From a virus (Duplodnaviria > Caudoviricetes): a stretch of DNA of 62,735 nt. Below are positions 1 through 62,735 of the stretch, one piece after another (position 1 is the stretch's first letter; each line of letters begins with the position of its first letter). The stretch lies in IMG/VR virus record IMGVR_UViG_3300002461_000940, positions 1-62,735 of that record; one strand, written 5' to 3'. The position numbers and the translations under genes were made by a program. Below the pieces are notes generated by a model. It was given only the letters and a program-made list of their open reading frames with translations. It was not told the origin of the DNA and ran no database searches.

Positions 1-94
1 ATCCGGGGTCTTAAATCCAAATCAGTCAGCTACGCATGTAGATCCAATCGGCAATGGCTTGCGGACGGGGGTTCGATTCCCCCCGGTTCCACCA
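1..94 (+). ncRNA. ssrA: tmRNA, 3' portion
   Basis: Ends GCGGACGGGGGTTCGATTCCCCCCGGTTCCACCA (T-arm plus acceptor strand and CCA). The upstream sequence is not a tRNA cloverleaf and includes the tmRNA-like CGCATGTAG segment. Confidence 0.9.
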
Positions 95-100
95 GTCCAT

Positions 101-133
101 AAGCCCCAACCACTTTCGGTTGGGGCTTTTTTT
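101..133 (+). terminator. Intrinsic terminator after ssrA
   Basis: AAGCCCCAACC-actttc-GGTTGGGGCTT stem followed by a T run. Confidence 0.9.
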
Positions 134-411
134 CGTCTGATCGCGCCAGAAGCCGCGTGTTGTCGCGGGTTCGTGCGGAAGCCTGCGGACTTCGCTGGTG
201 GCCACCGTGGCACCTTCCAGGGCCGGTTCCGCTCTCTCCTGGCCATTCTTCTCTCCGGCCTCGCTCTCCGCGAATGGCCCGAAGTCCGCAAAGGCCCGGT
301 CCGGCACCCTTTGAAATCAACGGGTTACGCGCGGACGAATCAAGCGGTTGGATTGCGTCATTGCCTACCCGGTGGGGAACACCTTCGGCCAGGATGTTCC
401 CCGCGCTGACC

Positions 412-1578
412 CTACCGCGCTTGCTCTGAAGCAGTGGCCTGCTGAATCTGGTCGAACAGACGCTGCGCGGCCTGCCTGACAGCGAGATCTTGGTCTGCAC
501 TGAGAGGATCGAGATCTACGCCGTCGCGGCCCGCTGCATAGGCGGGACCCCCGACGTCATCGTCGTACTCCGAGCCGTCCTCGTTGATCGCAAAGTAGGC
601 ATCCTTTGAGAGGTCCGTGCCGACCAGCCGGGACAGATACACCCAAGTCCAGCACCGGGCCAGATCCCCTTGATCATGGTCCTCGATGAGACGGAGCATG
701 GCGTCCGTGTCCCCACTCTCGGCAGCCACGGTGAGCCAGTGCTTCGCGTCCGCCACGCGTCCCAGTCGCTCAGCAATCTCGGCAACGACCGTTGGATCTG
801 CATCAACATCGTGACGCGGTCGATCGAAGAATGATGGATCGCCAAACCGCTCCGCCAAGTCCAGAAGCGCGTGTTGATTGCCGAGTCGACCAGCCTCACG
901 AAGGTGACGGGCGTACTTGTCCGCTCGGGTGAGTCGAGCCGCATGGGCATCTGCCCACTCCTTCTCCACGCCTGTCAGCACTCGACCTTGCTGTGCCTGG
1001 GAATGCCAGTAAGAGCTTCCGGTCCCCTGATCGCTGCCTACATCGTCGTCGGGGGCATAGATCAGCGCCAAGGCGTAGTGAGCGAGAGCGTGGCCTTTGC
1101 TGGCCGCTACTTCCAACCCATCCAGCATGAGCGGTGCGAAATCAGCCTCGTCACTCTCTGCCCATCGAGCACCAGGCCGATCGTCTTGCTCGTCGCCGAA
1201 CTGCTCGGTGTCGTCACCAGTCGGATCGTCGTCTACTCTGGACCAATCCCCACGCAGCTGGCTGATCAACGCCGAAATCCGTACGACGCCAATTTGGCGC
1301 TCTGCCAGGAAGGACCCGAGCGACACTGAGACCAGATCCGCGTTTTCAGGCGGATGCCCAAGCTCGATGCAGCGCCGCCTGACGGAAGCACTGTGCGAGG
1401 CAGTTCGCTTTTCGTCCGGACTTCGCTGTGTGAGGACGGTATCAACGCCGAGTGCGGCGTAGGATTTGAAGCCGAACGAGGCTGCAAGCAGCTCGTAAAT
1501 GTGGGCTCTCTTGAGGGAGCCCCCCGTGTTGGCCTTGAGAAGTTGCTGCGCGGCGTACGCGAGTTCTTTGACTGTCAT
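412..1578 (-). CDS. Accessory protein: small N-terminal helical domain (Glyoxalase_8/DUF5623-like) plus Sel1-like repeats
   Basis: 388 aa. N-terminus KELA..QQLLK..GGSLKRAHIYELLAASFGFKSY; Sel1-like segments AASKGHALAHYALA, AGRLGNQHALLDL, AAESGDTDAM. SD AGGAAAGG upstream. Confidence 0.6.
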   Translation of the reverse strand: MTVKELAYAAQQLLKANTGGSLKRAHIYELLAASFGFKSYAALGVDTVLTQRSPDEKRTASHSASVRRRCIELGHPPENADLVSVSLGSFLAERQIGVVRISALISQLRGDWSRVDDDPTGDDTEQFGDEQDDRPGARWAESDEADFAPLMLDGLEVAASKGHALAHYALALIYAPDDDVGSDQGTGSSYWHSQAQQGRVLTGVEKEWADAHAARLTRADKYARHLREAGRLGNQHALLDLAERFGDPSFFDRPRHDVDADPTVVAEIAERLGRVADAKHWLTVAAESGDTDAMLRLIEDHDQGDLARCWTWVYLSRLVGTDLSKDAYFAINEDGSEYDDDVGGPAYAAGRDGVDLDPLSADQDLAVRQAAQRLFDQIQQATASEQAR

Positions 1579-1751
1579 GATGGACCTTTCCTATGTGCCA
1601 CGCCGATTTCGGGTCAGACGCACACGTTTAAGTCCCCGACGACGAGGCTCAAAGAAGAGGTTTTCAATGACAGTGAGGCGACGCCTTTTTTTACTCGTGT
1701 GCAAGTAAGGTGGGCACCTGTCGACATCTTAGCGTCGGCAGGCTGGATGGT

Positions 1752-2192
1752 CTACCTGAGCCTGGCGCGTTGGTCTTCCCAGAGCGCGGGCGGGTCGACC
1801 GCCAGGTCAAACAGCGTGACGTGGTTGGGCATGGCGTCATCCAGGATGGCGGCCACGATGTCCGGCGCCAGCGTGGTCAGGTTAACCATCCGGCTGACGT
1901 AGCTGTTGTCGATCCCTTCCCGGGCGGCGATCTCCTTGAGGGACTTGGCATCGCCCGACTCCAGCATGGCCAGCCAGCGGTGACCCCTGGCCAGCGCCAG
2001 CTGCAACGGCGTGGTGGCCGTGTCCCAGGGTCTGGCCTTCGCTGGTTGGCCCGTCACCGGATCGATCGGCAGCGTGACCAGCTTGCGCCCGCTGCGGCGT
2101 TTGATCCGGATCGGCACCGACAGCGTCACCCGCCCGTCGCTGGCAGCGATGACAGTCGTCTCGCCGGTCTTCTGGATGCTCGTCTCGCTCAT
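1752..2192 (-). CDS. Recombinase-associated HTH protein
   Basis: ATGA-coupled to the recombinase; LARGHRW...SLKEIAAREGIDNSYVSRMVNLTTLAPDIV helix-turn-helix typical of genes following these recombinases. Confidence 0.75.
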   Translation of the reverse strand: MSETSIQKTGETTVIAASDGRVTLSVPIRIKRRSGRKLVTLPIDPVTGQPAKARPWDTATTPLQLALARGHRWLAMLESGDAKSLKEIAAREGIDNSYVSRMVNLTTLAPDIVAAILDDAMPNHVTLFDLAVDPPALWEDQRARLR

Positions 2193-3544
2193 GCTGCGAC
2201 TTCGTCTGGCAGGCGCTCAGCCGCGGGCAGCAACTCCAGCACCACGCGTTCGACCCCGTTGGCTCGCAGCCGGACCTCCAGGTTGTTGGGCGAGATGATG
2301 ACCTTCTCGACCATCAGATTGACGATTCGCGTCTGCTCGGCGGGAAAGAGTTGGTCCCATATCGCATCGAGCCGCAGCATGGCCACGGAGACCTTGGCCT
2401 CGTCCAGCGTCGGATCCAGCTGAAGTGCGCGAGGCAGTACGTCGGCCAGCATCTCCGGCGCCCGCAGCGTCGAGCGCAACTGGTCCAGCACCGCCGACTC
2501 CAACTCCGCGGCCGGCAGCCGCGGTAGGCCCGACGCCCCCGCGTGCTCCTTGGCATCGCGTTGCGGCACGTAGTACCTGTAGCGGCGACCGTTGGGCTTG
2601 GTGACGTGGTGTGGCGACATCGCTCGCCCATCGCTGCCGAAGACCAGGCCCTTGAGCAACTGTGGCACCGTGGCACGCGTGGTGTTGCCACGGACCCGGC
2701 CATTGGTCGCCAGGATCGTGTGCACCTCACTCCAGACGTCCCGGCTGATGATCGCCGGGTGCTCGCCCTGGACCCACTCATCGCGGTGCTTCAGCTCGCC
2801 CAGGTAGGTCCGGTTGTGGATCAGCTTGTAGATCAGCGTCTTGTCGATCGGCTTGCCGTCGCGCACCCGGCCGTCCTGCGTGGTCCAGGACTTCGAAGTG
2901 GCTCCGTCCAGCTTCAGCTCCTTGACGAGCAGCGTGCCTGAGCCGAGTTCGACAAATCGCCGGAAGATGTGGCGGACCAACTTCGCCTCGGCTTCGTTGG
3001 GCACCAAGCGCCGGTTCTTGACGTCGTAGCCGAGTGGCGGAATGCCGCCCATCCAGATGCCCTTGCGTTTGCTGGCGGCGAACTTGTCGCGGATGCGCTC
3101 GCCGGTCACCTCGCGCTCGAACTGCGCGAATGACAGCAGGACGTTCAGCATCAGCCGACCCATCGAGGTCGTCGTGTTGAACTGCTGCGTCACCGACACG
3201 AACGATACGCCGCGGCGCTCGAACACCTCGACCATCTTCGAGAAGTCGGCCAGGCTGCGAGTCAGGCGGTCGATCTTGTAGACCACCACCACGTCGATCT
3301 TGCCGGCATCGATGTCGGCCAGGAGGCGCTTGATCGCCGGGCGCTCCATGTGTCCGCCCGAGTACGCGGGGTCGTCATAGTCGTCTGTGACCGGGATCCA
3401 TCCCTCGGCACGCTGGCTGGCGATGTAGGCGTGGCCGGCATCGCGCTGGGCGTCGATCGAGTTGTATTCCTGGTCCATGCCCTCGTCGGTCGACTTGCGG
3501 GTGTAGACCGCGCAGCGCAGGCGCCGCTTCAGCGTCTCAGTCAT
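2189..3544 (-). CDS. Large serine recombinase (integrase)
   Basis: AVYTRKST catalytic motif, VVVYKIDRLTRS, recombinase domain (PPLGY, YLG). Start MTETLK overlaps the upstream stop (ATGA). Confidence 0.95.
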   Translation of the reverse strand: MTETLKRRLRCAVYTRKSTDEGMDQEYNSIDAQRDAGHAYIASQRAEGWIPVTDDYDDPAYSGGHMERPAIKRLLADIDAGKIDVVVVYKIDRLTRSLADFSKMVEVFERRGVSFVSVTQQFNTTTSMGRLMLNVLLSFAQFEREVTGERIRDKFAASKRKGIWMGGIPPLGYDVKNRRLVPNEAEAKLVRHIFRRFVELGSGTLLVKELKLDGATSKSWTTQDGRVRDGKPIDKTLIYKLIHNRTYLGELKHRDEWVQGEHPAIISRDVWSEVHTILATNGRVRGNTTRATVPQLLKGLVFGSDGRAMSPHHVTKPNGRRYRYYVPQRDAKEHAGASGLPRLPAAELESAVLDQLRSTLRAPEMLADVLPRALQLDPTLDEAKVSVAMLRLDAIWDQLFPAEQTRIVNLMVEKVIISPNNLEVRLRANGVERVVLELLPAAERLPDEVAA

Positions 3545-4041
3545 CGCTGGCCTCCCTTCTTCGCCTTCTGCTTTGGCGTCGAGATCGGCTTGATGCCGAA
3601 GAACACGGGGCCCGACCATCGGGTGCCGGTGATCTCGCGGGCAATCATGGACAGGCTGGGAAACATCCGGCCCTCGAATTCGTACTGGCCATCTGCCGTT
3701 ACAGCCACGCGGTAGGCCACGCCACGGTACTCCCGGGTGAGGAGGGTGCCCGCCGCAGGGCGGAAGTCGCGGTCGCGCTTCTTGACCTTGCCGGTGGCCA
3801 GTAGCGACGCGATGCGGCGACTGTTGCGGTCGAGCAGTTGCGGGTTGACCTGGCGGAACGCCTGCTCTTGCAGCCGGTAGGCGATGCGGCGCTCCAGGAA
3901 CTGCCGGTTGTGCGTTGGCGGGTCGGCGTCGAATAGGCTCAGCCAGAGCGACTTGATCGCAGGCATCTCAAGGTCTGACAGGCCAGCAATCTTTGCGGCC
4001 ACGGTTGGCGGTGTCGTCCAGGTGTTTGTAGGTGCGTTCAT
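3541..4041 (-). CDS. DUF2924 family protein
   Basis: LERRIAYRLQE...GTLLTREYRG...SLSMIAREITGTRWSGPVFFG; usual partner of these recombinases. Confidence 0.85.
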   Translation of the reverse strand: MNAPTNTWTTPPTVAAKIAGLSDLEMPAIKSLWLSLFDADPPTHNRQFLERRIAYRLQEQAFRQVNPQLLDRNSRRIASLLATGKVKKRDRDFRPAAGTLLTREYRGVAYRVAVTADGQYEFEGRMFPSLSMIAREITGTRWSGPVFFGIKPISTPKQKAKKGGQR

Positions 4042-4256
4042 CGGGCTTTCCTGACCTCGTTGTTGACGGGGTCTGCATGAACGCGCTGGTCGCCAGAAAA
4101 GCCAAGGTCAAACTCGCTCTCCAGTGGATGCTGCTGCGCGACTCGAATACCGGCAGTCCGCAGCCGCACCAGGCCGTTGGCCAGCAGCCCCGCGACTTCC
4201 TGGCGCCGCTGCGCCGGCGTCATCGCCTCCGGCGGCGTGTGTTTGATCTGGTGCAT
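4038..4256 (-). CDS. Small hypothetical protein of the recombinase operon
   Basis: 72 aa, coupled to DUF2924; PEAMTPAQRRQEVAGLLANGLVRL. Confidence 0.65.
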   Translation of the reverse strand: MHQIKHTPPEAMTPAQRRQEVAGLLANGLVRLRTAGIRVAQQHPLESEFDLGFSGDQRVHADPVNNEVRKAR

Positions 4257-4381
4257 GGGTATCGCTCTCGTCCTTCAAACTCGCTTGCAGCGAAATTCTG
4301 CGGACGGGTTCGTTGCAACACCAGAAGGGAGTTGCAGGCCCGCGCGGGGCGAGGCGGGCTGCGGCAAAAACCGAGGCCGAC

Positions 4382-5599
4382 TCAGGTCGCGAGTTGATGC
4401 GCCAGGATCGACTTCATGAGCGGGTTGCTGTGTGTCGGGCCCGCCACCCAATCCCGGATCTGGGCCTGGATGTGGCCAACATCAACGCCGGCGGCAGTGG
4501 CCGCGCGCGTCGTGGCGGCGTAGGCGTCCAGTACGTCGGCGCCGGTGATTTCGTAGCCATAACCGATCGACATCCAGCGCAGCGACGCCAGTCCCGCCGC
4601 CAGTGCGAAGGCGGGCTGCGTCTCGGCGAAGTCCCGCGCAGCGCGGGTCAGCGTGCGCGGATCGGTCGGGCTGGCGTTCGCCAACTCGATGGCGACGTCG
4701 AACAGGTCGGCATCCTTGGCCGCGGCGAACCACTTGCCCTCCGAGCCCGGTGTGCTGGCCACGAGGTCGCGCAGGATGTCGGCCGGCTTTTTGTGCGGGT
4801 ACTTCCTGGCAATCGCCCGAAACGTGGCGAGATGCGTCCCGCCTTGATTGGCCTCGATCGCGTAACGCTGGTAAGCCTCGTCGGCCAGGCCGGACGAAAG
4901 CAGGATCGATTCGCAGGCCTCGGCGATCTGCATGCCCGGGTCGTTGAGCCCACGCGAGTCTTCGGCGTATCGCAGCGCCTCGGCCTTCCTGCCGAGCGCC
5001 GCCAGCGCCTGGACGCCCCACTTGCGGTCGTGCCAGAACTTGTAGGGCGCCATCTCCAACAAGCCGAGCAAGGGCTCGTACTGGCCGGCTGCCATCATGG
5101 CCGACAGGCAGGCAGCAGTGCCGTTGTAGTAGCCGTGGCCATTGGCGTGCGGCCTCCAGGCGTACTCAACCATCGGACGGAACTCGGCGATCCACCGCTC
5201 GGCCAGCTTGGGCTCGGCGCACAGGGTGCCCCAGTGGTCGGCCAGGCTCTCGATGTAGGAAATGCCATCCTCTTCGATGGCTTTCCAGAGCCGCTCCAGC
5301 CACTTCTGACGGACCTTGGCGTCCACAGGCGCCTTGGCGATGATGGGCACCAAGGTCTCGATGGCGCGGTTCACTGCCGTGCCGATCGCGCCCGACGAGC
5401 TGTCCACCTGCTCTAGGGCCGGGGCCAATTTCTCCAGCAGCAGCACCGACCCTTCCGCCGCCAGGGCGGGTTCCTTGCGCGCCACCTGCTTGATCTCGGC
5501 GAGAGCTTCCTTGATGCGCTGGATTGGCGTGTCCGACCGCCAGCCGAACGCCTGACGTCGAAAGCGCGGGGCGAACTGCCACTTGTGCGCGGTACTCAT
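4382..5599 (-). CDS. Hypothetical alpha-helical protein, third gene of the XRE-ImmA operon
   Basis: 405 aa ORF, ATGA overlap with the metallopeptidase stop. Confidence 0.8.
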   Translation of the reverse strand: MSTAHKWQFAPRFRRQAFGWRSDTPIQRIKEALAEIKQVARKEPALAAEGSVLLLEKLAPALEQVDSSSGAIGTAVNRAIETLVPIIAKAPVDAKVRQKWLERLWKAIEEDGISYIESLADHWGTLCAEPKLAERWIAEFRPMVEYAWRPHANGHGYYNGTAACLSAMMAAGQYEPLLGLLEMAPYKFWHDRKWGVQALAALGRKAEALRYAEDSRGLNDPGMQIAEACESILLSSGLADEAYQRYAIEANQGGTHLATFRAIARKYPHKKPADILRDLVASTPGSEGKWFAAAKDADLFDVAIELANASPTDPRTLTRAARDFAETQPAFALAAGLASLRWMSIGYGYEITGADVLDAYAATTRAATAAGVDVGHIQAQIRDWVAGPTHSNPLMKSILAHQLAT

Positions 5600-6510
5600 C
5601 GTCGATCGAGGGGCTGCCCGTTGTTGATGAATCGATCGAAGGTGTCTTCCTCCGGGTCGCCATCCTCATGCTGCGGACGTCGCCACTCGGCGTCGGGCAT
5701 GGTCAGCAAGGTCAGCGAGTAGCCATAGCTGCCGGCGACCATGGTCATCTCTTTCAGATCGACGTATCCCGGCTCACGAGGAAACCAGACGTTGGCCCGG
5801 GTCGAGTGCTGCTGACTGCCACCGGTGCAGTTGGCACTGTGGGCCAGTGCGTTGTCGGGCAGCGGGATCGTGTTCTTCCGCGTGGCGAAGAAGGCCCCCG
5901 ACTTGAACGCTGCTTCGTTGGCCTTGGCCCACAGCAGGTGGTCGTCACAGCTGGCGACAAGAACGGCTCGCCCCTCGGCGATGTCTGTCCAGCGCAGGGC
6001 CGCCGCCGTCAGCGACACGCCATACCGATTTGCGCAATGGCTGAACAGATCAAAGCTCACGGCCTGGCCCGCGACCTGGCGACGCAGGTCGTCGTACGGC
6101 ATCAACAGGTTGGAGGCAAACCGGTCGGCCTCATCCTCGATGCTCTGCTCGTTGCCGCTACCTACCTCGATGTCGCCCTTGCTGCACTGGAACTGATCCT
6201 GCTGATGCCGGTGCAGCATGTAGTGCCCAAACTCATGGGCAATGGTGAAACGCTTGCGACCTTCTGAGGTGATCGCGGAGTTGTAGACGATGATCCACTT
6301 CGACTTGGTCGCGTTGCCGGCCAGCATGCCGTCGACGCTGTCCATGTCCTCGCCGTGGATCTTTGTGATGGGCGATCCAGGGAAGCGACCCTTCGAGTAC
6401 TCCTTCGCCACTTCGTCGACTTGCACCGGGAACCGGTCGGTGCCAAGGACGGCGTTCAGCGCCTGAGAGATCTGGTTGGCTGCGGCCGCCGGCTGCAAGG
6501 ACGGGCTCAT
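5596..6510 (-). CDS. ImmA/IrrE family Zn metallopeptidase
   Basis: RKRFTIAHEFGH (HExxH), EDEADRFASNLLMP, YGVSLTAA HTH, GAF-like C-terminus. Confidence 0.92.
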   Translation of the reverse strand: MSPSLQPAAAANQISQALNAVLGTDRFPVQVDEVAKEYSKGRFPGSPITKIHGEDMDSVDGMLAGNATKSKWIIVYNSAITSEGRKRFTIAHEFGHYMLHRHQQDQFQCSKGDIEVGSGNEQSIEDEADRFASNLLMPYDDLRRQVAGQAVSFDLFSHCANRYGVSLTAAALRWTDIAEGRAVLVASCDDHLLWAKANEAAFKSGAFFATRKNTIPLPDNALAHSANCTGGSQQHSTRANVWFPREPGYVDLKEMTMVAGSYGYSLTLLTMPDAEWRRPQHEDGDPEEDTFDRFINNGQPLDRR

Positions 6511-6827
6511 TCGTCTTCCCAGGCGTCCAGGATCCGGCGGAGCTTCTTCTTGTCGCCGTCGGACATGGTCTTGTACTTCCGAAAGAAGGCCTCGTCGAGG
6601 ACGGCGTCGTCGGGTGTACTGACCGAGTTCGTGAGCAGGAACTCGGTGGTGACCTCCAGCACCGCGGCCAGGCGGGTGATCTTGTCCGCGGACGGCTTTG
6701 GATCGTCCTTGTTCTCAAGCTCCCAGATGTAGCTCTTGCTGGAGTCCGTCAGCTCCGCCAGTTGCTCGAGGCTGAGTTTCTTCTGCTTGCGCAGGGCATG
6801 GATCTTGTCGCCCAGTGGGGATGGCAC
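6507..6827 (-). CDS. XRE family HTH repressor
   Basis: IHALRKQKKLSLEQLAELTDSSKSYIWELEN. Confidence 0.93.
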   Translation of the reverse strand: MPSPLGDKIHALRKQKKLSLEQLAELTDSSKSYIWELENKDDPKPSADKITRLAAVLEVTTEFLLTNSVSTPDDAVLDEAFFRKYKTMSDGDKKKLRRILDAWEDE

Positions 6828-6870
6828 CGGTCGCTCCTCTCGGGTCTGCGTAGGTCTAGAAACTTGCTAC

Positions 6871-6949
6871 TGTACCGAACGAGCTTGCGCGAGCTTGACA
6901 GGGTTCGCACCAATTGGAAATAATCTGCAAAGTTCGGTGTACCGAACGA
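6871..6949. promoter_or_regulatory. Divergent promoter/operator region
   Basis: TTGACA (6895-6900), 18 nt spacer, AATAAT (6919-6924); palindrome GTTCGGT-gt-ACCGAAC (6932-6947); TGTACCGAACGA repeated at 6871 and 6938. Confidence 0.7.
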
Positions 6950-7033
6950 ACTACAGCGATCCATCCCTTGGCGAGGCGGGGTGTTTCGGCCGCAACCCTA
7001 TCCCTGGTCCGCGCCTCGCCATCGGAGCTTTCA

Positions 7034-8260
7034 ATGAATGATGCAGAGAACCTTGCCCGCCTTCTCGGCCATGTCGAGCCGGCGGTCTTCCGGCACCTCA
7101 TGGTCACCAAGTTTGACCTGGCGCTGCCAGCAGTGGACGCGAAGAAGTCCAAGACCGAAAACCGGGGCCTGCTGGCGACGGCACTGACCGATCTGACGGT
7201 CAGCCAGCGACAGAAGCTCGACGAAGAGGCGGAGCGCATCGTCCTGCTGTCGGACGGCCCCGGGCAGGACGTCATCGATGGGATGCGCCAGGACATCGGC
7301 GGCGTTGCCAACCGCGAGGCGTTCGGCAAGATCCGCAACCAGTATGAGCGCGCGATCTGGCTGTACATCCACGACTTCCGGCTCTTCAAGCACGCGCTCG
7401 ATGCGCGGCAAGCCGATGTCTTCCGCCAGAGCTCCAGCTGCTACTCTGGATTCGTCGCCCCCAAGGGTCTGGACGTCAAGGATGACTCGATCTCACAGGC
7501 AGCGTTCCACGCACGTGCCGCGCAGAGGTTGGGGTGCCCGGCTGAGGACGTCGCGGTGCAGATCTTCAAACGCTTGCGACCTGACGCGGACACCGGCAAG
7601 GATATCAACCTCTACCAGATCAGCATCCACCACAACCGGCCGCCCGAGGTCGTGGACTGCGTCAAGGACAGCACGCTCGTGACGCAGGAGGTCGTCCGCG
7701 CGGTTTCGGCGCACATCACCTACGAACCCAGCAACGGCCACCTTGAGGTGCTCTCCCGCGAGACCGACGCGCGCGAGGACCTGGGCCGGCTGGTGGCAGA
7801 CGATCTTCTGCAATCCCCGATCACCGGGGAGACGATCCCGCTGAAGGTCTACTCGTACCAGAGCCTGGCCGCGCCGCGCCACTTCGACATCTCGGGCGAA
7901 CCGGTCACGGCCGTCAAGGTGGTCGAGCTCGGATACACGGTCCCCGACCATCGGTCGCTGCAGGTGAAGATTTGGGCCAAGGATGTCGACGACATTTACA
8001 CGGCCGCACGCGCGCTGATCACGCCCACATTCGACTTCCGCAGTCACCGTCTCACGTACGCCAAGATCTCCTTGACCACGCGCAAGGGCCACGGCGAGCG
8101 TGCTCGCACGATCAACATCGTCCTGCGCGACGACAACAAGTGCAACGTCAAGACCAAGCGCGAGAAAGACCGGGCGCTCTGCGACCGCCTGCTCGCGAAG
8201 TGGGGCTTGATCAGGGAGATCGGCGATGCGCCCAAGTCTGTCGACGCGCTCGCTGCTTGA
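7034..8260 (+). CDS. Hypothetical protein, first gene divergent from the repressor
   Basis: Long ORF with SD GGAG before ATG 7034 (MNDAENL). Confidence 0.8.
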   Translation: MNDAENLARLLGHVEPAVFRHLMVTKFDLALPAVDAKKSKTENRGLLATALTDLTVSQRQKLDEEAERIVLLSDGPGQDVIDGMRQDIGGVANREAFGKIRNQYERAIWLYIHDFRLFKHALDARQADVFRQSSSCYSGFVAPKGLDVKDDSISQAAFHARAAQRLGCPAEDVAVQIFKRLRPDADTGKDINLYQISIHHNRPPEVVDCVKDSTLVTQEVVRAVSAHITYEPSNGHLEVLSRETDAREDLGRLVADDLLQSPITGETIPLKVYSYQSLAAPRHFDISGEPVTAVKVVELGYTVPDHRSLQVKIWAKDVDDIYTAARALITPTFDFRSHRLTYAKISLTTRKGHGERARTINIVLRDDNKCNVKTKREKDRALCDRLLAKWGLIREIGDAPKSVDALAA

Positions 8261-9227
8261 GCTCCTGAGCCTGTTCGAGCAGGGCCATCAGCGCGTGGCC
8301 GGCCTGGGCGGGCAGCATCTGCGCGGAGTGCCAGCATGGGGTCTGAGAAACCTCCAGCACCTCTCGCCGGATCAGGTCGACACCTGGACCGATCGCATCG
8401 GCTATGCCGCGTCGTACCCTGTGCCTTGCGGCGACGACCTGCTGCCGGTGGGCCTCGACGAGGAAGACGACGGCCGCTTCAGCTATCTCTGTCCGGAGAC
8501 ATTCCGCGTGAAGCACATCTGTGCCGACGCGGCTGCCGTACGCGCGGTCGCGGCCGACAGGCTGCTCAACTGCGTGGCCGAACTGCTCAACATTCCTCAA
8601 GCTCTGAGACGAGGCATCCAAGCGCCTGCGATACCAGACGTGCTGTGGCACCTTGGAAGGATGCGCGTCGGCAGAGTCCACGTCGATGTCTGGCTTGTGC
8701 GCGGCCTGGCGACGTCCATCGAAGAGGTGCTGCGGTACTTTGAGAAGTCATCCCTGCCGAACACGGGGCTCATCCTCGCGGCTGGCGCCGGGTTGCCAAA
8801 TCTGATGCGACAAATCAGGGACTATCGCGTCGTCGCCATCAGCGACGTGCTGATCGAAGGCGCCACACTCCCTGAGATCGATGATGAATTGCTGCATCGG
8901 ATCTTGGTCGGCGCGCCCTCGGGCACACCTGCAGCAGCTCACCCGGTGCAGTTCGACGAACCGGGGCGCCGCCTCACCATCGCTACCCGCAGCATCGAGC
9001 CGTGGCAAATCAAGGGCAAGGTCCAAGCTGCGGTGGTCCATTACTTGGTCCAGCAAGTTCACCTGAACCGACGCTGGGTGCCTGCGCGCGAAATCCGTGA
9101 CGCTGTCTACGGCCACGAGTCCAGTGGGCGTAGTGAACGCATCTCCGAGATCTTCAAGGGCAATACGCGCTGGCAGGACTACATCGAGCAAGACGGCGCC
9201 GGCCAATACAGCATCAAGCTTGACTGA
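8226..9227 (+). CDS. Hypothetical protein with probable C-terminal winged-helix domain
   Basis: 333 aa; C-terminus VVHYL...VPAREIRDAVYG...RISEIFK...IEQDGAGQYSI resembles an OmpR-type wHTH. Confidence 0.6.
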   Translation: MRPSLSTRSLLELLSLFEQGHQRVAGLGGQHLRGVPAWGLRNLQHLSPDQVDTWTDRIGYAASYPVPCGDDLLPVGLDEEDDGRFSYLCPETFRVKHICADAAAVRAVAADRLLNCVAELLNIPQALRRGIQAPAIPDVLWHLGRMRVGRVHVDVWLVRGLATSIEEVLRYFEKSSLPNTGLILAAGAGLPNLMRQIRDYRVVAISDVLIEGATLPEIDDELLHRILVGAPSGTPAAAHPVQFDEPGRRLTIATRSIEPWQIKGKVQAAVVHYLVQQVHLNRRWVPAREIRDAVYGHESSGRSERISEIFKGNTRWQDYIEQDGAGQYSIKLD

Positions 9228-9262
9228 GCCCGAGCCGGCGCCAGTCGGCAAGAGCAACAACC

Positions 9263-9284
9263 AACCGCCTTAGGGCGGTTTTTT
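9263..9284 (+). terminator. Intrinsic terminator
   Basis: AACCGCC-ttag-GGCGGTT followed by TTTT. Confidence 0.75.
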
Positions 9285-9319
9285 GTTGTCTGCGACCTTC
9301 CGCGCCATGCGGGAGCACC

Positions 9320-9365
9320 GCCCCCACATCGGCCCCCACATCACGCGGGGTGACGCCCCCACACG
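9320..9365 (+). repeat. Three direct repeats GCCCCCACA(TC) upstream of the replication operon
   Basis: Copies at 9320, 9332 and 9355. Confidence 0.8.
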
Positions 9366-9417
9366 TCGGTTTCGACACTGCTTGCACGTCTCCGCAACCA
9401 CCTGAAAGGACCCGAAC

Positions 9418-9630
9418 GTGACCGTCAAACACCTCAACCAACGCGAGCTGGCCGAGCGCTGGGATCGCAGCGAGGCCTGCCTCGAAAGATGGCGCTCCGA
9501 GGGGATCGGACCCGTCTTCATGAAGCTGCAGGGCCGCGTCCTCTACCGCCTCGAGGACATCGAAGCCTTCGAGACGGAAAGCCTGCGCCAGAGCACCTCT
9601 GACTCGATCCAACCGGGGAGCCCAGCATGA
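9418..9630 (+). CDS. AlpA/excisionase-like HTH protein
   Basis: HLNQRELAERW...LERWR..GIGPVFMKL.GRVLYRLEDIEAFE. Confidence 0.88.
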   Translation: MTVKHLNQRELAERWDRSEACLERWRSEGIGPVFMKLQGRVLYRLEDIEAFETESLRQSTSDSIQPGSPA

Positions 9631-10097
9631 CCGGCATCACCCCTGAGCAGATCCTTGCCACGCCGTCCGGCGACCTGGCCAACCAGTCCAGTGACGCGCT
9701 CTATGAGCTCAAGGGCCAGACCACAGCTCTCCTGACCACGGCCAAGGCGGTCGACGCCTGGCTCGACAAGGCGCTCGACCTGAAGTACTCGCAGCGTGCT
9801 CGTGAGCTCCGGCTGGCCGAGGGCAAGGACACCGGCGTCGTGCACTTCGAGGACGGCCCCGTGCACATCACGGCGGACCTGCCCAAGAAGATCGACTGGG
9901 ATCAGGCCCGTCTGGCAGAGATCACGCGGCGCATCTCCGCCAGCGGCGACAACCCGGCCGAGTACGTCGAGATCACGTACCGCGTGTCGGAGACCAAGTT
10001 CAACGCTTGGCCCGAAACGCTGAAGAGCGCGTTTGCCCCCGCGCGCACGTTGAAGACCGGCAAGCCCGGCTTCCGTCTCGAACTGAAGAAGGACTGA
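9627..10097 (+). CDS. Phage hypothetical protein
   Basis: 156 aa, coupled in operon. Confidence 0.8.
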   Translation: MTGITPEQILATPSGDLANQSSDALYELKGQTTALLTTAKAVDAWLDKALDLKYSQRARELRLAEGKDTGVVHFEDGPVHITADLPKKIDWDQARLAEITRRISASGDNPAEYVEITYRVSETKFNAWPETLKSAFAPARTLKTGKPGFRLELKKD

Positions 10098-10100
10098 CCC

Positions 10101-10415
10101 ATGAAGACCCAACCCACCCTGGTTCAGCTGCTGGGCGCCGCCTACCCCTACGCCCTGAATGAACTGCCGCCCACGATTCGCATCCCGGCCATCGCTGGCC
10201 ACCGCGCCGATGAAGTGATCCGGCCCCTGGATGAGGCTACGGTCGACGACGTTGCACTCTCCATCCTCGGCGTCGAGGCCGAAATTGGTGTCGTTCGCCG
10301 TCGCCTCCATGCGCTGCGCGAGCTCTACGAACTCGCCCGCAAGCGCGGCGCGCTGGGCGCCCACCACATCAGCGACACCTTCGCCGACTTGCGCGATGAA
10401 GGGGGTGGCCAGTGA
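10101..10415 (+). CDS. Phage hypothetical protein
   Basis: 104 aa in operon with SD. Confidence 0.7.
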   Translation: MKTQPTLVQLLGAAYPYALNELPPTIRIPAIAGHRADEVIRPLDEATVDDVALSILGVEAEIGVVRRRLHALRELYELARKRGALGAHHISDTFADLRDEGGGQ

Positions 10416-11287
10416 GCTTCCCGATCATCACGGCCGACCAGCGCCTGGCCGAACCGCGCGGCGTCAAAGGTGTGCTGGTGGGCAAGAGCGGCCTAGGAAA
10501 GACCAGCCAGTTGTGGACCCTGGACGCGGCTGCGACGCTGTTCCTCGACCTGGAGGCCGGCGACCTCGCGGTGGAGGGCTGGGCCGGCGACACGATCCGC
10601 CCGCGCACCTGGCCCGACTGCCGCGACTTCGCGGTCTACATCGGCGGCCCCAACCCGGCGCTACGCGATGACCAGGCCTACAGCCAGGCGCACTACGACG
10701 CCGTGTGCGAGCGCTTCGGTGACGCCGCTGTGCTCGACAAGTACGACACCGTCTTCGTCGACTCCATAACCGTGGCCGGACGCCTGTGCCTGCAGTGGTG
10801 CCGGGGACAGCCGCAGGCCTACTCCGAGAAAACCGGCAAGCCCGACAGCCGCGGCGCCTACGGCCTACTTGGCGCCGAGATGCTCGGCTGGCTGACACAT
10901 CTGCAGCACACCCGGCGCAAGAACGTCTGGTTCGTCGGCATCTTGAACGAGGCGCTGGACGACTTCAACCGCCGCGTCTTCTCACTGCAGATCGACGGTT
11001 CGAAGACGGGGCTGGAGTTGCCCGGCATCGTCGACGAGGTCGTGACGCTGGCCGAGTTGAAGACCGACGACGGCACGCCTTACCGCGCATTCATCTGCCG
11101 AACGCTGAACCCGTGGTCCTTCCCCGCCAAGGACAGGTCTGGCCGCCTGGAGATGGTCGAGGAACCGCACCTTGGCCGGCTCATGCAGAAGATCGCCGGC
11201 CCCGCCAAGCCCGCCTTGCAGCGCCTCGAGTTCGCTCGGCCGCCCGCCACCACCACCCCCGAATCCATTCCGAATCAGGAGTCCTGA
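10412..11287 (+). CDS. AAA_24/Sak4-like ATPase
   Basis: Walker A GKSGLGKT, LFLDLEAG, VFVDSIT, AKDRSG. Confidence 0.85.
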   Translation: MSFPIITADQRLAEPRGVKGVLVGKSGLGKTSQLWTLDAAATLFLDLEAGDLAVEGWAGDTIRPRTWPDCRDFAVYIGGPNPALRDDQAYSQAHYDAVCERFGDAAVLDKYDTVFVDSITVAGRLCLQWCRGQPQAYSEKTGKPDSRGAYGLLGAEMLGWLTHLQHTRRKNVWFVGILNEALDDFNRRVFSLQIDGSKTGLELPGIVDEVVTLAELKTDDGTPYRAFICRTLNPWSFPAKDRSGRLEMVEEPHLGRLMQKIAGPAKPALQRLEFARPPATTTPESIPNQES

Positions 11288-11289
11288 AC

Positions 11290-11895
11290 ATGACCTACTT
11301 CGATTTCAATTCCGCTCCCGAGCAAGCTTCCTTCGATCTGATCCCCAAGGGTGAGCTCGTCCGCGTGCGCATGACGATCCGCCCCGGTGGCTACGACGAC
11401 GCGTCGCAGGGCTGGACTGGCGGCTTTGCGACCCGCAGCGCCACCACCGGCTCGGTGTACTTGAACTGCGAGTTCGTGGTCACCGAGGGCAAGTACGCGC
11501 GCCGCAAGATGTGGTCGCTGATCGGCCTGCACAGCCCCAAGGGTCCGGAGTGGGCCAACATGGGCCGGACCTTGATCAAGGCCGTCCTCAACTCGGCGCG
11601 CGGCATCCACCCTGGCGACAGCAGCCCTGCCGCGCAGAACGCGCGCCGCATCAGTGGCTTCGCTGACCTGGAAGGCGTCGAGTTCCTCGGCAAGGTGGAC
11701 TGGGACAAGGACCAAAACGGCCAGGACAAGTGCGTCATCAAGGCGGCGATCACGCCTGACCACAAGGACTACGCCGCGTTGATGGCCGGCGCAACCGCCG
11801 TGCCGGCCAGCACCCCCGCGGCGCCCAACGCCTACGCCCAAGCCACGGGCCGCGCGCCGGTGCCGGTGCCGGGCCGGCCCAGCTGGGCCCAGTGA
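11290..11895 (+). CDS. Putative ssDNA-binding protein (DUF669-like)
   Basis: FDLIPKG...YLNCEFVVTEGKYARRK; Pro/Ala tail ending PSWAQ; follows the Sak4-like gene. Confidence 0.65.
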   Translation: MTYFDFNSAPEQASFDLIPKGELVRVRMTIRPGGYDDASQGWTGGFATRSATTGSVYLNCEFVVTEGKYARRKMWSLIGLHSPKGPEWANMGRTLIKAVLNSARGIHPGDSSPAAQNARRISGFADLEGVEFLGKVDWDKDQNGQDKCVIKAAITPDHKDYAALMAGATAVPASTPAAPNAYAQATGRAPVPVPGRPSWAQ

Positions 11896-11910
11896 GGGAG
11901 GGGCACAGCC

Positions 11911-13584
11911 ATGATGCTTCGACCTCGTCAATCGTTACTGGTCGAGCGCACGCTGGCGGCGCTCGATGAGTTCGGCAACACCCTGGCGGTGGCGCCCACC
12001 GGTTCCGGCAAGACCGTCATGCTGTCGGCGGTCGCTGGCCGGCTGCTGGAGGAGCCCGACGCCAAGGCCTGCATCCTCGCCCACCGTACCGAGCTGACTG
12101 GGCAGAACCGCGGCAAGTTCAGCCGCGTCAACCCCGGCGTCAGCACTTCGGTGTTCGACGCCAACGAGAAGTCGTGGCAGGGCCAGGCCACCTTTGCAAT
12201 GGTCCAGACCTTGTCGCGGCCGACGCACCTGGTCCAGATGCCGACACTCGATCTGCTGGTCATCGACGAGGCGCACCATGCCTCGTCGCCGACCTACCGG
12301 ACCGTCATCGACAAGGTGCTGGCGAGGAATCCCACGGCGGCGATCTTCGGCGTCACGGCCACGCCGAACCGCGGTGACGGTCAGGGACTGCGTGAGGTCT
12401 TCTCCAACGTGGCCGACCAGATCACGCTCGGCGAAATGATCGCCGCCGGCCATCTGGTGCCGCCGCGCACCTTCGTGATCGACGTCGGCGTGCAGGAGGC
12501 GCTGAAGCAGGTGCGCCGGACCGCGATGGACTTCGACATGGACGAGGTCGCCTCGATCCTGGACAAGCGCCTGATCACCGAGGCGGTCATCAGGCACTGG
12601 AAGGACAGGGCGGCCGCGCGAAAGACCATCGTCTTCTGTTCGACGGTGGCCCACGCACAGAACGTGTGCGACGCGTTCGTCGCCGCCGGCGTGACCGCGG
12701 TGCTCGTGCACGGCGACCTGTCCGATGCCGATCGCAAACGGCGCTTGTCCGACTTCGAGTCCGGCCAAGCCCAGGTGGTGGTCAACGTCGCGGTGCTCAC
12801 CGAGGGCTACGACCACACCCCGACCGGCTGCGTTGTGCTGCTGCGGCCGAGCTCCTACAAGAGCACGTTCATTCAGATGGTCGGCCGCGGCCTGCGCACC
12901 GTGGATCCGGAGGAGTTCCCGGGCGCCATCAAGACCGACTGCATCGTGCTCGATTTCGGCACCGCCAGCCTGATGCACGGGTGCCTCGAGCAGGAGGTCA
13001 GCCTCGATGGCCACACCAGTGACGGTGTGGCGCCGACGAAGGACTGCCCCGAGTGCGACGCCGTCGTGCCGCTCGCCTGCATGGAGTGTCCGCTGTGTGG
13101 CTTTGTGTGGGAGCGACAAGAGCGCGACCACGATGTCCTGACCGATTTCGTGATGAGCGAGATCGACCTCCTCAAGCGGTCCAATTTCCGCTGGTGCGAC
13201 CTGTTCGGCCAAGACGATGCGCTGATGGCCACCGGCTTCAACGCCTGGGCCGGCGTCTTCTTCCTCAACGGGCGCTGGCACGCGGTGGGTGGCGGCAACG
13301 GGCTGAGTTCTCACCTGCTTGCCGTCGGTGAGCGCATGGTTTGCATGGCCAAGGCCGACGACTGGCTCAACGACCACGAGACCGCGGACTCGGCGCACAA
13401 GACCCGGCGCTGGCTCAACGAGCCGCCCACCCCCAAGCAGCTGAGTTTCTTGCCCCAGCAGATGCGGGCGGACTTCGGCATGACTCGCTACCAGGCGTCG
13501 GCCCTGTTGTCGTTCCAGTTCAACAAGGCGTCGATCAAGCGCCTCGTCGAGGCGGCCAACGACAGTCTTCTGGAGGCGGCGTGA
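11911..13584 (+). CDS. SF2 DEAH helicase with Zn ribbon
   Basis: APTGSGKT, DEAHH, TATP, QMVGRGLR, CPEC...CPLC. Confidence 0.95.
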   Translation: MMLRPRQSLLVERTLAALDEFGNTLAVAPTGSGKTVMLSAVAGRLLEEPDAKACILAHRTELTGQNRGKFSRVNPGVSTSVFDANEKSWQGQATFAMVQTLSRPTHLVQMPTLDLLVIDEAHHASSPTYRTVIDKVLARNPTAAIFGVTATPNRGDGQGLREVFSNVADQITLGEMIAAGHLVPPRTFVIDVGVQEALKQVRRTAMDFDMDEVASILDKRLITEAVIRHWKDRAAARKTIVFCSTVAHAQNVCDAFVAAGVTAVLVHGDLSDADRKRRLSDFESGQAQVVVNVAVLTEGYDHTPTGCVVLLRPSSYKSTFIQMVGRGLRTVDPEEFPGAIKTDCIVLDFGTASLMHGCLEQEVSLDGHTSDGVAPTKDCPECDAVVPLACMECPLCGFVWERQERDHDVLTDFVMSEIDLLKRSNFRWCDLFGQDDALMATGFNAWAGVFFLNGRWHAVGGGNGLSSHLLAVGERMVCMAKADDWLNDHETADSAHKTRRWLNEPPTPKQLSFLPQQMRADFGMTRYQASALLSFQFNKASIKRLVEAANDSLLEAA

Positions 13585-14003
13585 GATGTGCCGTTTGCTC
13601 TCGCCAAGCCAAGGGCTACGGCTGGTTCAACCCCCGGCTCAAGGCCAGCGATCCCGCGCGCACCTCCGATCGGTGGGTGTTCTGCTGTCGTCGGTGCCAG
13701 GACGCCTTCTGCCACCTCATGAACAAGACGGAGGGTCGGATGATCGATCCCAGTGACATGGAAATCGCTGCCATGCAGGCCTGCCTGCAGCCGCTGGGCG
13801 AATACGTCGGCGAGATCGGCATGCAACGCCCGCTGGCCGAGTACACGCGTGAGGAGGTGCTGACGCTGATCGAGACGGTGGTGACCGCCTATCAGGACCG
13901 CATGCTCGAAGAGCATGAGCGCATGGCCGCCAAGGATCGTGAATTCCTGGAACAGCGCCTGGCCCGCCAGGGACAGCCGGCCCGTGGGGGAGCGCCGTTC
14001 TGA
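13581..14003 (+). CDS. DUF6511-like protein with N-terminal Cys cluster
   Basis: GTG start overlapping the helicase stop; CAVC...CCRRCQ; RPLAEYTREEVLTLIETVV. Confidence 0.7.
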   Translation: MRCAVCSRQAKGYGWFNPRLKASDPARTSDRWVFCCRRCQDAFCHLMNKTEGRMIDPSDMEIAAMQACLQPLGEYVGEIGMQRPLAEYTREEVLTLIETVVTAYQDRMLEEHERMAAKDREFLEQRLARQGQPARGGAPF

Positions 14004-14758
14004 TGCTGGACTTCAACCACCGGCCCAAGATCCACGACCAGATCAGCGACCTCATCGACGCAGCGCTGGTCGAGGAGCGCAAGGGCGAATCTCCACGCAC
14101 CTATCTCGGCGGCTCCAGGCTCGGCGTGGCCTGTGAGCGGGCCTTGCAGTACGAGTACCTGCACGCGCCGGTTGACCCCGGTCGCGACTTCCCTGGTCGC
14201 CTGCTGCGCGTGTTCGAGGTCGGCCTCGCCTTGGAAGACCTGGCGATCCGCTGGTTGCGGCTCGCCGGCTTTGAGCTCTACACGCGCAAGGCCAGCGGCG
14301 GGCAGTTCGGGTTCTCAGTCGCCGACGGTCGCATCCGTGGCCACGTCGACGGTGTCATCGCTTCTGCGCCGGCTGCGCTGGCACTGCGGTGCCCGTCACT
14401 GTGGGAGTGCAAGACCATGAGCGACAAGTCGTGGCGCGAAACGGTCAAGCAGGGCGTCACCCTTTCCAAGCCCGTCTATGCGGCGCAGTTGGCCGTCTAC
14501 CAAGCCTACATGGAGGGCTCGATCCCCGGCATCTCGCAGAACCCGGCGCTGTTCACCGCCATCAACAAGGACTCCCAGGAGATTTGGTTCGAGCTGGTGC
14601 CGTTCGACGGCGGGCTGGCACAGCGCATGTCCGATCGGGCCGTCCGGGTGATCTCAGCGTCCGCCGCCGGCGAAGTCCTGCCGCGCCTGGCGACGACGCC
14701 CACTCACTTCGAGTGCAAGTTCTGCGCTTGGCAGGACCGCTGCTGGAGCGCTGCATGA
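14003..14758 (+). CDS. Cas4-like PD-(D/E)XK exonuclease
   Basis: GVAC...GHVDG...WECK...QLAVY...[10 protein letters not shown]. Confidence 0.85.
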
Positions 14759-16944
14759 CGGCGGTGGTCCTGGACTGGTTCGATTTCAACGATGCGGCCG
14801 AGCCGCGCAACTTCGACGCGAGCGACACCGACGCGCTGCGCGCTGGGCTGCTCGACCGGCTGGAGACGATGCTGCAGGAGTTCTTCCCGCAGGGTCGCTT
14901 CCGCGGCGGCAAGTTCTATGTCGGCGATGTCGACGGCGCGGCTGGCAAGAGCCTCGTGGTTGAACTTGATGGTGCCAAGCGCGGCCTGTGGACCGACTTC
15001 GCCACCGGCGATGGCGGCGACGTCATCGATCTGTGGGCCAGCGCGCACCATCTGTCGGCCAAAATGGATTTTCCGCGGCTGGCCGAAGGGATCCGCCAGT
15101 GGCTCGGTCTGGCGCCGGCCCCAGTGAGCGTGCCGCGCCGCGACGCGCGAACGACGGCGGTCGACGAGCTGGGGCCCTACACCGGCAAGTGGGACTACCT
15201 GACTGCCGACGGTGAACTCATCGCCTGCGTCTACCGATTCGACCCGCCGACGGGAAAGGAATACCGGCCCTGGGATGTGCGCGCCCGCATGTGGCGTGCG
15301 CCGGACCCCAGGCCTTTGTACAACCTGCCGGCGATCGCTGCGTCGAGGAAGGTCGTGCTGGTCGAGGGCGAGAAGGCGGCGCAGGCCTTGATCGCGGTCG
15401 GCATCACGGCCACCACCGCGATGAACGGCGCCAAGGCGCCGGTGGACAAGACCGATTGGTCACCGCTGGCCGGGCGCCATGTCGTGATCTGGCCCGACCG
15501 GGATGCACCGGGCTGGGACTACGCCGAGAGTGCAGGACACGCCTGCGTGGTGGCTGGCTGCACGTCGGTGGCCATCCTGGTGCCGCCCGTGGACAAACCG
15601 GACAAGTGGGACGCCGCCGATGCGGTGGACGAGGGCTTTGACTGTCGGGATTTCATCGAGCAGGGCGAGCGACGCGTGCTCAAGCTGGCGGCGCCTGTTC
15701 TGCCGAGCTTCACGCTGGGCGAACTGCTCGACGACAACTCGCCGCTGCCCGCCGATCTGATCGCGCCACGGGTGCTGACGCCTGCCGGCCTGCTGGTCTT
15801 CGGCGGCGCGCCGAAGGTGGGCAAGAGCGACTTCCTGCTGTCGTGGCTGACGCACATGTCCGCCGGCGCTGCGTTTCTCGGCATGACGCCATCTCGTCCG
15901 CTGCGCGTCTTCTACCTGCAGGCCGAGGTTCAGTACCACTACCTGCGCGAGCGCGTCAAAGAGGTTCGACTGCCGCCTGAGCAGTTGCCACACGCGCGCA
16001 TCAACTTCATCGCCACGCCGCAGCTGCGACTGGTGCTGGACGACGCAGGGCTGGCGCAGGTGATTCCGGCCATCACCCAGGCCTTCGGTGGCGAGCCTCC
16101 GGACATCATCGCCATCGACCCCATACGCAACGTCTTCGACGGTGGCGATGCAGGCGGCGAGAACGACAACGGCGCCATGCTGTTCTTCTTGTCGCAGCGC
16201 GTCGAACGAATCCGCCAGGCCGTGAATCCGGACGCTGGAATCATCCTGGCTCATCACACGCGCAAGCTCGGCAAGAAGCAGTTCGAGGAAGACCCGTTCC
16301 AGGCCCTGGCCGGTGCGGGAAGCCTGCGCGGCTACTACTCGAGCGGGATCTTGCTGTTCCGCCCGGACGAGACGCGCACCACGCGCCAGCTGATCTTCGA
16401 GCTTCGCAACGGGCCGGCCATCCCGATGCGCCATGTCGACAAGATCCACGGCGAATGGCGTGAGATCGAGACCAACGATCGACTGGTCCTCAAGGAGTAC
16501 GGCGAACGGCTCGACGCCGAACGCAGCCGCAAGCGGGACGCGATCCTGCAGATCCTGTTCGAGGAGGCGGCGCGGGGGCGCTGCTACACCGCCAATCAGT
16601 TCGCCGAGTCGTTCGAAGGCAAGGCTGGCTTGGGCGGCGAGCGAACGATCAGGGAGCGCATCTCGGCGCTGTCCACGCAGGGCTACATCAAGTTCTTCCG
16701 CAACGCCGCCGACTACGGCCTGTCTTCCATCGGGCGCTCGAAGTTCGGCTACCTGTGCGTGGAGGCCATGGTCCTGCTCGTCCAGAGCGACGCCGATCCC
16801 GCAACCGGCGAGATCCCGACGCGTGAGATGCACGTCTTGCCCACCCACTACAAGTGCCCGAGCTCTGGCGCGGCCATGCCTGTGGAGAACCCCGAGGTCT
16901 GGGTCTACCAGGACGGTGGCGACGAGCCCGAGGAGGGCGCATGA
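14755..16944 (+). CDS. Primase-helicase (TOPRIM + AAA_25/RepA-type helicase)
   Basis: VLVEGEK, IWPDRD (TOPRIM); GAPKVGKS Walker A; IAIDP; AHHTRK. Confidence 0.9.
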
Positions 16945-17882
16945 ACCCCACGCCTGCCAGTTGGCAAGTTGGCAACGCACCTGCCAACGCGGTTGCCAAC
17001 TGGGTTTCCAACCCGCGGCACCACCCGCGAAGGCCCGCACGAGCCCTCTCTTCACCGCCGGAGCGAACCGTCCGCCCGCACCTGCAGGAGTCCGCAATGA
17101 CAGGCATCACCACGCACGCGCAAGTTGGCAAAACCTTTGCCAACTGGACGCCGATTTTTGCCAACTGGATTCAGTTGGCAGACCTCTGCCAACTTGATTC
17201 CCATATGAATCAGGTACTTAGCTCGAAGTTGGCAAGTTGGCAAGTTGGCAACGCTGCCAACTTGCCAACTGAGCTAAGTGCTTGTCACGCAAAAGATTTC
17301 GGCTCCACCGAAGTTGGCGAAAACTCCCCCTCCTACTACGTAGGAGAGGGGCCTGACGTCCCCTCCTCGCTACGTGGAGGTTCAGCCCATGGTCCACGAG
17401 ACGGGTGCTGGATTGCGACACCGAACGCGGTCCTGGCGCTGGACCTGGGAACGCAGACCGGGTGGGCCTTGCGCGGCCGCGACCACACAGTGACCAGCGG
17501 ATCCGAGTCCTTCAAGCCGCATCGCTTTGAGGGCGGCGGCATGCGCTACCTGCGCTTCAAGCGCTGGCTCACCGAAGTCAAGCAGTCCGCGGACATGATC
17601 GGCGCCGTGTACTTCGAGGAGGTCCGCCGCCATGCCGGCGTGGACGCCGCCCACGCCTATGGCGGATTCATGGCGCACCTCACCGCCTGGTGCGAGCACC
17701 ACCAGATTCCGTACCAGGGCGTGCCCGTGGGCACGATCAAGCGGCACGCCACAGGCAAGGGCAACGCCGGCAAGCAGGACGTCATCGCCGCGGTCCGGCG
17801 CCGCGGCTACCACCCGGCCGACGACAACGAGGCCGATGCGCTGGCGCTGTTGCACTGGGCTCTGGACACGCAGGAGCTGTGA
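16941..17882 (+). CDS. RuvC-like Holliday junction resolvase; start uncertain (N-terminal half overlies repeats)
   Basis: [40 protein letters not shown]; ATG 16941 overlaps the primase stop. Confidence 0.8.
16960..17351. repeat. Iteron cluster (GTTGGCA/TGCCAAC x14), putative replication origin
   Basis: Copies in both orientations in three clusters, followed by the near-palindrome CCCCCTCCTACTACGTAGGAGAGGGG. Confidence 0.8.
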
Positions 17883-17883
17883 C

Positions 17884-18318
17884 ATGGGCAGCCGCGTGAG
17901 AGCACAACGGTGGGACATCGACGAGGTGGCAAGCTGGCTGGTCGAAGGTGCCCGCACGGCACATCGACTGCCGCCAGTCCGGGTCCAGGGCTACTTCAAC
18001 GTCTGGCCGACGATCGTGCGCAGCGACTACGAGCGCATGGCCAAGGACGACGAGCCCGTCTACCGCTTCCCACCTGAGCCTGCCGCGATCGACCGGATGA
18101 TGGAGACGATGCGGTGGGTGCAGTGGCTGGCGGTCGAGCAACGGCATCTGGTCTGGATGCGTGCCGAGCGCTACCCCTGGCGGGAGATCTGCAAGCGCTT
18201 TGGCTGCGATCGAACGACGGCGTGGCGTCGCTGGCAGGTCGCGATGAGCATGATCGTCGACCACCTCAATGCCGGGACCGAAGGCAAGCTCACGGATCGA
18301 CGCGAGGTGATTTCATGA
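17884..18318 (+). CDS. DUF6362-like protein, putative late transcription regulator
   Basis: LPPVRVQGY..WP; sigma region 4-like HTH LVWMRAERYPWREICKRFGCDRTTAWRRW. Confidence 0.75.
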   Translation: MGSRVRAQRWDIDEVASWLVEGARTAHRLPPVRVQGYFNVWPTIVRSDYERMAKDDEPVYRFPPEPAAIDRMMETMRWVQWLAVEQRHLVWMRAERYPWREICKRFGCDRTTAWRRWQVAMSMIVDHLNAGTEGKLTDRREVIS

Positions 18319-18446
18319 AGTTGCCAGCGCTCGCGAACAGATGATGGCGGACGCGGCTCGACGCAAAGTTCAGGGCCAAATCGATGTGCAACATCTGACC
18401 GAGTTTTGGGTAGAGTTCGTGTCACTCTTGCCATGGGTGCAAGCAG

Positions 18447-18476
18447 CGAAGGCCGCGGAGCGATCCGTGGCCTTCG
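18447..18476 (+). terminator. Strong hairpin with GCGA loop, possible terminator in the late leader
   Basis: CGAAGGCCGCGGA-gcga-TCCGTGGCCTTCG; weak U tract. Confidence 0.45.
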
Positions 18477-18510
18477 TCGCTTCTGAGCCACGGCCATCAC
18501 CTTCTTCGAC

Positions 18511-18555
18511 GGGTCCTTCCCGGCCGAAAGGCAATACGGGGGGCGCGAGCGCGGC
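18511..18555 (+). other. Candidate lambda-like cos site (cosQ/cosN-like)
   Basis: GGGTCCT...TACGGGGGGCGCGAGCGCGG resembles lambda cosQ GGGTCCT followed by TACG-GGGCGGCGACCT-CGCGG; the phage has a GpA-type terminase. Confidence 0.55.
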
Positions 18556-18749
18556 GCTCGCCTAGCGTCAGGGTGCAAACCGAGGTTTGCACCAGGTTGC
18601 AGGTTGCAGCCAGCCGCCCCTGAACACCTGCCAGAACTCGCCCGCGTTTGATCTGCCGGCGGGTTCTTTCGCTTCATCGCAGCGCCACTTGCGGCCCGCG
18701 ACAGGTTCTTCCACCTGTCCGGGCCGCAGCCTTTTTGGACGGGCCCCAC

Positions 18750-20153
18750 GTGAACATGCTCAACGTCGACTACCGCAAGGTCGAGACGCTGATCCCCTAC
18801 GCCCGCAATCCGCGGACCCACTCCGACGCGCAGGTGGCCAAGATCGCCGCCAGCATCGTCGAGTACGGCTGGACCAACCCGGTGCTGGTCGATGGCGACA
18901 ACGGCGTCATCGCCGGCCACGGTCGATTGGCGGCGGCGCGCAAGTTGGGCCTGGACGAGGTGCCGGTGATCGAGCTGGGCCACCTGTCGCCGGCACAGAA
19001 GCGCGCCTACGTGATCTCGGACAACCGCCTGGCGCTGGACGCCGGCTGGGACGAGGAACTGCTGGCGCTGGAGATCGCTGAGTTGTCCGAGGCCGGGTAC
19101 GACCTCGCGCTGACTGGCTTCGACGATGCCGAGATCCAGGGCTTACTCGCGGACAACGACGGCGAAGACGAGGGCGCGAAGGACGACGGCGCGCCTGACG
19201 CGGCTGACGACGTCCCCGATGCACCGGCCGTGCCCGTATCGCGGGCCGGCGACGTGTGGGCCCTTGGGCAGCACCGGCTGATCTGTGGTGATGCCACCAA
19301 CGCCGCCGTCGTCACCAGCCTCTTGCAGGGCGAACGCGCCCGCCTGTGCTTCACCTCGCCGCCCTACGGCAACCAGCGCGACTACACCAGCGGTGGCATC
19401 GGGGACTGGGACGGCTTGATGCGCGGCGTGTTCGCCAACCTGCCGATGACCGACGACGGCCAGGTGTTGGTCAATCTCGGGCTGATCCACCGCGACAACG
19501 AGTTCATCCCTTACTGGGACGCCTGGCTCGGCTGGATGCGCACGCAGGACTGGCGCCGCTTCGCCTGGTATGTCTGGGACCAGGGGCCCGGGATGCCCGG
19601 CGACTGGTCCGGTCGGTTCGCGCCGAGCTTCGAGTTCGTCTTCCACTTCAATCGCAGCAGCCGCAAGCCGAACAAGATCGTCCCCTGCAAACACGCCGGC
19701 CAGGAATCGCATCTGCGTGCGGACGGCTCGTCCACGGCCATGCGCAGCAAGGAGGGCGAGGTCGGTGGCTGGACGCATGCTGGCCAACCTACCCAGGACA
19801 GTCGCATCCCGGACTCGGTGATCCGCGTCATGCGCCACAAGGGCAAGATCGGCAAGGACATCGACCACCCGGCCGTCTTCCCGGTCGCGCTTCCCGAGTT
19901 CGTGGTCCAGGCCTTCACGGACCGCGGTGACCTGGTGTTCGAGCCGTTCGGCGGCAGCGGCACGACCATGCTCGCCGCCGAGCGAACGGGCCGAGTGTGT
20001 CGCAGCGTAGAGATTGCGCCGGAGTACGTCGACGTGGCCGTTCGGCGCTTCCAGCAGAACCATCCCGGCGTTCCGGTCACCCTCGTGGCGACCGGGCAGT
20101 CGTTCGATGAGGTCACCAAGGAGCGGCTGTTCCTCGTGGAGGCAGCCCGATGA
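18750..20153 (+). CDS. ParB-N-terminal DNA methyltransferase (SPPY, probably N4-C)
   Basis: PYARNPRTH, GHGRLAAA, TSPPY, HPAVFP, FEPFGGSGTT. Confidence 0.92.
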   Translation: MNMLNVDYRKVETLIPYARNPRTHSDAQVAKIAASIVEYGWTNPVLVDGDNGVIAGHGRLAAARKLGLDEVPVIELGHLSPAQKRAYVISDNRLALDAGWDEELLALEIAELSEAGYDLALTGFDDAEIQGLLADNDGEDEGAKDDGAPDAADDVPDAPAVPVSRAGDVWALGQHRLICGDATNAAVVTSLLQGERARLCFTSPPYGNQRDYTSGGIGDWDGLMRGVFANLPMTDDGQVLVNLGLIHRDNEFIPYWDAWLGWMRTQDWRRFAWYVWDQGPGMPGDWSGRFAPSFEFVFHFNRSSRKPNKIVPCKHAGQESHLRADGSSTAMRSKEGEVGGWTHAGQPTQDSRIPDSVIRVMRHKGKIGKDIDHPAVFPVALPEFVVQAFTDRGDLVFEPFGGSGTTMLAAERTGRVCRSVEIAPEYVDVAVRRFQQNHPGVPVTLVATGQSFDEVTKERLFLVEAAR

Positions 20154-21418
20154 GTGCCTCCTGGCTGGCCGACAAGATCGAGCAGTGGCCGACAGTCAAG
20201 CTGCTGCCCTACGCCCGCAACGCCCGCACGCATTCACCCGAGCAGGTGGCGCAGATCGCCGCCTCGATCGCCGAGTTCGGTTTCACGAATCCGATCCTGG
20301 CGGGTAGCGACGGCGTGATCGTGGCCGGGCACGGCCGGCTGGCCGCAGCCCAGAAGCTCGGGCTGGACATCGTGCCGGTCGTTGTGCTGGACCACTTGAA
20401 TCCCAACCAGCGCCGCGCGCTGGTGATTGCCGACAACCGTATCGCCGAGAACGCGGGCTGGGATGAAGCCATGCTGCGGGTCGAACTGGCCGCCCTCCAG
20501 GGTGACGACTTCGATCTCTCGCTCACCGGCTTCGATGCCGATGCCCTGGCCGAGCTGATGGCAGGCGACGGTAGTGACGGCGAGGGCGGGACCGATGATG
20601 ACGCCGTGCCCGAGGTCGCCGAGACGCCGATCTCACGACCCGGCGACGTCTGGTTGATGGGTGGGCACCGCGTGCTGTGCGGCGATGCCACCTTGACCGA
20701 CAGCTACGGCCGGCTCCTGGGCGGCGAGTTGGTGGACATGGTCTTCACCGACCCGCCCTACAACGTCAACTACGCCAACAGCGCCAAGGACAAGATGCGC
20801 GGCAAGGACCGCGCGATCCTGAACGACAACCTGGGTGATGGCTTCTACGACTTCCTGCTCGCGGCCTTGACGCCGACCATCGCCAGCTCCCGCGGCGCGG
20901 TCTACGTGGCGATGTCTTCCAGCGAACTCGACGTGCTGCAGGCCGCCTTCCGTGCCGCTGGTGGCCACTGGTCGACTTTCATCATCTGGGCCAAGAACAC
21001 CTTCACCCTTGGCCGCGCCGATTACCAGCGCCAGTACGAGCCGATCCTGTATGGCTGGTCCGAGGGCGGGCAGCGTCACTGGTGCGGCGACCGCGACCAG
21101 GGTGACGTCTGGAACATCAAGAAGCCGCAGAAGAACGATTTGCACCCGACGATGAAGCCGGTGGAGCTGGTCGAGCGCGCGATCCGCAACTCCAGCCGGC
21201 CGGGCAATATGGTGCTCGACCCGTTCGGCGGCTCAGGCACGACGCTGATCGCCGCCGAAAAGTCGGGGCGACTGGCGAGGCTGATCGAACTGGACCCCAA
21301 GTACGTCGACGTGATCGTGCGTCGATGGCAGGACTGGACCGGGCAGAAGGCCACCCGTGAGTCCGATGGCCTGGACTTTGATCAAGCTGCGTGCGATTCG
21401 TCGACGATCTCGCAGTGA
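20150..21418 (+). CDS. ParB-N-terminal DNA methyltransferase (DPPY, probably N6-A)
   Basis: PYARNARTH, TDPPYN, HPTMKP, LDPFGGSGTT. Confidence 0.92.
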   Translation: MSASWLADKIEQWPTVKLLPYARNARTHSPEQVAQIAASIAEFGFTNPILAGSDGVIVAGHGRLAAAQKLGLDIVPVVVLDHLNPNQRRALVIADNRIAENAGWDEAMLRVELAALQGDDFDLSLTGFDADALAELMAGDGSDGEGGTDDDAVPEVAETPISRPGDVWLMGGHRVLCGDATLTDSYGRLLGGELVDMVFTDPPYNVNYANSAKDKMRGKDRAILNDNLGDGFYDFLLAALTPTIASSRGAVYVAMSSSELDVLQAAFRAAGGHWSTFIIWAKNTFTLGRADYQRQYEPILYGWSEGGQRHWCGDRDQGDVWNIKKPQKNDLHPTMKPVELVERAIRNSSRPGNMVLDPFGGSGTTLIAAEKSGRLARLIELDPKYVDVIVRRWQDWTGQKATRESDGLDFDQAACDSSTISQ

Positions 21419-21750
21419 ATCACGAAGCCCGTCAGGTAGGGCAGGCCGCGCGGGATGCCGTAGTCCTTGCTGGTCTGGCGTCCGATGGTCCAGCCCATCC
21501 ATTGCTGGGTGGCGGCGTTGATCGCGTCCGGCAGGGTCTGGCCCCGGTACAGCGCGTTCTGAACGTCGTCCGCAAAGTGCCGCCCGTGGCGGCTGTCCAG
21601 GAAGATCCGGACCGACTCCAAAGGCTCGCCGGTGGCATCGGCGATCGCGGTCATTGCCAAGGGCCAGGCTGCGGTCGCCAGCTCGTCCATCGTGTTCCAG
21701 AATCCCCAGGCGTCGTTCTGGGTGGCGGGGATCTGTGTTGTGGTGGTCAT
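21382..21750 (-). CDS. Small hypothetical protein
   Basis: MTTTTQIPATQNDAWGFW...FLDSRHGRHFADDV; GGAG SD; preceded by the conserved motif. Confidence 0.75.
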   Translation of the reverse strand: MTTTTQIPATQNDAWGFWNTMDELATAAWPLAMTAIADATGEPLESVRIFLDSRHGRHFADDVQNALYRGQTLPDAINAATQQWMGWTIGRQTSKDYGIPRGLPYLTGFVIHCEIVDESHAA

Positions 21751-21786
21751 CTCGGGCTCCGTGGCGTTGGTCGTTGCGATGCTTGT

Positions 21787-21818
21787 AGTAACGCGCTGTT
21801 GGGTCGGGAAGCCAAGCT
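21787..21818 (-). promoter_or_regulatory. 32-bp conserved motif, copy 1
   Basis: AGCTTGGCTTC-ccgaccc-AACAGCGCGTTACT on the minus strand. Confidence 0.75.
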
Positions 21819-21847
21819 CTTTGGTGCGACGAATTCGAGCTTCTTCA

Positions 21848-22207
21848 TCAACCCAGGCGCGCCACGTAGCGGGCGTAGTCACTGCCCTCGGGATTGACGT
21901 ACAGACGCGGGCGCCCGGGCGCGGTCACCTCTACGCATAGCTGACCGCCGTCTGCGCTGCCACCTTTGCCGCGGAGCCAATCGCGGGACGCCAGCAGGCG
22001 GCTGGCAAACGCATCGAACTCCGCCGGCGTGAGTTCCCGGGTTTCGGTGACGTAGACCTTGTCCTGTCCGTGCCCACCAACCTCGCTCAGGTCGACAGGC
22101 TTGCGGGCGAAGGGCAGCCGCACACCCAACTCCTCGACCTGGACGGCGGTGTCGCCGAATTGCAGGACGCGAGTGGTGCGCTCGATGGTGATGGTCATGC
22201 TGCTCAT
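21848..22207 (-). CDS. Small hypothetical protein (DUF6329-like C-terminus)
   Basis: MSSMTITIER...LYVNPEGSDYARYVA. Confidence 0.7.
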   Translation of the reverse strand: MSSMTITIERTTRVLQFGDTAVQVEELGVRLPFARKPVDLSEVGGHGQDKVYVTETRELTPAEFDAFASRLLASRDWLRGKGGSADGGQLCVEVTAPGRPRLYVNPEGSDYARYVARLG

Positions 22208-22224
22208 CGGTGTGCCCTCGTTGC

Positions 22225-22740
22225 TCAGGCGATGCGGTAGACGCGATCGCCGCCCTGGGCCTTGTCGGAGACCAGGTTCAAGCCAAGCTTCTTCTTGAAG
22301 GCGCCGGCGAAGGTGCCGCGTACCGTGTGCGCCTGCCAGCCGGTGGCCTCGCAGAGTTGCTTCACCGTCGCGCCCTCGGGCCGGCGCAGCATCTGGATCA
22401 CGGCGGCCTGCTTGCTGTGCTCGCGGGTGCGGGGCTTGGCCTCGGCGCGTTCCTTGGCCCACGAGGCCTCTGCGGCCGCCACAGCGGCCTCGACCTCGGG
22501 GTCGGCATCCAAGGGCGCAGGCGCGGGACGGGCGCGCCCCAGGGCGTCGTAGCCTTCGGGCGAGACGGTGTAGGCGGTGCCGTCCTGGTTGATGAGGTGA
22601 CGCTTGCTCAGGCCTTCCAGCACCTTGGTGCGGGCCCCGCCTTTGACGTTGTCGGGAAACCATTCGATCTTGCCGCTGGTGTGCTCGATGGCGTAGGCCA
22701 GGATGGCGTGCTGTGCAGGGGTCAGTTGGATGCTGGTCAT
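22225..22740 (-). CDS. DUF3489 family wHTH protein
   Basis: SKQAAVIQMLRRPEGAT...TGWQAHTVRG..AG..KKKLGL. Confidence 0.88.
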   Translation of the reverse strand: MTSIQLTPAQHAILAYAIEHTSGKIEWFPDNVKGGARTKVLEGLSKRHLINQDGTAYTVSPEGYDALGRARPAPAPLDADPEVEAAVAAAEASWAKERAEAKPRTREHSKQAAVIQMLRRPEGATVKQLCEATGWQAHTVRGTFAGAFKKKLGLNLVSDKAQGGDRVYRIA

Positions 22741-22774
22741 GTGTTGCTCCGGTGGGGGTTGATCGGGTGAGTTG

Positions 22775-22806
22775 ATGAACGCGCTGTTCGGAAGTGAAGC
22801 CAAGCG
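22775..22806 (-). promoter_or_regulatory. 32-bp conserved motif, copy 2
   Basis: CGCTTGGCTTC-acttccg-AACAGCGCGTTCAT on the minus strand. Confidence 0.75.
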
Positions 22807-22833
22807 CTTTCTGATGGGTTTGTCGTCGCTTGA

Positions 22834-23025
22834 TCAGCAGGTGGTCTTGCTAGCTGCTTGGCGCGCTTGCTCGACGCCCGCGTTGAAGGCGGCTTCGAGT
22901 GCATCACGCAGCGTCCAGACGGCGACCTCGTGGAAGTCCAGGCTGTCGGACTTGCGTGTCTGCAAGGTCTCGATGTCGAGGTGCTTGCTGGCGATCTCGG
23001 CGAGGAGCTTGTCGATCGGGGTCAT
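22834..23025 (-). CDS. DUF6900-like small protein
   Basis: IASKHLDIETLQTRKSDSLDFHEVAVW.LRDALEAAFNAG. Confidence 0.8.
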   Translation of the reverse strand: MTPIDKLLAEIASKHLDIETLQTRKSDSLDFHEVAVWTLRDALEAAFNAGVEQARQAASKTTC

Positions 23026-23059
23026 GTTGGCGTCCTGTGGTGCGTGGGTTGATGGACGT

Positions 23060-23091
23060 ATGAACGCGCTGTTCAGCGGTGAAGCCAAGCT
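23060..23091 (-). promoter_or_regulatory. 32-bp conserved motif, copy 3
   Basis: AGCTTGGCTTC-accgctg-AACAGCGCGTTCAT on the minus strand. Confidence 0.75.
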
Positions 23092-23111
23092 CTTTCTGCT
23101 TGGCTCGGCGA

Positions 23112-23381
23112 TCAGCGATTGATTTCGCGCAGGACGCGCAAGCCCTCCTGGGCGAGGGTGAGCGCCGCCGTCTGGAAGGCGATCTCGGCCATCCAGGGCG
23201 CCGCCTTGGCATCGGCGAGCAACTCGTCGACGACGGGCTTGGACTTCGCCCGCATCGCGACGCACGCCGCTTCGAGTTGGTCGTTGCTTGCGTTACGCGT
23301 TTCCGGGCAGATCCGCACCAGCACCGTGAGGGCGGCTTGGCCCAAGCGCTGGCCCAGGGTGTCGATCGCTGCGTGGTTCAT
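23112..23381 (-). CDS. Small hypothetical protein
   Basis: 89 aa, SD GAAGGA, preceded by the motif. Confidence 0.7.
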   Translation of the reverse strand: MNHAAIDTLGQRLGQAALTVLVRICPETRNASNDQLEAACVAMRAKSKPVVDELLADAKAAPWMAEIAFQTAALTLAQEGLRVLREINR

Positions 23382-23416
23382 GTCAGGGTCCTTCGAGGGG
23401 GTGTGGCGACGACTTG

Positions 23417-23448
23417 ATGAACGCGCTGTTCTCGATGGAAGCCAAGCT
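23417..23448 (-). promoter_or_regulatory. 32-bp conserved motif, copy 4
   Basis: AGCTTGGCTTC-catcgag-AACAGCGCGTTCAT on the minus strand. Confidence 0.75.
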
Positions 23449-23486
23449 CAATCTGCCCGCTGACCCAGGATTCATTGAGACGACCG

Positions 23487-24017
23487 ATGGGGATTTCGAT
23501 CCGGGCCTACGCGAGACACCGAGGGGTGACCGACACCTCGGTCCACAAGGCGATCCGAGCCGGTCGCATCACGCCGGAAGGGGACGGCACGATCGACGCT
23601 GCTCGGGCCGACGCCGAATGGGCCCGCAACTCCGACGCACCCCGGGTCGGCACGCGCAGCAAGCCGGTGCGCGTCGCTGTCCCCGAGCCCGCGGCCGAAG
23701 CACCGGCCACATTGCCTGGAAGTTCGGGCACATCACTACTGCAGGCCCGCACCGTCAACGAGGTCGTCAAGGCGCAGACGAACAAGGTGCGGCTCGCTCG
23801 ACTCAAGGGCGAACTGGTGGATCGCCCGCAGGCGATCGCGCATGTCTTCAAGTTGGCGCGGTCAGAGCGCGACGCCTGGTTGAACTGGCCGGCGCGGATC
23901 TCGGCACAGATGGCCGCACGCCTCGGCATCGAGCCGCACACGATGCACGTTGCGCTGGAGGCCGCGGTGCGCGAGCACCTTCAAGAGTTGGGCGAGTTGC
24001 GGCCCCGGGTGGACTGA
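23487..24017 (+). CDS. Terminase small subunit
   Basis: N-terminal HTH MGISIRAYARHRGV; coiled coil LARLKGELVDR; coupled to the large subunit. Confidence 0.85.
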   Translation: MGISIRAYARHRGVTDTSVHKAIRAGRITPEGDGTIDAARADAEWARNSDAPRVGTRSKPVRVAVPEPAAEAPATLPGSSGTSLLQARTVNEVVKAQTNKVRLARLKGELVDRPQAIAHVFKLARSERDAWLNWPARISAQMAARLGIEPHTMHVALEAAVREHLQELGELRPRVD

Positions 24018-25987
24018 TGCTGGACCTGGACTACGAAGGTGCGGCGGAGATCGAACGCGCCTGGCGCGAAGGCCTGACGCCGGATCCCTTGCTCTCGGTC
24101 TCCGAGTGGTCGGACCGCCACCGCATGCTCTCCAGCAAGGCCTCGGCCGAGCCGGGGCGCTGGCGAACCAGCCGCACGCCGTACCTCAAGGCCATCATGG
24201 ACTGCCTGTCGCCGACCTCACCGGTCGAGCGTGTGGTGTTCATGAAGGCGGCGCAGCTCGGTGCGACGGAGATGGGCTCGAACTGGATCGGCTACGTGAT
24301 CCACCACGCGCCCGGTCCGATGATGGCCGTGTGGCCGACCGTGGAGATGGCCAAGCGCAACTCCAAGCAGCGCATCGACCCGCTGATCGAAGAGTCCGGC
24401 GTGCTGGCCGCGTTGATCGCACCGGCGCGCAGCCGGGACTCGGGCAACACCATCCTGGCCAAGGAGTTCCGCGGCGGCGTGCTGGTGATGACCGGCGCCA
24501 ACAGCGCGGTGGGCTTGCGCTCGATGCCGGTGCGCTACCTGTTCCTCGACGAGGTGGACGGCTATCCCCTGGACGTCGAGGGTGAAGGCGACGCGATCTC
24601 GCTGGCCGAGGCGCGCACCCGCACCTTTGCGCGTCGCAAGATCTTCATCGTTTCGACGCCCACGATCTCGGGTGTCAGCGCGATCGAGCGGGAGTACGAG
24701 GCCAGCGATCAGCGGCGCTACTTCGTGCCGTGTCCGCACTGCTCGCATCGTCAGTGGTTGCGTTTCGAGCAACTGCGCTGGGACAAAAGCCAGCCCGACA
24801 CGGCGGCCTACCGCTGCGAGTCCTGCGAAGTGCCGATCGCCGAGCACCACAAGACCTGGATGCTCGAACACGGCGAGTGGCGGGCGATGACACCTGAGAA
24901 CGGCATCAAGACGGCGGGCTTCCACCTGTCTTCGCTATACAGCCCTGTGGGCTGGCGCAGCTGGCGTGAGATTGCTGTGGCCTGGGAGGCGGCGGTGAGC
25001 AAGGAGTCGGGATCGGCAGCGGCCATCAAGACCTTCAAGAACACCGAGCTCGGCGAGACCTGGGTTGAGGAAGGCGAGGCGCCGGACTGGCAACGGCTGA
25101 TCGAGCGGCGCGAGGACTACCGCGTCGGCACCGTGCCACAGGGTGGATTGCTGCTGGTCGGTGGTGCCGACGTTCAGAAGGATCGCATCGAGGCCTCGAT
25201 CTGGGCCTTCGGGCGCAGCAAAGAGGCGTGGCTGGTCGAGCACCGGGTGCTGATGGGCGACACCGCCCGCGACACAGTCTGGACCCAACTCGAGGCCCTG
25301 CTCGGTGAGCAATGGACGCACGAGAGTGGCGCCACCCTCCCGCTGGCCCGCTTCGCCCTGGATACGGGATTTGCGACCCAGGACGCCTACGCCTTCGTGC
25401 GCGCCTGCCGGGATGCGCGGGTGATGGCCGTCAAGGGCGCTGCCCGTGGCGCTGCGTTGATCGGCACGCCGACCGCAGTCGACGTCACCCGTGGTGGTCG
25501 CAAGCTGCGCCGCGGCATCAAGGTGTTTTCGGTGGCGGTCGGCATCGCCAAGCTGGAGCTCTACAACAACCTGCGCAAGAGCGCGTTGGTGGCAGATGAC
25601 GGGGTGAGCACGATGTTCCCCTCTGGCTTCGTTCACCTGCCCAAGATCGACGGCGAGTTCATTCAGCAACTGTGCGCCGAGCAGTTGATCACGCGGCGGG
25701 ACCGTAACGGATTTCCGGTCCGAGAGTGGCAAAAGGTGCGCGAGCGCAACGAGGCCCTGGACTGCTACGTCTACGCGCGTGCGGCTGCCGCGGCCGCCGG
25801 ACTCGACCGCTTCGAGGAGCGCCACTGGTGCGAGATGGAACGACAGCTGGGGATCGCGCGGCCACCCGATATGGCGCCAGCCATCCAGCCACTCGACAAC
25901 CCCGAGGCCACCCACAGCGGTGGCCTCGCTACTTCTGGCACCTCCAAGACAAGCCGGCGCGTCATCCGCAGCCGCTGGCTGAGTTGA
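24017..25987 (+). CDS. Terminase large subunit, lambda GpA family
   Basis: EPGRW...RTPYL, KAAQLGATE, LFLDEVDGY, STPT, GADVQ, NEALDC. Confidence 0.95.
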   Translation: MLDLDYEGAAEIERAWREGLTPDPLLSVSEWSDRHRMLSSKASAEPGRWRTSRTPYLKAIMDCLSPTSPVERVVFMKAAQLGATEMGSNWIGYVIHHAPGPMMAVWPTVEMAKRNSKQRIDPLIEESGVLAALIAPARSRDSGNTILAKEFRGGVLVMTGANSAVGLRSMPVRYLFLDEVDGYPLDVEGEGDAISLAEARTRTFARRKIFIVSTPTISGVSAIEREYEASDQRRYFVPCPHCSHRQWLRFEQLRWDKSQPDTAAYRCESCEVPIAEHHKTWMLEHGEWRAMTPENGIKTAGFHLSSLYSPVGWRSWREIAVAWEAAVSKESGSAAAIKTFKNTELGETWVEEGEAPDWQRLIERREDYRVGTVPQGGLLLVGGADVQKDRIEASIWAFGRSKEAWLVEHRVLMGDTARDTVWTQLEALLGEQWTHESGATLPLARFALDTGFATQDAYAFVRACRDARVMAVKGAARGAALIGTPTAVDVTRGGRKLRRGIKVFSVAVGIAKLELYNNLRKSALVADDGVSTMFPSGFVHLPKIDGEFIQQLCAEQLITRRDRNGFPVREWQKVRERNEALDCYVYARAAAAAAGLDRFEERHWCEMERQLGIARPPDMAPAIQPLDNPEATHSGGLATSGTSKTSRRVIRSRWLS

Positions 25988-25997
25988 TGAGCAAGCA

Positions 25998-26207
25998 ATG
26001 ACCTACACCACCACCCAACTCGATGCGCTCAAGCGCGCGCTGGCCACCGGCGAACATCGCGTGAGCTTCGCCGACAAGACGGTCGAGTACCGCTCGATCG
26101 AAGAACTGCGCGCCGCCATCCGGGCCGTCGAGGCCGATCTCGCGCGCAGCGCGGGCAGCCCGGCCAAGCGCCAGATCCGGGTCACCACGTCCAAGGGTCT
26201 GGAATGA
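25998..26207 (+). CDS. GpW-like head-tail joining protein
   Basis: 69 aa between terminase and portal; VSFADKTVEYRSIEEL. Confidence 0.85.
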   Translation: MTYTTTQLDALKRALATGEHRVSFADKTVEYRSIEELRAAIRAVEADLARSAGSPAKRQIRVTTSKGLE

Positions 26208-27703
26208 CCTGGTGGACGCGACTCAGGACGGGTCTGTTCGGCAAGCCGACGCCGACCTATGACGGCATCGGCTCCGGCCGGCGTGCCATGGCATGGCAGG
26301 TCGGCAATCCGGGCGCCGTGGCGGCGCTGGCTTTCAGCCAGAACGAACTGCGCGCCAAGAGCCGCGACCTGGTGCGGCGCAACGCCTGGGCGGCCGCCGG
26401 CGTCGAAGCCTTCGTGGCCAACGCCATCGGGACCGGCATCAAGCCGCAGTCGATGGTCGCCGACCCGGCGCTGCGCGAGGCTATCCAGGCGCTGTGGCGC
26501 GACTGGTGCGAGGAGGCGGATGCCGCCAGCCTGACCGACTTCTACGGCCTGCAGTCACTGGCCTGCCGCGGGTTGCTGGAAGGGGGCGAGTGTCTGGTGC
26601 GCTTGCGCTACCGGCGCCCCGAGGATCGGCTGACGGTGGGGCTGCAGATCCAGGTGCTGGAGCCCGAGCACCTGCCGACGACGATGAACCGTGAACTGGC
26701 TTCGGGCAACGTCATCCGCGCCGGCATCGAGTTCGATCGACTCGGCCGACGTGTGGCCTACCACCTGTACCGCTCGCATCCCGGCGACGGGGCCCTTGCG
26801 CCGATGTCCGGCACCGGCGGCATGGAGACGGTGCGCATCCCCGCCTCCGAGGTCGTCCACCTCTTCCGACCGCTGCGGCCGGGCCAGATCCGTGGCGAGC
26901 CCTGGTTGGCCCGGGCGCTGGTCAAGCTCAACGAGCTCGACCAGTACGACGATGCCGAGCTGGTGCGCAAGAAGACTGCTGCGATGTTCGCCGGCTTCGT
27001 CACCCGCCTGGCGCCCGAGGACAACCTGATGGGGGAAGGCGCTCCAGACGGGCAGGGCGTCTCACTCGCGGGTCTGGAGCCCGGGACCTTGCAGCTGCTG
27101 GAGCCCGGCGAGGACATCAAGTTTTCCGCGCCGGCCGATGTCGGTAGCTCGTATGCGGAGTTCATGCGGCAGCAGTTCCGCGCTGTGGCAGCTGCAATGG
27201 GCATCACCTACGAAATGCTCACGGGCGACCTGACGCAGGTGAACTACTCGTCGATCCGCGCGGGCTTGCTCGAGTTCAGGCGGCGCTGTGAAGCGCTGCA
27301 GCACGGCGTCATCGTGCACCAGCTGTGCCGCCCGATCTGGCACGCCTGGATGGAGCAGGCGGCGATCGAGGGCAGCCTGGCCCTGCCGGGCTTCAGCCGC
27401 AGGCGCCGCGAGTACCTCGCCGCCAAGTGGATCCCGCAAGGCTGGCAGTGGGTCGACCCGAAGAAGGAGTTCGACGCCATGCAGACGGCTATCCGCGCCG
27501 GCCTGCTTTCGCGCTCGCAGGCGATCTCGGCCTTTGGCTACGACGCCGAGGACATCGATCGCGAGATCGCCACCGACAACCAACGCGCGGACGAGCTCGG
27601 TCTCGTCTTCGACTCGGACCCGCGCAGTGACGCCAGACGCATCGACGCCCGTAACACCCACGCCAGCGTCGAGCCGGGCGTCGTTGAACCCCAGGACACC
27701 TGA
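26204..27703 (+). CDS. Portal protein, lambda family
   Basis: LRAKSRDLVRRN, RPGQIRG, NYSSIRAGLLE, WVDPKKE. Confidence 0.95.
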   Translation: MTWWTRLRTGLFGKPTPTYDGIGSGRRAMAWQVGNPGAVAALAFSQNELRAKSRDLVRRNAWAAAGVEAFVANAIGTGIKPQSMVADPALREAIQALWRDWCEEADAASLTDFYGLQSLACRGLLEGGECLVRLRYRRPEDRLTVGLQIQVLEPEHLPTTMNRELASGNVIRAGIEFDRLGRRVAYHLYRSHPGDGALAPMSGTGGMETVRIPASEVVHLFRPLRPGQIRGEPWLARALVKLNELDQYDDAELVRKKTAAMFAGFVTRLAPEDNLMGEGAPDGQGVSLAGLEPGTLQLLEPGEDIKFSAPADVGSSYAEFMRQQFRAVAAAMGITYEMLTGDLTQVNYSSIRAGLLEFRRRCEALQHGVIVHQLCRPIWHAWMEQAAIEGSLALPGFSRRRREYLAAKWIPQGWQWVDPKKEFDAMQTAIRAGLLSRSQAISAFGYDAEDIDREIATDNQRADELGLVFDSDPRSDARRIDARNTHASVEPGVVEPQDT

Positions 27704-27704
27704 C

Positions 27705-28964
27705 ATGCAGCTCGTACACCTGGCGTCCCGTCTCTACGGGACGCCGCTTCTCATCGCCCGCGCCAAGCTCGACGTGATCCTGGCCGTGCTGGGGCCACGT
27801 ATCGGTCTGCAAGGTCTGGACATGGCCACACCACTGCCCGGGCCGAGGAGCGAGACCCCAACGTCGCCGGGCATCGCGGTGATTCCGATCCACGGCACGC
27901 TGGTGCGCCGTGCGCTCGGACTGGAGGTGGCCTCGGGCTTGTCCTCGTACGCCGAGATCGGTGCTCGCATCGATGCGGCGCTGGCCGACCCCGCGGTGAA
28001 GGGCATCCTGCTCGACATCGACTCGCCGGGTGGCGAGGCCGGCGGCGTCTTCGAACTCGCCGACCGCATCCGGCTGGCCAGCGCCATCAAGCCGGTCTGG
28101 GCGCACGCCAACGATGCCGCCTTTTCGGCCGCCTACGCCCTCGCGGCTTCGGCCACACGTCTCACGCTGTCGCAGACGGCGGGGGTCGGCTCGATCGGCG
28201 TCATCGCTCTGCACGTCGACCAGTCGGTCAAGGACGCCAAGGACGGCCTGACCTACACCGCGATCTACGCCGGCCAGCACAAGAACGACTTCTCGCCGCA
28301 CGCGCCGCTGTCGGAGGTGGCCGGAGCGGCGCTGCAGCTCGAGGTCGATCGCCTCTACGAGATCTTTGTCAGCCAGGTCGCTGGGATGCGCGGCCTGGAG
28401 CCCGAGGCCATCCGCAGCCTGGAAGCCCGCCTTGTCTTCGGCGCAGCCGCGGTCACCGCCGGCCTGGCCGACGGCGTGGCGAGCCTGGAGCAAGTCGTGG
28501 CGGAGTTCGCCGCCAGCCTGGCCGCCCAGCGGCGGTTGGGCATCGCCTCGTCGGCCCAGCGCACGCCACCGGCGCGGGCTTCGCCTGTGGCTGCCGAAGC
28601 CCCGCCCGTGCCCCTCAGTTCCCCATCTAACCCGGAGTCCCCGATGGAACAGCTCTCTCCTACCGCGACCGCAGAAACCCCCCCGACGGCGCCAGCGCCC
28701 CTGGCGGCCGAACCCCTCACCCCGAACCCGCGCGCCGAAGCGCAGGCGATCGCCGAGATCTGCCTGATTGCCGGCGCCTCGCAGCGCACGGCCGAGTTCC
28801 TCGCTGCCGGCCTGAGCGAGGCCCAGGTCCGCCGCGCTTTGCTGGAAGCCCGAGCCGACCAGCCCGAGATCGCCTCGCGCATCACCGCCGATGCCGGCAC
28901 CGCCCTGCGTCCCGAGACCAGCCCGGTCGTCGCCGCCGTCAAGAAGCTCATCACCAAGGAGTAA
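27705..28964 (+). CDS. S49 capsid maturation protease/scaffold
   Basis: LDIDSPGG, AFSAAYALA, GSIGV; Pro/Ala-rich scaffold-like C-terminus. Confidence 0.92.
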   Translation: MQLVHLASRLYGTPLLIARAKLDVILAVLGPRIGLQGLDMATPLPGPRSETPTSPGIAVIPIHGTLVRRALGLEVASGLSSYAEIGARIDAALADPAVKGILLDIDSPGGEAGGVFELADRIRLASAIKPVWAHANDAAFSAAYALAASATRLTLSQTAGVGSIGVIALHVDQSVKDAKDGLTYTAIYAGQHKNDFSPHAPLSEVAGAALQLEVDRLYEIFVSQVAGMRGLEPEAIRSLEARLVFGAAAVTAGLADGVASLEQVVAEFAASLAAQRRLGIASSAQRTPPARASPVAAEAPPVPLSSPSNPESPMEQLSPTATAETPPTAPAPLAAEPLTPNPRAEAQAIAEICLIAGASQRTAEFLAAGLSEAQVRRALLEARADQPEIASRITADAGTALRPETSPVVAAVKKLITKE

Positions 28965-28967
28965 CCC

Positions 28968-29345
28968 ATGCCCACTATCCAAGAAGCCCTCAACCTCGGC
29001 GACCTGCTCAAGTACGAGGCACCGAACCTGTACTCGCGCGACCTGGCAACGGTGGCCAGCGGCCAGAACCTGGTCCTCGGAACAGTCGTCGGTCGCGCAC
29101 CGGTGACCGGCAAGCTCTCGCCGATCGACCCCGACGCTCTCGACAGCAGCGCCGAGGCGGTCGGGGTCCTGGCCTTCTCGATCGACGCCACGGCGGCCGA
29201 TCGCGATGACGCTCTGCTCATCGCCCGTCACGCCATCGTGGCCAGCCACGCTCTGGCCTGGCCCGCCGGCATCACCCCCACCCAGAAGGCCACCGCAATC
29301 GCCCAGCTGAGCGCGCGCGGGGTCCTCGTCCGTACTTCGGCCTGA
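28968..29345 (+). CDS. Head decoration protein (gpD-like)
   Basis: Position between protease and capsid; LVLGTVVG...AVGVL. Confidence 0.85.
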   Translation: MPTIQEALNLGDLLKYEAPNLYSRDLATVASGQNLVLGTVVGRAPVTGKLSPIDPDALDSSAEAVGVLAFSIDATAADRDDALLIARHAIVASHALAWPAGITPTQKATAIAQLSARGVLVRTSA

Positions 29346-29359
29346 TCAGGAGCCCCACC

Positions 29360-30364
29360 ATGCAGAACCCTTTCAACAACCCCGCGTTCTCGATGGCAGC
29401 CCTGACGGCGGCCATCAACATCCTCCCCAACCGGTACGGTCGTCTCGAAGACCTGAACCTGATGCCGGCCAAGCCGGTACGCCAGCGCCAAATCATCGTG
29501 GAGGAGATGAATGGCGTGCTGAACCTGCTGCCGACGCTGCCGCCCGGCTCGCCCGGTACGGTGGGCACGCGCGGCAAGCGCAAGCTGCGCTCCTTCGTCG
29601 TGCCGCACATCCCGCACGACGACGTCGTCCTGCCCGAGGAGGTCCAGGGCATCCGTTCCTTCGGCTCGGAGACCGAGACCGAGACGGTGGCCGGGGTCAT
29701 CGCGCGCCATCTGGAGACCATGCGCAACAAGCATGCGATCACGCTGGAGCACCTCCGCATGGGGGCCCTCAAAGGGGTGATCCTGGACGCCGATGGCTCC
29801 GTCCTTTACGACCTCTTCGACGAGTTCGAGATCACGCCGCAGGCCATTGCCTACGACCTGGGCAACGCCGCCACGAACGTCAAGGCCAAGTGCATCGCCA
29901 CCCTGGCCGCTATCGAGGACAACCTCAAGGGCGAGTTCATGAATGGCGTGCACTGCCTGTGCTCGCCGGAGTTCTTCACGGCGCTGACCGGCCACGCCAA
30001 GGTCGAGAAGGCGTTCGAGAACTGGCAGCAGGGCGCCATCCTCATCAACGACGTGCGGCGCGGCTTCACCTACGCGGGCGTGACCTTCGAGGAGTACCGC
30101 GGCCAGGCCACCGACCTCACTGGCACCTCGCGTCGCTTCATCGCTGCAGGTGAGGCGCATGCCTTTCCAATGGGCACGGTGGACACCTTCGGCACCTACT
30201 TCGCTCCGGCGGACTTCAACGAGACCGTCAACACGGTGGGGCAGCCGCTGTACGCCAAGCAGGAACCGCGCAAGTTCGAGCGCGGCACCGACCTGCACAC
30301 GCAGTCCAACCCGCTGCCGATGTGCCACCGCCCGGGGGTGCTGGTCAAGTTGACCGTGGCGTGA
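29360..30364 (+). CDS. Major capsid protein (gpE family)
   Basis: 334 aa; C-terminus QSNPLPMCHRPGVLV. Confidence 0.92.
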   Translation: MQNPFNNPAFSMAALTAAINILPNRYGRLEDLNLMPAKPVRQRQIIVEEMNGVLNLLPTLPPGSPGTVGTRGKRKLRSFVVPHIPHDDVVLPEEVQGIRSFGSETETETVAGVIARHLETMRNKHAITLEHLRMGALKGVILDADGSVLYDLFDEFEITPQAIAYDLGNAATNVKAKCIATLAAIEDNLKGEFMNGVHCLCSPEFFTALTGHAKVEKAFENWQQGAILINDVRRGFTYAGVTFEEYRGQATDLTGTSRRFIAAGEAHAFPMGTVDTFGTYFAPADFNETVNTVGQPLYAKQEPRKFERGTDLHTQSNPLPMCHRPGVLVKLTVA

Positions 30365-30651
30365 CCGTGGGCCTGATCGAACGACTCTACGAGGCGGCAG
30401 CGAACGCGGGCCTGCTGGTGAGCGCCGAGGTGGCCGGCCGCACGGTATCGGTCGGTTTCCTGTGCATCGACGACAACCTGCTCGACGGGCTGGTCCGTTC
30501 GGCGGCCTACACGATCACCTACCCGCTGTCGCTGCTGCCCGACCTGGAGACAGGACACACCGTCTTGATCGCAGGCCAGACCTACCAGGTGCGTGACGTG
30601 CGCGCCATCGGCGACGGGACCGAGCGTCGCGCCGATCTCACTCGGCTGTAG
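30361..30651 (+). CDS. Head-tail joining protein
   Basis: IAGQTYQVRDVRAIGDG; position after capsid. Confidence 0.7.
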   Translation: MTVGLIERLYEAAANAGLLVSAEVAGRTVSVGFLCIDDNLLDGLVRSAAYTITYPLSLLPDLETGHTVLIAGQTYQVRDVRAIGDGTERRADLTRL

Positions 30652-30660
30652 GCGGTGGCG

Positions 30661-31101
30661 ATGACCTCGATCCGCGAGCAGATTCTGCTGGCGGTGATGG
30701 CGGTTGTTCGCCCCACGGCTGAGGGGCTGGGCGCCACCGTCCACCGCTCACCCACGGTGGCCATCAACCGGGAGCAATGCCCGGCGCTGGTGGTGTTCCC
30801 CGAGTCCGATGCGATCACCGAGCGTGCCAACGACCGCGTCACGCGGGAGCTGACCGTTCGCATCGTCGCCCTGGTCCGCGCCGTCCCGCCCGTCGCGCCC
30901 GAGACCGAGGCCGACCAGTTGCTCACCGCCGCGCACGCGGCGTTGATGGCCGACCTGAACCTCGGTGGCCTGGCCCTCTGCATCCGAGAGCAGGAGTGCG
31001 AGTGGGAGGTGGAGGACGCCGACGCCGTGGCCGCCGCCATCCCGGCGCGCTACGCGATCACCTACCGGACGCTTGCGCGCGACATCTCCTCACCAGGATG
31101 A
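30661..31101 (+). CDS. Tail terminator-like protein
   Basis: SIREQIL...PALVVFPE...LGGLA; position. Confidence 0.65.
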   Translation: MTSIREQILLAVMAVVRPTAEGLGATVHRSPTVAINREQCPALVVFPESDAITERANDRVTRELTVRIVALVRAVPPVAPETEADQLLTAAHAALMADLNLGGLALCIREQECEWEVEDADAVAAAIPARYAITYRTLARDISSPG

Positions 31102-31105
31102 ACCC

Positions 31106-31315
31106 ATGCCCCGACTTGTCTTGAAACGCCCGCACACCCACGCGGGCAAGGCCCTCCAGGCCGGCGACCGGATCGACGTCGAAGCGACTACGGCCGACTG
31201 GCTGATCGCCCACGGCGTCGCCGCACCCGATGCCGTGCCGCCGAAGGCAGACCCCGAATCCGCTGACATCAAACCCGACCTTCCCCGGTCCCAACGCAAG
31301 GAATCCAAGCCATGA
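31106..31315 (+). CDS. Small phage protein
   Basis: LKRPHTHAG...GDRIDV...ADWLIAHG; coupled to the tail tube gene. Confidence 0.7.
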   Translation: MPRLVLKRPHTHAGKALQAGDRIDVEATTADWLIAHGVAAPDAVPPKADPESADIKPDLPRSQRKESKP

Positions 31316-32064
31316 GCACCTACGCCAGTTTCCAAGGCCGCGTCTTCCTCGGCAAGCGCGACATCGCCGGCCTTCCCATCGAAGTGCGCTCGCCCGGCAA
31401 CGTCGCCGAGCTGAAGCTCTCCCTCAAGACCGACGTGCTGGAGCACTACGAGAGCCAGACCGGCCAGCGCTCGCTCGACCATCGCATGGTCAAGCAGAAG
31501 TCGGCCACCGTGAACCTCACCATCGAGGAGTTCACCAAGGAGAACCTGGCGCTTGCGCTGTACGGCACGCACGTGGTCGGCACGCCGGGCACCGTGACGG
31601 ACGAACCCATCGGTGGCGCCACGCCGACGGTGGGCGACCGCTACTTCTTCGCCCACCCCAAGGTGTCCTCGCTGGTGGTCGTCGATTCCGCTGGCACGCC
31701 GGCCACACTGACCGCTGGCACCCACTACACCGCCGACCTGGACTTCGGTGCCCTCCAGTTTCTGGATACCACCGGCTTCACCGCGCCGTTCAAGGCGAGC
31801 TACGGCTACGGCGTGGCCACCGAGATCGGCATCTTCACGCAGGCGTTGCCGGAGCGTTACCTGCGGCTCGAAGGCATCAACACGGCGCAGGGCAACGCCA
31901 AGGTGCTGGTCGAGCTCTACCGCGTGGCCTTCGACCCGCTCAAGGAGATCTCCTTCATCTCCGACGAGTACAACAAGTTCGAGCTGGAAGGTTCGCTGCT
32001 GGCCGACAGCACCAAGCCCTTCGACGCGGTGCTCGGCCAGTTCGGCCGCATCGTGCAGCTCTGA
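31312..32064 (+). CDS. Major tail (tube) protein
   Basis: GNVAELKLS, EEFTKENLALAL, FELEGSLLAD; position. Confidence 0.8.
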   Translation: MSTYASFQGRVFLGKRDIAGLPIEVRSPGNVAELKLSLKTDVLEHYESQTGQRSLDHRMVKQKSATVNLTIEEFTKENLALALYGTHVVGTPGTVTDEPIGGATPTVGDRYFFAHPKVSSLVVVDSAGTPATLTAGTHYTADLDFGALQFLDTTGFTAPFKASYGYGVATEIGIFTQALPERYLRLEGINTAQGNAKVLVELYRVAFDPLKEISFISDEYNKFELEGSLLADSTKPFDAVLGQFGRIVQL

Positions 32065-32078
32065 GGGATGGGTGCGCC

Positions 32079-32474
32079 ATGAACGATCTGGACACCCTCG
32101 TCCCGCAAGGGATCGAACTCGTCATCGACGGCGAGCCCCTGGTGATCAAGCCGCTGAAGGTCGGGCAGTTGCCCGGTTTTCTGCGCGCCATCTCGCCGGT
32201 GATGCAGCAGATCTCGTCCACGGAGATTGACTGGCTGGCGCTGTTTGGCGAGCGCGGCGATGACCTGCTGTCGGCCATCGCCATCGCGGTCGGCAAGCCT
32301 CGGGCCTGGGTCGACGAGCTGGCCGCCGACGAGGCGATCCTGCTTGCAGCCAAGGTGATCGAGGTCAACGCCGATTTTTTTACCCGGACGGTGATGCCGA
32401 GGCTCGACAGGGTGCTCGCGGCGGGCCTGAAGGTGCCAGCAGCGAAGGTTGGTTCGACGCCATCCAACACCTGA
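32079..32474 (+). CDS. Tail assembly chaperone (G-like)
   Basis: Follows the tail tube; contains the slippery GAT TTT TTT. Confidence 0.8.
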   Translation: MNDLDTLVPQGIELVIDGEPLVIKPLKVGQLPGFLRAISPVMQQISSTEIDWLALFGERGDDLLSAIAIAVGKPRAWVDELAADEAILLAAKVIEVNADFFTRTVMPRLDRVLAAGLKVPAAKVGSTPSNT

Positions 32475-32680
32475 TCGAGCACGGCCACCGCTTGCCCGAC
32501 ATCCTCGGCTACACGCTGGCGCAGTTGCGCGGTTTCATGGCGGCCACTATCCGGACCGACGCTGCACGTGACGCCCGGCTGCTGTCACTGCTCGCCATTG
32601 GCACGCGCGGCGACGCGCGTCAGCTCGACAAGACCCTCGACCGCCTGACTGACCATGCGCATCTCGATCCGCATCGATAG
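32375..32680 (+). CDS. -1 frameshift extension of the tail chaperone (GT-like)
   Basis: The -1 frame from the T7 run (32375-32381) is open to 32680: ...WFDAIQHLIEHGHRLPDILGYTLAQLRGF. Confidence 0.75.
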   Translation, partial: FFYPDGDAEARQGARGGPEGASSEGWFDAIQHLIEHGHRLPDILGYTLAQLRGFMAATIRTDAARDARLLSLLAIGTRGDARQLDKTLDRLTDHAHLDPHR

Positions 32681-33299
32681 CGCCGCGGGCAACGCACAGT
32701 TGCGCCGCTGGGGCGGCGAGTTCCGGACCAAGGTGCAGAAGGCGGTCGAGCGCGCCATGCGCACCGAGGCCGCCGAGATCAAGGACGACGTGCGTGCCCA
32801 TGTGGCCGGTCAGATGTCGGTGGTCAGGAAGTCCTTCCTCAAGGGCTTCACCGCCAAGGTGCTGGCCAAGGACCCGAACCGGCTGCCAGCGCTCTACGTC
32901 GGCTCGCGGATTCCGTGGTCGGCCATGCACGAGACCGGTGGACAGATCGCCGGGCGGATGCTGATCCCCTTGCACGGACGGGTCGGACGCAAGCGCTTCA
33001 AGGCGCAAGTGGCCGAACTCATGCGCGGCGGCAACGCCTACTTCATCAAGAACGCCAAGGGGAACATCGTCCTGATGGCCGAGAACATCAAGGAGCACGA
33101 CCGGCCGCTGTCGGGCTTCAAGCGCCGCTACCGCAAGGCCGAAGGCGTCAAGCGGCTGAAGCGCGGCGCCGACATTCCCATCGCCGTGCTCGTGCCCAAG
33201 GTGGTGCTCAAGAAGCGCCTGAACGTTGAGCGCCTGGTGGCGGGCCGGATTCCACGCCTGTCGGCAGCGGTGGAGCAGAGCCTGAATCAAATCGTGTGA
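32655..33299 (+). CDS. DUF6441-like neck/tail completion protein
   Basis: Basic 214 aa protein; PIAVLVPKVVLKKRLNV. Confidence 0.65.
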   Translation: MRISIRIDSAAGNAQLRRWGGEFRTKVQKAVERAMRTEAAEIKDDVRAHVAGQMSVVRKSFLKGFTAKVLAKDPNRLPALYVGSRIPWSAMHETGGQIAGRMLIPLHGRVGRKRFKAQVAELMRGGNAYFIKNAKGNIVLMAENIKEHDRPLSGFKRRYRKAEGVKRLKRGADIPIAVLVPKVVLKKRLNVERLVAGRIPRLSAAVEQSLNQIV

Positions 33300-33302
33300 C
33301 CA

Positions 33303-34106
33303 CTATCGCGGAACACGCACGTAGCGAATGGGGTTCTGCGATCCACTGCCAGCAGTGCCGAACAGGGACGAGGCGTTCTTCTGACTGAAGCTCGCCCCCG
33401 TCAGCGGGGCTTCGTGAAGAGGCACGAAAGTGAATCGGCCCTCTGCATCTGGGCCTTGCCACTCCTTGACCTCGAAGACACCACGGACGATGCCGTTGGC
33501 GTGAATGATCGCGTAGCGGCATCGCGAAGCGCGCTGCTTGCTGAGCTTCCAGCGGCTCTTGGAGACGTCGAGCAGCGTGGACTTCTGCGCAACGACTTCA
33601 GCCCACCGCCGATTGATGTTGATCGCGACGACTTCCTCCGACTCGGCGAGGCCCGGTAGATCTGCAATTCGGAAAGGTTCGCCTTTCGTCGCTTCCAGGT
33701 CTTGCACCGTCTTCAAGCCGAAGTGAGTCGTGCCATGACCAGAGACCTGATTCGTCAGAGCGCCTCCTAGCTGCCAGTCAAGAACGCTGATGAGGGCGGC
33801 CTCAATCAGCAGCGCCTGCTCGGGGGTCAGCCCTTCCCGGACGATGTACATGGACGGATCGGAGCCCGCTCGCAGCAGGGCCGCAATGCGCTGCCGCTTC
33901 GGCGACAGGCCATCGGTGTCGACGTCCTCATCTTCCGGAGTTTCGAGCAGGCGCATTGGATCGTCGGTCAGTAGCCGACGCACATCTTCGACGTGATCGA
34001 AGACGCGATTTCCTTGGCCCTTGCCCACGTAAAAGATCCGGTCGTCCAAGTCTGCAAGGGCATAGACATAGGACCCGATCGCTTCAACGGTTGCCGGTGA
34101 GAACAC
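33303..34106 (-). CDS. LEM-3-like GIY-YIG nuclease domain protein (moron)
   Basis: YVYAL...FYVGKG.GNRVFDH, ALLIEAALI, LTNQVSG; antisense within the tail operon. Confidence 0.8.
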   Translation of the reverse strand: MFSPATVEAIGSYVYALADLDDRIFYVGKGQGNRVFDHVEDVRRLLTDDPMRLLETPEDEDVDTDGLSPKRQRIAALLRAGSDPSMYIVREGLTPEQALLIEAALISVLDWQLGGALTNQVSGHGTTHFGLKTVQDLEATKGEPFRIADLPGLAESEEVVAININRRWAEVVAQKSTLLDVSKSRWKLSKQRASRCRYAIIHANGIVRGVFEVKEWQGPDAEGRFTFVPLHEAPLTGASFSQKNASSLFGTAGSGSQNPIRYVRVPR

Positions 34107-34148
34107 AACCCATCCTTTCGCTCATCAGTTACTTGGAATCTACCCGCG

Positions 34149-37100
34149 ATGTCTAGCAAGCGCATCAGCATCCTCGTTGCACTCGAAGGTGCCGACGAGG
34201 GGCTCAAGCGCGCCATCACGTCTGCCGAGCGCAGCCTGGGCGAGCTCTCCAGCACGGCCAAGACCAGCGGCGCCAAGGCTGCCTCGGGTATCGCCGAAGT
34301 GCGCGCGGGCATGTCCGCCTTCGGCGAACAGGTCAACCGGGCAAAGGGACAGCTTCTGGCTTTCCTGACGATCAATTGGGCCGGCGGCAAGGTCCAGGAG
34401 ATCGTGCAGATCGCCGACGCGTGGAACATGATGTCCGCGCGCCTGAAGTTGGCCACGGCTGGGCAGCGCGAGTACGTCACTGCGCAGAAGGAACTCTTCG
34501 CCATCGCGCAGCGCATCGGCGTGCCGATCCAGGAGACGGCCACGCTGTACGGCAAGCTGCAGCAGGCAGTGCGGATGCTGGGCGGCGAACAGCAGGACGC
34601 GCTGTCCATCACCGAGAGCATCTCGCAGGCCCTGCGACTCTCCGGTGCGTCCGCCACCGAGGCACAGTCTTCGCTGCTGCAGTTCGGCCAGGCGCTGGCC
34701 TCGGGCGTGCTGCGCGGTGAGGAGTTCAACTCCGTCGTCGAGAACAGCCCGCGCTTGGCCCAGGCCCTGGCCGATGGCCTGAACGTGCCTATCGGGCGAC
34801 TGCGCAAGCTCGCCGAGGAAGGACGCCTGACCGCCGACGTGGTGGTCAACGCGTTGATGAGCCAGAAGGACAAGCTGGCCAGTGAGTACGCGCAGTTGCC
34901 GCAGACGGTCAGCCAGAGCTTCGAGCGCTTGCGCAACGCCTTCGCTCAGTGGGTCAGTAAGGTGGACGAATCCACCGGGCTCACCAAGAAGCTGGCCGAG
35001 GCGCTGACCTTCCTGGCCAACAACCTCGACACGGTGATGCAGTGGTTGAAGCGCATCGCCGAAGTTGGGCTGGCGGTGCTGATCTACCGTCTGATCCCCG
35101 CTCTGATCACCGCCTGGCAGACAGTCGGGGCGGCAGCGGTCACGGCGGCCACCGCCACGTCGGCCGCGTGGGCGACCGCGAACCTGTCGGTGTCGGCGGC
35201 GGTCGCCAGCGTCGGCTTGCTCAAGACCGCGTTCGCTGTCTTGGGCGCTTTCCTCGTCGGCTGGGAGATCGGTACCTGGCTGTCCGAGAAGTTCGAGATC
35301 GTCCGCAAGGCCGGCATCTTCATGGTGGAGATGTTGGTCAAGGGTATCGAGCAGCTGCGCTACCGCTGGGAGGTCTTCGCCGCCATCTTCACATCGGACA
35401 CGATTGCCGAGGCCACAAAGCGCCACGAGGCACGGCTCGCGGAGATGAACCAGATCTTCGCGCAGATGTATGCCGACGCCTCTCGCGGGGCGGACGCGGC
35501 CAAGGGTGCGATGAACACCGCCGCGACGACCGCCGAGGAGATCGCCAAGCGGCTGGAGGCCGTGCGCCAGGGTACGCAGGAGGCGGTCGGCCGGGGCATC
35601 GAGGCGGTGCACAACGCGCTGGAGCGCCTGAAGACTCGGATCGGCGAGGTCGATCAAGCTGTCGGCAAGGCCAACCAGACGGTCAACGACGCCACCGCCA
35701 AGATGGCCGAGGCGTACAAGGGCCTGACCTCCATCGTCGAGGCCAACCTGCTGCGGCAGATCGAGGCAGTCAAGGCCCGCTACCAGCAAGAGCAATCGGC
35801 GCTGGAGACCACCAAGCAGTCCGAGGCGGCGCTGATCACCAAGGCGACGCAGCTGCTCACCGACGCGCTGACCCAGCAGACGACGCTGCGCCGGCAGGCG
35901 ACCACCGACACGCTCAAGCTGATCGACGACGAGTCGCGCGCTCGCATCGATGCCGCACGCCGGCAGGGGCAGACCGAGGAAGAGCGCCGCGCCAACGTGC
36001 AGCGGGTCGAGAACGAGATCCTGGCGACTAAGCGCCAGACGATGACGCAGGCGTTGGCTGAGTACCGGCAGCACATCGACGCCCTCAACGCCGAGGCCAA
36101 CCGCCACCTGGCCGAGATCAAGCGCATCGAGGAGGAGAAGCGCCAGCTCTCGATGACGACGGAGGAGCGCATCCGCGACATCCGCCGTCAGGGCATGACG
36201 GAGTTCGAGGCGACCGAGGACCGCAAGCGCCAGGTCGCCGAGTACCAGGAGAAGGCACGCACTGCGCTGGCCAACGGCGAGTTCGAGCAAGCTCGGCAAC
36301 TCGCGCAAAAAGCGATGGACCTCGCCTCGCAGGTGGCGAGTGCCCAGACCAGCGAGGCCAAGCGTGGCGAGGATGCGCGCAAGCAGTCTGAGCAGGCGGT
36401 CACCCAGGTCACCCAGATCGAGGCGCAATCGCGCGAGGCCTACCGCAAGCAGGAGTACGCACAGGCCGAGGCCCTGATGCGGCAAGCGGACCAGCTACGC
36501 GCCGAGCTGGCCCAGAAAACCAAAGAGTCCGACGCCCAGATTGCGCAAGGCAAGGACGGCGTCAACCAGGCCATCCAGCGCATCCGGGAGTCCGAGGAAA
36601 TCCTCAACCAGACCCTGGACGCTGAAGCCAAGGCGCACCAGCGTGCGGCGCAGTCGGCGATCTCGGCGCGCGATGAGATCCAGCGGACGCTCACCGAGAC
36701 GTCGAACCAGATCGACCAGATCACCGCGAAGCTCGCCGAGGGGCTCAAGGTCACTCTGGACGCGGACACCTCGCGCTTCGACCAGGCGATTGCCGACCTC
36801 GACAAGGCCATCGCCGAGAAACAGTACCTGCTGGCGATCCAGGCCGATTTGCAGGAGGCGGAGAAGAAGCTCAAGGAGTACGAGCAGCTGCTCAAGGAAG
36901 GCAAGACGCTGCCGCTCGACGCCGATGTCTCAAAGGCGAAGGACGCGCTCGCCAAGCTCAAGGTCTACGCCGACCAGAACTCGCAGTTCGAACTGAAGGT
37001 GGCGACGGAGAAGGCGCAGGCGGCCATCGGCAATGTCGAACGGCAGATCCTGGCGTTGGACCGCCTCCAGACCGAGTCGCGCCACCAGGTCAACTCGAAC

Positions 37101-38177
37101 GCGGGCGCTGCTCGTGCCGAGATCCAGAGCCTCAACGGCATGAACACCTCGAGCACGCACACGATCTACGTGCGCAAGGTCGAGACGAACGCCACCGGTG
37201 GCCTGGTCGGACGCGGCGTGCGCCAGTTTTCCGATGGTGGGGCGGTGTCGCCGGCGTTCCCGAGGATGAGCGGCGGCTCCGTTCCCGGCTCAGGGCACCA
37301 CGACACGGTGCCGCGCACGTTGGAGGCCGGGGCCTTCGTAATCCGCAAGGCGGCAGTGCAGAAGTACGGCGGCGGCGCCTTGGCGCGCTTGGCCAACGGC
37401 GTAGCGCGCTTCGCCGTCGGAGGCCCGGTGCGAGCGTTCGGTGGTGGTCGCGCACTGGCTGGCGGTGAACAACCCAGCCTGCCGAAGAAGAACCGCGACG
37501 CGGTCGAAGCTCAAAAGATGATCGAGCTCGGCCTGCAAGGCGTGGACCAGTACACCGGCTGGGTGCGGTGGAACTATGGCGCCTCGGTCAGCCTGGACAT
37601 GCGTCGCAAGACGATGGAGTACTGGGGCACGATGGCGCGCGATGACCGGCGCGCGCTCGATGAGTTCATCAGTCGCAAGACGCTCACCGGCAACGAACGC
37701 CAGACCCTGGAGCGCATCAAGCAGAACTGGCGACAAGCGATGGCGCAGCCGCTGCTCTGGGGCAAAGACCTGGAGCGCGACCTGATCGACTACATGGAGC
37801 AGAACCAGGGCGAGTTCTACCGGCGTGGCGGCATGGCGAAGTCCGACAGCGTGCCCGCCATGCTCACGCCGGGCGAGTACGTGGTGAACAAGGACGCGGT
37901 GGCGCGCTACGGCGCAGGCTTCTTCGAGTCGGTCAACAACCTGTCTGTGCCGGCCAGGGCGCTTGCGCAGCGAGTCCAGGGCTTCGCCACAGGCGGCCTT
38001 GTTCGCCCCGCAGGCGCGGCACCAACACGCCCAGTGCTGCCCGCCGATGGCACGCCGTCCCGGACAGTCCGGGTTGAACTGGCCGCAGGCGATCGCAAGG
38101 TGACAGCGACGGTCGATGGACGCGACGAGTCGCGCCTTCTGCAACTGTTGGAAGTGGCCCGCGCCCGGGCCGTCTGA
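34149..38177 (+). CDS. Tape measure protein
   Basis: 1342 aa; QFGQALASGVLRGEEFNSVVEN; long coiled coil; C-terminal DSVPAMLTPGEYVV. Confidence 0.95.
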   Translation: MSSKRISILVALEGADEGLKRAITSAERSLGELSSTAKTSGAKAASGIAEVRAGMSAFGEQVNRAKGQLLAFLTINWAGGKVQEIVQIADAWNMMSARLKLATAGQREYVTAQKELFAIAQRIGVPIQETATLYGKLQQAVRMLGGEQQDALSITESISQALRLSGASATEAQSSLLQFGQALASGVLRGEEFNSVVENSPRLAQALADGLNVPIGRLRKLAEEGRLTADVVVNALMSQKDKLASEYAQLPQTVSQSFERLRNAFAQWVSKVDESTGLTKKLAEALTFLANNLDTVMQWLKRIAEVGLAVLIYRLIPALITAWQTVGAAAVTAATATSAAWATANLSVSAAVASVGLLKTAFAVLGAFLVGWEIGTWLSEKFEIVRKAGIFMVEMLVKGIEQLRYRWEVFAAIFTSDTIAEATKRHEARLAEMNQIFAQMYADASRGADAAKGAMNTAATTAEEIAKRLEAVRQGTQEAVGRGIEAVHNALERLKTRIGEVDQAVGKANQTVNDATAKMAEAYKGLTSIVEANLLRQIEAVKARYQQEQSALETTKQSEAALITKATQLLTDALTQQTTLRRQATTDTLKLIDDESRARIDAARRQGQTEEERRANVQRVENEILATKRQTMTQALAEYRQHIDALNAEANRHLAEIKRIEEEKRQLSMTTEERIRDIRRQGMTEFEATEDRKRQVAEYQEKARTALANGEFEQARQLAQKAMDLASQVASAQTSEAKRGEDARKQSEQAVTQVTQIEAQSREAYRKQEYAQAEALMRQADQLRAELAQKTKESDAQIAQGKDGVNQAIQRIRESEEILNQTLDAEAKAHQRAAQSAISARDEIQRTLTETSNQIDQITAKLAEGLKVTLDADTSRFDQAIADLDKAIAEKQYLLAIQADLQEAEKKLKEYEQLLKEGKTLPLDADVSKAKDALAKLKVYADQNSQFELKVATEKAQAAIGNVERQILALDRLQTESRHQVNSNAGAARAEIQSLNGMNTSSTHTIYVRKVETNATGGLVGRGVRQFSDGGAVSPAFPRMSGGSVPGSGHHDTVPRTLEAGAFVIRKAAVQKYGGGALARLANGVARFAVGGPVRAFGGGRALAGGEQPSLPKKNRDAVEAQKMIELGLQGVDQYTGWVRWNYGASVSLDMRRKTMEYWGTMARDDRRALDEFISRKTLTGNERQTLERIKQNWRQAMAQPLLWGKDLERDLIDYMEQNQGEFYRRGGMAKSDSVPAMLTPGEYVVNKDAVARYGAGFFESVNNLSVPARALAQRVQGFATGGLVRPAGAAPTRPVLPADGTPSRTVRVELAAGDRKVTATVDGRDESRLLQLLEVARARAV

Positions 38178-38186
38178 GTCCCACCC

Positions 38187-38594
38187 ATGCAACTGAAAAG
38201 CCTCGCCACTGGGGTGGCTCTGCCATTGCCCGACGACTTGCTGTGGACCGAAGAGCACGCCTGGACGCCTGCCGTGGCCTCGGTGTCCTACCTGGTGACC
38301 GGCGCGCTGCTGGTGCAGTCCGCCGTGCGCCAAGCCGGCCGGCCGATCACGCTGGCGGGCGCCATCGACATGGCCTGGGTGACCCGGGCCACGGTTGGCG
38401 CGCTCTACGAGTGGGCCGCCGTCCCGCTGGGTGTGAGCAGCGGCCGCTTCGAACTGACGTTGGCTGACAGCCGTGTATTCGCAGTGGCCTTTCGGCACGG
38501 CGAGACGCCCGTCGAGGCTGAGCCCGTTGCTGGGTTTCCCGCCCGATCCGCCGACGACTTCTACCGACTGACCCTGCGATTCCTGGAGCTCTGA
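38187..38594 (+). CDS. Distal tail-like protein
   Basis: Follows the tape measure; LPDDLLW.EE..W, GRPITL. Confidence 0.7.
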   Translation: MQLKSLATGVALPLPDDLLWTEEHAWTPAVASVSYLVTGALLVQSAVRQAGRPITLAGAIDMAWVTRATVGALYEWAAVPLGVSSGRFELTLADSRVFAVAFRHGETPVEAEPVAGFPARSADDFYRLTLRFLEL

Positions 38595-38595
38595 C

Positions 38596-41500
38596 ATGCC
38601 GATCCAATCCGGCGACGTGAAACTGCTGAAGTCCGCCGTGATGGCGGACGTGCCGGAAGGTGGCGGCGCGCCCACCGGGATCACTATCGCCGACGGCGTC
38701 TCCAACGCCATCTTCCCGGACATCTCCGAACTGGATCGTGCGGGCGGCCGGGTGAACCTGCGCAAGTCCTTCGTCTCGGTGCAGACGGGCGACACCGACA
38801 CCTACTTCGGCGCGAACGTGATCGTCGCCGAGCCGCCGCAGGACCCGCGCGTCAGCGTGACGCTATTCAGCACGGCCAGGACCTTCGACACCCGCGAGCA
38901 GGCGCAGGTGCGCATCGAGGCCTATCTCAACAAGGGACCGGAGTGGGCCGGCTATCTGTTCGAGAACCACATCGCCGGCCAGCGCGTGATCCAGCTGTTC
39001 CAGCGCACGACCGACACCATCCCCAACGTCGGGCAGACGCTGGTGCTGATCGAGAACGAGGGGCTCGGCACGCAGAAGGAGCAGTACGTGCGGGCGACGT
39101 CGGTCTCGGTCGTCGAGCGCACGTTCACCTACAACAACGACCAGGACTACAAGGCCAGCGTCGTCACGGTCAGCATCAGCGACGCGCTGCGGTACGACTT
39201 CACCGGCTCGCCTGCAAGCCGGACGTTCACCCGGATCGGCAGCAACACCAAGGTGCGCGACACGGTGGTGGCCGACGCCGGCACCTACGTTGGGGTGGTG
39301 CCGCTCACCCAGGCAGCGTCCGTCGGTGACTTCACCATCAAGGGCGCCTCGATCTACACCCAGCTGGTGCCGAGCGCGCAGACTGAGACACCGATCTCGT
39401 TCGTGCCGCCGTATGCCGCCGCCGGTCTGCCGGTGCCAGGCGCCGTCGCGGTGAGCTACACAGCGAGCCACGCCTGGACGCCGAGCGTGGCTTTCAATCT
39501 GCCGGGCGGCTGCTTGCCGGGATCGCTCTCCATCCAGACAGCAGGCATCACGATCTTCGACGACGCGGGCCTGCTCAAGACGGCGAGCGGAACCATCGGC
39601 ACCATCGACTACGCCAACGGCATCCTGTCCCTGAACTCGGGCTCGATGTCGGGCTCCAAGGCCGTCACCTACACACCGGCGGCGCGAATTCTTCGGGCGC
39701 CGCAAAGCTCCGAGATTCCAATCACTCCGGAGTCGAGAAGCCAGTCCTACGTTGGTGCCGTGCTGCCGGTGCCGCAGCCGGGCACGCTGTCGATCAGCTA
39801 CATGGCGCAGGGGCGCTGGTACGTCCTGTCCGACGGTGGCAACGGATCGCTCAAGGGCCTCGACACCAGCTACGGCGCGGGCACAGTCAACCGCAATACC
39901 GGCGCCTTCGTGGTCACCCTGGGCGCGCTGCCCGACGTTGGCAGCTCGTTGATCCTGACCTGGAACGTCCCGACGCAGGAGACGCAGCAGCCGTCGACGA
40001 GCGTCAAGGCATCCCAGACACTGGTGCTGAGTCCACCGACCGGCACGGCGGTACAGCCCGGCTCGCTCAGCCTGTCGTGGGAGTACGACGGCGCGAAGAC
40101 CGCAGCGGCCAACGCAGCCGGCGAAATCTCGGGGGCTGCGACGGGAAGGGTGAGCATCGCGCAGAGCCGAGTGGACTTTGCGCCCAATGTGCTTCCCGAA
40201 GTGGGAACGCTGCTGACCGTGAGCTACGTGGCGGGCCCCAAGCAGGAGGACAGCTTCGCGCATCCTTCGCGCAACGGCTCGGGCCAGTTGCCGGTGACCG
40301 CCACGCTGGGTGCTATCGAGCCCGGTTCGCTCGAAGTCGAGTGGAACACCTTGACTGACGAGGCGGTGCTGGGTGTTTACACGATGCAGCAGCTGTGGGA
40401 GATGGGAATTGCGGTGTCCATCTGGCGCGACCCCATCCAGATCGCGCGCGACAACGGCAGCGGTACCGTGGTGCTGAACGGCATCAGCATCGGCACGGTG
40501 AACTACGCCACTGGGCAAGTGGCGTTCAACCCCGATGTGACGGTCAGGATTCCGCGACCCAACTACACGCCTGTGGCTATCACCGGTACAGCCAGTTGGC
40601 GCTTGAACTACAGCGGTCTGTCCTACGTCGACGCGCCGTCTGTGTATCCGAACGACGAATCCGGCTTCGTGAAGCTGCGCTACAACAGCCCGGGCTCCAC
40701 GAGCAGTCTGACCGAGACTCATCAGTTCACGCCCTCGTTCAAGCTGGTGCCCGGCGTCAATGCGCAGGTAGTCACCGGGACCGTGCTGCTCACTGTTCCG
40801 GACGCGCAGCCCTGGGGCGACAACGGGCAGGGCACCCTGCGCGAGTTCACGCCGAGCGGCTGGGTCACGCGCGGGTCGATCAACTACCTATCGGGCGACG
40901 TGGCGCTGACCTCCTGGACGGCCGGCACGAATAACGCGATCACGCGCGCCAGTTGCGTGACCACGGTCGGCGAGAACATCTCCAGCGAGTACGTGTTCCG
41001 CAGCGGTGCTGCGCCGCTGCGCCCGGGGTCGCTGTCAGTCCAGTTCGCCCGTGCAGTGGGTGGGACCCAAAGCGTCACGGCGGGCATCGACGGCCAAATC
41101 GAGGCGACCGGCCTCACCGGCGCGGTGGACTACGAGAGTGGTCTGGTTCGCCTGCGTTTCGGCCGGATGGTCACCGCCGCAGGCAACGAGAGCCAGCCCT
41201 GGTATGCCGCCGAAGGAGTGGGCGCCGACGGCAAGATCTTCAAGCCCGAGCCGGTGGCAGCATCCAGCGTGCGCTACAGCGCGGTGGCCTACAGCTACCT
41301 GCCGCTGGATGCGAACCTCCTGGGTATCGATCCGGTTCGCCTGCCCAGTGACGGGCGCGTGCCGATCTTCCGGCCCGGTGGCTTCGCCGTGGTCGGGCAC
41401 ACCGGGCGCATCACCACCTCGGTCAGCAACGGGCAGACCATCAGCTGCGCGCGCGTGCGCCTGTCTCGCGTGCGCGTGGTCGGCCACGACGGCGTGGTCA

Positions 41501-42183
41501 TCCACACCGGCTACACGGCCGATCTCGAAGCCGGCACCGTCACCTTCAACGATGTTTCCGGCTACAGCCAACCGGTGACCATCGAGCACCGCGTCGAGGA
41601 CATGGCCGTGGTGCGCGACGTGCAGATCAGTGGCGAGATCAGCTTCACGAGGGCGCTGACGCACGAATATCCGGTCGCGAGCCCGGGCGATCCGGCGTCC
41701 GGGAGCTTTGTGTCGAGCGCCCTGATCGCCGGCGATCTCTTTGCCCGGGTCAGCTTGGTGTTCGACCAGGCCACGTGGAGCGGCGCGTGGTCGGATGCGC
41801 TGGTGGGCAGTGCCGCCACGGCGACCTTCAACAACACGCAGTACCCGATCCTGGTCACCAATCGCGGCGCGCTGACCGAGCGTTGGATCGTGCGCTTCAC
41901 GAACAACACATCGTTCGACGTGATCGGCGAGAACGTCGGCGTCATCGCCACCGGCAACACCAGCGCTGACTGCGCGCCGAACAACCCGGCGACCGGCGTC
42001 CCGTACTTCGATCTTCCCGCGCTCGGGTGGGGCAACGGCTGGGCTACGGGCAACGTGCTGCGCTTCAACACCATCGGCGCGCAGTTCCCGGTCTGGGTGG
42101 TGCGCACCGTCCAGCAGGGCCCGGAGAGCGTGCCCGACGACAACTTCACCTTGCTGATTCGCGGGGATGTCGACACGCCTTGA
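38596..42183 (+). CDS. Large tail/baseplate structural protein
   Basis: 1195 aa beta-rich with repeated G.IDY..G motifs; IFPDISELDRAGGRVNLRK. Confidence 0.75.
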   Translation: MPIQSGDVKLLKSAVMADVPEGGGAPTGITIADGVSNAIFPDISELDRAGGRVNLRKSFVSVQTGDTDTYFGANVIVAEPPQDPRVSVTLFSTARTFDTREQAQVRIEAYLNKGPEWAGYLFENHIAGQRVIQLFQRTTDTIPNVGQTLVLIENEGLGTQKEQYVRATSVSVVERTFTYNNDQDYKASVVTVSISDALRYDFTGSPASRTFTRIGSNTKVRDTVVADAGTYVGVVPLTQAASVGDFTIKGASIYTQLVPSAQTETPISFVPPYAAAGLPVPGAVAVSYTASHAWTPSVAFNLPGGCLPGSLSIQTAGITIFDDAGLLKTASGTIGTIDYANGILSLNSGSMSGSKAVTYTPAARILRAPQSSEIPITPESRSQSYVGAVLPVPQPGTLSISYMAQGRWYVLSDGGNGSLKGLDTSYGAGTVNRNTGAFVVTLGALPDVGSSLILTWNVPTQETQQPSTSVKASQTLVLSPPTGTAVQPGSLSLSWEYDGAKTAAANAAGEISGAATGRVSIAQSRVDFAPNVLPEVGTLLTVSYVAGPKQEDSFAHPSRNGSGQLPVTATLGAIEPGSLEVEWNTLTDEAVLGVYTMQQLWEMGIAVSIWRDPIQIARDNGSGTVVLNGISIGTVNYATGQVAFNPDVTVRIPRPNYTPVAITGTASWRLNYSGLSYVDAPSVYPNDESGFVKLRYNSPGSTSSLTETHQFTPSFKLVPGVNAQVVTGTVLLTVPDAQPWGDNGQGTLREFTPSGWVTRGSINYLSGDVALTSWTAGTNNAITRASCVTTVGENISSEYVFRSGAAPLRPGSLSVQFARAVGGTQSVTAGIDGQIEATGLTGAVDYESGLVRLRFGRMVTAAGNESQPWYAAEGVGADGKIFKPEPVAASSVRYSAVAYSYLPLDANLLGIDPVRLPSDGRVPIFRPGGFAVVGHTGRITTSVSNGQTISCARVRLSRVRVVGHDGVVIHTGYTADLEAGTVTFNDVSGYSQPVTIEHRVEDMAVVRDVQISGEISFTRALTHEYPVASPGDPASGSFVSSALIAGDLFARVSLVFDQATWSGAWSDALVGSAATATFNNTQYPILVTNRGALTERWIVRFTNNTSFDVIGENVGVIATGNTSADCAPNNPATGVPYFDLPALGWGNGWATGNVLRFNTIGAQFPVWVVRTVQQGPESVPDDNFTLLIRGDVDTP

Positions 42184-42229
42184 GGGCGTGGGTCGACAGC
42201 CTCTTCACTCGCAGACTGGAACTCACGAC

Positions 42230-43501
42230 ATGCCTGATCTCACCGTCAAGTACTTCAACAGCGGCATGACCGGCGCGCCTCAGATCGCCAACAACTGGGG
42301 CGATCTGGTGAGCATGCTCGATGCCTGCCTGGTCAACGGCTTCGCGTTGAAGGCCATCGACACGCTGACCTCGGTGGGCGGCATCGCCACGGCCACCATC
42401 TCCTCCGGACATGCCTACCGCCCAGATCAAGTGGTGCTGATCGCCGGCGCCGAGCAGCCCGAATACAACGGGCAGTTCCGCGTGCTGACGACGACCACGA
42501 CTACCTTCACCTTCGCGGTGGAGGGCACGCCGGCCTCGCCCGCGACGACCACGTCGAGCCTGAGCGCCAAGGTGGCGCCGCTCGGCTGGGAGAAGCCATT
42601 CGCCGGAACGAACAAGGCGGCCTACCGGAGCAAGAACCCGCAGTCGCCGCAGAACCTGCTGCTGATCGACAACAGCCTCAAGACGCCGGGCTACACCACG
42701 TCCTGGGCCAAGTGGGCGAACGTCGGCATCGTGGAAGGCCTGGCCGACATCGACACCATCGTCGGTGCCCAGGCACCCTACGACCCGAATAACCCAACCC
42801 AGAACTGGAAGCAGGCCGCGGCCAACCAGTGGGGATGGCACAAGTGGTACCACGCACGCCAGGCCGGCTACGACAACTCCGGTGACAGCGGCGGCGGAAA
42901 CCGCAATTGGGTGTTGGTCGGTGACGACCGCCTGTTCTTCCTGTTCTGCAGCAGCGCGGCGGGGTATGGCTGGTACGGACGCAGCTCCTACTGCTTCGGC
43001 GACATCACGAGCTTCAAGCCGGGCGACAACTACGCCACCGTGCTGTGCGCCGACGACGTCTACTGGAGCAACAGCAGCAGCGGCTATTCCAGCTACCCGG
43101 GCCAGTTCAACGGCTATGGCCTGGTGTCCTCGCTCGACTTTGCCGCCAAGGTGCTGCTGCGCAACCACACGCAGCTGGGCAATCCAGTCCGCTTCGGAGT
43201 CACCTCACTCAACACCAACAACGGGCAGCAGATCTGCGGCCGCGGGCCGACGCCGTTCCCGAACGGCGCGGACTACAGCCTATGGTTGCTGCCAACCTAC
43301 GTGCGTCAGGAGGACGGCCATATCCGTGGGTTGATGCCCGGAATGCTGTGGATGCCGCAGGACCGGCCCTACAGCGACCAGACCATCGTCGACAACGTGG
43401 TCGGCCAGGCGGGCAAACGCTTCCTGCTGGTCCGCACGCAGTACAGCTCCGAGACCGAAGGCGCGCAGATCGCTTTCGACATCACCGGGCCCTGGAGGTG
43501 A
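42230..43501 (+). CDS. Tail fibre/receptor-binding-like protein
   Basis: GAPQ....G.L..MLDACLVNGF, APLGWEKPF; Gly/Asn/Trp-rich. Confidence 0.65.
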   Translation: MPDLTVKYFNSGMTGAPQIANNWGDLVSMLDACLVNGFALKAIDTLTSVGGIATATISSGHAYRPDQVVLIAGAEQPEYNGQFRVLTTTTTTFTFAVEGTPASPATTTSSLSAKVAPLGWEKPFAGTNKAAYRSKNPQSPQNLLLIDNSLKTPGYTTSWAKWANVGIVEGLADIDTIVGAQAPYDPNNPTQNWKQAAANQWGWHKWYHARQAGYDNSGDSGGGNRNWVLVGDDRLFFLFCSSAAGYGWYGRSSYCFGDITSFKPGDNYATVLCADDVYWSNSSSGYSSYPGQFNGYGLVSSLDFAAKVLLRNHTQLGNPVRFGVTSLNTNNGQQICGRGPTPFPNGADYSLWLLPTYVRQEDGHIRGLMPGMLWMPQDRPYSDQTIVDNVVGQAGKRFLLVRTQYSSETEGAQIAFDITGPWR

Positions 43502-43504
43502 CCG

Positions 43505-44590
43505 ATGGGCTACCCGCTCAGCGATACCTTCGCGTCAGCGCCCGCCTCGGGGTACACCACCGTGCTGGGTGGGATGTCCGCCAGCCACAACAGTTCGCAG
43601 CAGGCCATCGATGTCTTGGCGTCGACCACGCAGTCGATCCTGCGCTTCAACGAGACAGCGCACGGCGACTTCTGGTTCGAGGCCGACATCGAATTGCTGA
43701 CAGACCCGAGTGCGCGCAAGCACGTCGGCCTGTGGGTGACCACCGGCAACGCGGCAGAGGGCTACCGCTTCGCACATCTGGACGGCGCCTGGAGCGTGTC
43801 CCGGTGGAGCAGCGGATTCGGCGATGGCGCAGCGGTGACCGGCAGCGTCAACGACGGCGCCAGGCCGATGGCAAGCAGCGCCAGCACGGCGCCGACCTTC
43901 AACGTCGGACAGCGCCGGGTCCTGCGCTGCGAGGTGATCACCGGCGCGCCGGATGCGAATGGCGTGCCGTTGACGCGGCTGATCCAGTTCTCGGCCGGTG
44001 GTGTCGTGCTCTTCCAGGTGGCCGACGCGACTTACCGGGGCAAGCTGGTGCCGGGCGTTTTCCTCTACGGCGCCACGGCGCGCATCCATGCCATCGCGGG
44101 CGACACGCCATCGGGCCTGCCTGCGTTTCCTGCTGCGGTCGGAGTCAACGCGGCAGACGACCTGCAGCCGCTGACGGGCGGCTCCACCTCGGTACTGCCA
44201 AGCCCTGGGGCCAACATCGGCGTCAACGTCGATGCCGAACTGATGCGCCTGAACAGCCCGGCGTCCGAGCGGTGGAGCGAACCAGGTGTCTACGACCGCC
44301 ACTTCCGTGCGATCCCGTCCGGGCGCAAGAACATCCACTTCAGCGGCGTCGGCGTGATCGCGGGCACGGTCAAGGAGAAGGGCATCCCCGACCAGCCGCT
44401 GGAGCGGCGCGTCCAGCTCATCAGCGAGAACACGCGCTTGCTGGTGGCTGAGACCTGGAGCGATGCCAATGGAGACTATCGCTTCGATGTCATCGATCCG
44501 AACCAGCGCTACACAGTGGTCAGCTACGACCACAAGCACCTGTACCGCGCCGTCATTGCGGACAACCTGCAGCCGCAGTTGATGCCATGA
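43505..44590 (+). CDS. Tail-associated protein (beta-sandwich plus C-terminal Ig-like domain)
   Basis: C-terminus LVAETWSDANGDYRF...YRAVIADNL. Confidence 0.6.
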   Translation: MGYPLSDTFASAPASGYTTVLGGMSASHNSSQQAIDVLASTTQSILRFNETAHGDFWFEADIELLTDPSARKHVGLWVTTGNAAEGYRFAHLDGAWSVSRWSSGFGDGAAVTGSVNDGARPMASSASTAPTFNVGQRRVLRCEVITGAPDANGVPLTRLIQFSAGGVVLFQVADATYRGKLVPGVFLYGATARIHAIAGDTPSGLPAFPAAVGVNAADDLQPLTGGSTSVLPSPGANIGVNVDAELMRLNSPASERWSEPGVYDRHFRAIPSGRKNIHFSGVGVIAGTVKEKGIPDQPLERRVQLISENTRLLVAETWSDANGDYRFDVIDPNQRYTVVSYDHKHLYRAVIADNLQPQLMP

Positions 44591-44982
44591 CCGTCGCCAT
44601 CACCGTCGAACACAACGAGGCTCGACTCGCCGGCACGCTGAACTTCCTGGATGCAGGAAGCGATCCGGCGCGCCTGCGCATCTACGGCGGCACTCGCCCG
44701 GCGACGCCGGCCACGACACCGAGCAGCGCGATGCTGGTCGAGATCCGCCTGACCAAGCCTGCAGGCACGATCTCAAACGGGCTGCTGACGCTGACGCAGC
44801 AGGAGGATGGCCTCATCACCGCCAGCGGCCTCGCCACGTGGGCCCGGCTGGTCAATGGCGATGACGTCACGGCGCTCGACCTGGACTGCAGCGGCACCGA
44901 CGGCAATGGCGATGTGAAGCTGGCCAGCACCACTCTGTACCTGGGTGGTGACGCGCGCATGGTGTCGGCCATCCTGGGCTGA
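44587..44982 (+). CDS. Phage tail protein
   Basis: LRIYGGTRPA...ATWARL; in operon. Confidence 0.65.
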   Translation: MTVAITVEHNEARLAGTLNFLDAGSDPARLRIYGGTRPATPATTPSSAMLVEIRLTKPAGTISNGLLTLTQQEDGLITASGLATWARLVNGDDVTALDLDCSGTDGNGDVKLASTTLYLGGDARMVSAILG

Positions 44983-44999
44983 ACTCGTGGGCTGACGAC

Positions 45000-46967
45000 A
45001 TGCCAGATTCCGGGGCGTTGCAGATCCACCTGCGGTTCGACCAGCCGGCGCCCACCGACGCGCACCTGTTGTTCGGTGCGGATTACGTCCCGCCGCGCAG
45101 CGACCTGACGGTCCAGGCTGTCCTGCCGTTGCCGAGCGTCGCCATCAAGTTCATCCCGCCCGCGCGGGTTGAACTGCTGGTGCAACTGCCGGCGCTCACT
45201 GTGAGCTCGGTACTGCTGCGACCGAGCGTGCCGCTGGACGTAGGCGACGCCCAGGGCGCGATCCTGCCTGGCGTGGTGTTCGCCGGTGAGGTGCGGTACG
45301 ACTCGCGCACGCAGCGCCCGACCGTTGGCCAGACCGAGCACCCCTGGCACGTGGCCGGACGCACCGAGGATGGGTCGAAACAGGGTCAACAGGACGCTAC
45401 TGCCATGCCCTCGGGCTGGGGCGTCCCTTGGCGGGCCACGACCGCGCGGCCGCAGGGCATGGCGCACCGGCTGCCGCCGGTGTTGTCGGCTTCGCGCGAG
45501 CAGCGTCGAGCAGACCATCAAGACGCGACGCCGTTGCGGTGGGCGACGTGGCTGCGGCATCAGATCGCCACGCACATCGAGATGGTCCGCGAAGGCGTGT
45601 TCCAGAACGCCGGTGCGGTCCGCGATGCCACGCACTTCCGGCACCAGGACGGGGACCGCAGCAAGCGCGCGAACCGGCTGGGTTTCTGGCAAGGCGGTCG
45701 GAAGGTCACGCGCGGCCAGGGCTCGGACTTCCAGAGCGCGCGGGCTGCACTGCGGGGCTGGCGTGGTCGGTATCAGGAAGCGGTGCCGCCCCCGCCAGGG
45801 ATCAGCTTGCTGGTGATCCCGGTGCCGCCACCGACGACGCCTTGCTACACGCCGAGCACGGCCTTGCTGTTCGCCGCACTGGCCGCGACCGATGGCCATC
45901 TGCTGTTCATCTGTGAGAACCACGACAACCCGCCCCCGACAGGGGAGCCGGTGGTCGTTCCCATTCGGAGGCTGTACTTCGTGATCAACAACGTGACCCT
46001 GCACCGCGTGCCTGATGGCGCGGAGGTGCCGGTGTTCAACCTGTCGCTGTCGCTGGATGCGGCGTCCTGGACCTGGGGCTTCGAGGCGTCGCTGCCAGCG
46101 AGTGCCGAGTCGTTGGTCGACCCTGGCGCGGCGTCCGGTCCGGTGGAGCTGCTGGCCAGCGTGAACGGCACGGCCTTTCGGGTGCTGGCCGAGAACATCA
46201 GCCGCGAGCGCATCTTCGGCGACGCCAGCATCCGCATCTCGGGCCGGGGGCGGAACGCCGTGCTGGCCGCACCCTATGCGCCGGTGATGACCTTCTCGAA
46301 CGCCGAGGGCCGCACCGCTCGGCAACTGATGGACGACGTGCTGACCGTCAACGGTGTGCCGCTCGGTTGGTCCGTCGATTGGGGCCTGACCGACTGGAAC
46401 GTCCCGGCAGGCGCATTTGCCCACCAGGGGACGTGGATCGAGGCCCTGGCCGCCATCGCGGGGGCCGCTGGCGGCTACCTGATGCCCCATCCGATTGCGC
46501 AGAGCCTGCGGGTCCGACATCGCTACCCGGTGCCCCCGTGGGAGTGGGGCTCGGTCACCCCCGACTTCGTGCTGCCTGTGGACGCCGTGGCCCGCGAGTC
46601 CGTGCGCTGGCTGGAGAAGCCGGCCTACAACCGGGTGTTCGTCTCCGGCCAGGAATTCGGGGTGCTCGGCCAGGTGACGCGCGCCGGCACCGCAGGCGAC
46701 GTGCTGGCGCCGATGGTCGTGGACGCGCTGACTACCGAGGCGCCCGCGGCTCGTCAGCGGGGCATCGCCATCTTGTCCGACACCGGCCGCCAGATCGAGG
46801 TGAGCCTGCGGCTGCCCGTGCTGGCGGAGACCGGAATCATCGAGCCCGGAGCCTTCGTCGAGTACCAGGACGGCAGCATGACCCGGCTCGGGCTGGTGCG
46901 CGCCACGCAGGTGCAGGCCGGCTTCCCCGAGGTCTGGCAGACGCTGGGAGTGCAGGCTTATGCATAA
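45000..46967 (+). CDS. Phage tail hub/tip-like protein
   Basis: 655 aa; YNRVFVSG, TRAGTAGD; in operon. Confidence 0.65.
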   Translation: MPDSGALQIHLRFDQPAPTDAHLLFGADYVPPRSDLTVQAVLPLPSVAIKFIPPARVELLVQLPALTVSSVLLRPSVPLDVGDAQGAILPGVVFAGEVRYDSRTQRPTVGQTEHPWHVAGRTEDGSKQGQQDATAMPSGWGVPWRATTARPQGMAHRLPPVLSASREQRRADHQDATPLRWATWLRHQIATHIEMVREGVFQNAGAVRDATHFRHQDGDRSKRANRLGFWQGGRKVTRGQGSDFQSARAALRGWRGRYQEAVPPPPGISLLVIPVPPPTTPCYTPSTALLFAALAATDGHLLFICENHDNPPPTGEPVVVPIRRLYFVINNVTLHRVPDGAEVPVFNLSLSLDAASWTWGFEASLPASAESLVDPGAASGPVELLASVNGTAFRVLAENISRERIFGDASIRISGRGRNAVLAAPYAPVMTFSNAEGRTARQLMDDVLTVNGVPLGWSVDWGLTDWNVPAGAFAHQGTWIEALAAIAGAAGGYLMPHPIAQSLRVRHRYPVPPWEWGSVTPDFVLPVDAVARESVRWLEKPAYNRVFVSGQEFGVLGQVTRAGTAGDVLAPMVVDALTTEAPAARQRGIAILSDTGRQIEVSLRLPVLAETGIIEPGAFVEYQDGSMTRLGLVRATQVQAGFPEVWQTLGVQAYA

Positions 46968-47181
46968 CGTCTACGAGCAGTTTCGCCAGCTGCTTCCCAA
47001 CCCACCGCTGCAGGCCGGCACGGTGACCGACGTCGCGGTCGGCGTCGTCACCGTTCAACTGCCTGGTGGCGGCGTCGTCAAGGCGCGTGGCGCCGCCGGT
47101 CTCGGCCAGAAGGTGTTTGTCCGCGACGGCACGGTCGAAGCCGTAGCCCCCAGCCTGCCGCTCGAACTCATCGAGATCTGA
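46960..47181 (+). CDS. Small phage tail protein (OB-fold-like)
   Basis: 73 aa; VTVQLPGGGVVKARG. Confidence 0.65.
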   Translation: MHNVYEQFRQLLPNPPLQAGTVTDVAVGVVTVQLPGGGVVKARGAAGLGQKVFVRDGTVEAVAPSLPLELIEI

Positions 47182-47202
47182 CCTACCGCTGATTCATCCC
47201 CT

Positions 47203-47245
47203 GAGGCCCGCCCAGTTGCATTCGCGCTGGGCGGGCTTCGTTTTT
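47203..47245 (+). terminator. Intrinsic terminator between tail and lysis genes
   Basis: GAGGCCCGCCCAG...CTGGGCGGGCTTC followed by GTTTTT. Confidence 0.75.
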
Positions 47246-47257
47246 CTGGAGGCTTCC

Positions 47258-47557
47258 ATGACTGAACCCGAACAATCGACACTGGTCGAGAACATGCTCC
47301 TGATGCGCAAGGAGGACTTCGACGATCTGCTCGACCGTGCCGCTGAGCGCGGTGCCGAGCGCGCGCTGTCGCACCTGGGGCTGGAGAGCAGCCACGCCGC
47401 TCGCGACATCCATGAACTGCGCGACCTGCTGGAAGCTTGGCGCGACGCACGGCGCACCGCCTGGCAGACCGGCATCAAGGTCATCACGACCGGCATCTTG
47501 GCGGCGCTGCTGGTGGGCGCTGCCATCAAGCTGAAGCTGATGGGTAGCGGCCAATGA
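47258..47557 (+). CDS. DUF6127-like membrane protein (holin/antiholin candidate)
   Basis: AAERGAERAL..LGL, DIHELRDLLEAWRDA; C-terminal transmembrane helix. Confidence 0.7.
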   Translation: MTEPEQSTLVENMLLMRKEDFDDLLDRAAERGAERALSHLGLESSHAARDIHELRDLLEAWRDARRTAWQTGIKVITTGILAALLVGAAIKLKLMGSGQ

Positions 47558-48030
47558 TCGAGACCCTGCTTGGAGGCCTCCTCGGCGGGGCGTTCCGTTT
47601 GGCTCCCGAGGTCCTGAAGTGGCTGGACCGCAGAGGCGAGCGTGGCCACGAGCTGGCGATGCAGGACAAGGCGCTGGAATTCGAGAAGCTGCGCGGCGCC
47701 CAGCGCATGTCGGAGATCGGCGCTGGCGCAGATGCGGCGTGGAACGTCGGAGCCATCGAGACGCTGCGCGAGGCGGTCGCCGCCCAGGGCCAGCGCTCCC
47801 GAGTGCGCTGGGCCGATGCGCTGTCCATCAGCGTCCGCCCGGTGATCACCTACTGGTTCATGGCGCTGTACTGCGCAGCAAAGACGGCGGCGTTCGTCGG
47901 GGCGGTGTCGGGCGGGGCCGACTGGGGCGCCGCGATCCTGCACGCCTGGACCGATGCCGATCAGGCGCTGTGGGCCGGGGTGCTGAACTTCTGGTTCCTG
48001 GGGCGCGTGTTCGACCGGGTGCGGCCGTGA
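47554..48030 (+). CDS. Holin-like protein (3TM type)
   Basis: SVRPVITYW, NFWFLGR; three hydrophobic segments. Confidence 0.7.
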   Translation: MIETLLGGLLGGAFRLAPEVLKWLDRRGERGHELAMQDKALEFEKLRGAQRMSEIGAGADAAWNVGAIETLREAVAAQGQRSRVRWADALSISVRPVITYWFMALYCAAKTAAFVGAVSGGADWGAAILHAWTDADQALWAGVLNFWFLGRVFDRVRP

Positions 48031-48491
48031 TCGCAGTGCCGCAGGCGGTCATCGATCTCGCCAAGCGCTTCGAGGGGTTTCACCGGGTGCCGAGGGCCGA
48101 TCCCGGCCGCGCGCATCCCTACGTCTGTCCAGCCGGCTACTGGACCATCGGCTACGGCCACCTCTGCGATCCGAAGCATCCGCCGATTACAGAGGCCGAG
48201 GCCGAAGGCTACCTGGCCGCCGATCTCATGACTGCGTTGAACGCGACGCTGCGCTACTGCCCCGTGCTGGCCACCGAGCCCGAGGGGCGGTTCGCGGCCA
48301 TCGTGGACTTCACGTTCAACCTCGGCGCCGGGCGGCTGCAGACATCGACGTTGCGGCGGCGGGTCAGCCAGCGGGACTGGTCAGGCGCAGTTGTCGAACT
48401 GCGCCGATGGATCTATGGCGGCGGAAAGGTGCTGCCCGGCCTCGTCACCCGGCGAGAGGCGGAGATTGCCTTGCTTCTTCGCAACGCTTGA
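48027..48491 (+). CDS. Lysozyme/endolysin (GH24)
   Basis: KRFEG...CPAGYWTIGYGH, DFTFNLG, LPGLVTRREAE. Confidence 0.92.
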   Translation: MIAVPQAVIDLAKRFEGFHRVPRADPGRAHPYVCPAGYWTIGYGHLCDPKHPPITEAEAEGYLAADLMTALNATLRYCPVLATEPEGRFAAIVDFTFNLGAGRLQTSTLRRRVSQRDWSGAVVELRRWIYGGGKVLPGLVTRREAEIALLLRNA

Positions 48492-48509
48492 TCCGACAGC
48501 ACTCGGAAG

Positions 48510-48541
48510 AGCTTGGCTTCAGGGCCGAACAGCGCGTTCAT
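48510..48541 (+). promoter_or_regulatory. 32-bp conserved motif, copy 5
   Basis: AGCTTGGCTTC-agggccg-AACAGCGCGTTCAT on the plus strand. Confidence 0.75.
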
Positions 48542-48568
48542 GCCATTCCCCGCAACGGAGAAGTGCCG

Positions 48569-48859
48569 ATGACCAGCAGATACAAGAAGGCCGTGATCGA
48601 GGATGTCGTCTCTCACGATATCGACGAGGCCCAACAGTCCAAGCTCCTCGACCTGTTTGAGAACGCCATGAAGTCAGTCGCAACCACACTGGTCCGCGAG
48701 GCCCGATTCGACACGAGCGACTTCGCAACCGCGAAGCAGGGAAACTGCGATGGCTTTCAGCTGACGCTGCAGCGTCTGCACGTTGACGGTCGAGACGTCT
48801 GGCAAGGTCAGTTCAGCAGAGCCGAAAAGCGGCTCACCGTGATCGCATCCCTCGAATAG
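48569..48859 (+). CDS. Small hypothetical protein
   Basis: MTSRYKKAV..., SD GGAG, preceded by motif copy 5. Confidence 0.7.
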   Translation: MTSRYKKAVIEDVVSHDIDEAQQSKLLDLFENAMKSVATTLVREARFDTSDFATAKQGNCDGFQLTLQRLHVDGRDVWQGQFSRAEKRLTVIASLE

Positions 48860-48867
48860 CCTGGCAC

Positions 48868-49809
48868 CTACTCGGCTTCCTTCGGCACGTCCCAGTCCGC
48901 CAGACGCGCTTCGCCGGTCTGGTAGAACTGCTTCACCAGCTTCACATACTCCAGGAAGTCCTTGTTCTCGGTCGCCAGCCGATTGGCGGTGTCCCAGTCG
49001 ATCTCCCCGCGCTCCCGGGCCGGTATCAGAACCTGGCTTTCGGACGGGTTCTCGACATCGATCTTGATCAGGCCGATGCCGTGGGCCGCAAACAGCATCC
49101 GCAGCTCCTTCAAGGTGTCCTGCCCCTCGATCTCGGCAGCCACCATGTAGCCAAAGTTTGCCCACGACGAGTTCGAGACGGACTGAAAGAAGCACTCTCG
49201 GACGTTGGATCTGTTGATCAGCAGCTTGACCTCGAGCGACCACAGCTTCGTGCGCTTGTCCGAGTACTGATTGACGCAATCCTTGACCTCTTGGTGCCAC
49301 TCGGCGCCCAGGTCCTCCATGCCGGCCAGATCTGGGTAGAGCCAGCGGCTGCCGTTCGGCCCGCGCTTGTTGGACGAGCGCCTTTCGTCGATGCGCTTTG
49401 AGTACACCCCGAACTCGGCCCACAGGTAGCTTGCCAGCAAAGGGTACAGGCCATGCTCGCCGATCTTGGCCTGCTCCTTACCGACGGGAGCTGCGACACC
49501 GGTGTTCTCGACCGCAGCGACCTCGGCGCTGTCGGACTTCTCCGAGAAGTAGTACTTCCGGGGCCGGCCCTCGGTCGTCTTGAGACCAGGATGCTTCTTC
49601 TGCAGGCGCGGGCGCTGTGAGCCGATCTCTGCTACCAACTGCTGTAGCAGGTCCGCGTCTGTTTCCAGCGCCTGGCTGCTCGCCTTCTTGGCGTGGCACT
49701 CGGTCGGGAAGGTCGCAAAGATCCACTCGGCAATCTGTCGAGCAGAGAACTTCTCTTCAGGATGCGCGGTCAGGTAGTCGACGACCGCCTTGCCGAGGTT
49801 AAGGGCCAT
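48868..49809 (-). CDS. COG2958/HrgA-like protein (N-terminal wHTH plus PD-(D/E)XK nuclease fold)
   Basis: EHGLYPLL, WLYPDLAG, SLEVK, FFQSVSNSSWANFGY. Confidence 0.8.
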   Translation of the reverse strand: MALNLGKAVVDYLTAHPEEKFSARQIAEWIFATFPTECHAKKASSQALETDADLLQQLVAEIGSQRPRLQKKHPGLKTTEGRPRKYYFSEKSDSAEVAAVENTGVAAPVGKEQAKIGEHGLYPLLASYLWAEFGVYSKRIDERRSSNKRGPNGSRWLYPDLAGMEDLGAEWHQEVKDCVNQYSDKRTKLWSLEVKLLINRSNVRECFFQSVSNSSWANFGYMVAAEIEGQDTLKELRMLFAAHGIGLIKIDVENPSESQVLIPARERGEIDWDTANRLATENKDFLEYVKLVKQFYQTGEARLADWDVPKEAE

Positions 49810-49827
49810 GGTGTTGTTCCTTTGGGG

Positions 49828-51876
49828 TCACTCGGCCATGGCCTTCAACAGCGCGTCGCGCGCGTCGGAGTAGAACTGGATGTCGATTTTGGTTGCCATG
49901 TCGTCGGACAAGTCGACCAACTGGCGCCGACACGCGACCGGCATCAGCAGCGACGTCGCGCCTTTCTCAACGGCGATCTCGGCAATCGTGACGGCGTTGT
50001 GGACGGGTTCAAGCGAGCCCCCGAGATTGATCTCGCCGACGATGATCAAGCCGCCACGTACGCTTCGCTTCAGCAGCGAGGTGCAAAGGGCCACCAACGA
50101 GGCCACGCCGAGCTTGGCCCCAGACTTCGCCGCGTCAAACGCCCGAAGCTGCACCGTGAACTCATGCTGCCGAGGGTCCTTGTCGCCAACCAACTGCAGC
50201 GCCCTGGCGTACAGGTTTTGCTCGGCGAAGCCGATGCTCTCGCGGAACGCGGGAGGAATGGGCTTGTTGAGGACCTTCACGCCAGACCCAGGGCCTTCGT
50301 TGACCTCGATGCGGTAGAGGCCCGAGTTTTCCTCCCCGCCACCGGGGCTGATGGTCCATACCTGTCCAGGCTCCAGCGGGTCGCCGCCGATGCTGTTGTC
50401 GCTTTGGAGCTCCGGTGTGGAGACGAACTTCTCGACGCCGTCGGCGCCCATGACGTAGCTGAAGTGGGTGTTCCGAAACTCGGCGGCGCCGACCCTCTTC
50501 TGCTGCTCCTTGACGCGGCGCCGGACCTCCATGGCGATGCGGACGGCCCATTCCAGGTCTTCGTCGGGGACCGGGACATCCGCGCTTGGGTACAGCAGCT
50601 TGAGCAAGCCGCTGACCGTCTTGTTGACGGCATTCGTGTCCCGGCCGGACAGGGCGCCGCCAAAGAAGACGCGGTTCTGCAACTCGCTCACTCGGCTCTG
50701 GTTCCGAAGTTGACTCCAGCACTCGGACAGGAAGTCGCTGACCAGGCCGAAGTGATTCGTGACCAGGTCCTTGTTGATCTTGGGCACGTCCCAACCAGGC
50801 AAGAACGCATGGATGCGGTCCATGAAGGCAGTGTCGTCCCGCATCTCCGGCGGCATAGGCCCAAACAAGTGCCCCACGCGTTGCTGGTGTTCCACATCGA
50901 CGTCGAAGTTGCCGACCAAAACGATGCTGCCATCCGCGCGGATGCTCTCCTTGCCACGGCTGAACTCGCCGGACTCCATGTAGCCCTTCATGATGTTCAC
51001 GCCGTCCTTCTGGTCGAAGGAGATGCCTGACACCTCGTCGAAGCAGACCACGTCGTACTGGCACACCAAGCCTCGACGGCCCTTGGGTGTGTTCTCCACG
51101 AACATCTTGGCCACAGTGGCTTTTCCACCTGAGATGAGGTGGGCGTAGGGCGAAACCTGCTGGAACAGATGGCTCTTGCCCGTGCCGCGCGGACCGAGCT
51201 CCACCAGGTTGTAGTTGCGCTCCACAAAGGGCACCATGCGCAGGAGCAGGGCGTTTCGCTGGCGGTCGCTCAGCCCGCCTGACTCAATGCCGATGGATCG
51301 GAGCAGAAAGCACTTCCATTCTTCGGTGGTGAACGCCTGGCGGGCTTTGGTCAGGGTGTCCAACACGTCGCGCTTGGACAGCTGAATCTCCCGTAGCGAC
51401 GTGATCCCAAATGGACGTCCTTTGGCCTCCTGGGCAATCGCCACATCGAACGTCACGCCCAGCTCGGCATAGAAGCCGCCGGTCAACATGCGTTCGTGCT
51501 GGTTGACCAGCTCGCTGCTGATCCGCACATCCGTCAGCCGAAGGCTCGGCAGGCTGGCGACGTACTCGCCCTTGTTGTCCACGCGCGCCGTCACGAGGTC
51601 GATGATCTTCACCTCGCCGGTTTCCAGCGCTTTGGCCTTGAACAGCTCCTCCTCGCCAGCGCGTACCGTGCGGGACTTGAGCTGGCGCTGCACGATCTCA
51701 AGCCCCTCGTCGATCTCCTCTTGGTCGGTGCTAGCGCAATAGCGCCCGAGCATGAACTCGACAACGTAGGTTGGCACCGGAAACTGGCGACTGAAGGTGC
51801 GGACCAAGTCTTTCCGGACCAGATACCCGTCCAGTACCGAAGCGGCTTTCTTGTCTATCTGATCCAGTTCAATCAT
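49828..51876 (-). CDS. brxL: BREX BrxL (AAA+ ATPase with Lon-like C-terminal domain)
   Basis: VPTYVVEFMLG, ELGPRGTGKSH, FDEV, MKGYMESGEFSRG, AFMDRIH. Confidence 0.92.
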   Translation of the reverse strand: MIELDQIDKKAASVLDGYLVRKDLVRTFSRQFPVPTYVVEFMLGRYCASTDQEEIDEGLEIVQRQLKSRTVRAGEEELFKAKALETGEVKIIDLVTARVDNKGEYVASLPSLRLTDVRISSELVNQHERMLTGGFYAELGVTFDVAIAQEAKGRPFGITSLREIQLSKRDVLDTLTKARQAFTTEEWKCFLLRSIGIESGGLSDRQRNALLLRMVPFVERNYNLVELGPRGTGKSHLFQQVSPYAHLISGGKATVAKMFVENTPKGRRGLVCQYDVVCFDEVSGISFDQKDGVNIMKGYMESGEFSRGKESIRADGSIVLVGNFDVDVEHQQRVGHLFGPMPPEMRDDTAFMDRIHAFLPGWDVPKINKDLVTNHFGLVSDFLSECWSQLRNQSRVSELQNRVFFGGALSGRDTNAVNKTVSGLLKLLYPSADVPVPDEDLEWAVRIAMEVRRRVKEQQKRVGAAEFRNTHFSYVMGADGVEKFVSTPELQSDNSIGGDPLEPGQVWTISPGGGEENSGLYRIEVNEGPGSGVKVLNKPIPPAFRESIGFAEQNLYARALQLVGDKDPRQHEFTVQLRAFDAAKSGAKLGVASLVALCTSLLKRSVRGGLIIVGEINLGGSLEPVHNAVTIAEIAVEKGATSLLMPVACRRQLVDLSDDMATKIDIQFYSDARDALLKAMAE

Positions 51877-51879
51877 GCG

Positions 51880-54225
51880 TCATCCCCCGCCTATCACGGT
51901 GTTTGCTTCGGCCACCAGCTCGCCGGTCGCACTGAGCAGGACCAGAAACGCCGCGCGGCCTTGCAGTTCTTCGTTTTCAACAACCACCGATGCGGTGCCG
52001 TTGTCCTTGAGCGGCTTCACGCTCACGACCACGCTGGAAGCCGGGTCGCCCGCCTGGGTGCGAATGTCCAGGGACAGATTCGCGTACTGGCCGTCAACGG
52101 CCACCGTGCAGCGCAAACCCTTCCAGGCGATGTCGGTGACCTCGGCCACCTGCTTGGCCGAAGCGCTCCCGCTCCGAGTCACCACCAGATCCAAGGTGAG
52201 GCACTCTTGCAAGCTCAACCCGCCATGGTTGTAGTCCACCGACTTGCCGTAGCAGCTCACGCCGTCGGCCAGTGCGAACTGCTGATGGGGGTTCCAGAAC
52301 CAGGGGTACAAACGCTCACCGGTGGAAGCGCCAGACTTGATCGAGGCGCAGCGCCCCCATTTGTTGTCAGTGAGGTCCTTGGACATCGGAATCGTGGGTA
52401 ACTTGCCCGGCATGAGTAGCCAGCCGTGGTCGGTCACCACCCTAACGCTGTTCCAACCGGCAGCCAACAAGGCGCCGATGCGTTCTGTAATCTCTGCGAG
52501 AAGCGGGTCGATGTGCTTGGCCAGCTTCCAGCCGCGCGCATGCCCCTCGCTGTCGATGTCGCCGAATTCGCACCATGCGTTGCCCTGGCCGTCACCGTTC
52601 TCGGTGCGGTCCAGCACCTTCCAGTGGTTGTCGTTCAGCAGCTTCTTCAAGTGGTAGCCGCCCTTGAGCGACTGGCCGGTGGCAGCGACGCAAGGTTCGA
52701 AGTCATCGCAGTCGTCGGTACCGCTGATCTTGGTCCGTACTGGCGAAGTAGCCGCCTTGCCGGTCGCGGTCACGCTGGGCAGCGCTGTCCAGCGCATGGC
52801 CTCCGCTACCTGGCAACCGCGTGTCTCCAGGGCTGCCGAGAGGCGGCGAGCCGCGTCAAAGCGAAGGCCATCCACGAACAGCACGCACTCGCCCTTGGAG
52901 GCAGCGAAGGCCTTGGCGCTGGCGATCGTTCCACCAGGGTAGCTCGATCCGTCGACCAGCTTTTGCAGGTAGCGCGCAGACTCCTCCAGCCAGGGCAGAT
53001 AGATCGCCCGAACGGCAGCAGTCACTGCGTCAATATCGGCCGCCTTTTCAACGCACGCCAGCGCTGACAGTACCGCATCGTCGGCTCGCCAGCCCTGCGT
53101 GGCATACCCGGCCTGCAAGTCCGCAACCGAGCCGGCCGCCAACGCTGTCTTGCTCACCTCCGCAACCACTGCCAGGTGCTTGGCGGCCAGTGCCAGCGGC
53201 GACTCACCCAACTCGGCCCACACCAGCTCACGGCGCAGCGCATGGGCCTTCTCCAGCTCCAGCACCCGCTTCCTGGCTTCGTGCGCAGGCAGGTGGTTCA
53301 AACCCTGCAGATCATGCTGGAGCGACTTCTCCTGCTCTTCGTTCCATTGCGGCCAGCCGCTGAGCTTTTCTGCAGGCGTGTCGAAGATGCCCAGGTCGGG
53401 CGGCTTGCACTGGCGGATTCGGTTCGGGATGTTGGGGTAACGCTTCGGTGCCTCGCCGTACCGCTCCCACACCGAATGCCAGGGCCCCTCGCGCGTCGCC
53501 AACTTGCTGGCACCCGCCAGAACGCCATCAGCCTGGGGGTTGAACGCCAGCTGTGACTTGCAGACCTCCACAAAGGCCTTCCACTCGTTGGCGCCGCGCG
53601 TGGTCTGGAACGCGTCGCCAAGATCCAGCCAGTGCAGCAGGTCGCGCACCGGGTCGCCGCCGGTCAGCAGGGTGTTGAAGTAGTCCTTGTCCAGCCGCTT
53701 GCCTTTCAACAGCTCAAGCTCTTCATCCAGCAGCCGGTACAGCGCCAGTTGCATGGCGTTCTTGGCGTCGTTGTCCTGGGCCACGTCCAGACCCATGCCG
53801 CCTTGGTCGGACTTCAGGAAGGCCATGATCGTCCAGTCCTTGGCGTTCGCCTGTGACCAGATCACGCCCCGGTACTGCAGCTCGGCCAAGGGCTTCAAGA
53901 GGTCCGGGCAGTCTTCGATCGCGCGCAGGTCCTGGCGGCTCACGCCAGGCAGGTAGAACACCGGCACTCGGTCGGCCGGCAAAGTGACATCGGACGCCTT
54001 GCCCGCAATCACGCAGCGCAGCCAGATGGCCGGCCCCGTGCGGTTCTCGGGCGCGTAGTCGCCCAGCACCAGCAGTTCGGCCAGCTCGCTCTGCAGGCGC
54101 GGGATCACCGCCTCCCACTGGCGGTCTTTGTCGGGCCACAAGATGCACGAGGGCGTGACTTGAACCTCGGGGTTGAAGATCGCCGAGTCGCGCAGAGTTT
54201 TGACCAGATGTTCGATCACGCGCAT
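51880..54225 (-). CDS. pglZ: BREX PglZ phosphatase-fold protein
   Basis: LFVDGLRFD, LPSVTATGK, IDSEGH, VVTDHG, HGGLSLQE. Confidence 0.92.
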   Translation of the reverse strand: MRVIEHLVKTLRDSAIFNPEVQVTPSCILWPDKDRQWEAVIPRLQSELAELLVLGDYAPENRTGPAIWLRCVIAGKASDVTLPADRVPVFYLPGVSRQDLRAIEDCPDLLKPLAELQYRGVIWSQANAKDWTIMAFLKSDQGGMGLDVAQDNDAKNAMQLALYRLLDEELELLKGKRLDKDYFNTLLTGGDPVRDLLHWLDLGDAFQTTRGANEWKAFVEVCKSQLAFNPQADGVLAGASKLATREGPWHSVWERYGEAPKRYPNIPNRIRQCKPPDLGIFDTPAEKLSGWPQWNEEQEKSLQHDLQGLNHLPAHEARKRVLELEKAHALRRELVWAELGESPLALAAKHLAVVAEVSKTALAAGSVADLQAGYATQGWRADDAVLSALACVEKAADIDAVTAAVRAIYLPWLEESARYLQKLVDGSSYPGGTIASAKAFAASKGECVLFVDGLRFDAARRLSAALETRGCQVAEAMRWTALPSVTATGKAATSPVRTKISGTDDCDDFEPCVAATGQSLKGGYHLKKLLNDNHWKVLDRTENGDGQGNAWCEFGDIDSEGHARGWKLAKHIDPLLAEITERIGALLAAGWNSVRVVTDHGWLLMPGKLPTIPMSKDLTDNKWGRCASIKSGASTGERLYPWFWNPHQQFALADGVSCYGKSVDYNHGGLSLQECLTLDLVVTRSGSASAKQVAEVTDIAWKGLRCTVAVDGQYANLSLDIRTQAGDPASSVVVSVKPLKDNGTASVVVENEELQGRAAFLVLLSATGELVAEANTVIGGG

Positions 54226-56048
54226 GGCTGGCCCTCCGTCATGGCGAAGAGCCCCATCACCTGGCCCACCAGCTTGGTCGTCCGCGCATCGATCTGCGCC
54301 ACGCTCCACGCCTCGGCCGTCGCCAACTCGGCGTTCAGCTTGAGCCCGTTCTTGTAGCCCACCTCACGGCCCTTGCTGTCGGCACGATCGCGCTTGTCTT
54401 TGAAGCTCTTGTTTCCCAGCGCGCTGTTGAAGCCGGAGATCGTCAGGTTGCCCAGCTTGTGAACATGCGTTTCCTGAATGGCTTTGGCCTTCTTCTCGTC
54501 TCCGCCCGCGATCATCGTCACCCACGACGTGGGGATGTTGTCGCCTTGCGGGAAGATGTGCTCGATGGTCCACACGAAGAGCTTGCCTTCGTACTTCCAC
54601 AGATCGACCCAGGTCTCCTTGGTCATGCTCTGCTCGGCCAAGGCGCAAAGCACAAACCGGGTGACCCCAGCGTTCTCCTCGTAGATGGCGCCTTCCAGCT
54701 TGCTGCGGAAAGTCTCATCGCTGGCCGACACCGCCAGCAACTCGTCGCGAATCGCCGTCACCAAGGCGTCGCCCTGCAGCTCTGCCACCTTGTCGATGGT
54801 GGCCATGAACAGGCGCGTCAGGTCACGGGTGGGCGGCGTGTCGGTCAGGTTGCGCCGAACGAAGAAGCAGACCAGCAACAGCGCGATCCTTTCCAGCTGC
54901 GCCACGTCGATACCCAGCGCTTCACGCCGCACCAGCAGGTACAGCATCAAGAGGTAAGACGGGGCGCCCTGAATGCGGTCGAGGTCTTTCAGCGGCTTGT
55001 CCAGCGGAGCCCATGCCTCATCCGTGTTCCGGGTCAGCATCAGTGCATACAGCTGACCGGCGGAACGGATCGCCTGCAGGTGATGCTTGGCGTCTTGGTT
55101 GATCAGCTTCTCGTAGATCTGAATCAGGTTGGATCTTGTGGCCACTAGGCCTAGGGGGTCCTTCTTCTTGTCCTCGTCCTTGCGGAACGGTACGTTCAGC
55201 GGGTCTTTGAACGCGTTGTAGTAGTGCCGGAAGAAGCGCTCCTGGACGCTGTAGTCGTCGCCAAGATTGCCAAGCAGCTTGTTCCACAGGTCGAAGTAGT
55301 GGTCCACCTTGCCGGGCTCGGTGGTTTCCAGCCGCGCCAGCAGCTTGTTCTTGATCAGGTCGATGGCCGTGAGCGGCATGCCCCGGTTGTTGAGCGACTC
55401 GAACAGCGTGTAAGCATCAGCGTGGCTGGCCACCTCGATCTTCACCAGGCAGGCCTGGCTCACTTTGTCGAGGAAGGCCATGATCGACGCCAGGCGATCG
55501 TTCTTGTCGTCCACCATCTCTTCGATGCGAGCCTGGAAGTACCGGAAGGCGCGGAAGATCCTCCGGTTGCCTGCGTAGGCCGGCGTATCGGCTGGGCTGA
55601 TCACGCCCACGTCGGACAAGACAGCGCGGTAATCGTTCTGGTTGTTGTTCTGAATCTGCGGGATGACGCGCAACTGGTCGTCTCCCTTCTTCAGCACCAG
55701 CTTGCGCTTGAGGTTGATCAGTTCCACGCGCTGATCGTCGTTCAAGTCCTTCTCGTGCCGCTTCAGCGACTGGTACAGCGCCGCGAAAAGCAGCGACAGC
55801 GTCGTCAGGCGCTGCTGGCCGTCCACCACCTCCAGCCGCTGCACCGCCAGAGTGTCGGTGGTCTGGTTGATGCAGATGATCGAGCCCAGGAAGTACCCGG
55901 GGTCGTTCTCTTCGATGTCATCGAAGAGCGACTCCCACTGATCCACCTTCCAGGTGTATTCGCGCTGGTAGCGCGGGATCGCATAGACGACACCTGCTTC
56001 TATATCGAAGAGCTGCGAGACTGGGTAGTTGTTGACCGACTTGATCAT
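54216..56048 (-). CDS. GmrSD-like type IV restriction endonuclease (DUF262 + DUF1524/HNH)
   Basis: IPRYQREYTW, VVDGQQRLTT, FESLNNRG, IEHIFPQ...LGNLT...NSALGNK. Confidence 0.92.
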   Translation of the reverse strand: MIKSVNNYPVSQLFDIEAGVVYAIPRYQREYTWKVDQWESLFDDIEENDPGYFLGSIICINQTTDTLAVQRLEVVDGQQRLTTLSLLFAALYQSLKRHEKDLNDDQRVELINLKRKLVLKKGDDQLRVIPQIQNNNQNDYRAVLSDVGVISPADTPAYAGNRRIFRAFRYFQARIEEMVDDKNDRLASIMAFLDKVSQACLVKIEVASHADAYTLFESLNNRGMPLTAIDLIKNKLLARLETTEPGKVDHYFDLWNKLLGNLGDDYSVQERFFRHYYNAFKDPLNVPFRKDEDKKKDPLGLVATRSNLIQIYEKLINQDAKHHLQAIRSAGQLYALMLTRNTDEAWAPLDKPLKDLDRIQGAPSYLLMLYLLVRREALGIDVAQLERIALLLVCFFVRRNLTDTPPTRDLTRLFMATIDKVAELQGDALVTAIRDELLAVSASDETFRSKLEGAIYEENAGVTRFVLCALAEQSMTKETWVDLWKYEGKLFVWTIEHIFPQGDNIPTSWVTMIAGGDEKKAKAIQETHVHKLGNLTISGFNSALGNKSFKDKRDRADSKGREVGYKNGLKLNAELATAEAWSVAQIDARTTKLVGQVMGLFAMTEGQPCA

Positions 56049-57010
56049 AGGGACTCGATCACCTCCGCCGTTTGGCGGTAGTCGGCCAGGTAGCGGTCGA
56101 ACGAAAACTCCGGGTTTTTGATGGCTGAGATGAAGTCGTCCATCCAGCTGCCCGCTTTCTGCTGCAGGCCATGCATGCTGGCCTCTTGCGCAATCACGCC
56201 CGCGGGGCGAGACGCGTAGTCCGTCAGCACGTTCAGCGCGGCATAGCCGTGGGGCCCCATCTCCGCGAAGTAAGTCTTGGTCAGGCTCTTGGTCTGGTCT
56301 CGCAACGCCAGAAGGTCATCGACCCGCCTTTGCTTTTCAACCACGTCTTTGGTCGCCTTGATGTCGAAGGCGCGGCACAGCAGGGGCAGCATCTCCTTCT
56401 CGGGTACGTGGTAGCGCTTGAGCTGGTGCAACTTCTCCGTCAGCGCGGTTTCCAGCTTGCGGATATCGCCGATGTTCTCCACGAAGCGGTCCACCCGGTC
56501 CATGCCGCGCCGGGTGTGGGCGTAGCTGAACTCGATGCTCTTGCTGCCAAAGATGATGCCGTTCAAGCAGATCCAGCGGCAAAAGCCCAGCTCAAAGCGC
56601 AGCAGCCGGGTGCGGTTGTAGCTGTTGCTGATGCGCAGAAAGGCCGTCCACCTGTCCTTCTCCCACGGCGAAAAGTCGGCGCTCTTGTGGATCAGGTCGA
56701 TGTGGCAGAACGACCGGGTCTTGGGCATGGTGATGTTCAAGCATTCCATGTCGCCGATCTGCGTGGTGTGGAACACCTTCTTCATCACCTCGGCCGCCAT
56801 GTCGTAGGCGGCCTTGTTCGTCACCAACTCGTAGTCGTCGGTCACCACCGCAAACGGGTGCTGCCGCTCCACGTCGACCACCGCGAAGTGGCGCTTGAGC
56901 TGCTGATACTGGTCGAGGCCGTCGGAGGCCGGCATGAACAGCGGTCGCATCTCCACCGGAAAGAACGCCTCAGCTGGATCTCGTGGCTTCCAGGCTTGAT
57001 CGGTTGTCAT
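56045..57010 (-). CDS. DUF932-like protein
   Basis: ISNSYN...FELGFCRWICLNG; ALNVLTDYAS; coupled to the GmrSD-like gene. Confidence 0.7.
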   Translation of the reverse strand: MTTDQAWKPRDPAEAFFPVEMRPLFMPASDGLDQYQQLKRHFAVVDVERQHPFAVVTDDYELVTNKAAYDMAAEVMKKVFHTTQIGDMECLNITMPKTRSFCHIDLIHKSADFSPWEKDRWTAFLRISNSYNRTRLLRFELGFCRWICLNGIIFGSKSIEFSYAHTRRGMDRVDRFVENIGDIRKLETALTEKLHQLKRYHVPEKEMLPLLCRAFDIKATKDVVEKQRRVDDLLALRDQTKSLTKTYFAEMGPHGYAALNVLTDYASRPAGVIAQEASMHGLQQKAGSWMDDFISAIKNPEFSFDRYLADYRQTAEVIESL

Positions 57011-57013
57011 CGT

Positions 57014-60000
57014 CTATGCCTTTCCGGGTTTGGCGCGAGCGGCGCGCTTCTCGGCCAACGTCAAGTGGTGATCGTTAATCCGGTCGCCCACCTTTCCGTC
57101 GTACTGCGGGCCAAGGTCGTACCAAGGGGCGGACGGCACATCACTGCCACGGTCCTTTTCCCAATGCAGGCTCTTTGGCTTGTCCCTTAAAACGCCAGCG
57201 CCCTTTTTTCCGACGTCGGGAACCGATAGGAAGGGACGAATGTTGATGCGCACTCCGTCGTTCAGATCGGGGTTCCAGCCGATAGGCTGCCCCTCTACCG
57301 GCTTCCAGCGCACGAAGATGTCGGAGGGCGATTCGCCCGTCAGGATCAGCTCCAGGCGTTTCTTCAACGCCTCTGCTGCTGCCAGCTTTTCCTGAGCGCC
57401 GTCCACGCCGCGTTCTGCGTCACGCCTCTGGCGTCCTAACCAATCTCCCAGATAGGTGAAGATCAAGGATTCGAGCGTCTTGTAGTCGAGCTTGTGGTAG
57501 TTCACCAGGGCTGCGAAGCCGTCGCGCAGACCGTCCCACACATGCCAGACAAATGGCCGGTTGCCAAATAGCGCGCTGTGCTGGGTGAAGAACTTATCGC
57601 GCAGCCAGGTTTCCAGTGACTTGCCAGAGTGATCGGCGGCCGCCAATAATTGGGCCAGGGTGTCGTTGCTCCAGGTATCACCGTAGGCCGCAGCAAGCAA
57701 ATTCAGCAGCCGGTCACTGGCCGACGACTCTCGCCCCACGGGCGGAATGCAGACGATTCCATCTTTGTCCGCATGACTGGAAAGCGACTTGCCGTGTGCA
57801 ATCCAGGCACGAGCTTCGCCGGACAGATCCATCTTGTTATCAGACTCGGCCGGCCATGTGTAGCCAAGCAGGCGAGCGACCGCAACTTGAAGGGGGTCTG
57901 CAGAGGCCTTCGGGTAGCCGTGAAAGAGCCACTGAGTGGGATCTGCAGAGTAAGGTTTTGGAAGGCCAGCAGGAAAATCACGAGCGGCAACTGACCTCCA
58001 GTGATTGACATCGAACGGCACCTTGATCAGCGTTGCATTCGTAACCTTTACCGATTGATCAAGCCGCCTTACTTCGTCGTGAAATTCCGGCGACGAACAG
58101 AAAGCCCAAAGCGCGGGTAAGTCCTTTTCATTGAGGGGCCATACAACCGCGCAGTTGTTGTCGAAGAAAGTGCCCTCGTACGAGGTCACAGGTAGCTTTC
58201 GCATCAAGCTTACGGTAACCCCTTTCTTACCCCAGGCATCGCCGCCTTGTAGGCTTGCAATGCCTTCACTGGCCAGTTCATGTAGTCCGCCCTCTCCATG
58301 CTCCCATAAGAGAATATTGCTCTTCCCGCCAAAGGGCTCATTCTTTAGAACCGTACTCTGATGGAAGCGCCAATCCCCATTGGCAAAGTCTGCAACTTCC
58401 CAAAAATACTTGATTAGTCGTTCGCCATCGCCTGTCCGCAGCCCGTACCGAGAATCGGCATACCGTCGGAGTTGCTCAAGACTGGAAATGTTTCCGAGAA
58501 CGATGCGAGCATCTGGATTCTTGAGTTGTCCTAGTTGATCCAGCAGCAGCAACGACGCAGTTCGAAGGCCTGTCGACTTTTCCGTAGGAGTCTTTGTGAT
58601 ACTCAGATCAATTGTCGGAATCGACTTACCGGCAAGTGGTTTGCCGGACGAAGCCGTAAATAGGATGACGAATGCTCCCGCTGCCTGGGGACTATCGAAA
58701 GCACCTTCGTTTAACCAAGCGAGAAGTTGCCATGACGTTTCACGAAGCAAAGCTTCTCTTTGCTTTTGGTACCTACTCAGGAACAACCAGTTCTGCGGCA
58801 TCACCACTTGTGCGGTGCCATGCCCGCCTGCAAGACTCAACTCCAAGCAGCGTTCAAGAAACACATTTGCCAAGTCGTGTTTTGCTCTGTCGTAATGTGT
58901 CTCACTGAAATCTCGGAGTGCATCGCTTTGATTTGCTCGCGAGAGATAGGGTACATTGGTAATAACAAGGTGGTAGCGTGCATCCAGCAAGCGCGCTGCC
59001 TCAAGTAGTCCTTGTGCACTCAATGCGAGTTCCCAACGATCGCTTTCTTCATTCGGCAGATTGGCCGTTCGTTCAGTGGCCAACGCCCGTCGCAACATGG
59101 CCGTCAAGGTCTCGTAGCTGGACGTAGTCAAGTCGTGTTTCAGGCTACGTGAGGGGTCCAACAAACTGCCCAACAGTGGCGCATCAGAAAAACAGGCGTG
59201 CAGTTGGCGCAACTCTTGGCGAACGTATTCGGCGTTGGGCGTCTCGTCGGGCACCAACGCTTCCCAGGCCTGTGCCTTGGCCGCCACCATCAGGCCGCAG
59301 CACGCGATATTTGGCGCGGGGATCTCCCGCACACCGAGCGGTTTGCCCGATGCATCCGGATAACGCCACGCTTCCAACGCCACCGCAAACACGGCGATCT
59401 CCACGCAGCGCTGGTCCAGTTCCAGGCCGTGGATGTTCTCAGCGAGGACGCGGTTAACCGCCTCCTTGGCGCTAAGGCCCTCCGCCGCCATGCGCATTGG
59501 CACCAGCATCAGAAAAGCGGCCACCAGGAAGTGACCCGAGCCGCAACACGGGTCGAGCAACTTGAAATCGGCCAGCGAGTCGGGCCAACCCGCGAACTTG
59601 CCTGCGGCCGGCGAGCCGTCTTGCAGGGTGCGGAAGTAGTCGAGCTTGACCGGGCATGACTTGCCTGGGTGCCGGGTAGCCCACCAGGCACCCAGCGAGT
59701 TGTGCAGCAAGAAGGCCACCATGTACGGCTCGGTGAAGAGCTGGGTGACCGCGGGCAACTCGTCAGCGCCGATCTTCACTTCCGACTTGTTGATGCGCTC
59801 CTTGTTGTCGGCCTGCCAGAACTGGTACACCCAGCCCAGGCTGTCGCTGGCCTTGAACACCGCATCGGACAGGTCCTTGAGCAGACGTTCCAGTTCGCTC
59901 TGGTGCTCGGGCGCAAAGGTCAGCTCGAACACCGGCGAACCGGGCTTGAACACCTGCGGCAGCATGCGGGCGGCCAGCTTGCCTGCCAGCTCCCAGCCGC

Positions 60001-60394
60001 TCTTGGCACCTTCGTCGGGGGCCAGCTCATCGCACTCTTCGATGGTGACGGCCACGCCGTCGTACATCAGCAAGTTGTTGTCGGCCAGGAAGCGCGCGAA
60101 CAGCATGCGGTGCCATTGCTGGTAGGCCACTTCTTGCACCAGGTGCTGCACCTCTTGCTTGCCATAGGTCGGGTTGGTGCTCTTGGAGTCACGGGCGTCA
60201 CCGAGTTGTTTGCCGTGGGTGCGCAGGCGGTTGCGCAGCGCCTTCTCGGCATCGCTCAAGAACGCTTCGGGCTTGTCGTGGCCGACGCCCAGTTGATCCA
60301 CGGCCGCGTACGCAGCCGTCTCAGCCACTGTGCGGGCCGCTTTGACGGTCTTCTCCAGCGCGCCGCGCAGGTCTTTGTCGAGTGCTTGCATCAT
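57014..60394 (-). CDS. pglX: BREX PglX adenine methyltransferase
   Basis: LGWVYQFW, TQLFTEPYMV, LDPCCGSGHFL, ITNVPY, DLNDGVRINIRPF. Confidence 0.92.
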   Translation of the reverse strand: MMQALDKDLRGALEKTVKAARTVAETAAYAAVDQLGVGHDKPEAFLSDAEKALRNRLRTHGKQLGDARDSKSTNPTYGKQEVQHLVQEVAYQQWHRMLFARFLADNNLLMYDGVAVTIEECDELAPDEGAKSGWELAGKLAARMLPQVFKPGSPVFELTFAPEHQSELERLLKDLSDAVFKASDSLGWVYQFWQADNKERINKSEVKIGADELPAVTQLFTEPYMVAFLLHNSLGAWWATRHPGKSCPVKLDYFRTLQDGSPAAGKFAGWPDSLADFKLLDPCCGSGHFLVAAFLMLVPMRMAAEGLSAKEAVNRVLAENIHGLELDQRCVEIAVFAVALEAWRYPDASGKPLGVREIPAPNIACCGLMVAAKAQAWEALVPDETPNAEYVRQELRQLHACFSDAPLLGSLLDPSRSLKHDLTTSSYETLTAMLRRALATERTANLPNEESDRWELALSAQGLLEAARLLDARYHLVITNVPYLSRANQSDALRDFSETHYDRAKHDLANVFLERCLELSLAGGHGTAQVVMPQNWLFLSRYQKQREALLRETSWQLLAWLNEGAFDSPQAAGAFVILFTASSGKPLAGKSIPTIDLSITKTPTEKSTGLRTASLLLLDQLGQLKNPDARIVLGNISSLEQLRRYADSRYGLRTGDGERLIKYFWEVADFANGDWRFHQSTVLKNEPFGGKSNILLWEHGEGGLHELASEGIASLQGGDAWGKKGVTVSLMRKLPVTSYEGTFFDNNCAVVWPLNEKDLPALWAFCSSPEFHDEVRRLDQSVKVTNATLIKVPFDVNHWRSVAARDFPAGLPKPYSADPTQWLFHGYPKASADPLQVAVARLLGYTWPAESDNKMDLSGEARAWIAHGKSLSSHADKDGIVCIPPVGRESSASDRLLNLLAAAYGDTWSNDTLAQLLAAADHSGKSLETWLRDKFFTQHSALFGNRPFVWHVWDGLRDGFAALVNYHKLDYKTLESLIFTYLGDWLGRQRRDAERGVDGAQEKLAAAEALKKRLELILTGESPSDIFVRWKPVEGQPIGWNPDLNDGVRINIRPFLSVPDVGKKGAGVLRDKPKSLHWEKDRGSDVPSAPWYDLGPQYDGKVGDRINDHHLTLAEKRAARAKPGKA

Positions 60395-60407
60395 GGGGAA
60401 TCAGGCC

Positions 60408-62639
60408 TCAGTGAAGGATGACTGGGCCTTTTTTCAGGGCCTGTGCGATGGTCTGCTTGGCATCCTGCAGCCAGGCCTCGATGTCTTCGTCGGTCTTGAT
60501 GGTGCGGTGAGGCAGCTTGACGAACTGCGCCTTGGGCTCCATCAACTCGGCGGCAGCCACCAGCACGGCGTCGAAGCGCGAGTCGATGGCGGCCACGCGG
60601 TCGGAGAACGACGACAGCGACAGGCGATCGACCGTGGCCAGCACCTCGTCGGTGTTGGCCACTTGCACCTTGGGTGCGTCGGTGAGGGTCAGTTTCTGGG
60701 CGGCCAGCAGGCTGTTGCGCTGCTCGGGCTCCAGCTGCTTCCAGTTGGTGTCGGCGTCCAGGCGCGCCATGCCGTTCTTGTGGCGGGTCTGGTAGTCGGC
60801 GTGCAGCCGGTTCAGTTCGTCGCGCAGCAACTGCGTCAGGCTGGCCACCAGGGGGGTGACAGGATCGGGCTCCTCCAACAACTGGCGCTGCTGTTCCAGG
60901 TGTGTGACTTGCGCCACCAAGACCTCAGCGCCCGACAGCCCGTTGGCCTGGGCCAGCAGGCGCTTCAGCGTGTTCCAGGCGGGCAGGCGCTTGTCGATGC
61001 GCTCGGCCAGATCCGTCCAGGTGTCGATCGCGGCGCTGAGTTCATCGCGCTGGTTGTACAGGGCCAGCAGCTGCTCGTTGCCTGCCGTCAGGCGGATTTC
61101 TTCCAGTGTGGTGGTCACGGGGCGTGCCGGACGCGGCGTGTCGCCCCCGGCACGGTTGGCCAGTTCTTGCGCGCTGACCAGGAACTGCGGCACGTGGGCC
61201 AGCTCTTCGCCTTGCTTGGCGGTGAGACCGACTTTTTGCAGCACCTTGCGGATCTGGATGCGCTGCGCGGCTGACACCGTGGCCGACTCGACCTTGAACA
61301 TGGTCTTGCCGATGACCTTGCGCTCCAGGTCCTTCGGGTCGATGGTCTGGCCCTTGTCGTCCTGGGCGCGGATCAGTCCTGCCACCAGCAGCACCTGCAA
61401 GCCACCGTCCACCGCGTCACCCGGCCAGCCGTAGGTGGCGCCTTCGAAGTGCTTGCGGATGTCGATGCCCTTCTTGCCGCCGGCAATGAACGCCAGGATG
61501 GCTTTGCACACAGCGTTCTTGGCGGGCTCACCGTCGTCGCCCACGCTCTTGAGGGCATCCGGTGCCCCCTTCTGGGCCTTCTCGTAGACCTTTGTCCAGC
61601 CGGCGTGGTCGGCGATGTGGAACTGCGGATAAAGCCGTTGCAGCGCGTTGGTCGCGGCTTCCAGCGTCATGTCCTGAAGGTTGTTGCCCAGGATCTCGTT
61701 GCCGCCGCCTTGGAAGACGCGGGCGCCCGAGAAGGCCTCTTGCAGCAGCTCGCGGATCTTGCCCTCAGCGGTCTGCTTGGTGGTCTCCATCGCCGAGCGG
61801 GCTTCGGTGCCCTCGGCGGTGTTCGGCACGCCGCGCTTGTCCAGCGTGGCGCTGGAAGCTTTGAAGTCGATCAGGTAGTGCCGCAGGTCATCGGCGGAAC
61901 GCTTGGGGATGAACACGAACACGGTGGGCGACTGGTTGCCAGCCTGGCGACCGTCGGCACGTACCGAGTTCTCGTCGATGCTCCAGCCATCGCGCACCCA
62001 GACGCAGACCTTCTCGGCGGCGTCGCTCGGCAACTGCGCATCGAACAACGGGAAGATGTCGCGCGTGACCTTGGACGTGCCTTGGGTCAGCGACAGCTTG
62101 CGCACCATCTCGCCGAACTTCTTGCGGATGCGATCGTCGCGCTCCGCATCCACCCGATGGGCTTCGTTGGCCAGGCTGTTGCGCTGACTGAGGAACTCGT
62201 CGTTCCAGGCGGCGCTTTCTTCGGTCTGGATGCGGTACTCGTCACCAACCTTCATCAGCAGTTCGCACTTGTCCAGGATGCCGGGCAACTTGCTGCGTAG
62301 GGCACTGGACCCCTGCGTCAGGTCTTCAACCAACAGGTCGGCCAGCGTGTCGAGCGTGGCGTGGATGCCGATCTCGTTGTTGCTGCTGGCGAGCTTGTTG
62401 ACCAAGAACACCAGGCCGCAGGCCCGCGCCATGAGGCGTTGGTCCTCGGTCCCCTTGATCCAAACCATGGTCCGCTCGTGAACCTTGCGCGGCAGGATGC
62501 GCGACTGCAGCAGCTTGTCGGCCGCATCGAAGTAGAGGTAATCCGCCGGTACGACGCTGCCGACAGGAGCGTCGACATTGGTCTGGATGACCTTGTGGAT
62601 CATCGAGAGCTGGTTGCGCAACTGGCTGTCGGTGCCTGT
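60408..62639 (-). CDS. brxC: BREX BrxC ATPase, C-terminal part only; 5' end missing or interrupted
   Basis: Long ORF directly upstream of pglX with BrxC-like C-terminus (ATYGWPGDAVDG, LPHRTIKTDEDIEAWL); no Walker A within the window. Confidence 0.8.
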   Translation of the reverse strand, partial: TGTDSQLRNQLSMIHKVIQTNVDAPVGSVVPADYLYFDAADKLLQSRILPRKVHERTMVWIKGTEDQRLMARACGLVFLVNKLASSNNEIGIHATLDTLADLLVEDLTQGSSALRSKLPGILDKCELLMKVGDEYRIQTEESAAWNDEFLSQRNSLANEAHRVDAERDDRIRKKFGEMVRKLSLTQGTSKVTRDIFPLFDAQLPSDAAEKVCVWVRDGWSIDENSVRADGRQAGNQSPTVFVFIPKRSADDLRHYLIDFKASSATLDKRGVPNTAEGTEARSAMETTKQTAEGKIRELLQEAFSGARVFQGGGNEILGNNLQDMTLEAATNALQRLYPQFHIADHAGWTKVYEKAQKGAPDALKSVGDDGEPAKNAVCKAILAFIAGGKKGIDIRKHFEGATYGWPGDAVDGGLQVLLVAGLIRAQDDKGQTIDPKDLERKVIGKTMFKVESATVSAAQRIQIRKVLQKVGLTAKQGEELAHVPQFLVSAQELANRAGGDTPRPARPVTTTLEEIRLTAGNEQLLALYNQRDELSAAIDTWTDLAERIDKRLPAWNTLKRLLAQANGLSGAEVLVAQVTHLEQQRQLLEEPDPVTPLVASLTQLLRDELNRLHADYQTRHKNGMARLDADTNWKQLEPEQRNSLLAAQKLTLTDAPKVQVANTDEVLATVDRLSLSSFSDRVAAIDSRFDAVLVAAAELMEPKAQFVKLPHRTIKTDEDIEAWLQDAKQTIAQALKKGPVILH

Positions 62640-62735
62640 CTCCTGAATCCGTGACGCTCCCTGGCTGACCAGCGGTACTGTTCTCCCAATTCGAGGCTTC
62701 CAGGCCCGAATTGCCGCTTGCGGCTGTCCAGCTGG

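Follow-up and report, generated by a model that had tools for sequence, protein, structure and literature searches.

A repeated promoter-like motif heads small accessory genes in AcaML1-like prophages

The window is a 62,735-nt stretch of DNA from a virus of the Caudoviricetes (IMG/VR record IMGVR_UViG_3300002461_000940). Between positions 21382 and 23448 an array of small genes is present on the minus strand, and most of these genes are preceded by the same short motif. The question raised by this locus is whether the motif is a promoter, a regulator binding site, an element that acts in RNA or a recombination site, and whether it is peculiar to one phage. A preliminary description listed four minus-strand copies as a candidate undescribed regulon of promoter–gene cassettes. 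All four copies are present at the positions given there, and the small open reading frames called between them hold on re-annotation. The set was incomplete, however, as two additional copies are found outside the array. The copies and the genes associated with them are:

23487–24017, plus strand: terminase small subunit gene (terS), divergent from the array head (synteny with AcaML1 gpNu1)
23417–23448, minus strand: motif copy at the array head, in the gap facing terS (exact match, 49.0 bits), 35 nt before the ATG at 23381
23112–23381, minus strand: 89-aa gene, phrog_36268, function unknown; family follows the motif in 19 instances
23060–23091, minus strand: motif copy (exact match, 47.4 bits), 34 nt before the ATG at 23025
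22834–23025, minus strand: 63-aa DUF6900 gene (Pfam PF21841, E-value = 2.2e-25); family follows the motif in 82 instances
22775–22806, minus strand: motif copy (exact match, 51.2 bits), 34 nt before the ATG at 22740
22225–22740, minus strand: 171-aa DUF3489 gene (Pfam PF11994, E-value = 3.1e-32); 101 motif-headed instances
21848–22207, minus strand: 119-aa gene, phrog_21303, DUF3489 partner, with no motif of its own in the window
21787–21818, minus strand: motif copy, GTTACT variant (exact core match, 41.9 bits), 36 nt before the ATG at 21750
21382–21750, minus strand: 122-aa gene, phrog_8020, the usual array-final gene; 88 instances
48511–48541, plus strand: fifth motif copy, past the lysis genes (exact match, 47.5 bits)
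48569–48859, plus strand: 96-aa gene behind the fifth copy, no family match; its family follows the motif in 12 instances
4077–4107, minus strand: sixth motif copy (2 mismatches, 42.2 bits), 35 nt before the DUF2924 start
2189–4041, minus strand: operon behind the sixth copy, DUF2924 gene (3541–4041) and large serine recombinase gene (2189–3619), both assigned by Pfam

The core CTTGGCTTC-N7-AACAGCGCGTT is exact at 21790–21816, 22778–22804, 23063–23089 and 23420–23446 (minus strand). As described previously, an ATG is situated 34–36 nt past each array copy, TTGGCT and GTTCAT are separated by 17 nt, and the 7-nt middle segment is unlike in every array copy. The six copies compare with a mean of 0.04 in 100 shuffles of the window, none of which reaches six. 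In a weight-matrix scan of the window the six sites score 42–51 bits and everything else 8 bits or less. The sixth copy lies within the 3′-terminal part of a 72-aa open reading frame (4038–4256) that is itself conserved, with protein-level relatives in 18 genome loci.

DUF3489 is the most common motif-headed family, and the look-alikes retrieved for it from the atlas are all DUF3489 proteins; the protein is probably a winged-helix DNA binder. The 119-aa gene is presumably co-transcribed with DUF3489, and elsewhere its family displays a motif copy of its own in 39 instances. Motif-headed DUF2924 genes number 35, and three further prophages show the same arrangement.

The motif is not confined to this phage. 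A total of 546 copies was found in 241 retrieved loci plus the window. More than 120 IMG/VR stretches and more than 120 genome stretches contain the motif, and the AcaML1 phage has three copies. With up to five mismatches allowed, 1 Mb of loci yields 359 copies and 0 matches to the reversed pattern. Most loci were retrieved with the motif pattern itself, and conservation at the fixed positions of the pattern is therefore inflated. A sample chosen without the motif consists of 32 loci anchored on the DUF6362 gene (≥5.8 kb downstream); 28 carry the motif and the other four a diverged form of it. In five whole genomes (3.2–5.7 Mb), 23 of 24 full copies are within six prophage-sized clusters, with no chromosome-wide spread. 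Scanning of related prophages and host chromosomes, as had been suggested, thus shows a prophage-confined motif and, in these five genomes, no genome-wide host site. The hosts span several proteobacterial classes. Judged from its sequence distribution, the motif is a feature of the AcaML1-like prophage lineage of Proteobacteria as a whole. No published description of it was found in the literature, in agreement with the earlier claim of novelty, and the motif marks an undescribed phage-specific control unit.

Two blocks, CTTGGCTT and GCGTTCAT, are invariant across all variants; their spacing is fixed (with rare −1 variants) and the 6 nt between them vary freely. The blocks occupy the places expected of a −35 and an extended −10 element. 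TTGGCT, a 4/6 match to TTGACA, is present in 465 of 472 unique copies, as fits the −35 of a sigma-70 promoter, and the −35/−10 spacer of 17 bp (rarely 16 bp) is within the sigma-70 range of 17 ± 1 bp. The −10 hexamer is not of the sigma-70 type: position 6 is T in all 472 unique copies and position 2 is A in none. A sigma-70 consensus scan of positions 21000–24000 yielded 0 promoters. Seven nt past the invariant T there is a step from pyrimidine at +35 (467/472) to purine at +36 (406/472 unique copies). Upstream of the motif is an A-rich stretch, and the leader past it is conserved, C/A-rich and G-poor. An open reading frame follows 515 of the 546 copies, with its start codon 34–36 nt away in 311.

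The position of the motif is also that of a promoter. In low-GC relatives a single copy heads an operon of 3–4 genes whose inner genes have no motif, and where relatives have one copy, it stands at the front of the entire operon, in the gap toward terS. In 121 of 134 loci only 18–64 nt separate the first copy from the start of the divergent terS gene, so that a further promoter could hardly fit in between. The promoter-like architecture noted previously is thus borne out both by geometry and by the single copies at operon heads.

Three known binding-site classes do not match the motif. The ECF-sigma consensus is AAC-N16-17-CGT; where AAC would be needed upstream of the invariant CGT at positions 23–25, the motif has GGCT, and the other possible register (GAAC at 15–18, CGT at 35–37) holds in only 53 of 472 copies. 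Sigma-54 promoters display GG-N10-GC. Here GG at positions 3–4 is followed by GA, not GC, at 15–16, with A at position 16 in 315 of 359 copies. The LexA/Cheo-type box is GAAC-N4-GTTC, and the spacing in the motif is 5 nt. The GAAC-N5-GTTC dyad that had been pointed out is present in three of the four array copies, but it is not conserved: of the 472 unique copies, 288 retain GAAC, and 68 have GTTACT instead of GTTCAT, which breaks the dyad. Its reading as an operator is therefore unsupported.

The gene content behind the motif is variable. At least 27 recurrent small-protein families follow it, and comparison across phages shows a backbone of conserved order with variable inserts and 95 different array orders, as expected from the proposal of modular motif–gene cassettes. 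Spacers are inherited along with their genes. When arrays of different order are compared in pairs, breakpoints of homology pile up at the motif (40-nt windows there contain 202 of the 310 HSP starts and 146 of the 308 HSP ends, the array pairs compared not being phylogenetically independent). This is consistent with the suggested recombination between repeats. There are 0 terminator-like sites between cassettes, and the distance from a stop codon to the next motif can be as little as 20 nt.

The explanation we favor, with moderate confidence, is that of a phage-lineage-specific promoter and leader module that has been multiplied along an accessory array and serves as a shuffling joint. CTTGGCTT would provide the −35 (TTGGCT) and GCGTTCAT the extended −10 and −10, 17 bp apart. 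Transcription is predicted to begin about 7 nt past the invariant T, at the purine, and to yield a leader of about 29 nt that includes a Shine-Dalgarno sequence, with the start codon 34–36 nt past the motif. One module would head an accessory operon divergent from terS; in the clade of the window it appears to have been copied before nearly every gene of that operon, and also before the DUF2924/serine-recombinase operon and the gene past the lysis genes. Because the module is present at these three places, we propose that they form one regulon. The proposed regulon, previously equated with the array, would extend to the recombinase operon and the post-lysis gene. The identical 30-bp modules may act as joints where cassettes are gained, lost and reordered. 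Anatomy, conservation, position, the modularity of the cassettes and confinement to prophages are observed. The start point of transcription, the need for a factor, which protein this would be and when the genes are expressed are predictions here, and the RNA data consist of contigs of relatives, which cannot show transcript starts.

A phage regulator, e.g. the motif-headed DUF3489 protein, might instead bind the conserved blocks and switch a weak overlapping promoter on or off, in which case the conservation would be due to the regulator rather than to RNA polymerase. We consider this unlikely, even though conservation is far beyond that of ordinary promoters, DUF3489 is the most common motif-linked gene (present in four of five motif-bearing genomes), and 152 of 492 copies have a partial palindrome, GCCAAGC-N7-8-GCTTGGC, that extends into the first block. 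The motif is asymmetric and directional, its two blocks are unrelated, and the dyad is not conserved; furthermore, the blocks fall where a −35 and an extended −10 would, and the free part corresponds to the spacer. One genome (G001) keeps the motif, before a recombinase operon, with neither DUF3489 nor DUF6362. That the motif acts in RNA, with the leader before each cistron of a long transcript serving in RNA processing or being recognized by a translational regulator, is quite improbable. It has no Rfam match (the only one in the window is tmRNA at 1–94), single copies fold no better than shuffles (z −1.84 to +1.47), and RNAalifold on 60 diverse copies gives −0.41 kcal/mol with no consensus fold. 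The inner genes of single-copy operons lack the motif, and the closeness of the head copy to terS would place any upstream promoter inside terS. The fixed start codon distance, the conserved C/A-rich leader and the lack of terminators between cassettes would all suit an RNA element, as would contigs from RNA libraries of relatives that cross motif copies, although DNA may be present in those libraries.

A site-specific recombination site (attC- or shufflon-like) at which the phage serine recombinase would capture or reorder cassettes, with the promoter look secondary, is very improbable. The motif bounds cassettes, breakpoints cluster at it, 95 array orders exist, one copy is at the recombinase operon, and the variable 6-nt center is flanked by TTC and GAA. 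These 3 bp are the only inverted symmetry, however; CTTGGCTTC and GAACAGCGCG are otherwise unrelated, and arms of the attC/dif/lox type are absent. In addition, the central spacer varies between copies of one array, and the copies are direct repeats 247–1969 bp apart, such that recombination would delete genes. Orientation and start codon distance are fixed, which recombination does not need; some relatives carry one copy, and spacers travel with their genes. That the phage borrowed a site read by a global regulator or an alternative sigma factor of the host is, in our view, hardly credible. ECF-type promoters have a CGT core in the −10 part, which GCGTT in the motif resembles, and the motif occurs across hosts of several proteobacterial classes; on the other hand, all but one of the full copies in the five genomes are in prophage-sized clusters, and the sigma-54, ECF and LexA-type spacings are absent.

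In the promoter and leader explanation, recognition would be by a phage-encoded specificity factor. Such a factor is probable because the −10 lacks the A of sigma-70 promoters, conservation exceeds that of ordinary promoters, and the motif is confined to prophages; host RNA polymerase alone may be unable to use it. Neither a phage RNA polymerase nor a complete sigma factor was detected. The best candidate is:

17884–18318, plus strand: DUF6362 protein (Pfam), 144 aa from the likely start, about 3.5 kb from the array

In a structural model and fold search the C-terminal domain of DUF6362 matches sigma region 4 (5fgm, TM 0.75, rmsd 1.6 Å; 1rio, TM 0.76), with Foldseek E-values that are not significant (best 0.25). 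ECF-sigma profile matches are weak (TIGR02937, E-value = 0.05), and no Pfam sigma domain is above cut-off. Only the C-terminal 60–80 residues of the model match region 4, the N-terminal half being one helix and a low-confidence loop. The model has no sigma region 2, and DUF6362 therefore cannot be a complete sigma factor. Even where a different structural module is present, DUF6362 and the array share one early module. Besides G001, one prophage (G005:C49) has the array and lacks DUF6362, with a deletion at that place. DUF6362 is thus a model-based candidate for the cognate factor of the motif. An extended version, which we regard as a tentative possibility, is that AcaML1-like phages own a specificity system in which DUF6362, alone or with a partner, redirects host RNA polymerase to a class of 30-bp promoters that the host cannot read, and that this drives self-shuffling small accessory genes (possibly counter-defence) and the integrase operon. 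If so, hundreds of unknown phage effector genes could be sought by means of the motif.

Several known systems resemble this arrangement in part. PeSL (promoter-early stem-loop) cassettes of T4-type phages (PMC2839356, PMC4122927) consist of a strong sigma-70-like promoter and a terminator stem-loop. In them, a short conserved module precedes small non-essential genes in a plastic region, and recombination between modules shuffles genes. The motif likewise stands before small accessory open reading frames in a variable region, with joints at the module. Unlike PeSLs, it has no stem-loop or terminator and its −10 is not of the sigma-70 type; moreover, the phages are temperate with lambda-like packaging, and the module also heads an integrase operon. 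Multiplication of a promoter-like module together with cassette exchange, described so far for lytic T4-type phages, is displayed here by temperate ones.

Morons are accessory genes inserted between core genes with their own promoter, as in lambdoid and Burkholderia phages. The criteria cited in PMC5567305 are an own promoter and an own terminator flanking one gene. The accessory genes here are similarly placed between core genes behind a promoter-like module, and the 96-aa post-lysis gene appears to be in a classic moron position. Morons, however, each have an unrelated promoter and their own terminator, whereas here terminators are absent and one module is common to at least 27 families. The start-associated sequences of Cluster K mycobacteriophages reportedly are ~13 bp long, next to the ribosome-binding site and repeated before many start codons. 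They share with the motif repetition near many start codons within one phage cluster; the motif differs in its 30-bp length, its position 34–36 nt upstream and its −35/−10 geometry.

The lambda CII promoters pRE, pI and paQ are non-consensus and factor-dependent, with a TTGC-N6-TTGC site around −35. The likeness would be that one factor joins the integrase promoter with promoters directed against the main lytic direction; the motif has a different site, and no CII homologue was found here. Other promoter classes that depend on phage factors include those of T7-type RNA polymerases, the T4 MotA/AsiA middle promoters and those of the RinA/ArpU region-4-like late activators. A near-invariant, phage-confined promoter-like sequence and a small region-4-like protein encoded just upstream of the packaging genes are reminiscent of these, but no membership of DUF6362 in those families was detected.

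If a phage-encoded factor reads the motif, this would be a new promoter-specificity system and possibly an orthogonal expression part. The proposed regulon would link an integrase operon with small accessory genes. Prophages of this group are common among Beta-, Gamma- and Alphaproteobacteria as well as Acidithiobacillus, and AcaML1 is the only isolated phage of the group on record. A short, near-invariant and searchable sequence marks the accessory genes of this group, and listing small phage genes of unknown function by means of the motif has already given the families described above.

Four copies of the motif are present on the minus strand of 21382–23448, at the places where they had been described, with the form GCTTGGCTTC-N6-GAACAGCGCGTT(CA/AC)T, and each is followed 34–36 nt downstream by the ATG of a small gene. 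A search of the window with 20 fixed bases, allowing up to 3 mismatches and using shuffled sequence as a control, gave six sites, as compared to a shuffle mean of 0.04. The two additional copies are the following:

4077–4107, minus strand, 35 nt upstream of a DUF2924 gene, which itself precedes the large serine recombinase gene
48511–48541, plus strand, 27 nt upstream of a 96-aa gene that comes after the lysis genes

With a weight matrix made from other phages the six sites score 42–51 bits and the rest of the window 8 bits or less. Because no site in the window lies between 8 and 42 bits, the motif is all-or-nothing. Separate use of the half-sites CAGCGCGTT and CTTGGCTT was considered and rejected: each occurs 3 times in the window outside the six copies, where about 1.3 are expected. 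The copy that heads the DUF2924 gene is situated in the last codons of a conserved 72-aa open reading frame (4038–4256, minus strand; 58% identity in L160, a locus of a relative); thus a promoter-like element is embedded in coding sequence. The window is the entire IMG/VR prophage record, and its main features are:

1–94, plus strand, tmRNA 3′ end with which the record opens and which may be the attachment site
leftward, arm with XRE, M78-peptidase and recombinase genes
rightward, replication arm, with DUF6362 and two ParB-methyltransferase genes as its last genes
leftward, the array, after which come terS, terL and the structural genes

The best reading of the motif is that of a promoter, as judged by the positions of its blocks, a start-site signature, its flanks and its place at the head of operons. 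When the invariant T is numbered −7, the conserved blocks occupy −36 to −29 and −14 to −7, which are the contact regions of a sigma-70-family holoenzyme, and the free 6 nt form the spacer. A pyrimidine-purine-pyrimidine step, the usual start-site preference, is found 7 nt past the invariant T (467, 406 and 453 of 472 copies at the three positions). The upstream flank is A-rich and the downstream leader is C/A-rich (40% C, 29% A). In low-GC relatives there is a single copy, and it heads an operon of 3–4 genes; therefore the inner genes do not need the motif. The head copy is 18–64 nt from the start of the divergent terS in 121 of 134 loci, a gap in which a further promoter would hardly fit. The metatranscriptome contigs of relatives are small-share; neither transcript starts nor strand can be read from them, and no conclusion on expression is based on them.

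Other functions were weighed against that of a promoter. RNA structure is unsupported: the motif has no Rfam match, six single folds show no gain over shuffled sequence, and with RNAalifold (column-shuffle control) 60 diverse copies give −0.41 kcal/mol. The arms of the motif do not have the inverted symmetry of recombination sites. The motif can be translated, as ELGF..QRVH on its own strand and as MNALFxxEAK on the opposite strand, but a coding remnant is rejected since the frame relative to the downstream open reading frames varies among copies and the wobble positions are all invariant. Compared with the consensus sequences of sigma-54, sigma-32, ECF sigma factors and LexA, the spacings of the motif do not fit any of these registers. 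A CCAAGC word (with up to 1 mismatch) stands 9–13 nt upstream in 152 of 492 copies and forms an inverted repeat with GCTTGG of the motif; window positions 23092–23103 are an example of this flank.

A downstream open reading frame with a Shine-Dalgarno sequence follows 515 of the 546 copies examined, and in 311 of the 546 the start codon is 34–36 nt past the motif. The 492 complete products form 53 clusters, 27 of them recurrent. The motif-headed families are:

DUF3489, 101 instances
phrog_8020 (122 aa in the window), 88 instances
DUF6900, 82 instances
119-aa family, 39 instances
DUF2924, 35 instances
89-aa family, 19 instances
96-aa family, 12 instances
many rarer small proteins

Arrays have up to 7 copies at spacings of 247–1969 bp and share a backbone order in which DUF6900 and DUF3489 are followed by variable inserts and then by phrog_8020. 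PHROGs lists every array protein as "unknown". The array proteins have no sequence relatives in the PDB, their look-alikes in the structure atlas are uninformative, and a literature search for DUF3489, DUF6900, DUF2924 and DUF6362 yielded no paper on function. In two loci of relatives (L326 and L327) a motif-headed DUF2924/recombinase operon is co-directional with the replication genes and continues directly into them; in these loci the motif may drive the early operon as well.

Cassette shuffling was examined in 86 arrays that each have 3 or more copies: arrays differing in cassette order were compared pairwise by HSPs with an identity of 88% or higher. Of 310 internal HSP starts, 202 lie between −30 and +9 relative to the motif, and of 308 HSP ends, 146 lie between +30 and +69, where each of these intervals is about one tenth of a typical cassette and the array pairs are not independent. 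Contigs of relatives placed on the window have loose ends and joints at motif edges 22775, 22806 and 23417. This clustering of breakpoints fits exchange at or through the module, of the kind described for PeSLs (PMC2839356). Any conserved island between unrelated genes would give the same pattern of breakpoints.

Exact-pattern scans show the motif in at least 120 IMG/VR stretches and at least 120 genome stretches; these loci were fetched by the pattern itself, which inflates conservation at the fixed bases. Named organisms among the matches listed are mostly Beta-, Gamma- and Alphaproteobacteria. Synteny is common to most fetched loci, with terS in 87 of 120 viral loci and the DUF2924/recombinase context in 36 of 120 genome loci. 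Among isolated phages, Acidithiobacillus phage AcaML1 alone has the region; it has 3 copies and the gene order methylase-array-terminase, as in the window.

Two less biased views were taken. One uses other copies within the same loci: 1 Mb of fetched sequence has 359 copies (up to 5 mismatches) and none of the reversed pattern. The other uses loci fetched by the DUF6362 protein; where at least 5.8 kb downstream is present, 28 of 32 have the motif and the remaining 4 a diverged form, CTTGTCTTC-N13-GCGTTCAT or CTTGATTG...GCGTTCAT. In all variants, including the low-GC relatives with CAGAGCG, CTTGGCTT and GCGTTCAT persist and their spacing is constant, apart from a few copies shortened by one base. 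Four low-GC loci (L280, L283, L300 and L314) have the whole replication/DUF6362/methylase/array module and no terS or terL relative downstream of it. This is a mosaic coupling of one early module with different structural modules. Three records labelled far from Proteobacteria, L205, L182 (on the Candidatus Nitrospira defluvii chromosome) and L170 (a MAG labelled Bifidobacterium), have phage genes 66–87% identical to those of the window, with TerL at 87%. This points to either cross-phylum spread or an assembly/binning error.

The motif is unlikely to be an ordinary host promoter. Its hexamer, GTTCAT or GTTACT, has A at position 2 in none of 472 copies, and a sigma-70 consensus scan of 21000–24000 found no promoter. 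A genome-wide host sigma factor or repressor site had been named as the alternative; in five whole host genomes the motif is not scattered over the chromosomes, and 23 of 24 full copies are within six prophage-sized clusters, each up to about 51 kb, with the layout of the window (recombinase operon, array, post-lysis gene). The neighbouring proteins are 40–90% identical and the motif is conserved far above this level, which argues for a specific reader.

DUF6362 (17884–18318) is the best candidate for this reader, although the case is thin. The family is highly conserved: the protein is 54–66% identical to that of the window in 32 of 33 aligned relatives and 90% in one. In a structural model, the C-terminal domain can be superposed on sigma region 4 (5fgm, 8jzt and 1rio; TM to target 0.73–0.76, rmsd 1.6–2.4 Å, with Foldseek E-values that are not significant), and ECF-sigma profile matches are weak and recurrent. 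The model has no sigma region 2. One whole genome (G001) lacks both DUF6362 and DUF3489, and its recombinase operon is headed by the motif. In a degraded prophage (L329, G005:C49; 10830–13819) a deletion took a RuvC-like gene, DUF6362 and the first half of methylase 1, and left the array and its motifs intact. A DUF6362 helix variant, APRTAQR.WE, pairs with CAGAGCG in place of CAGCGCG, but no weight is given to this covariation because it occurs in a single low-GC clade.

Of the preliminary description, modular promoter-gene cassettes and shuffling are supported, and the idea of a dyad acting as operator is dropped; the cassettes may be co-regulated, expressed early and directed against host defence. 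The system belongs with the repeated phage regulatory cassettes or morons. It differs from those known in that its lineage is temperate, it has no terminator part, its −10 is non-canonical, it stays nearly invariant from host to host, and the integrase operon is included. No prior description of the motif was found in the literature, supplements and subscription journals aside; a search with the 12-mers CAGCGCGTTCAT and ATGAACGCGCTG gave no relevant paper among the matches listed, and an AcaML1 paper that was read does not mention it.

As for the possible attachment site at the tmRNA end, a caveat is that the large serine recombinase (2189–3619) is the sole recombinase found, and the open reading frame at 412–1578 has no family match. 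Two tandem genes (18648–21418, plus strand) each encode a ParB N-terminal domain fused to an N6/N4 DNA methyltransferase; this pair, or a single copy, adjoins the array in nearly all relatives. A BREX-like defence cluster (49828–62621, minus strand), which may belong either to the phage or to the host, adjoins the right end of the prophage:

49828–51876, minus strand, BrxL
minus strand, 809-aa protein without a family match
54216–56048, minus strand, GmrSD
56045–57010, minus strand, DUF932 protein
57014–60394, minus strand, PglX-like methyltransferase
minus strand, 737-aa protein
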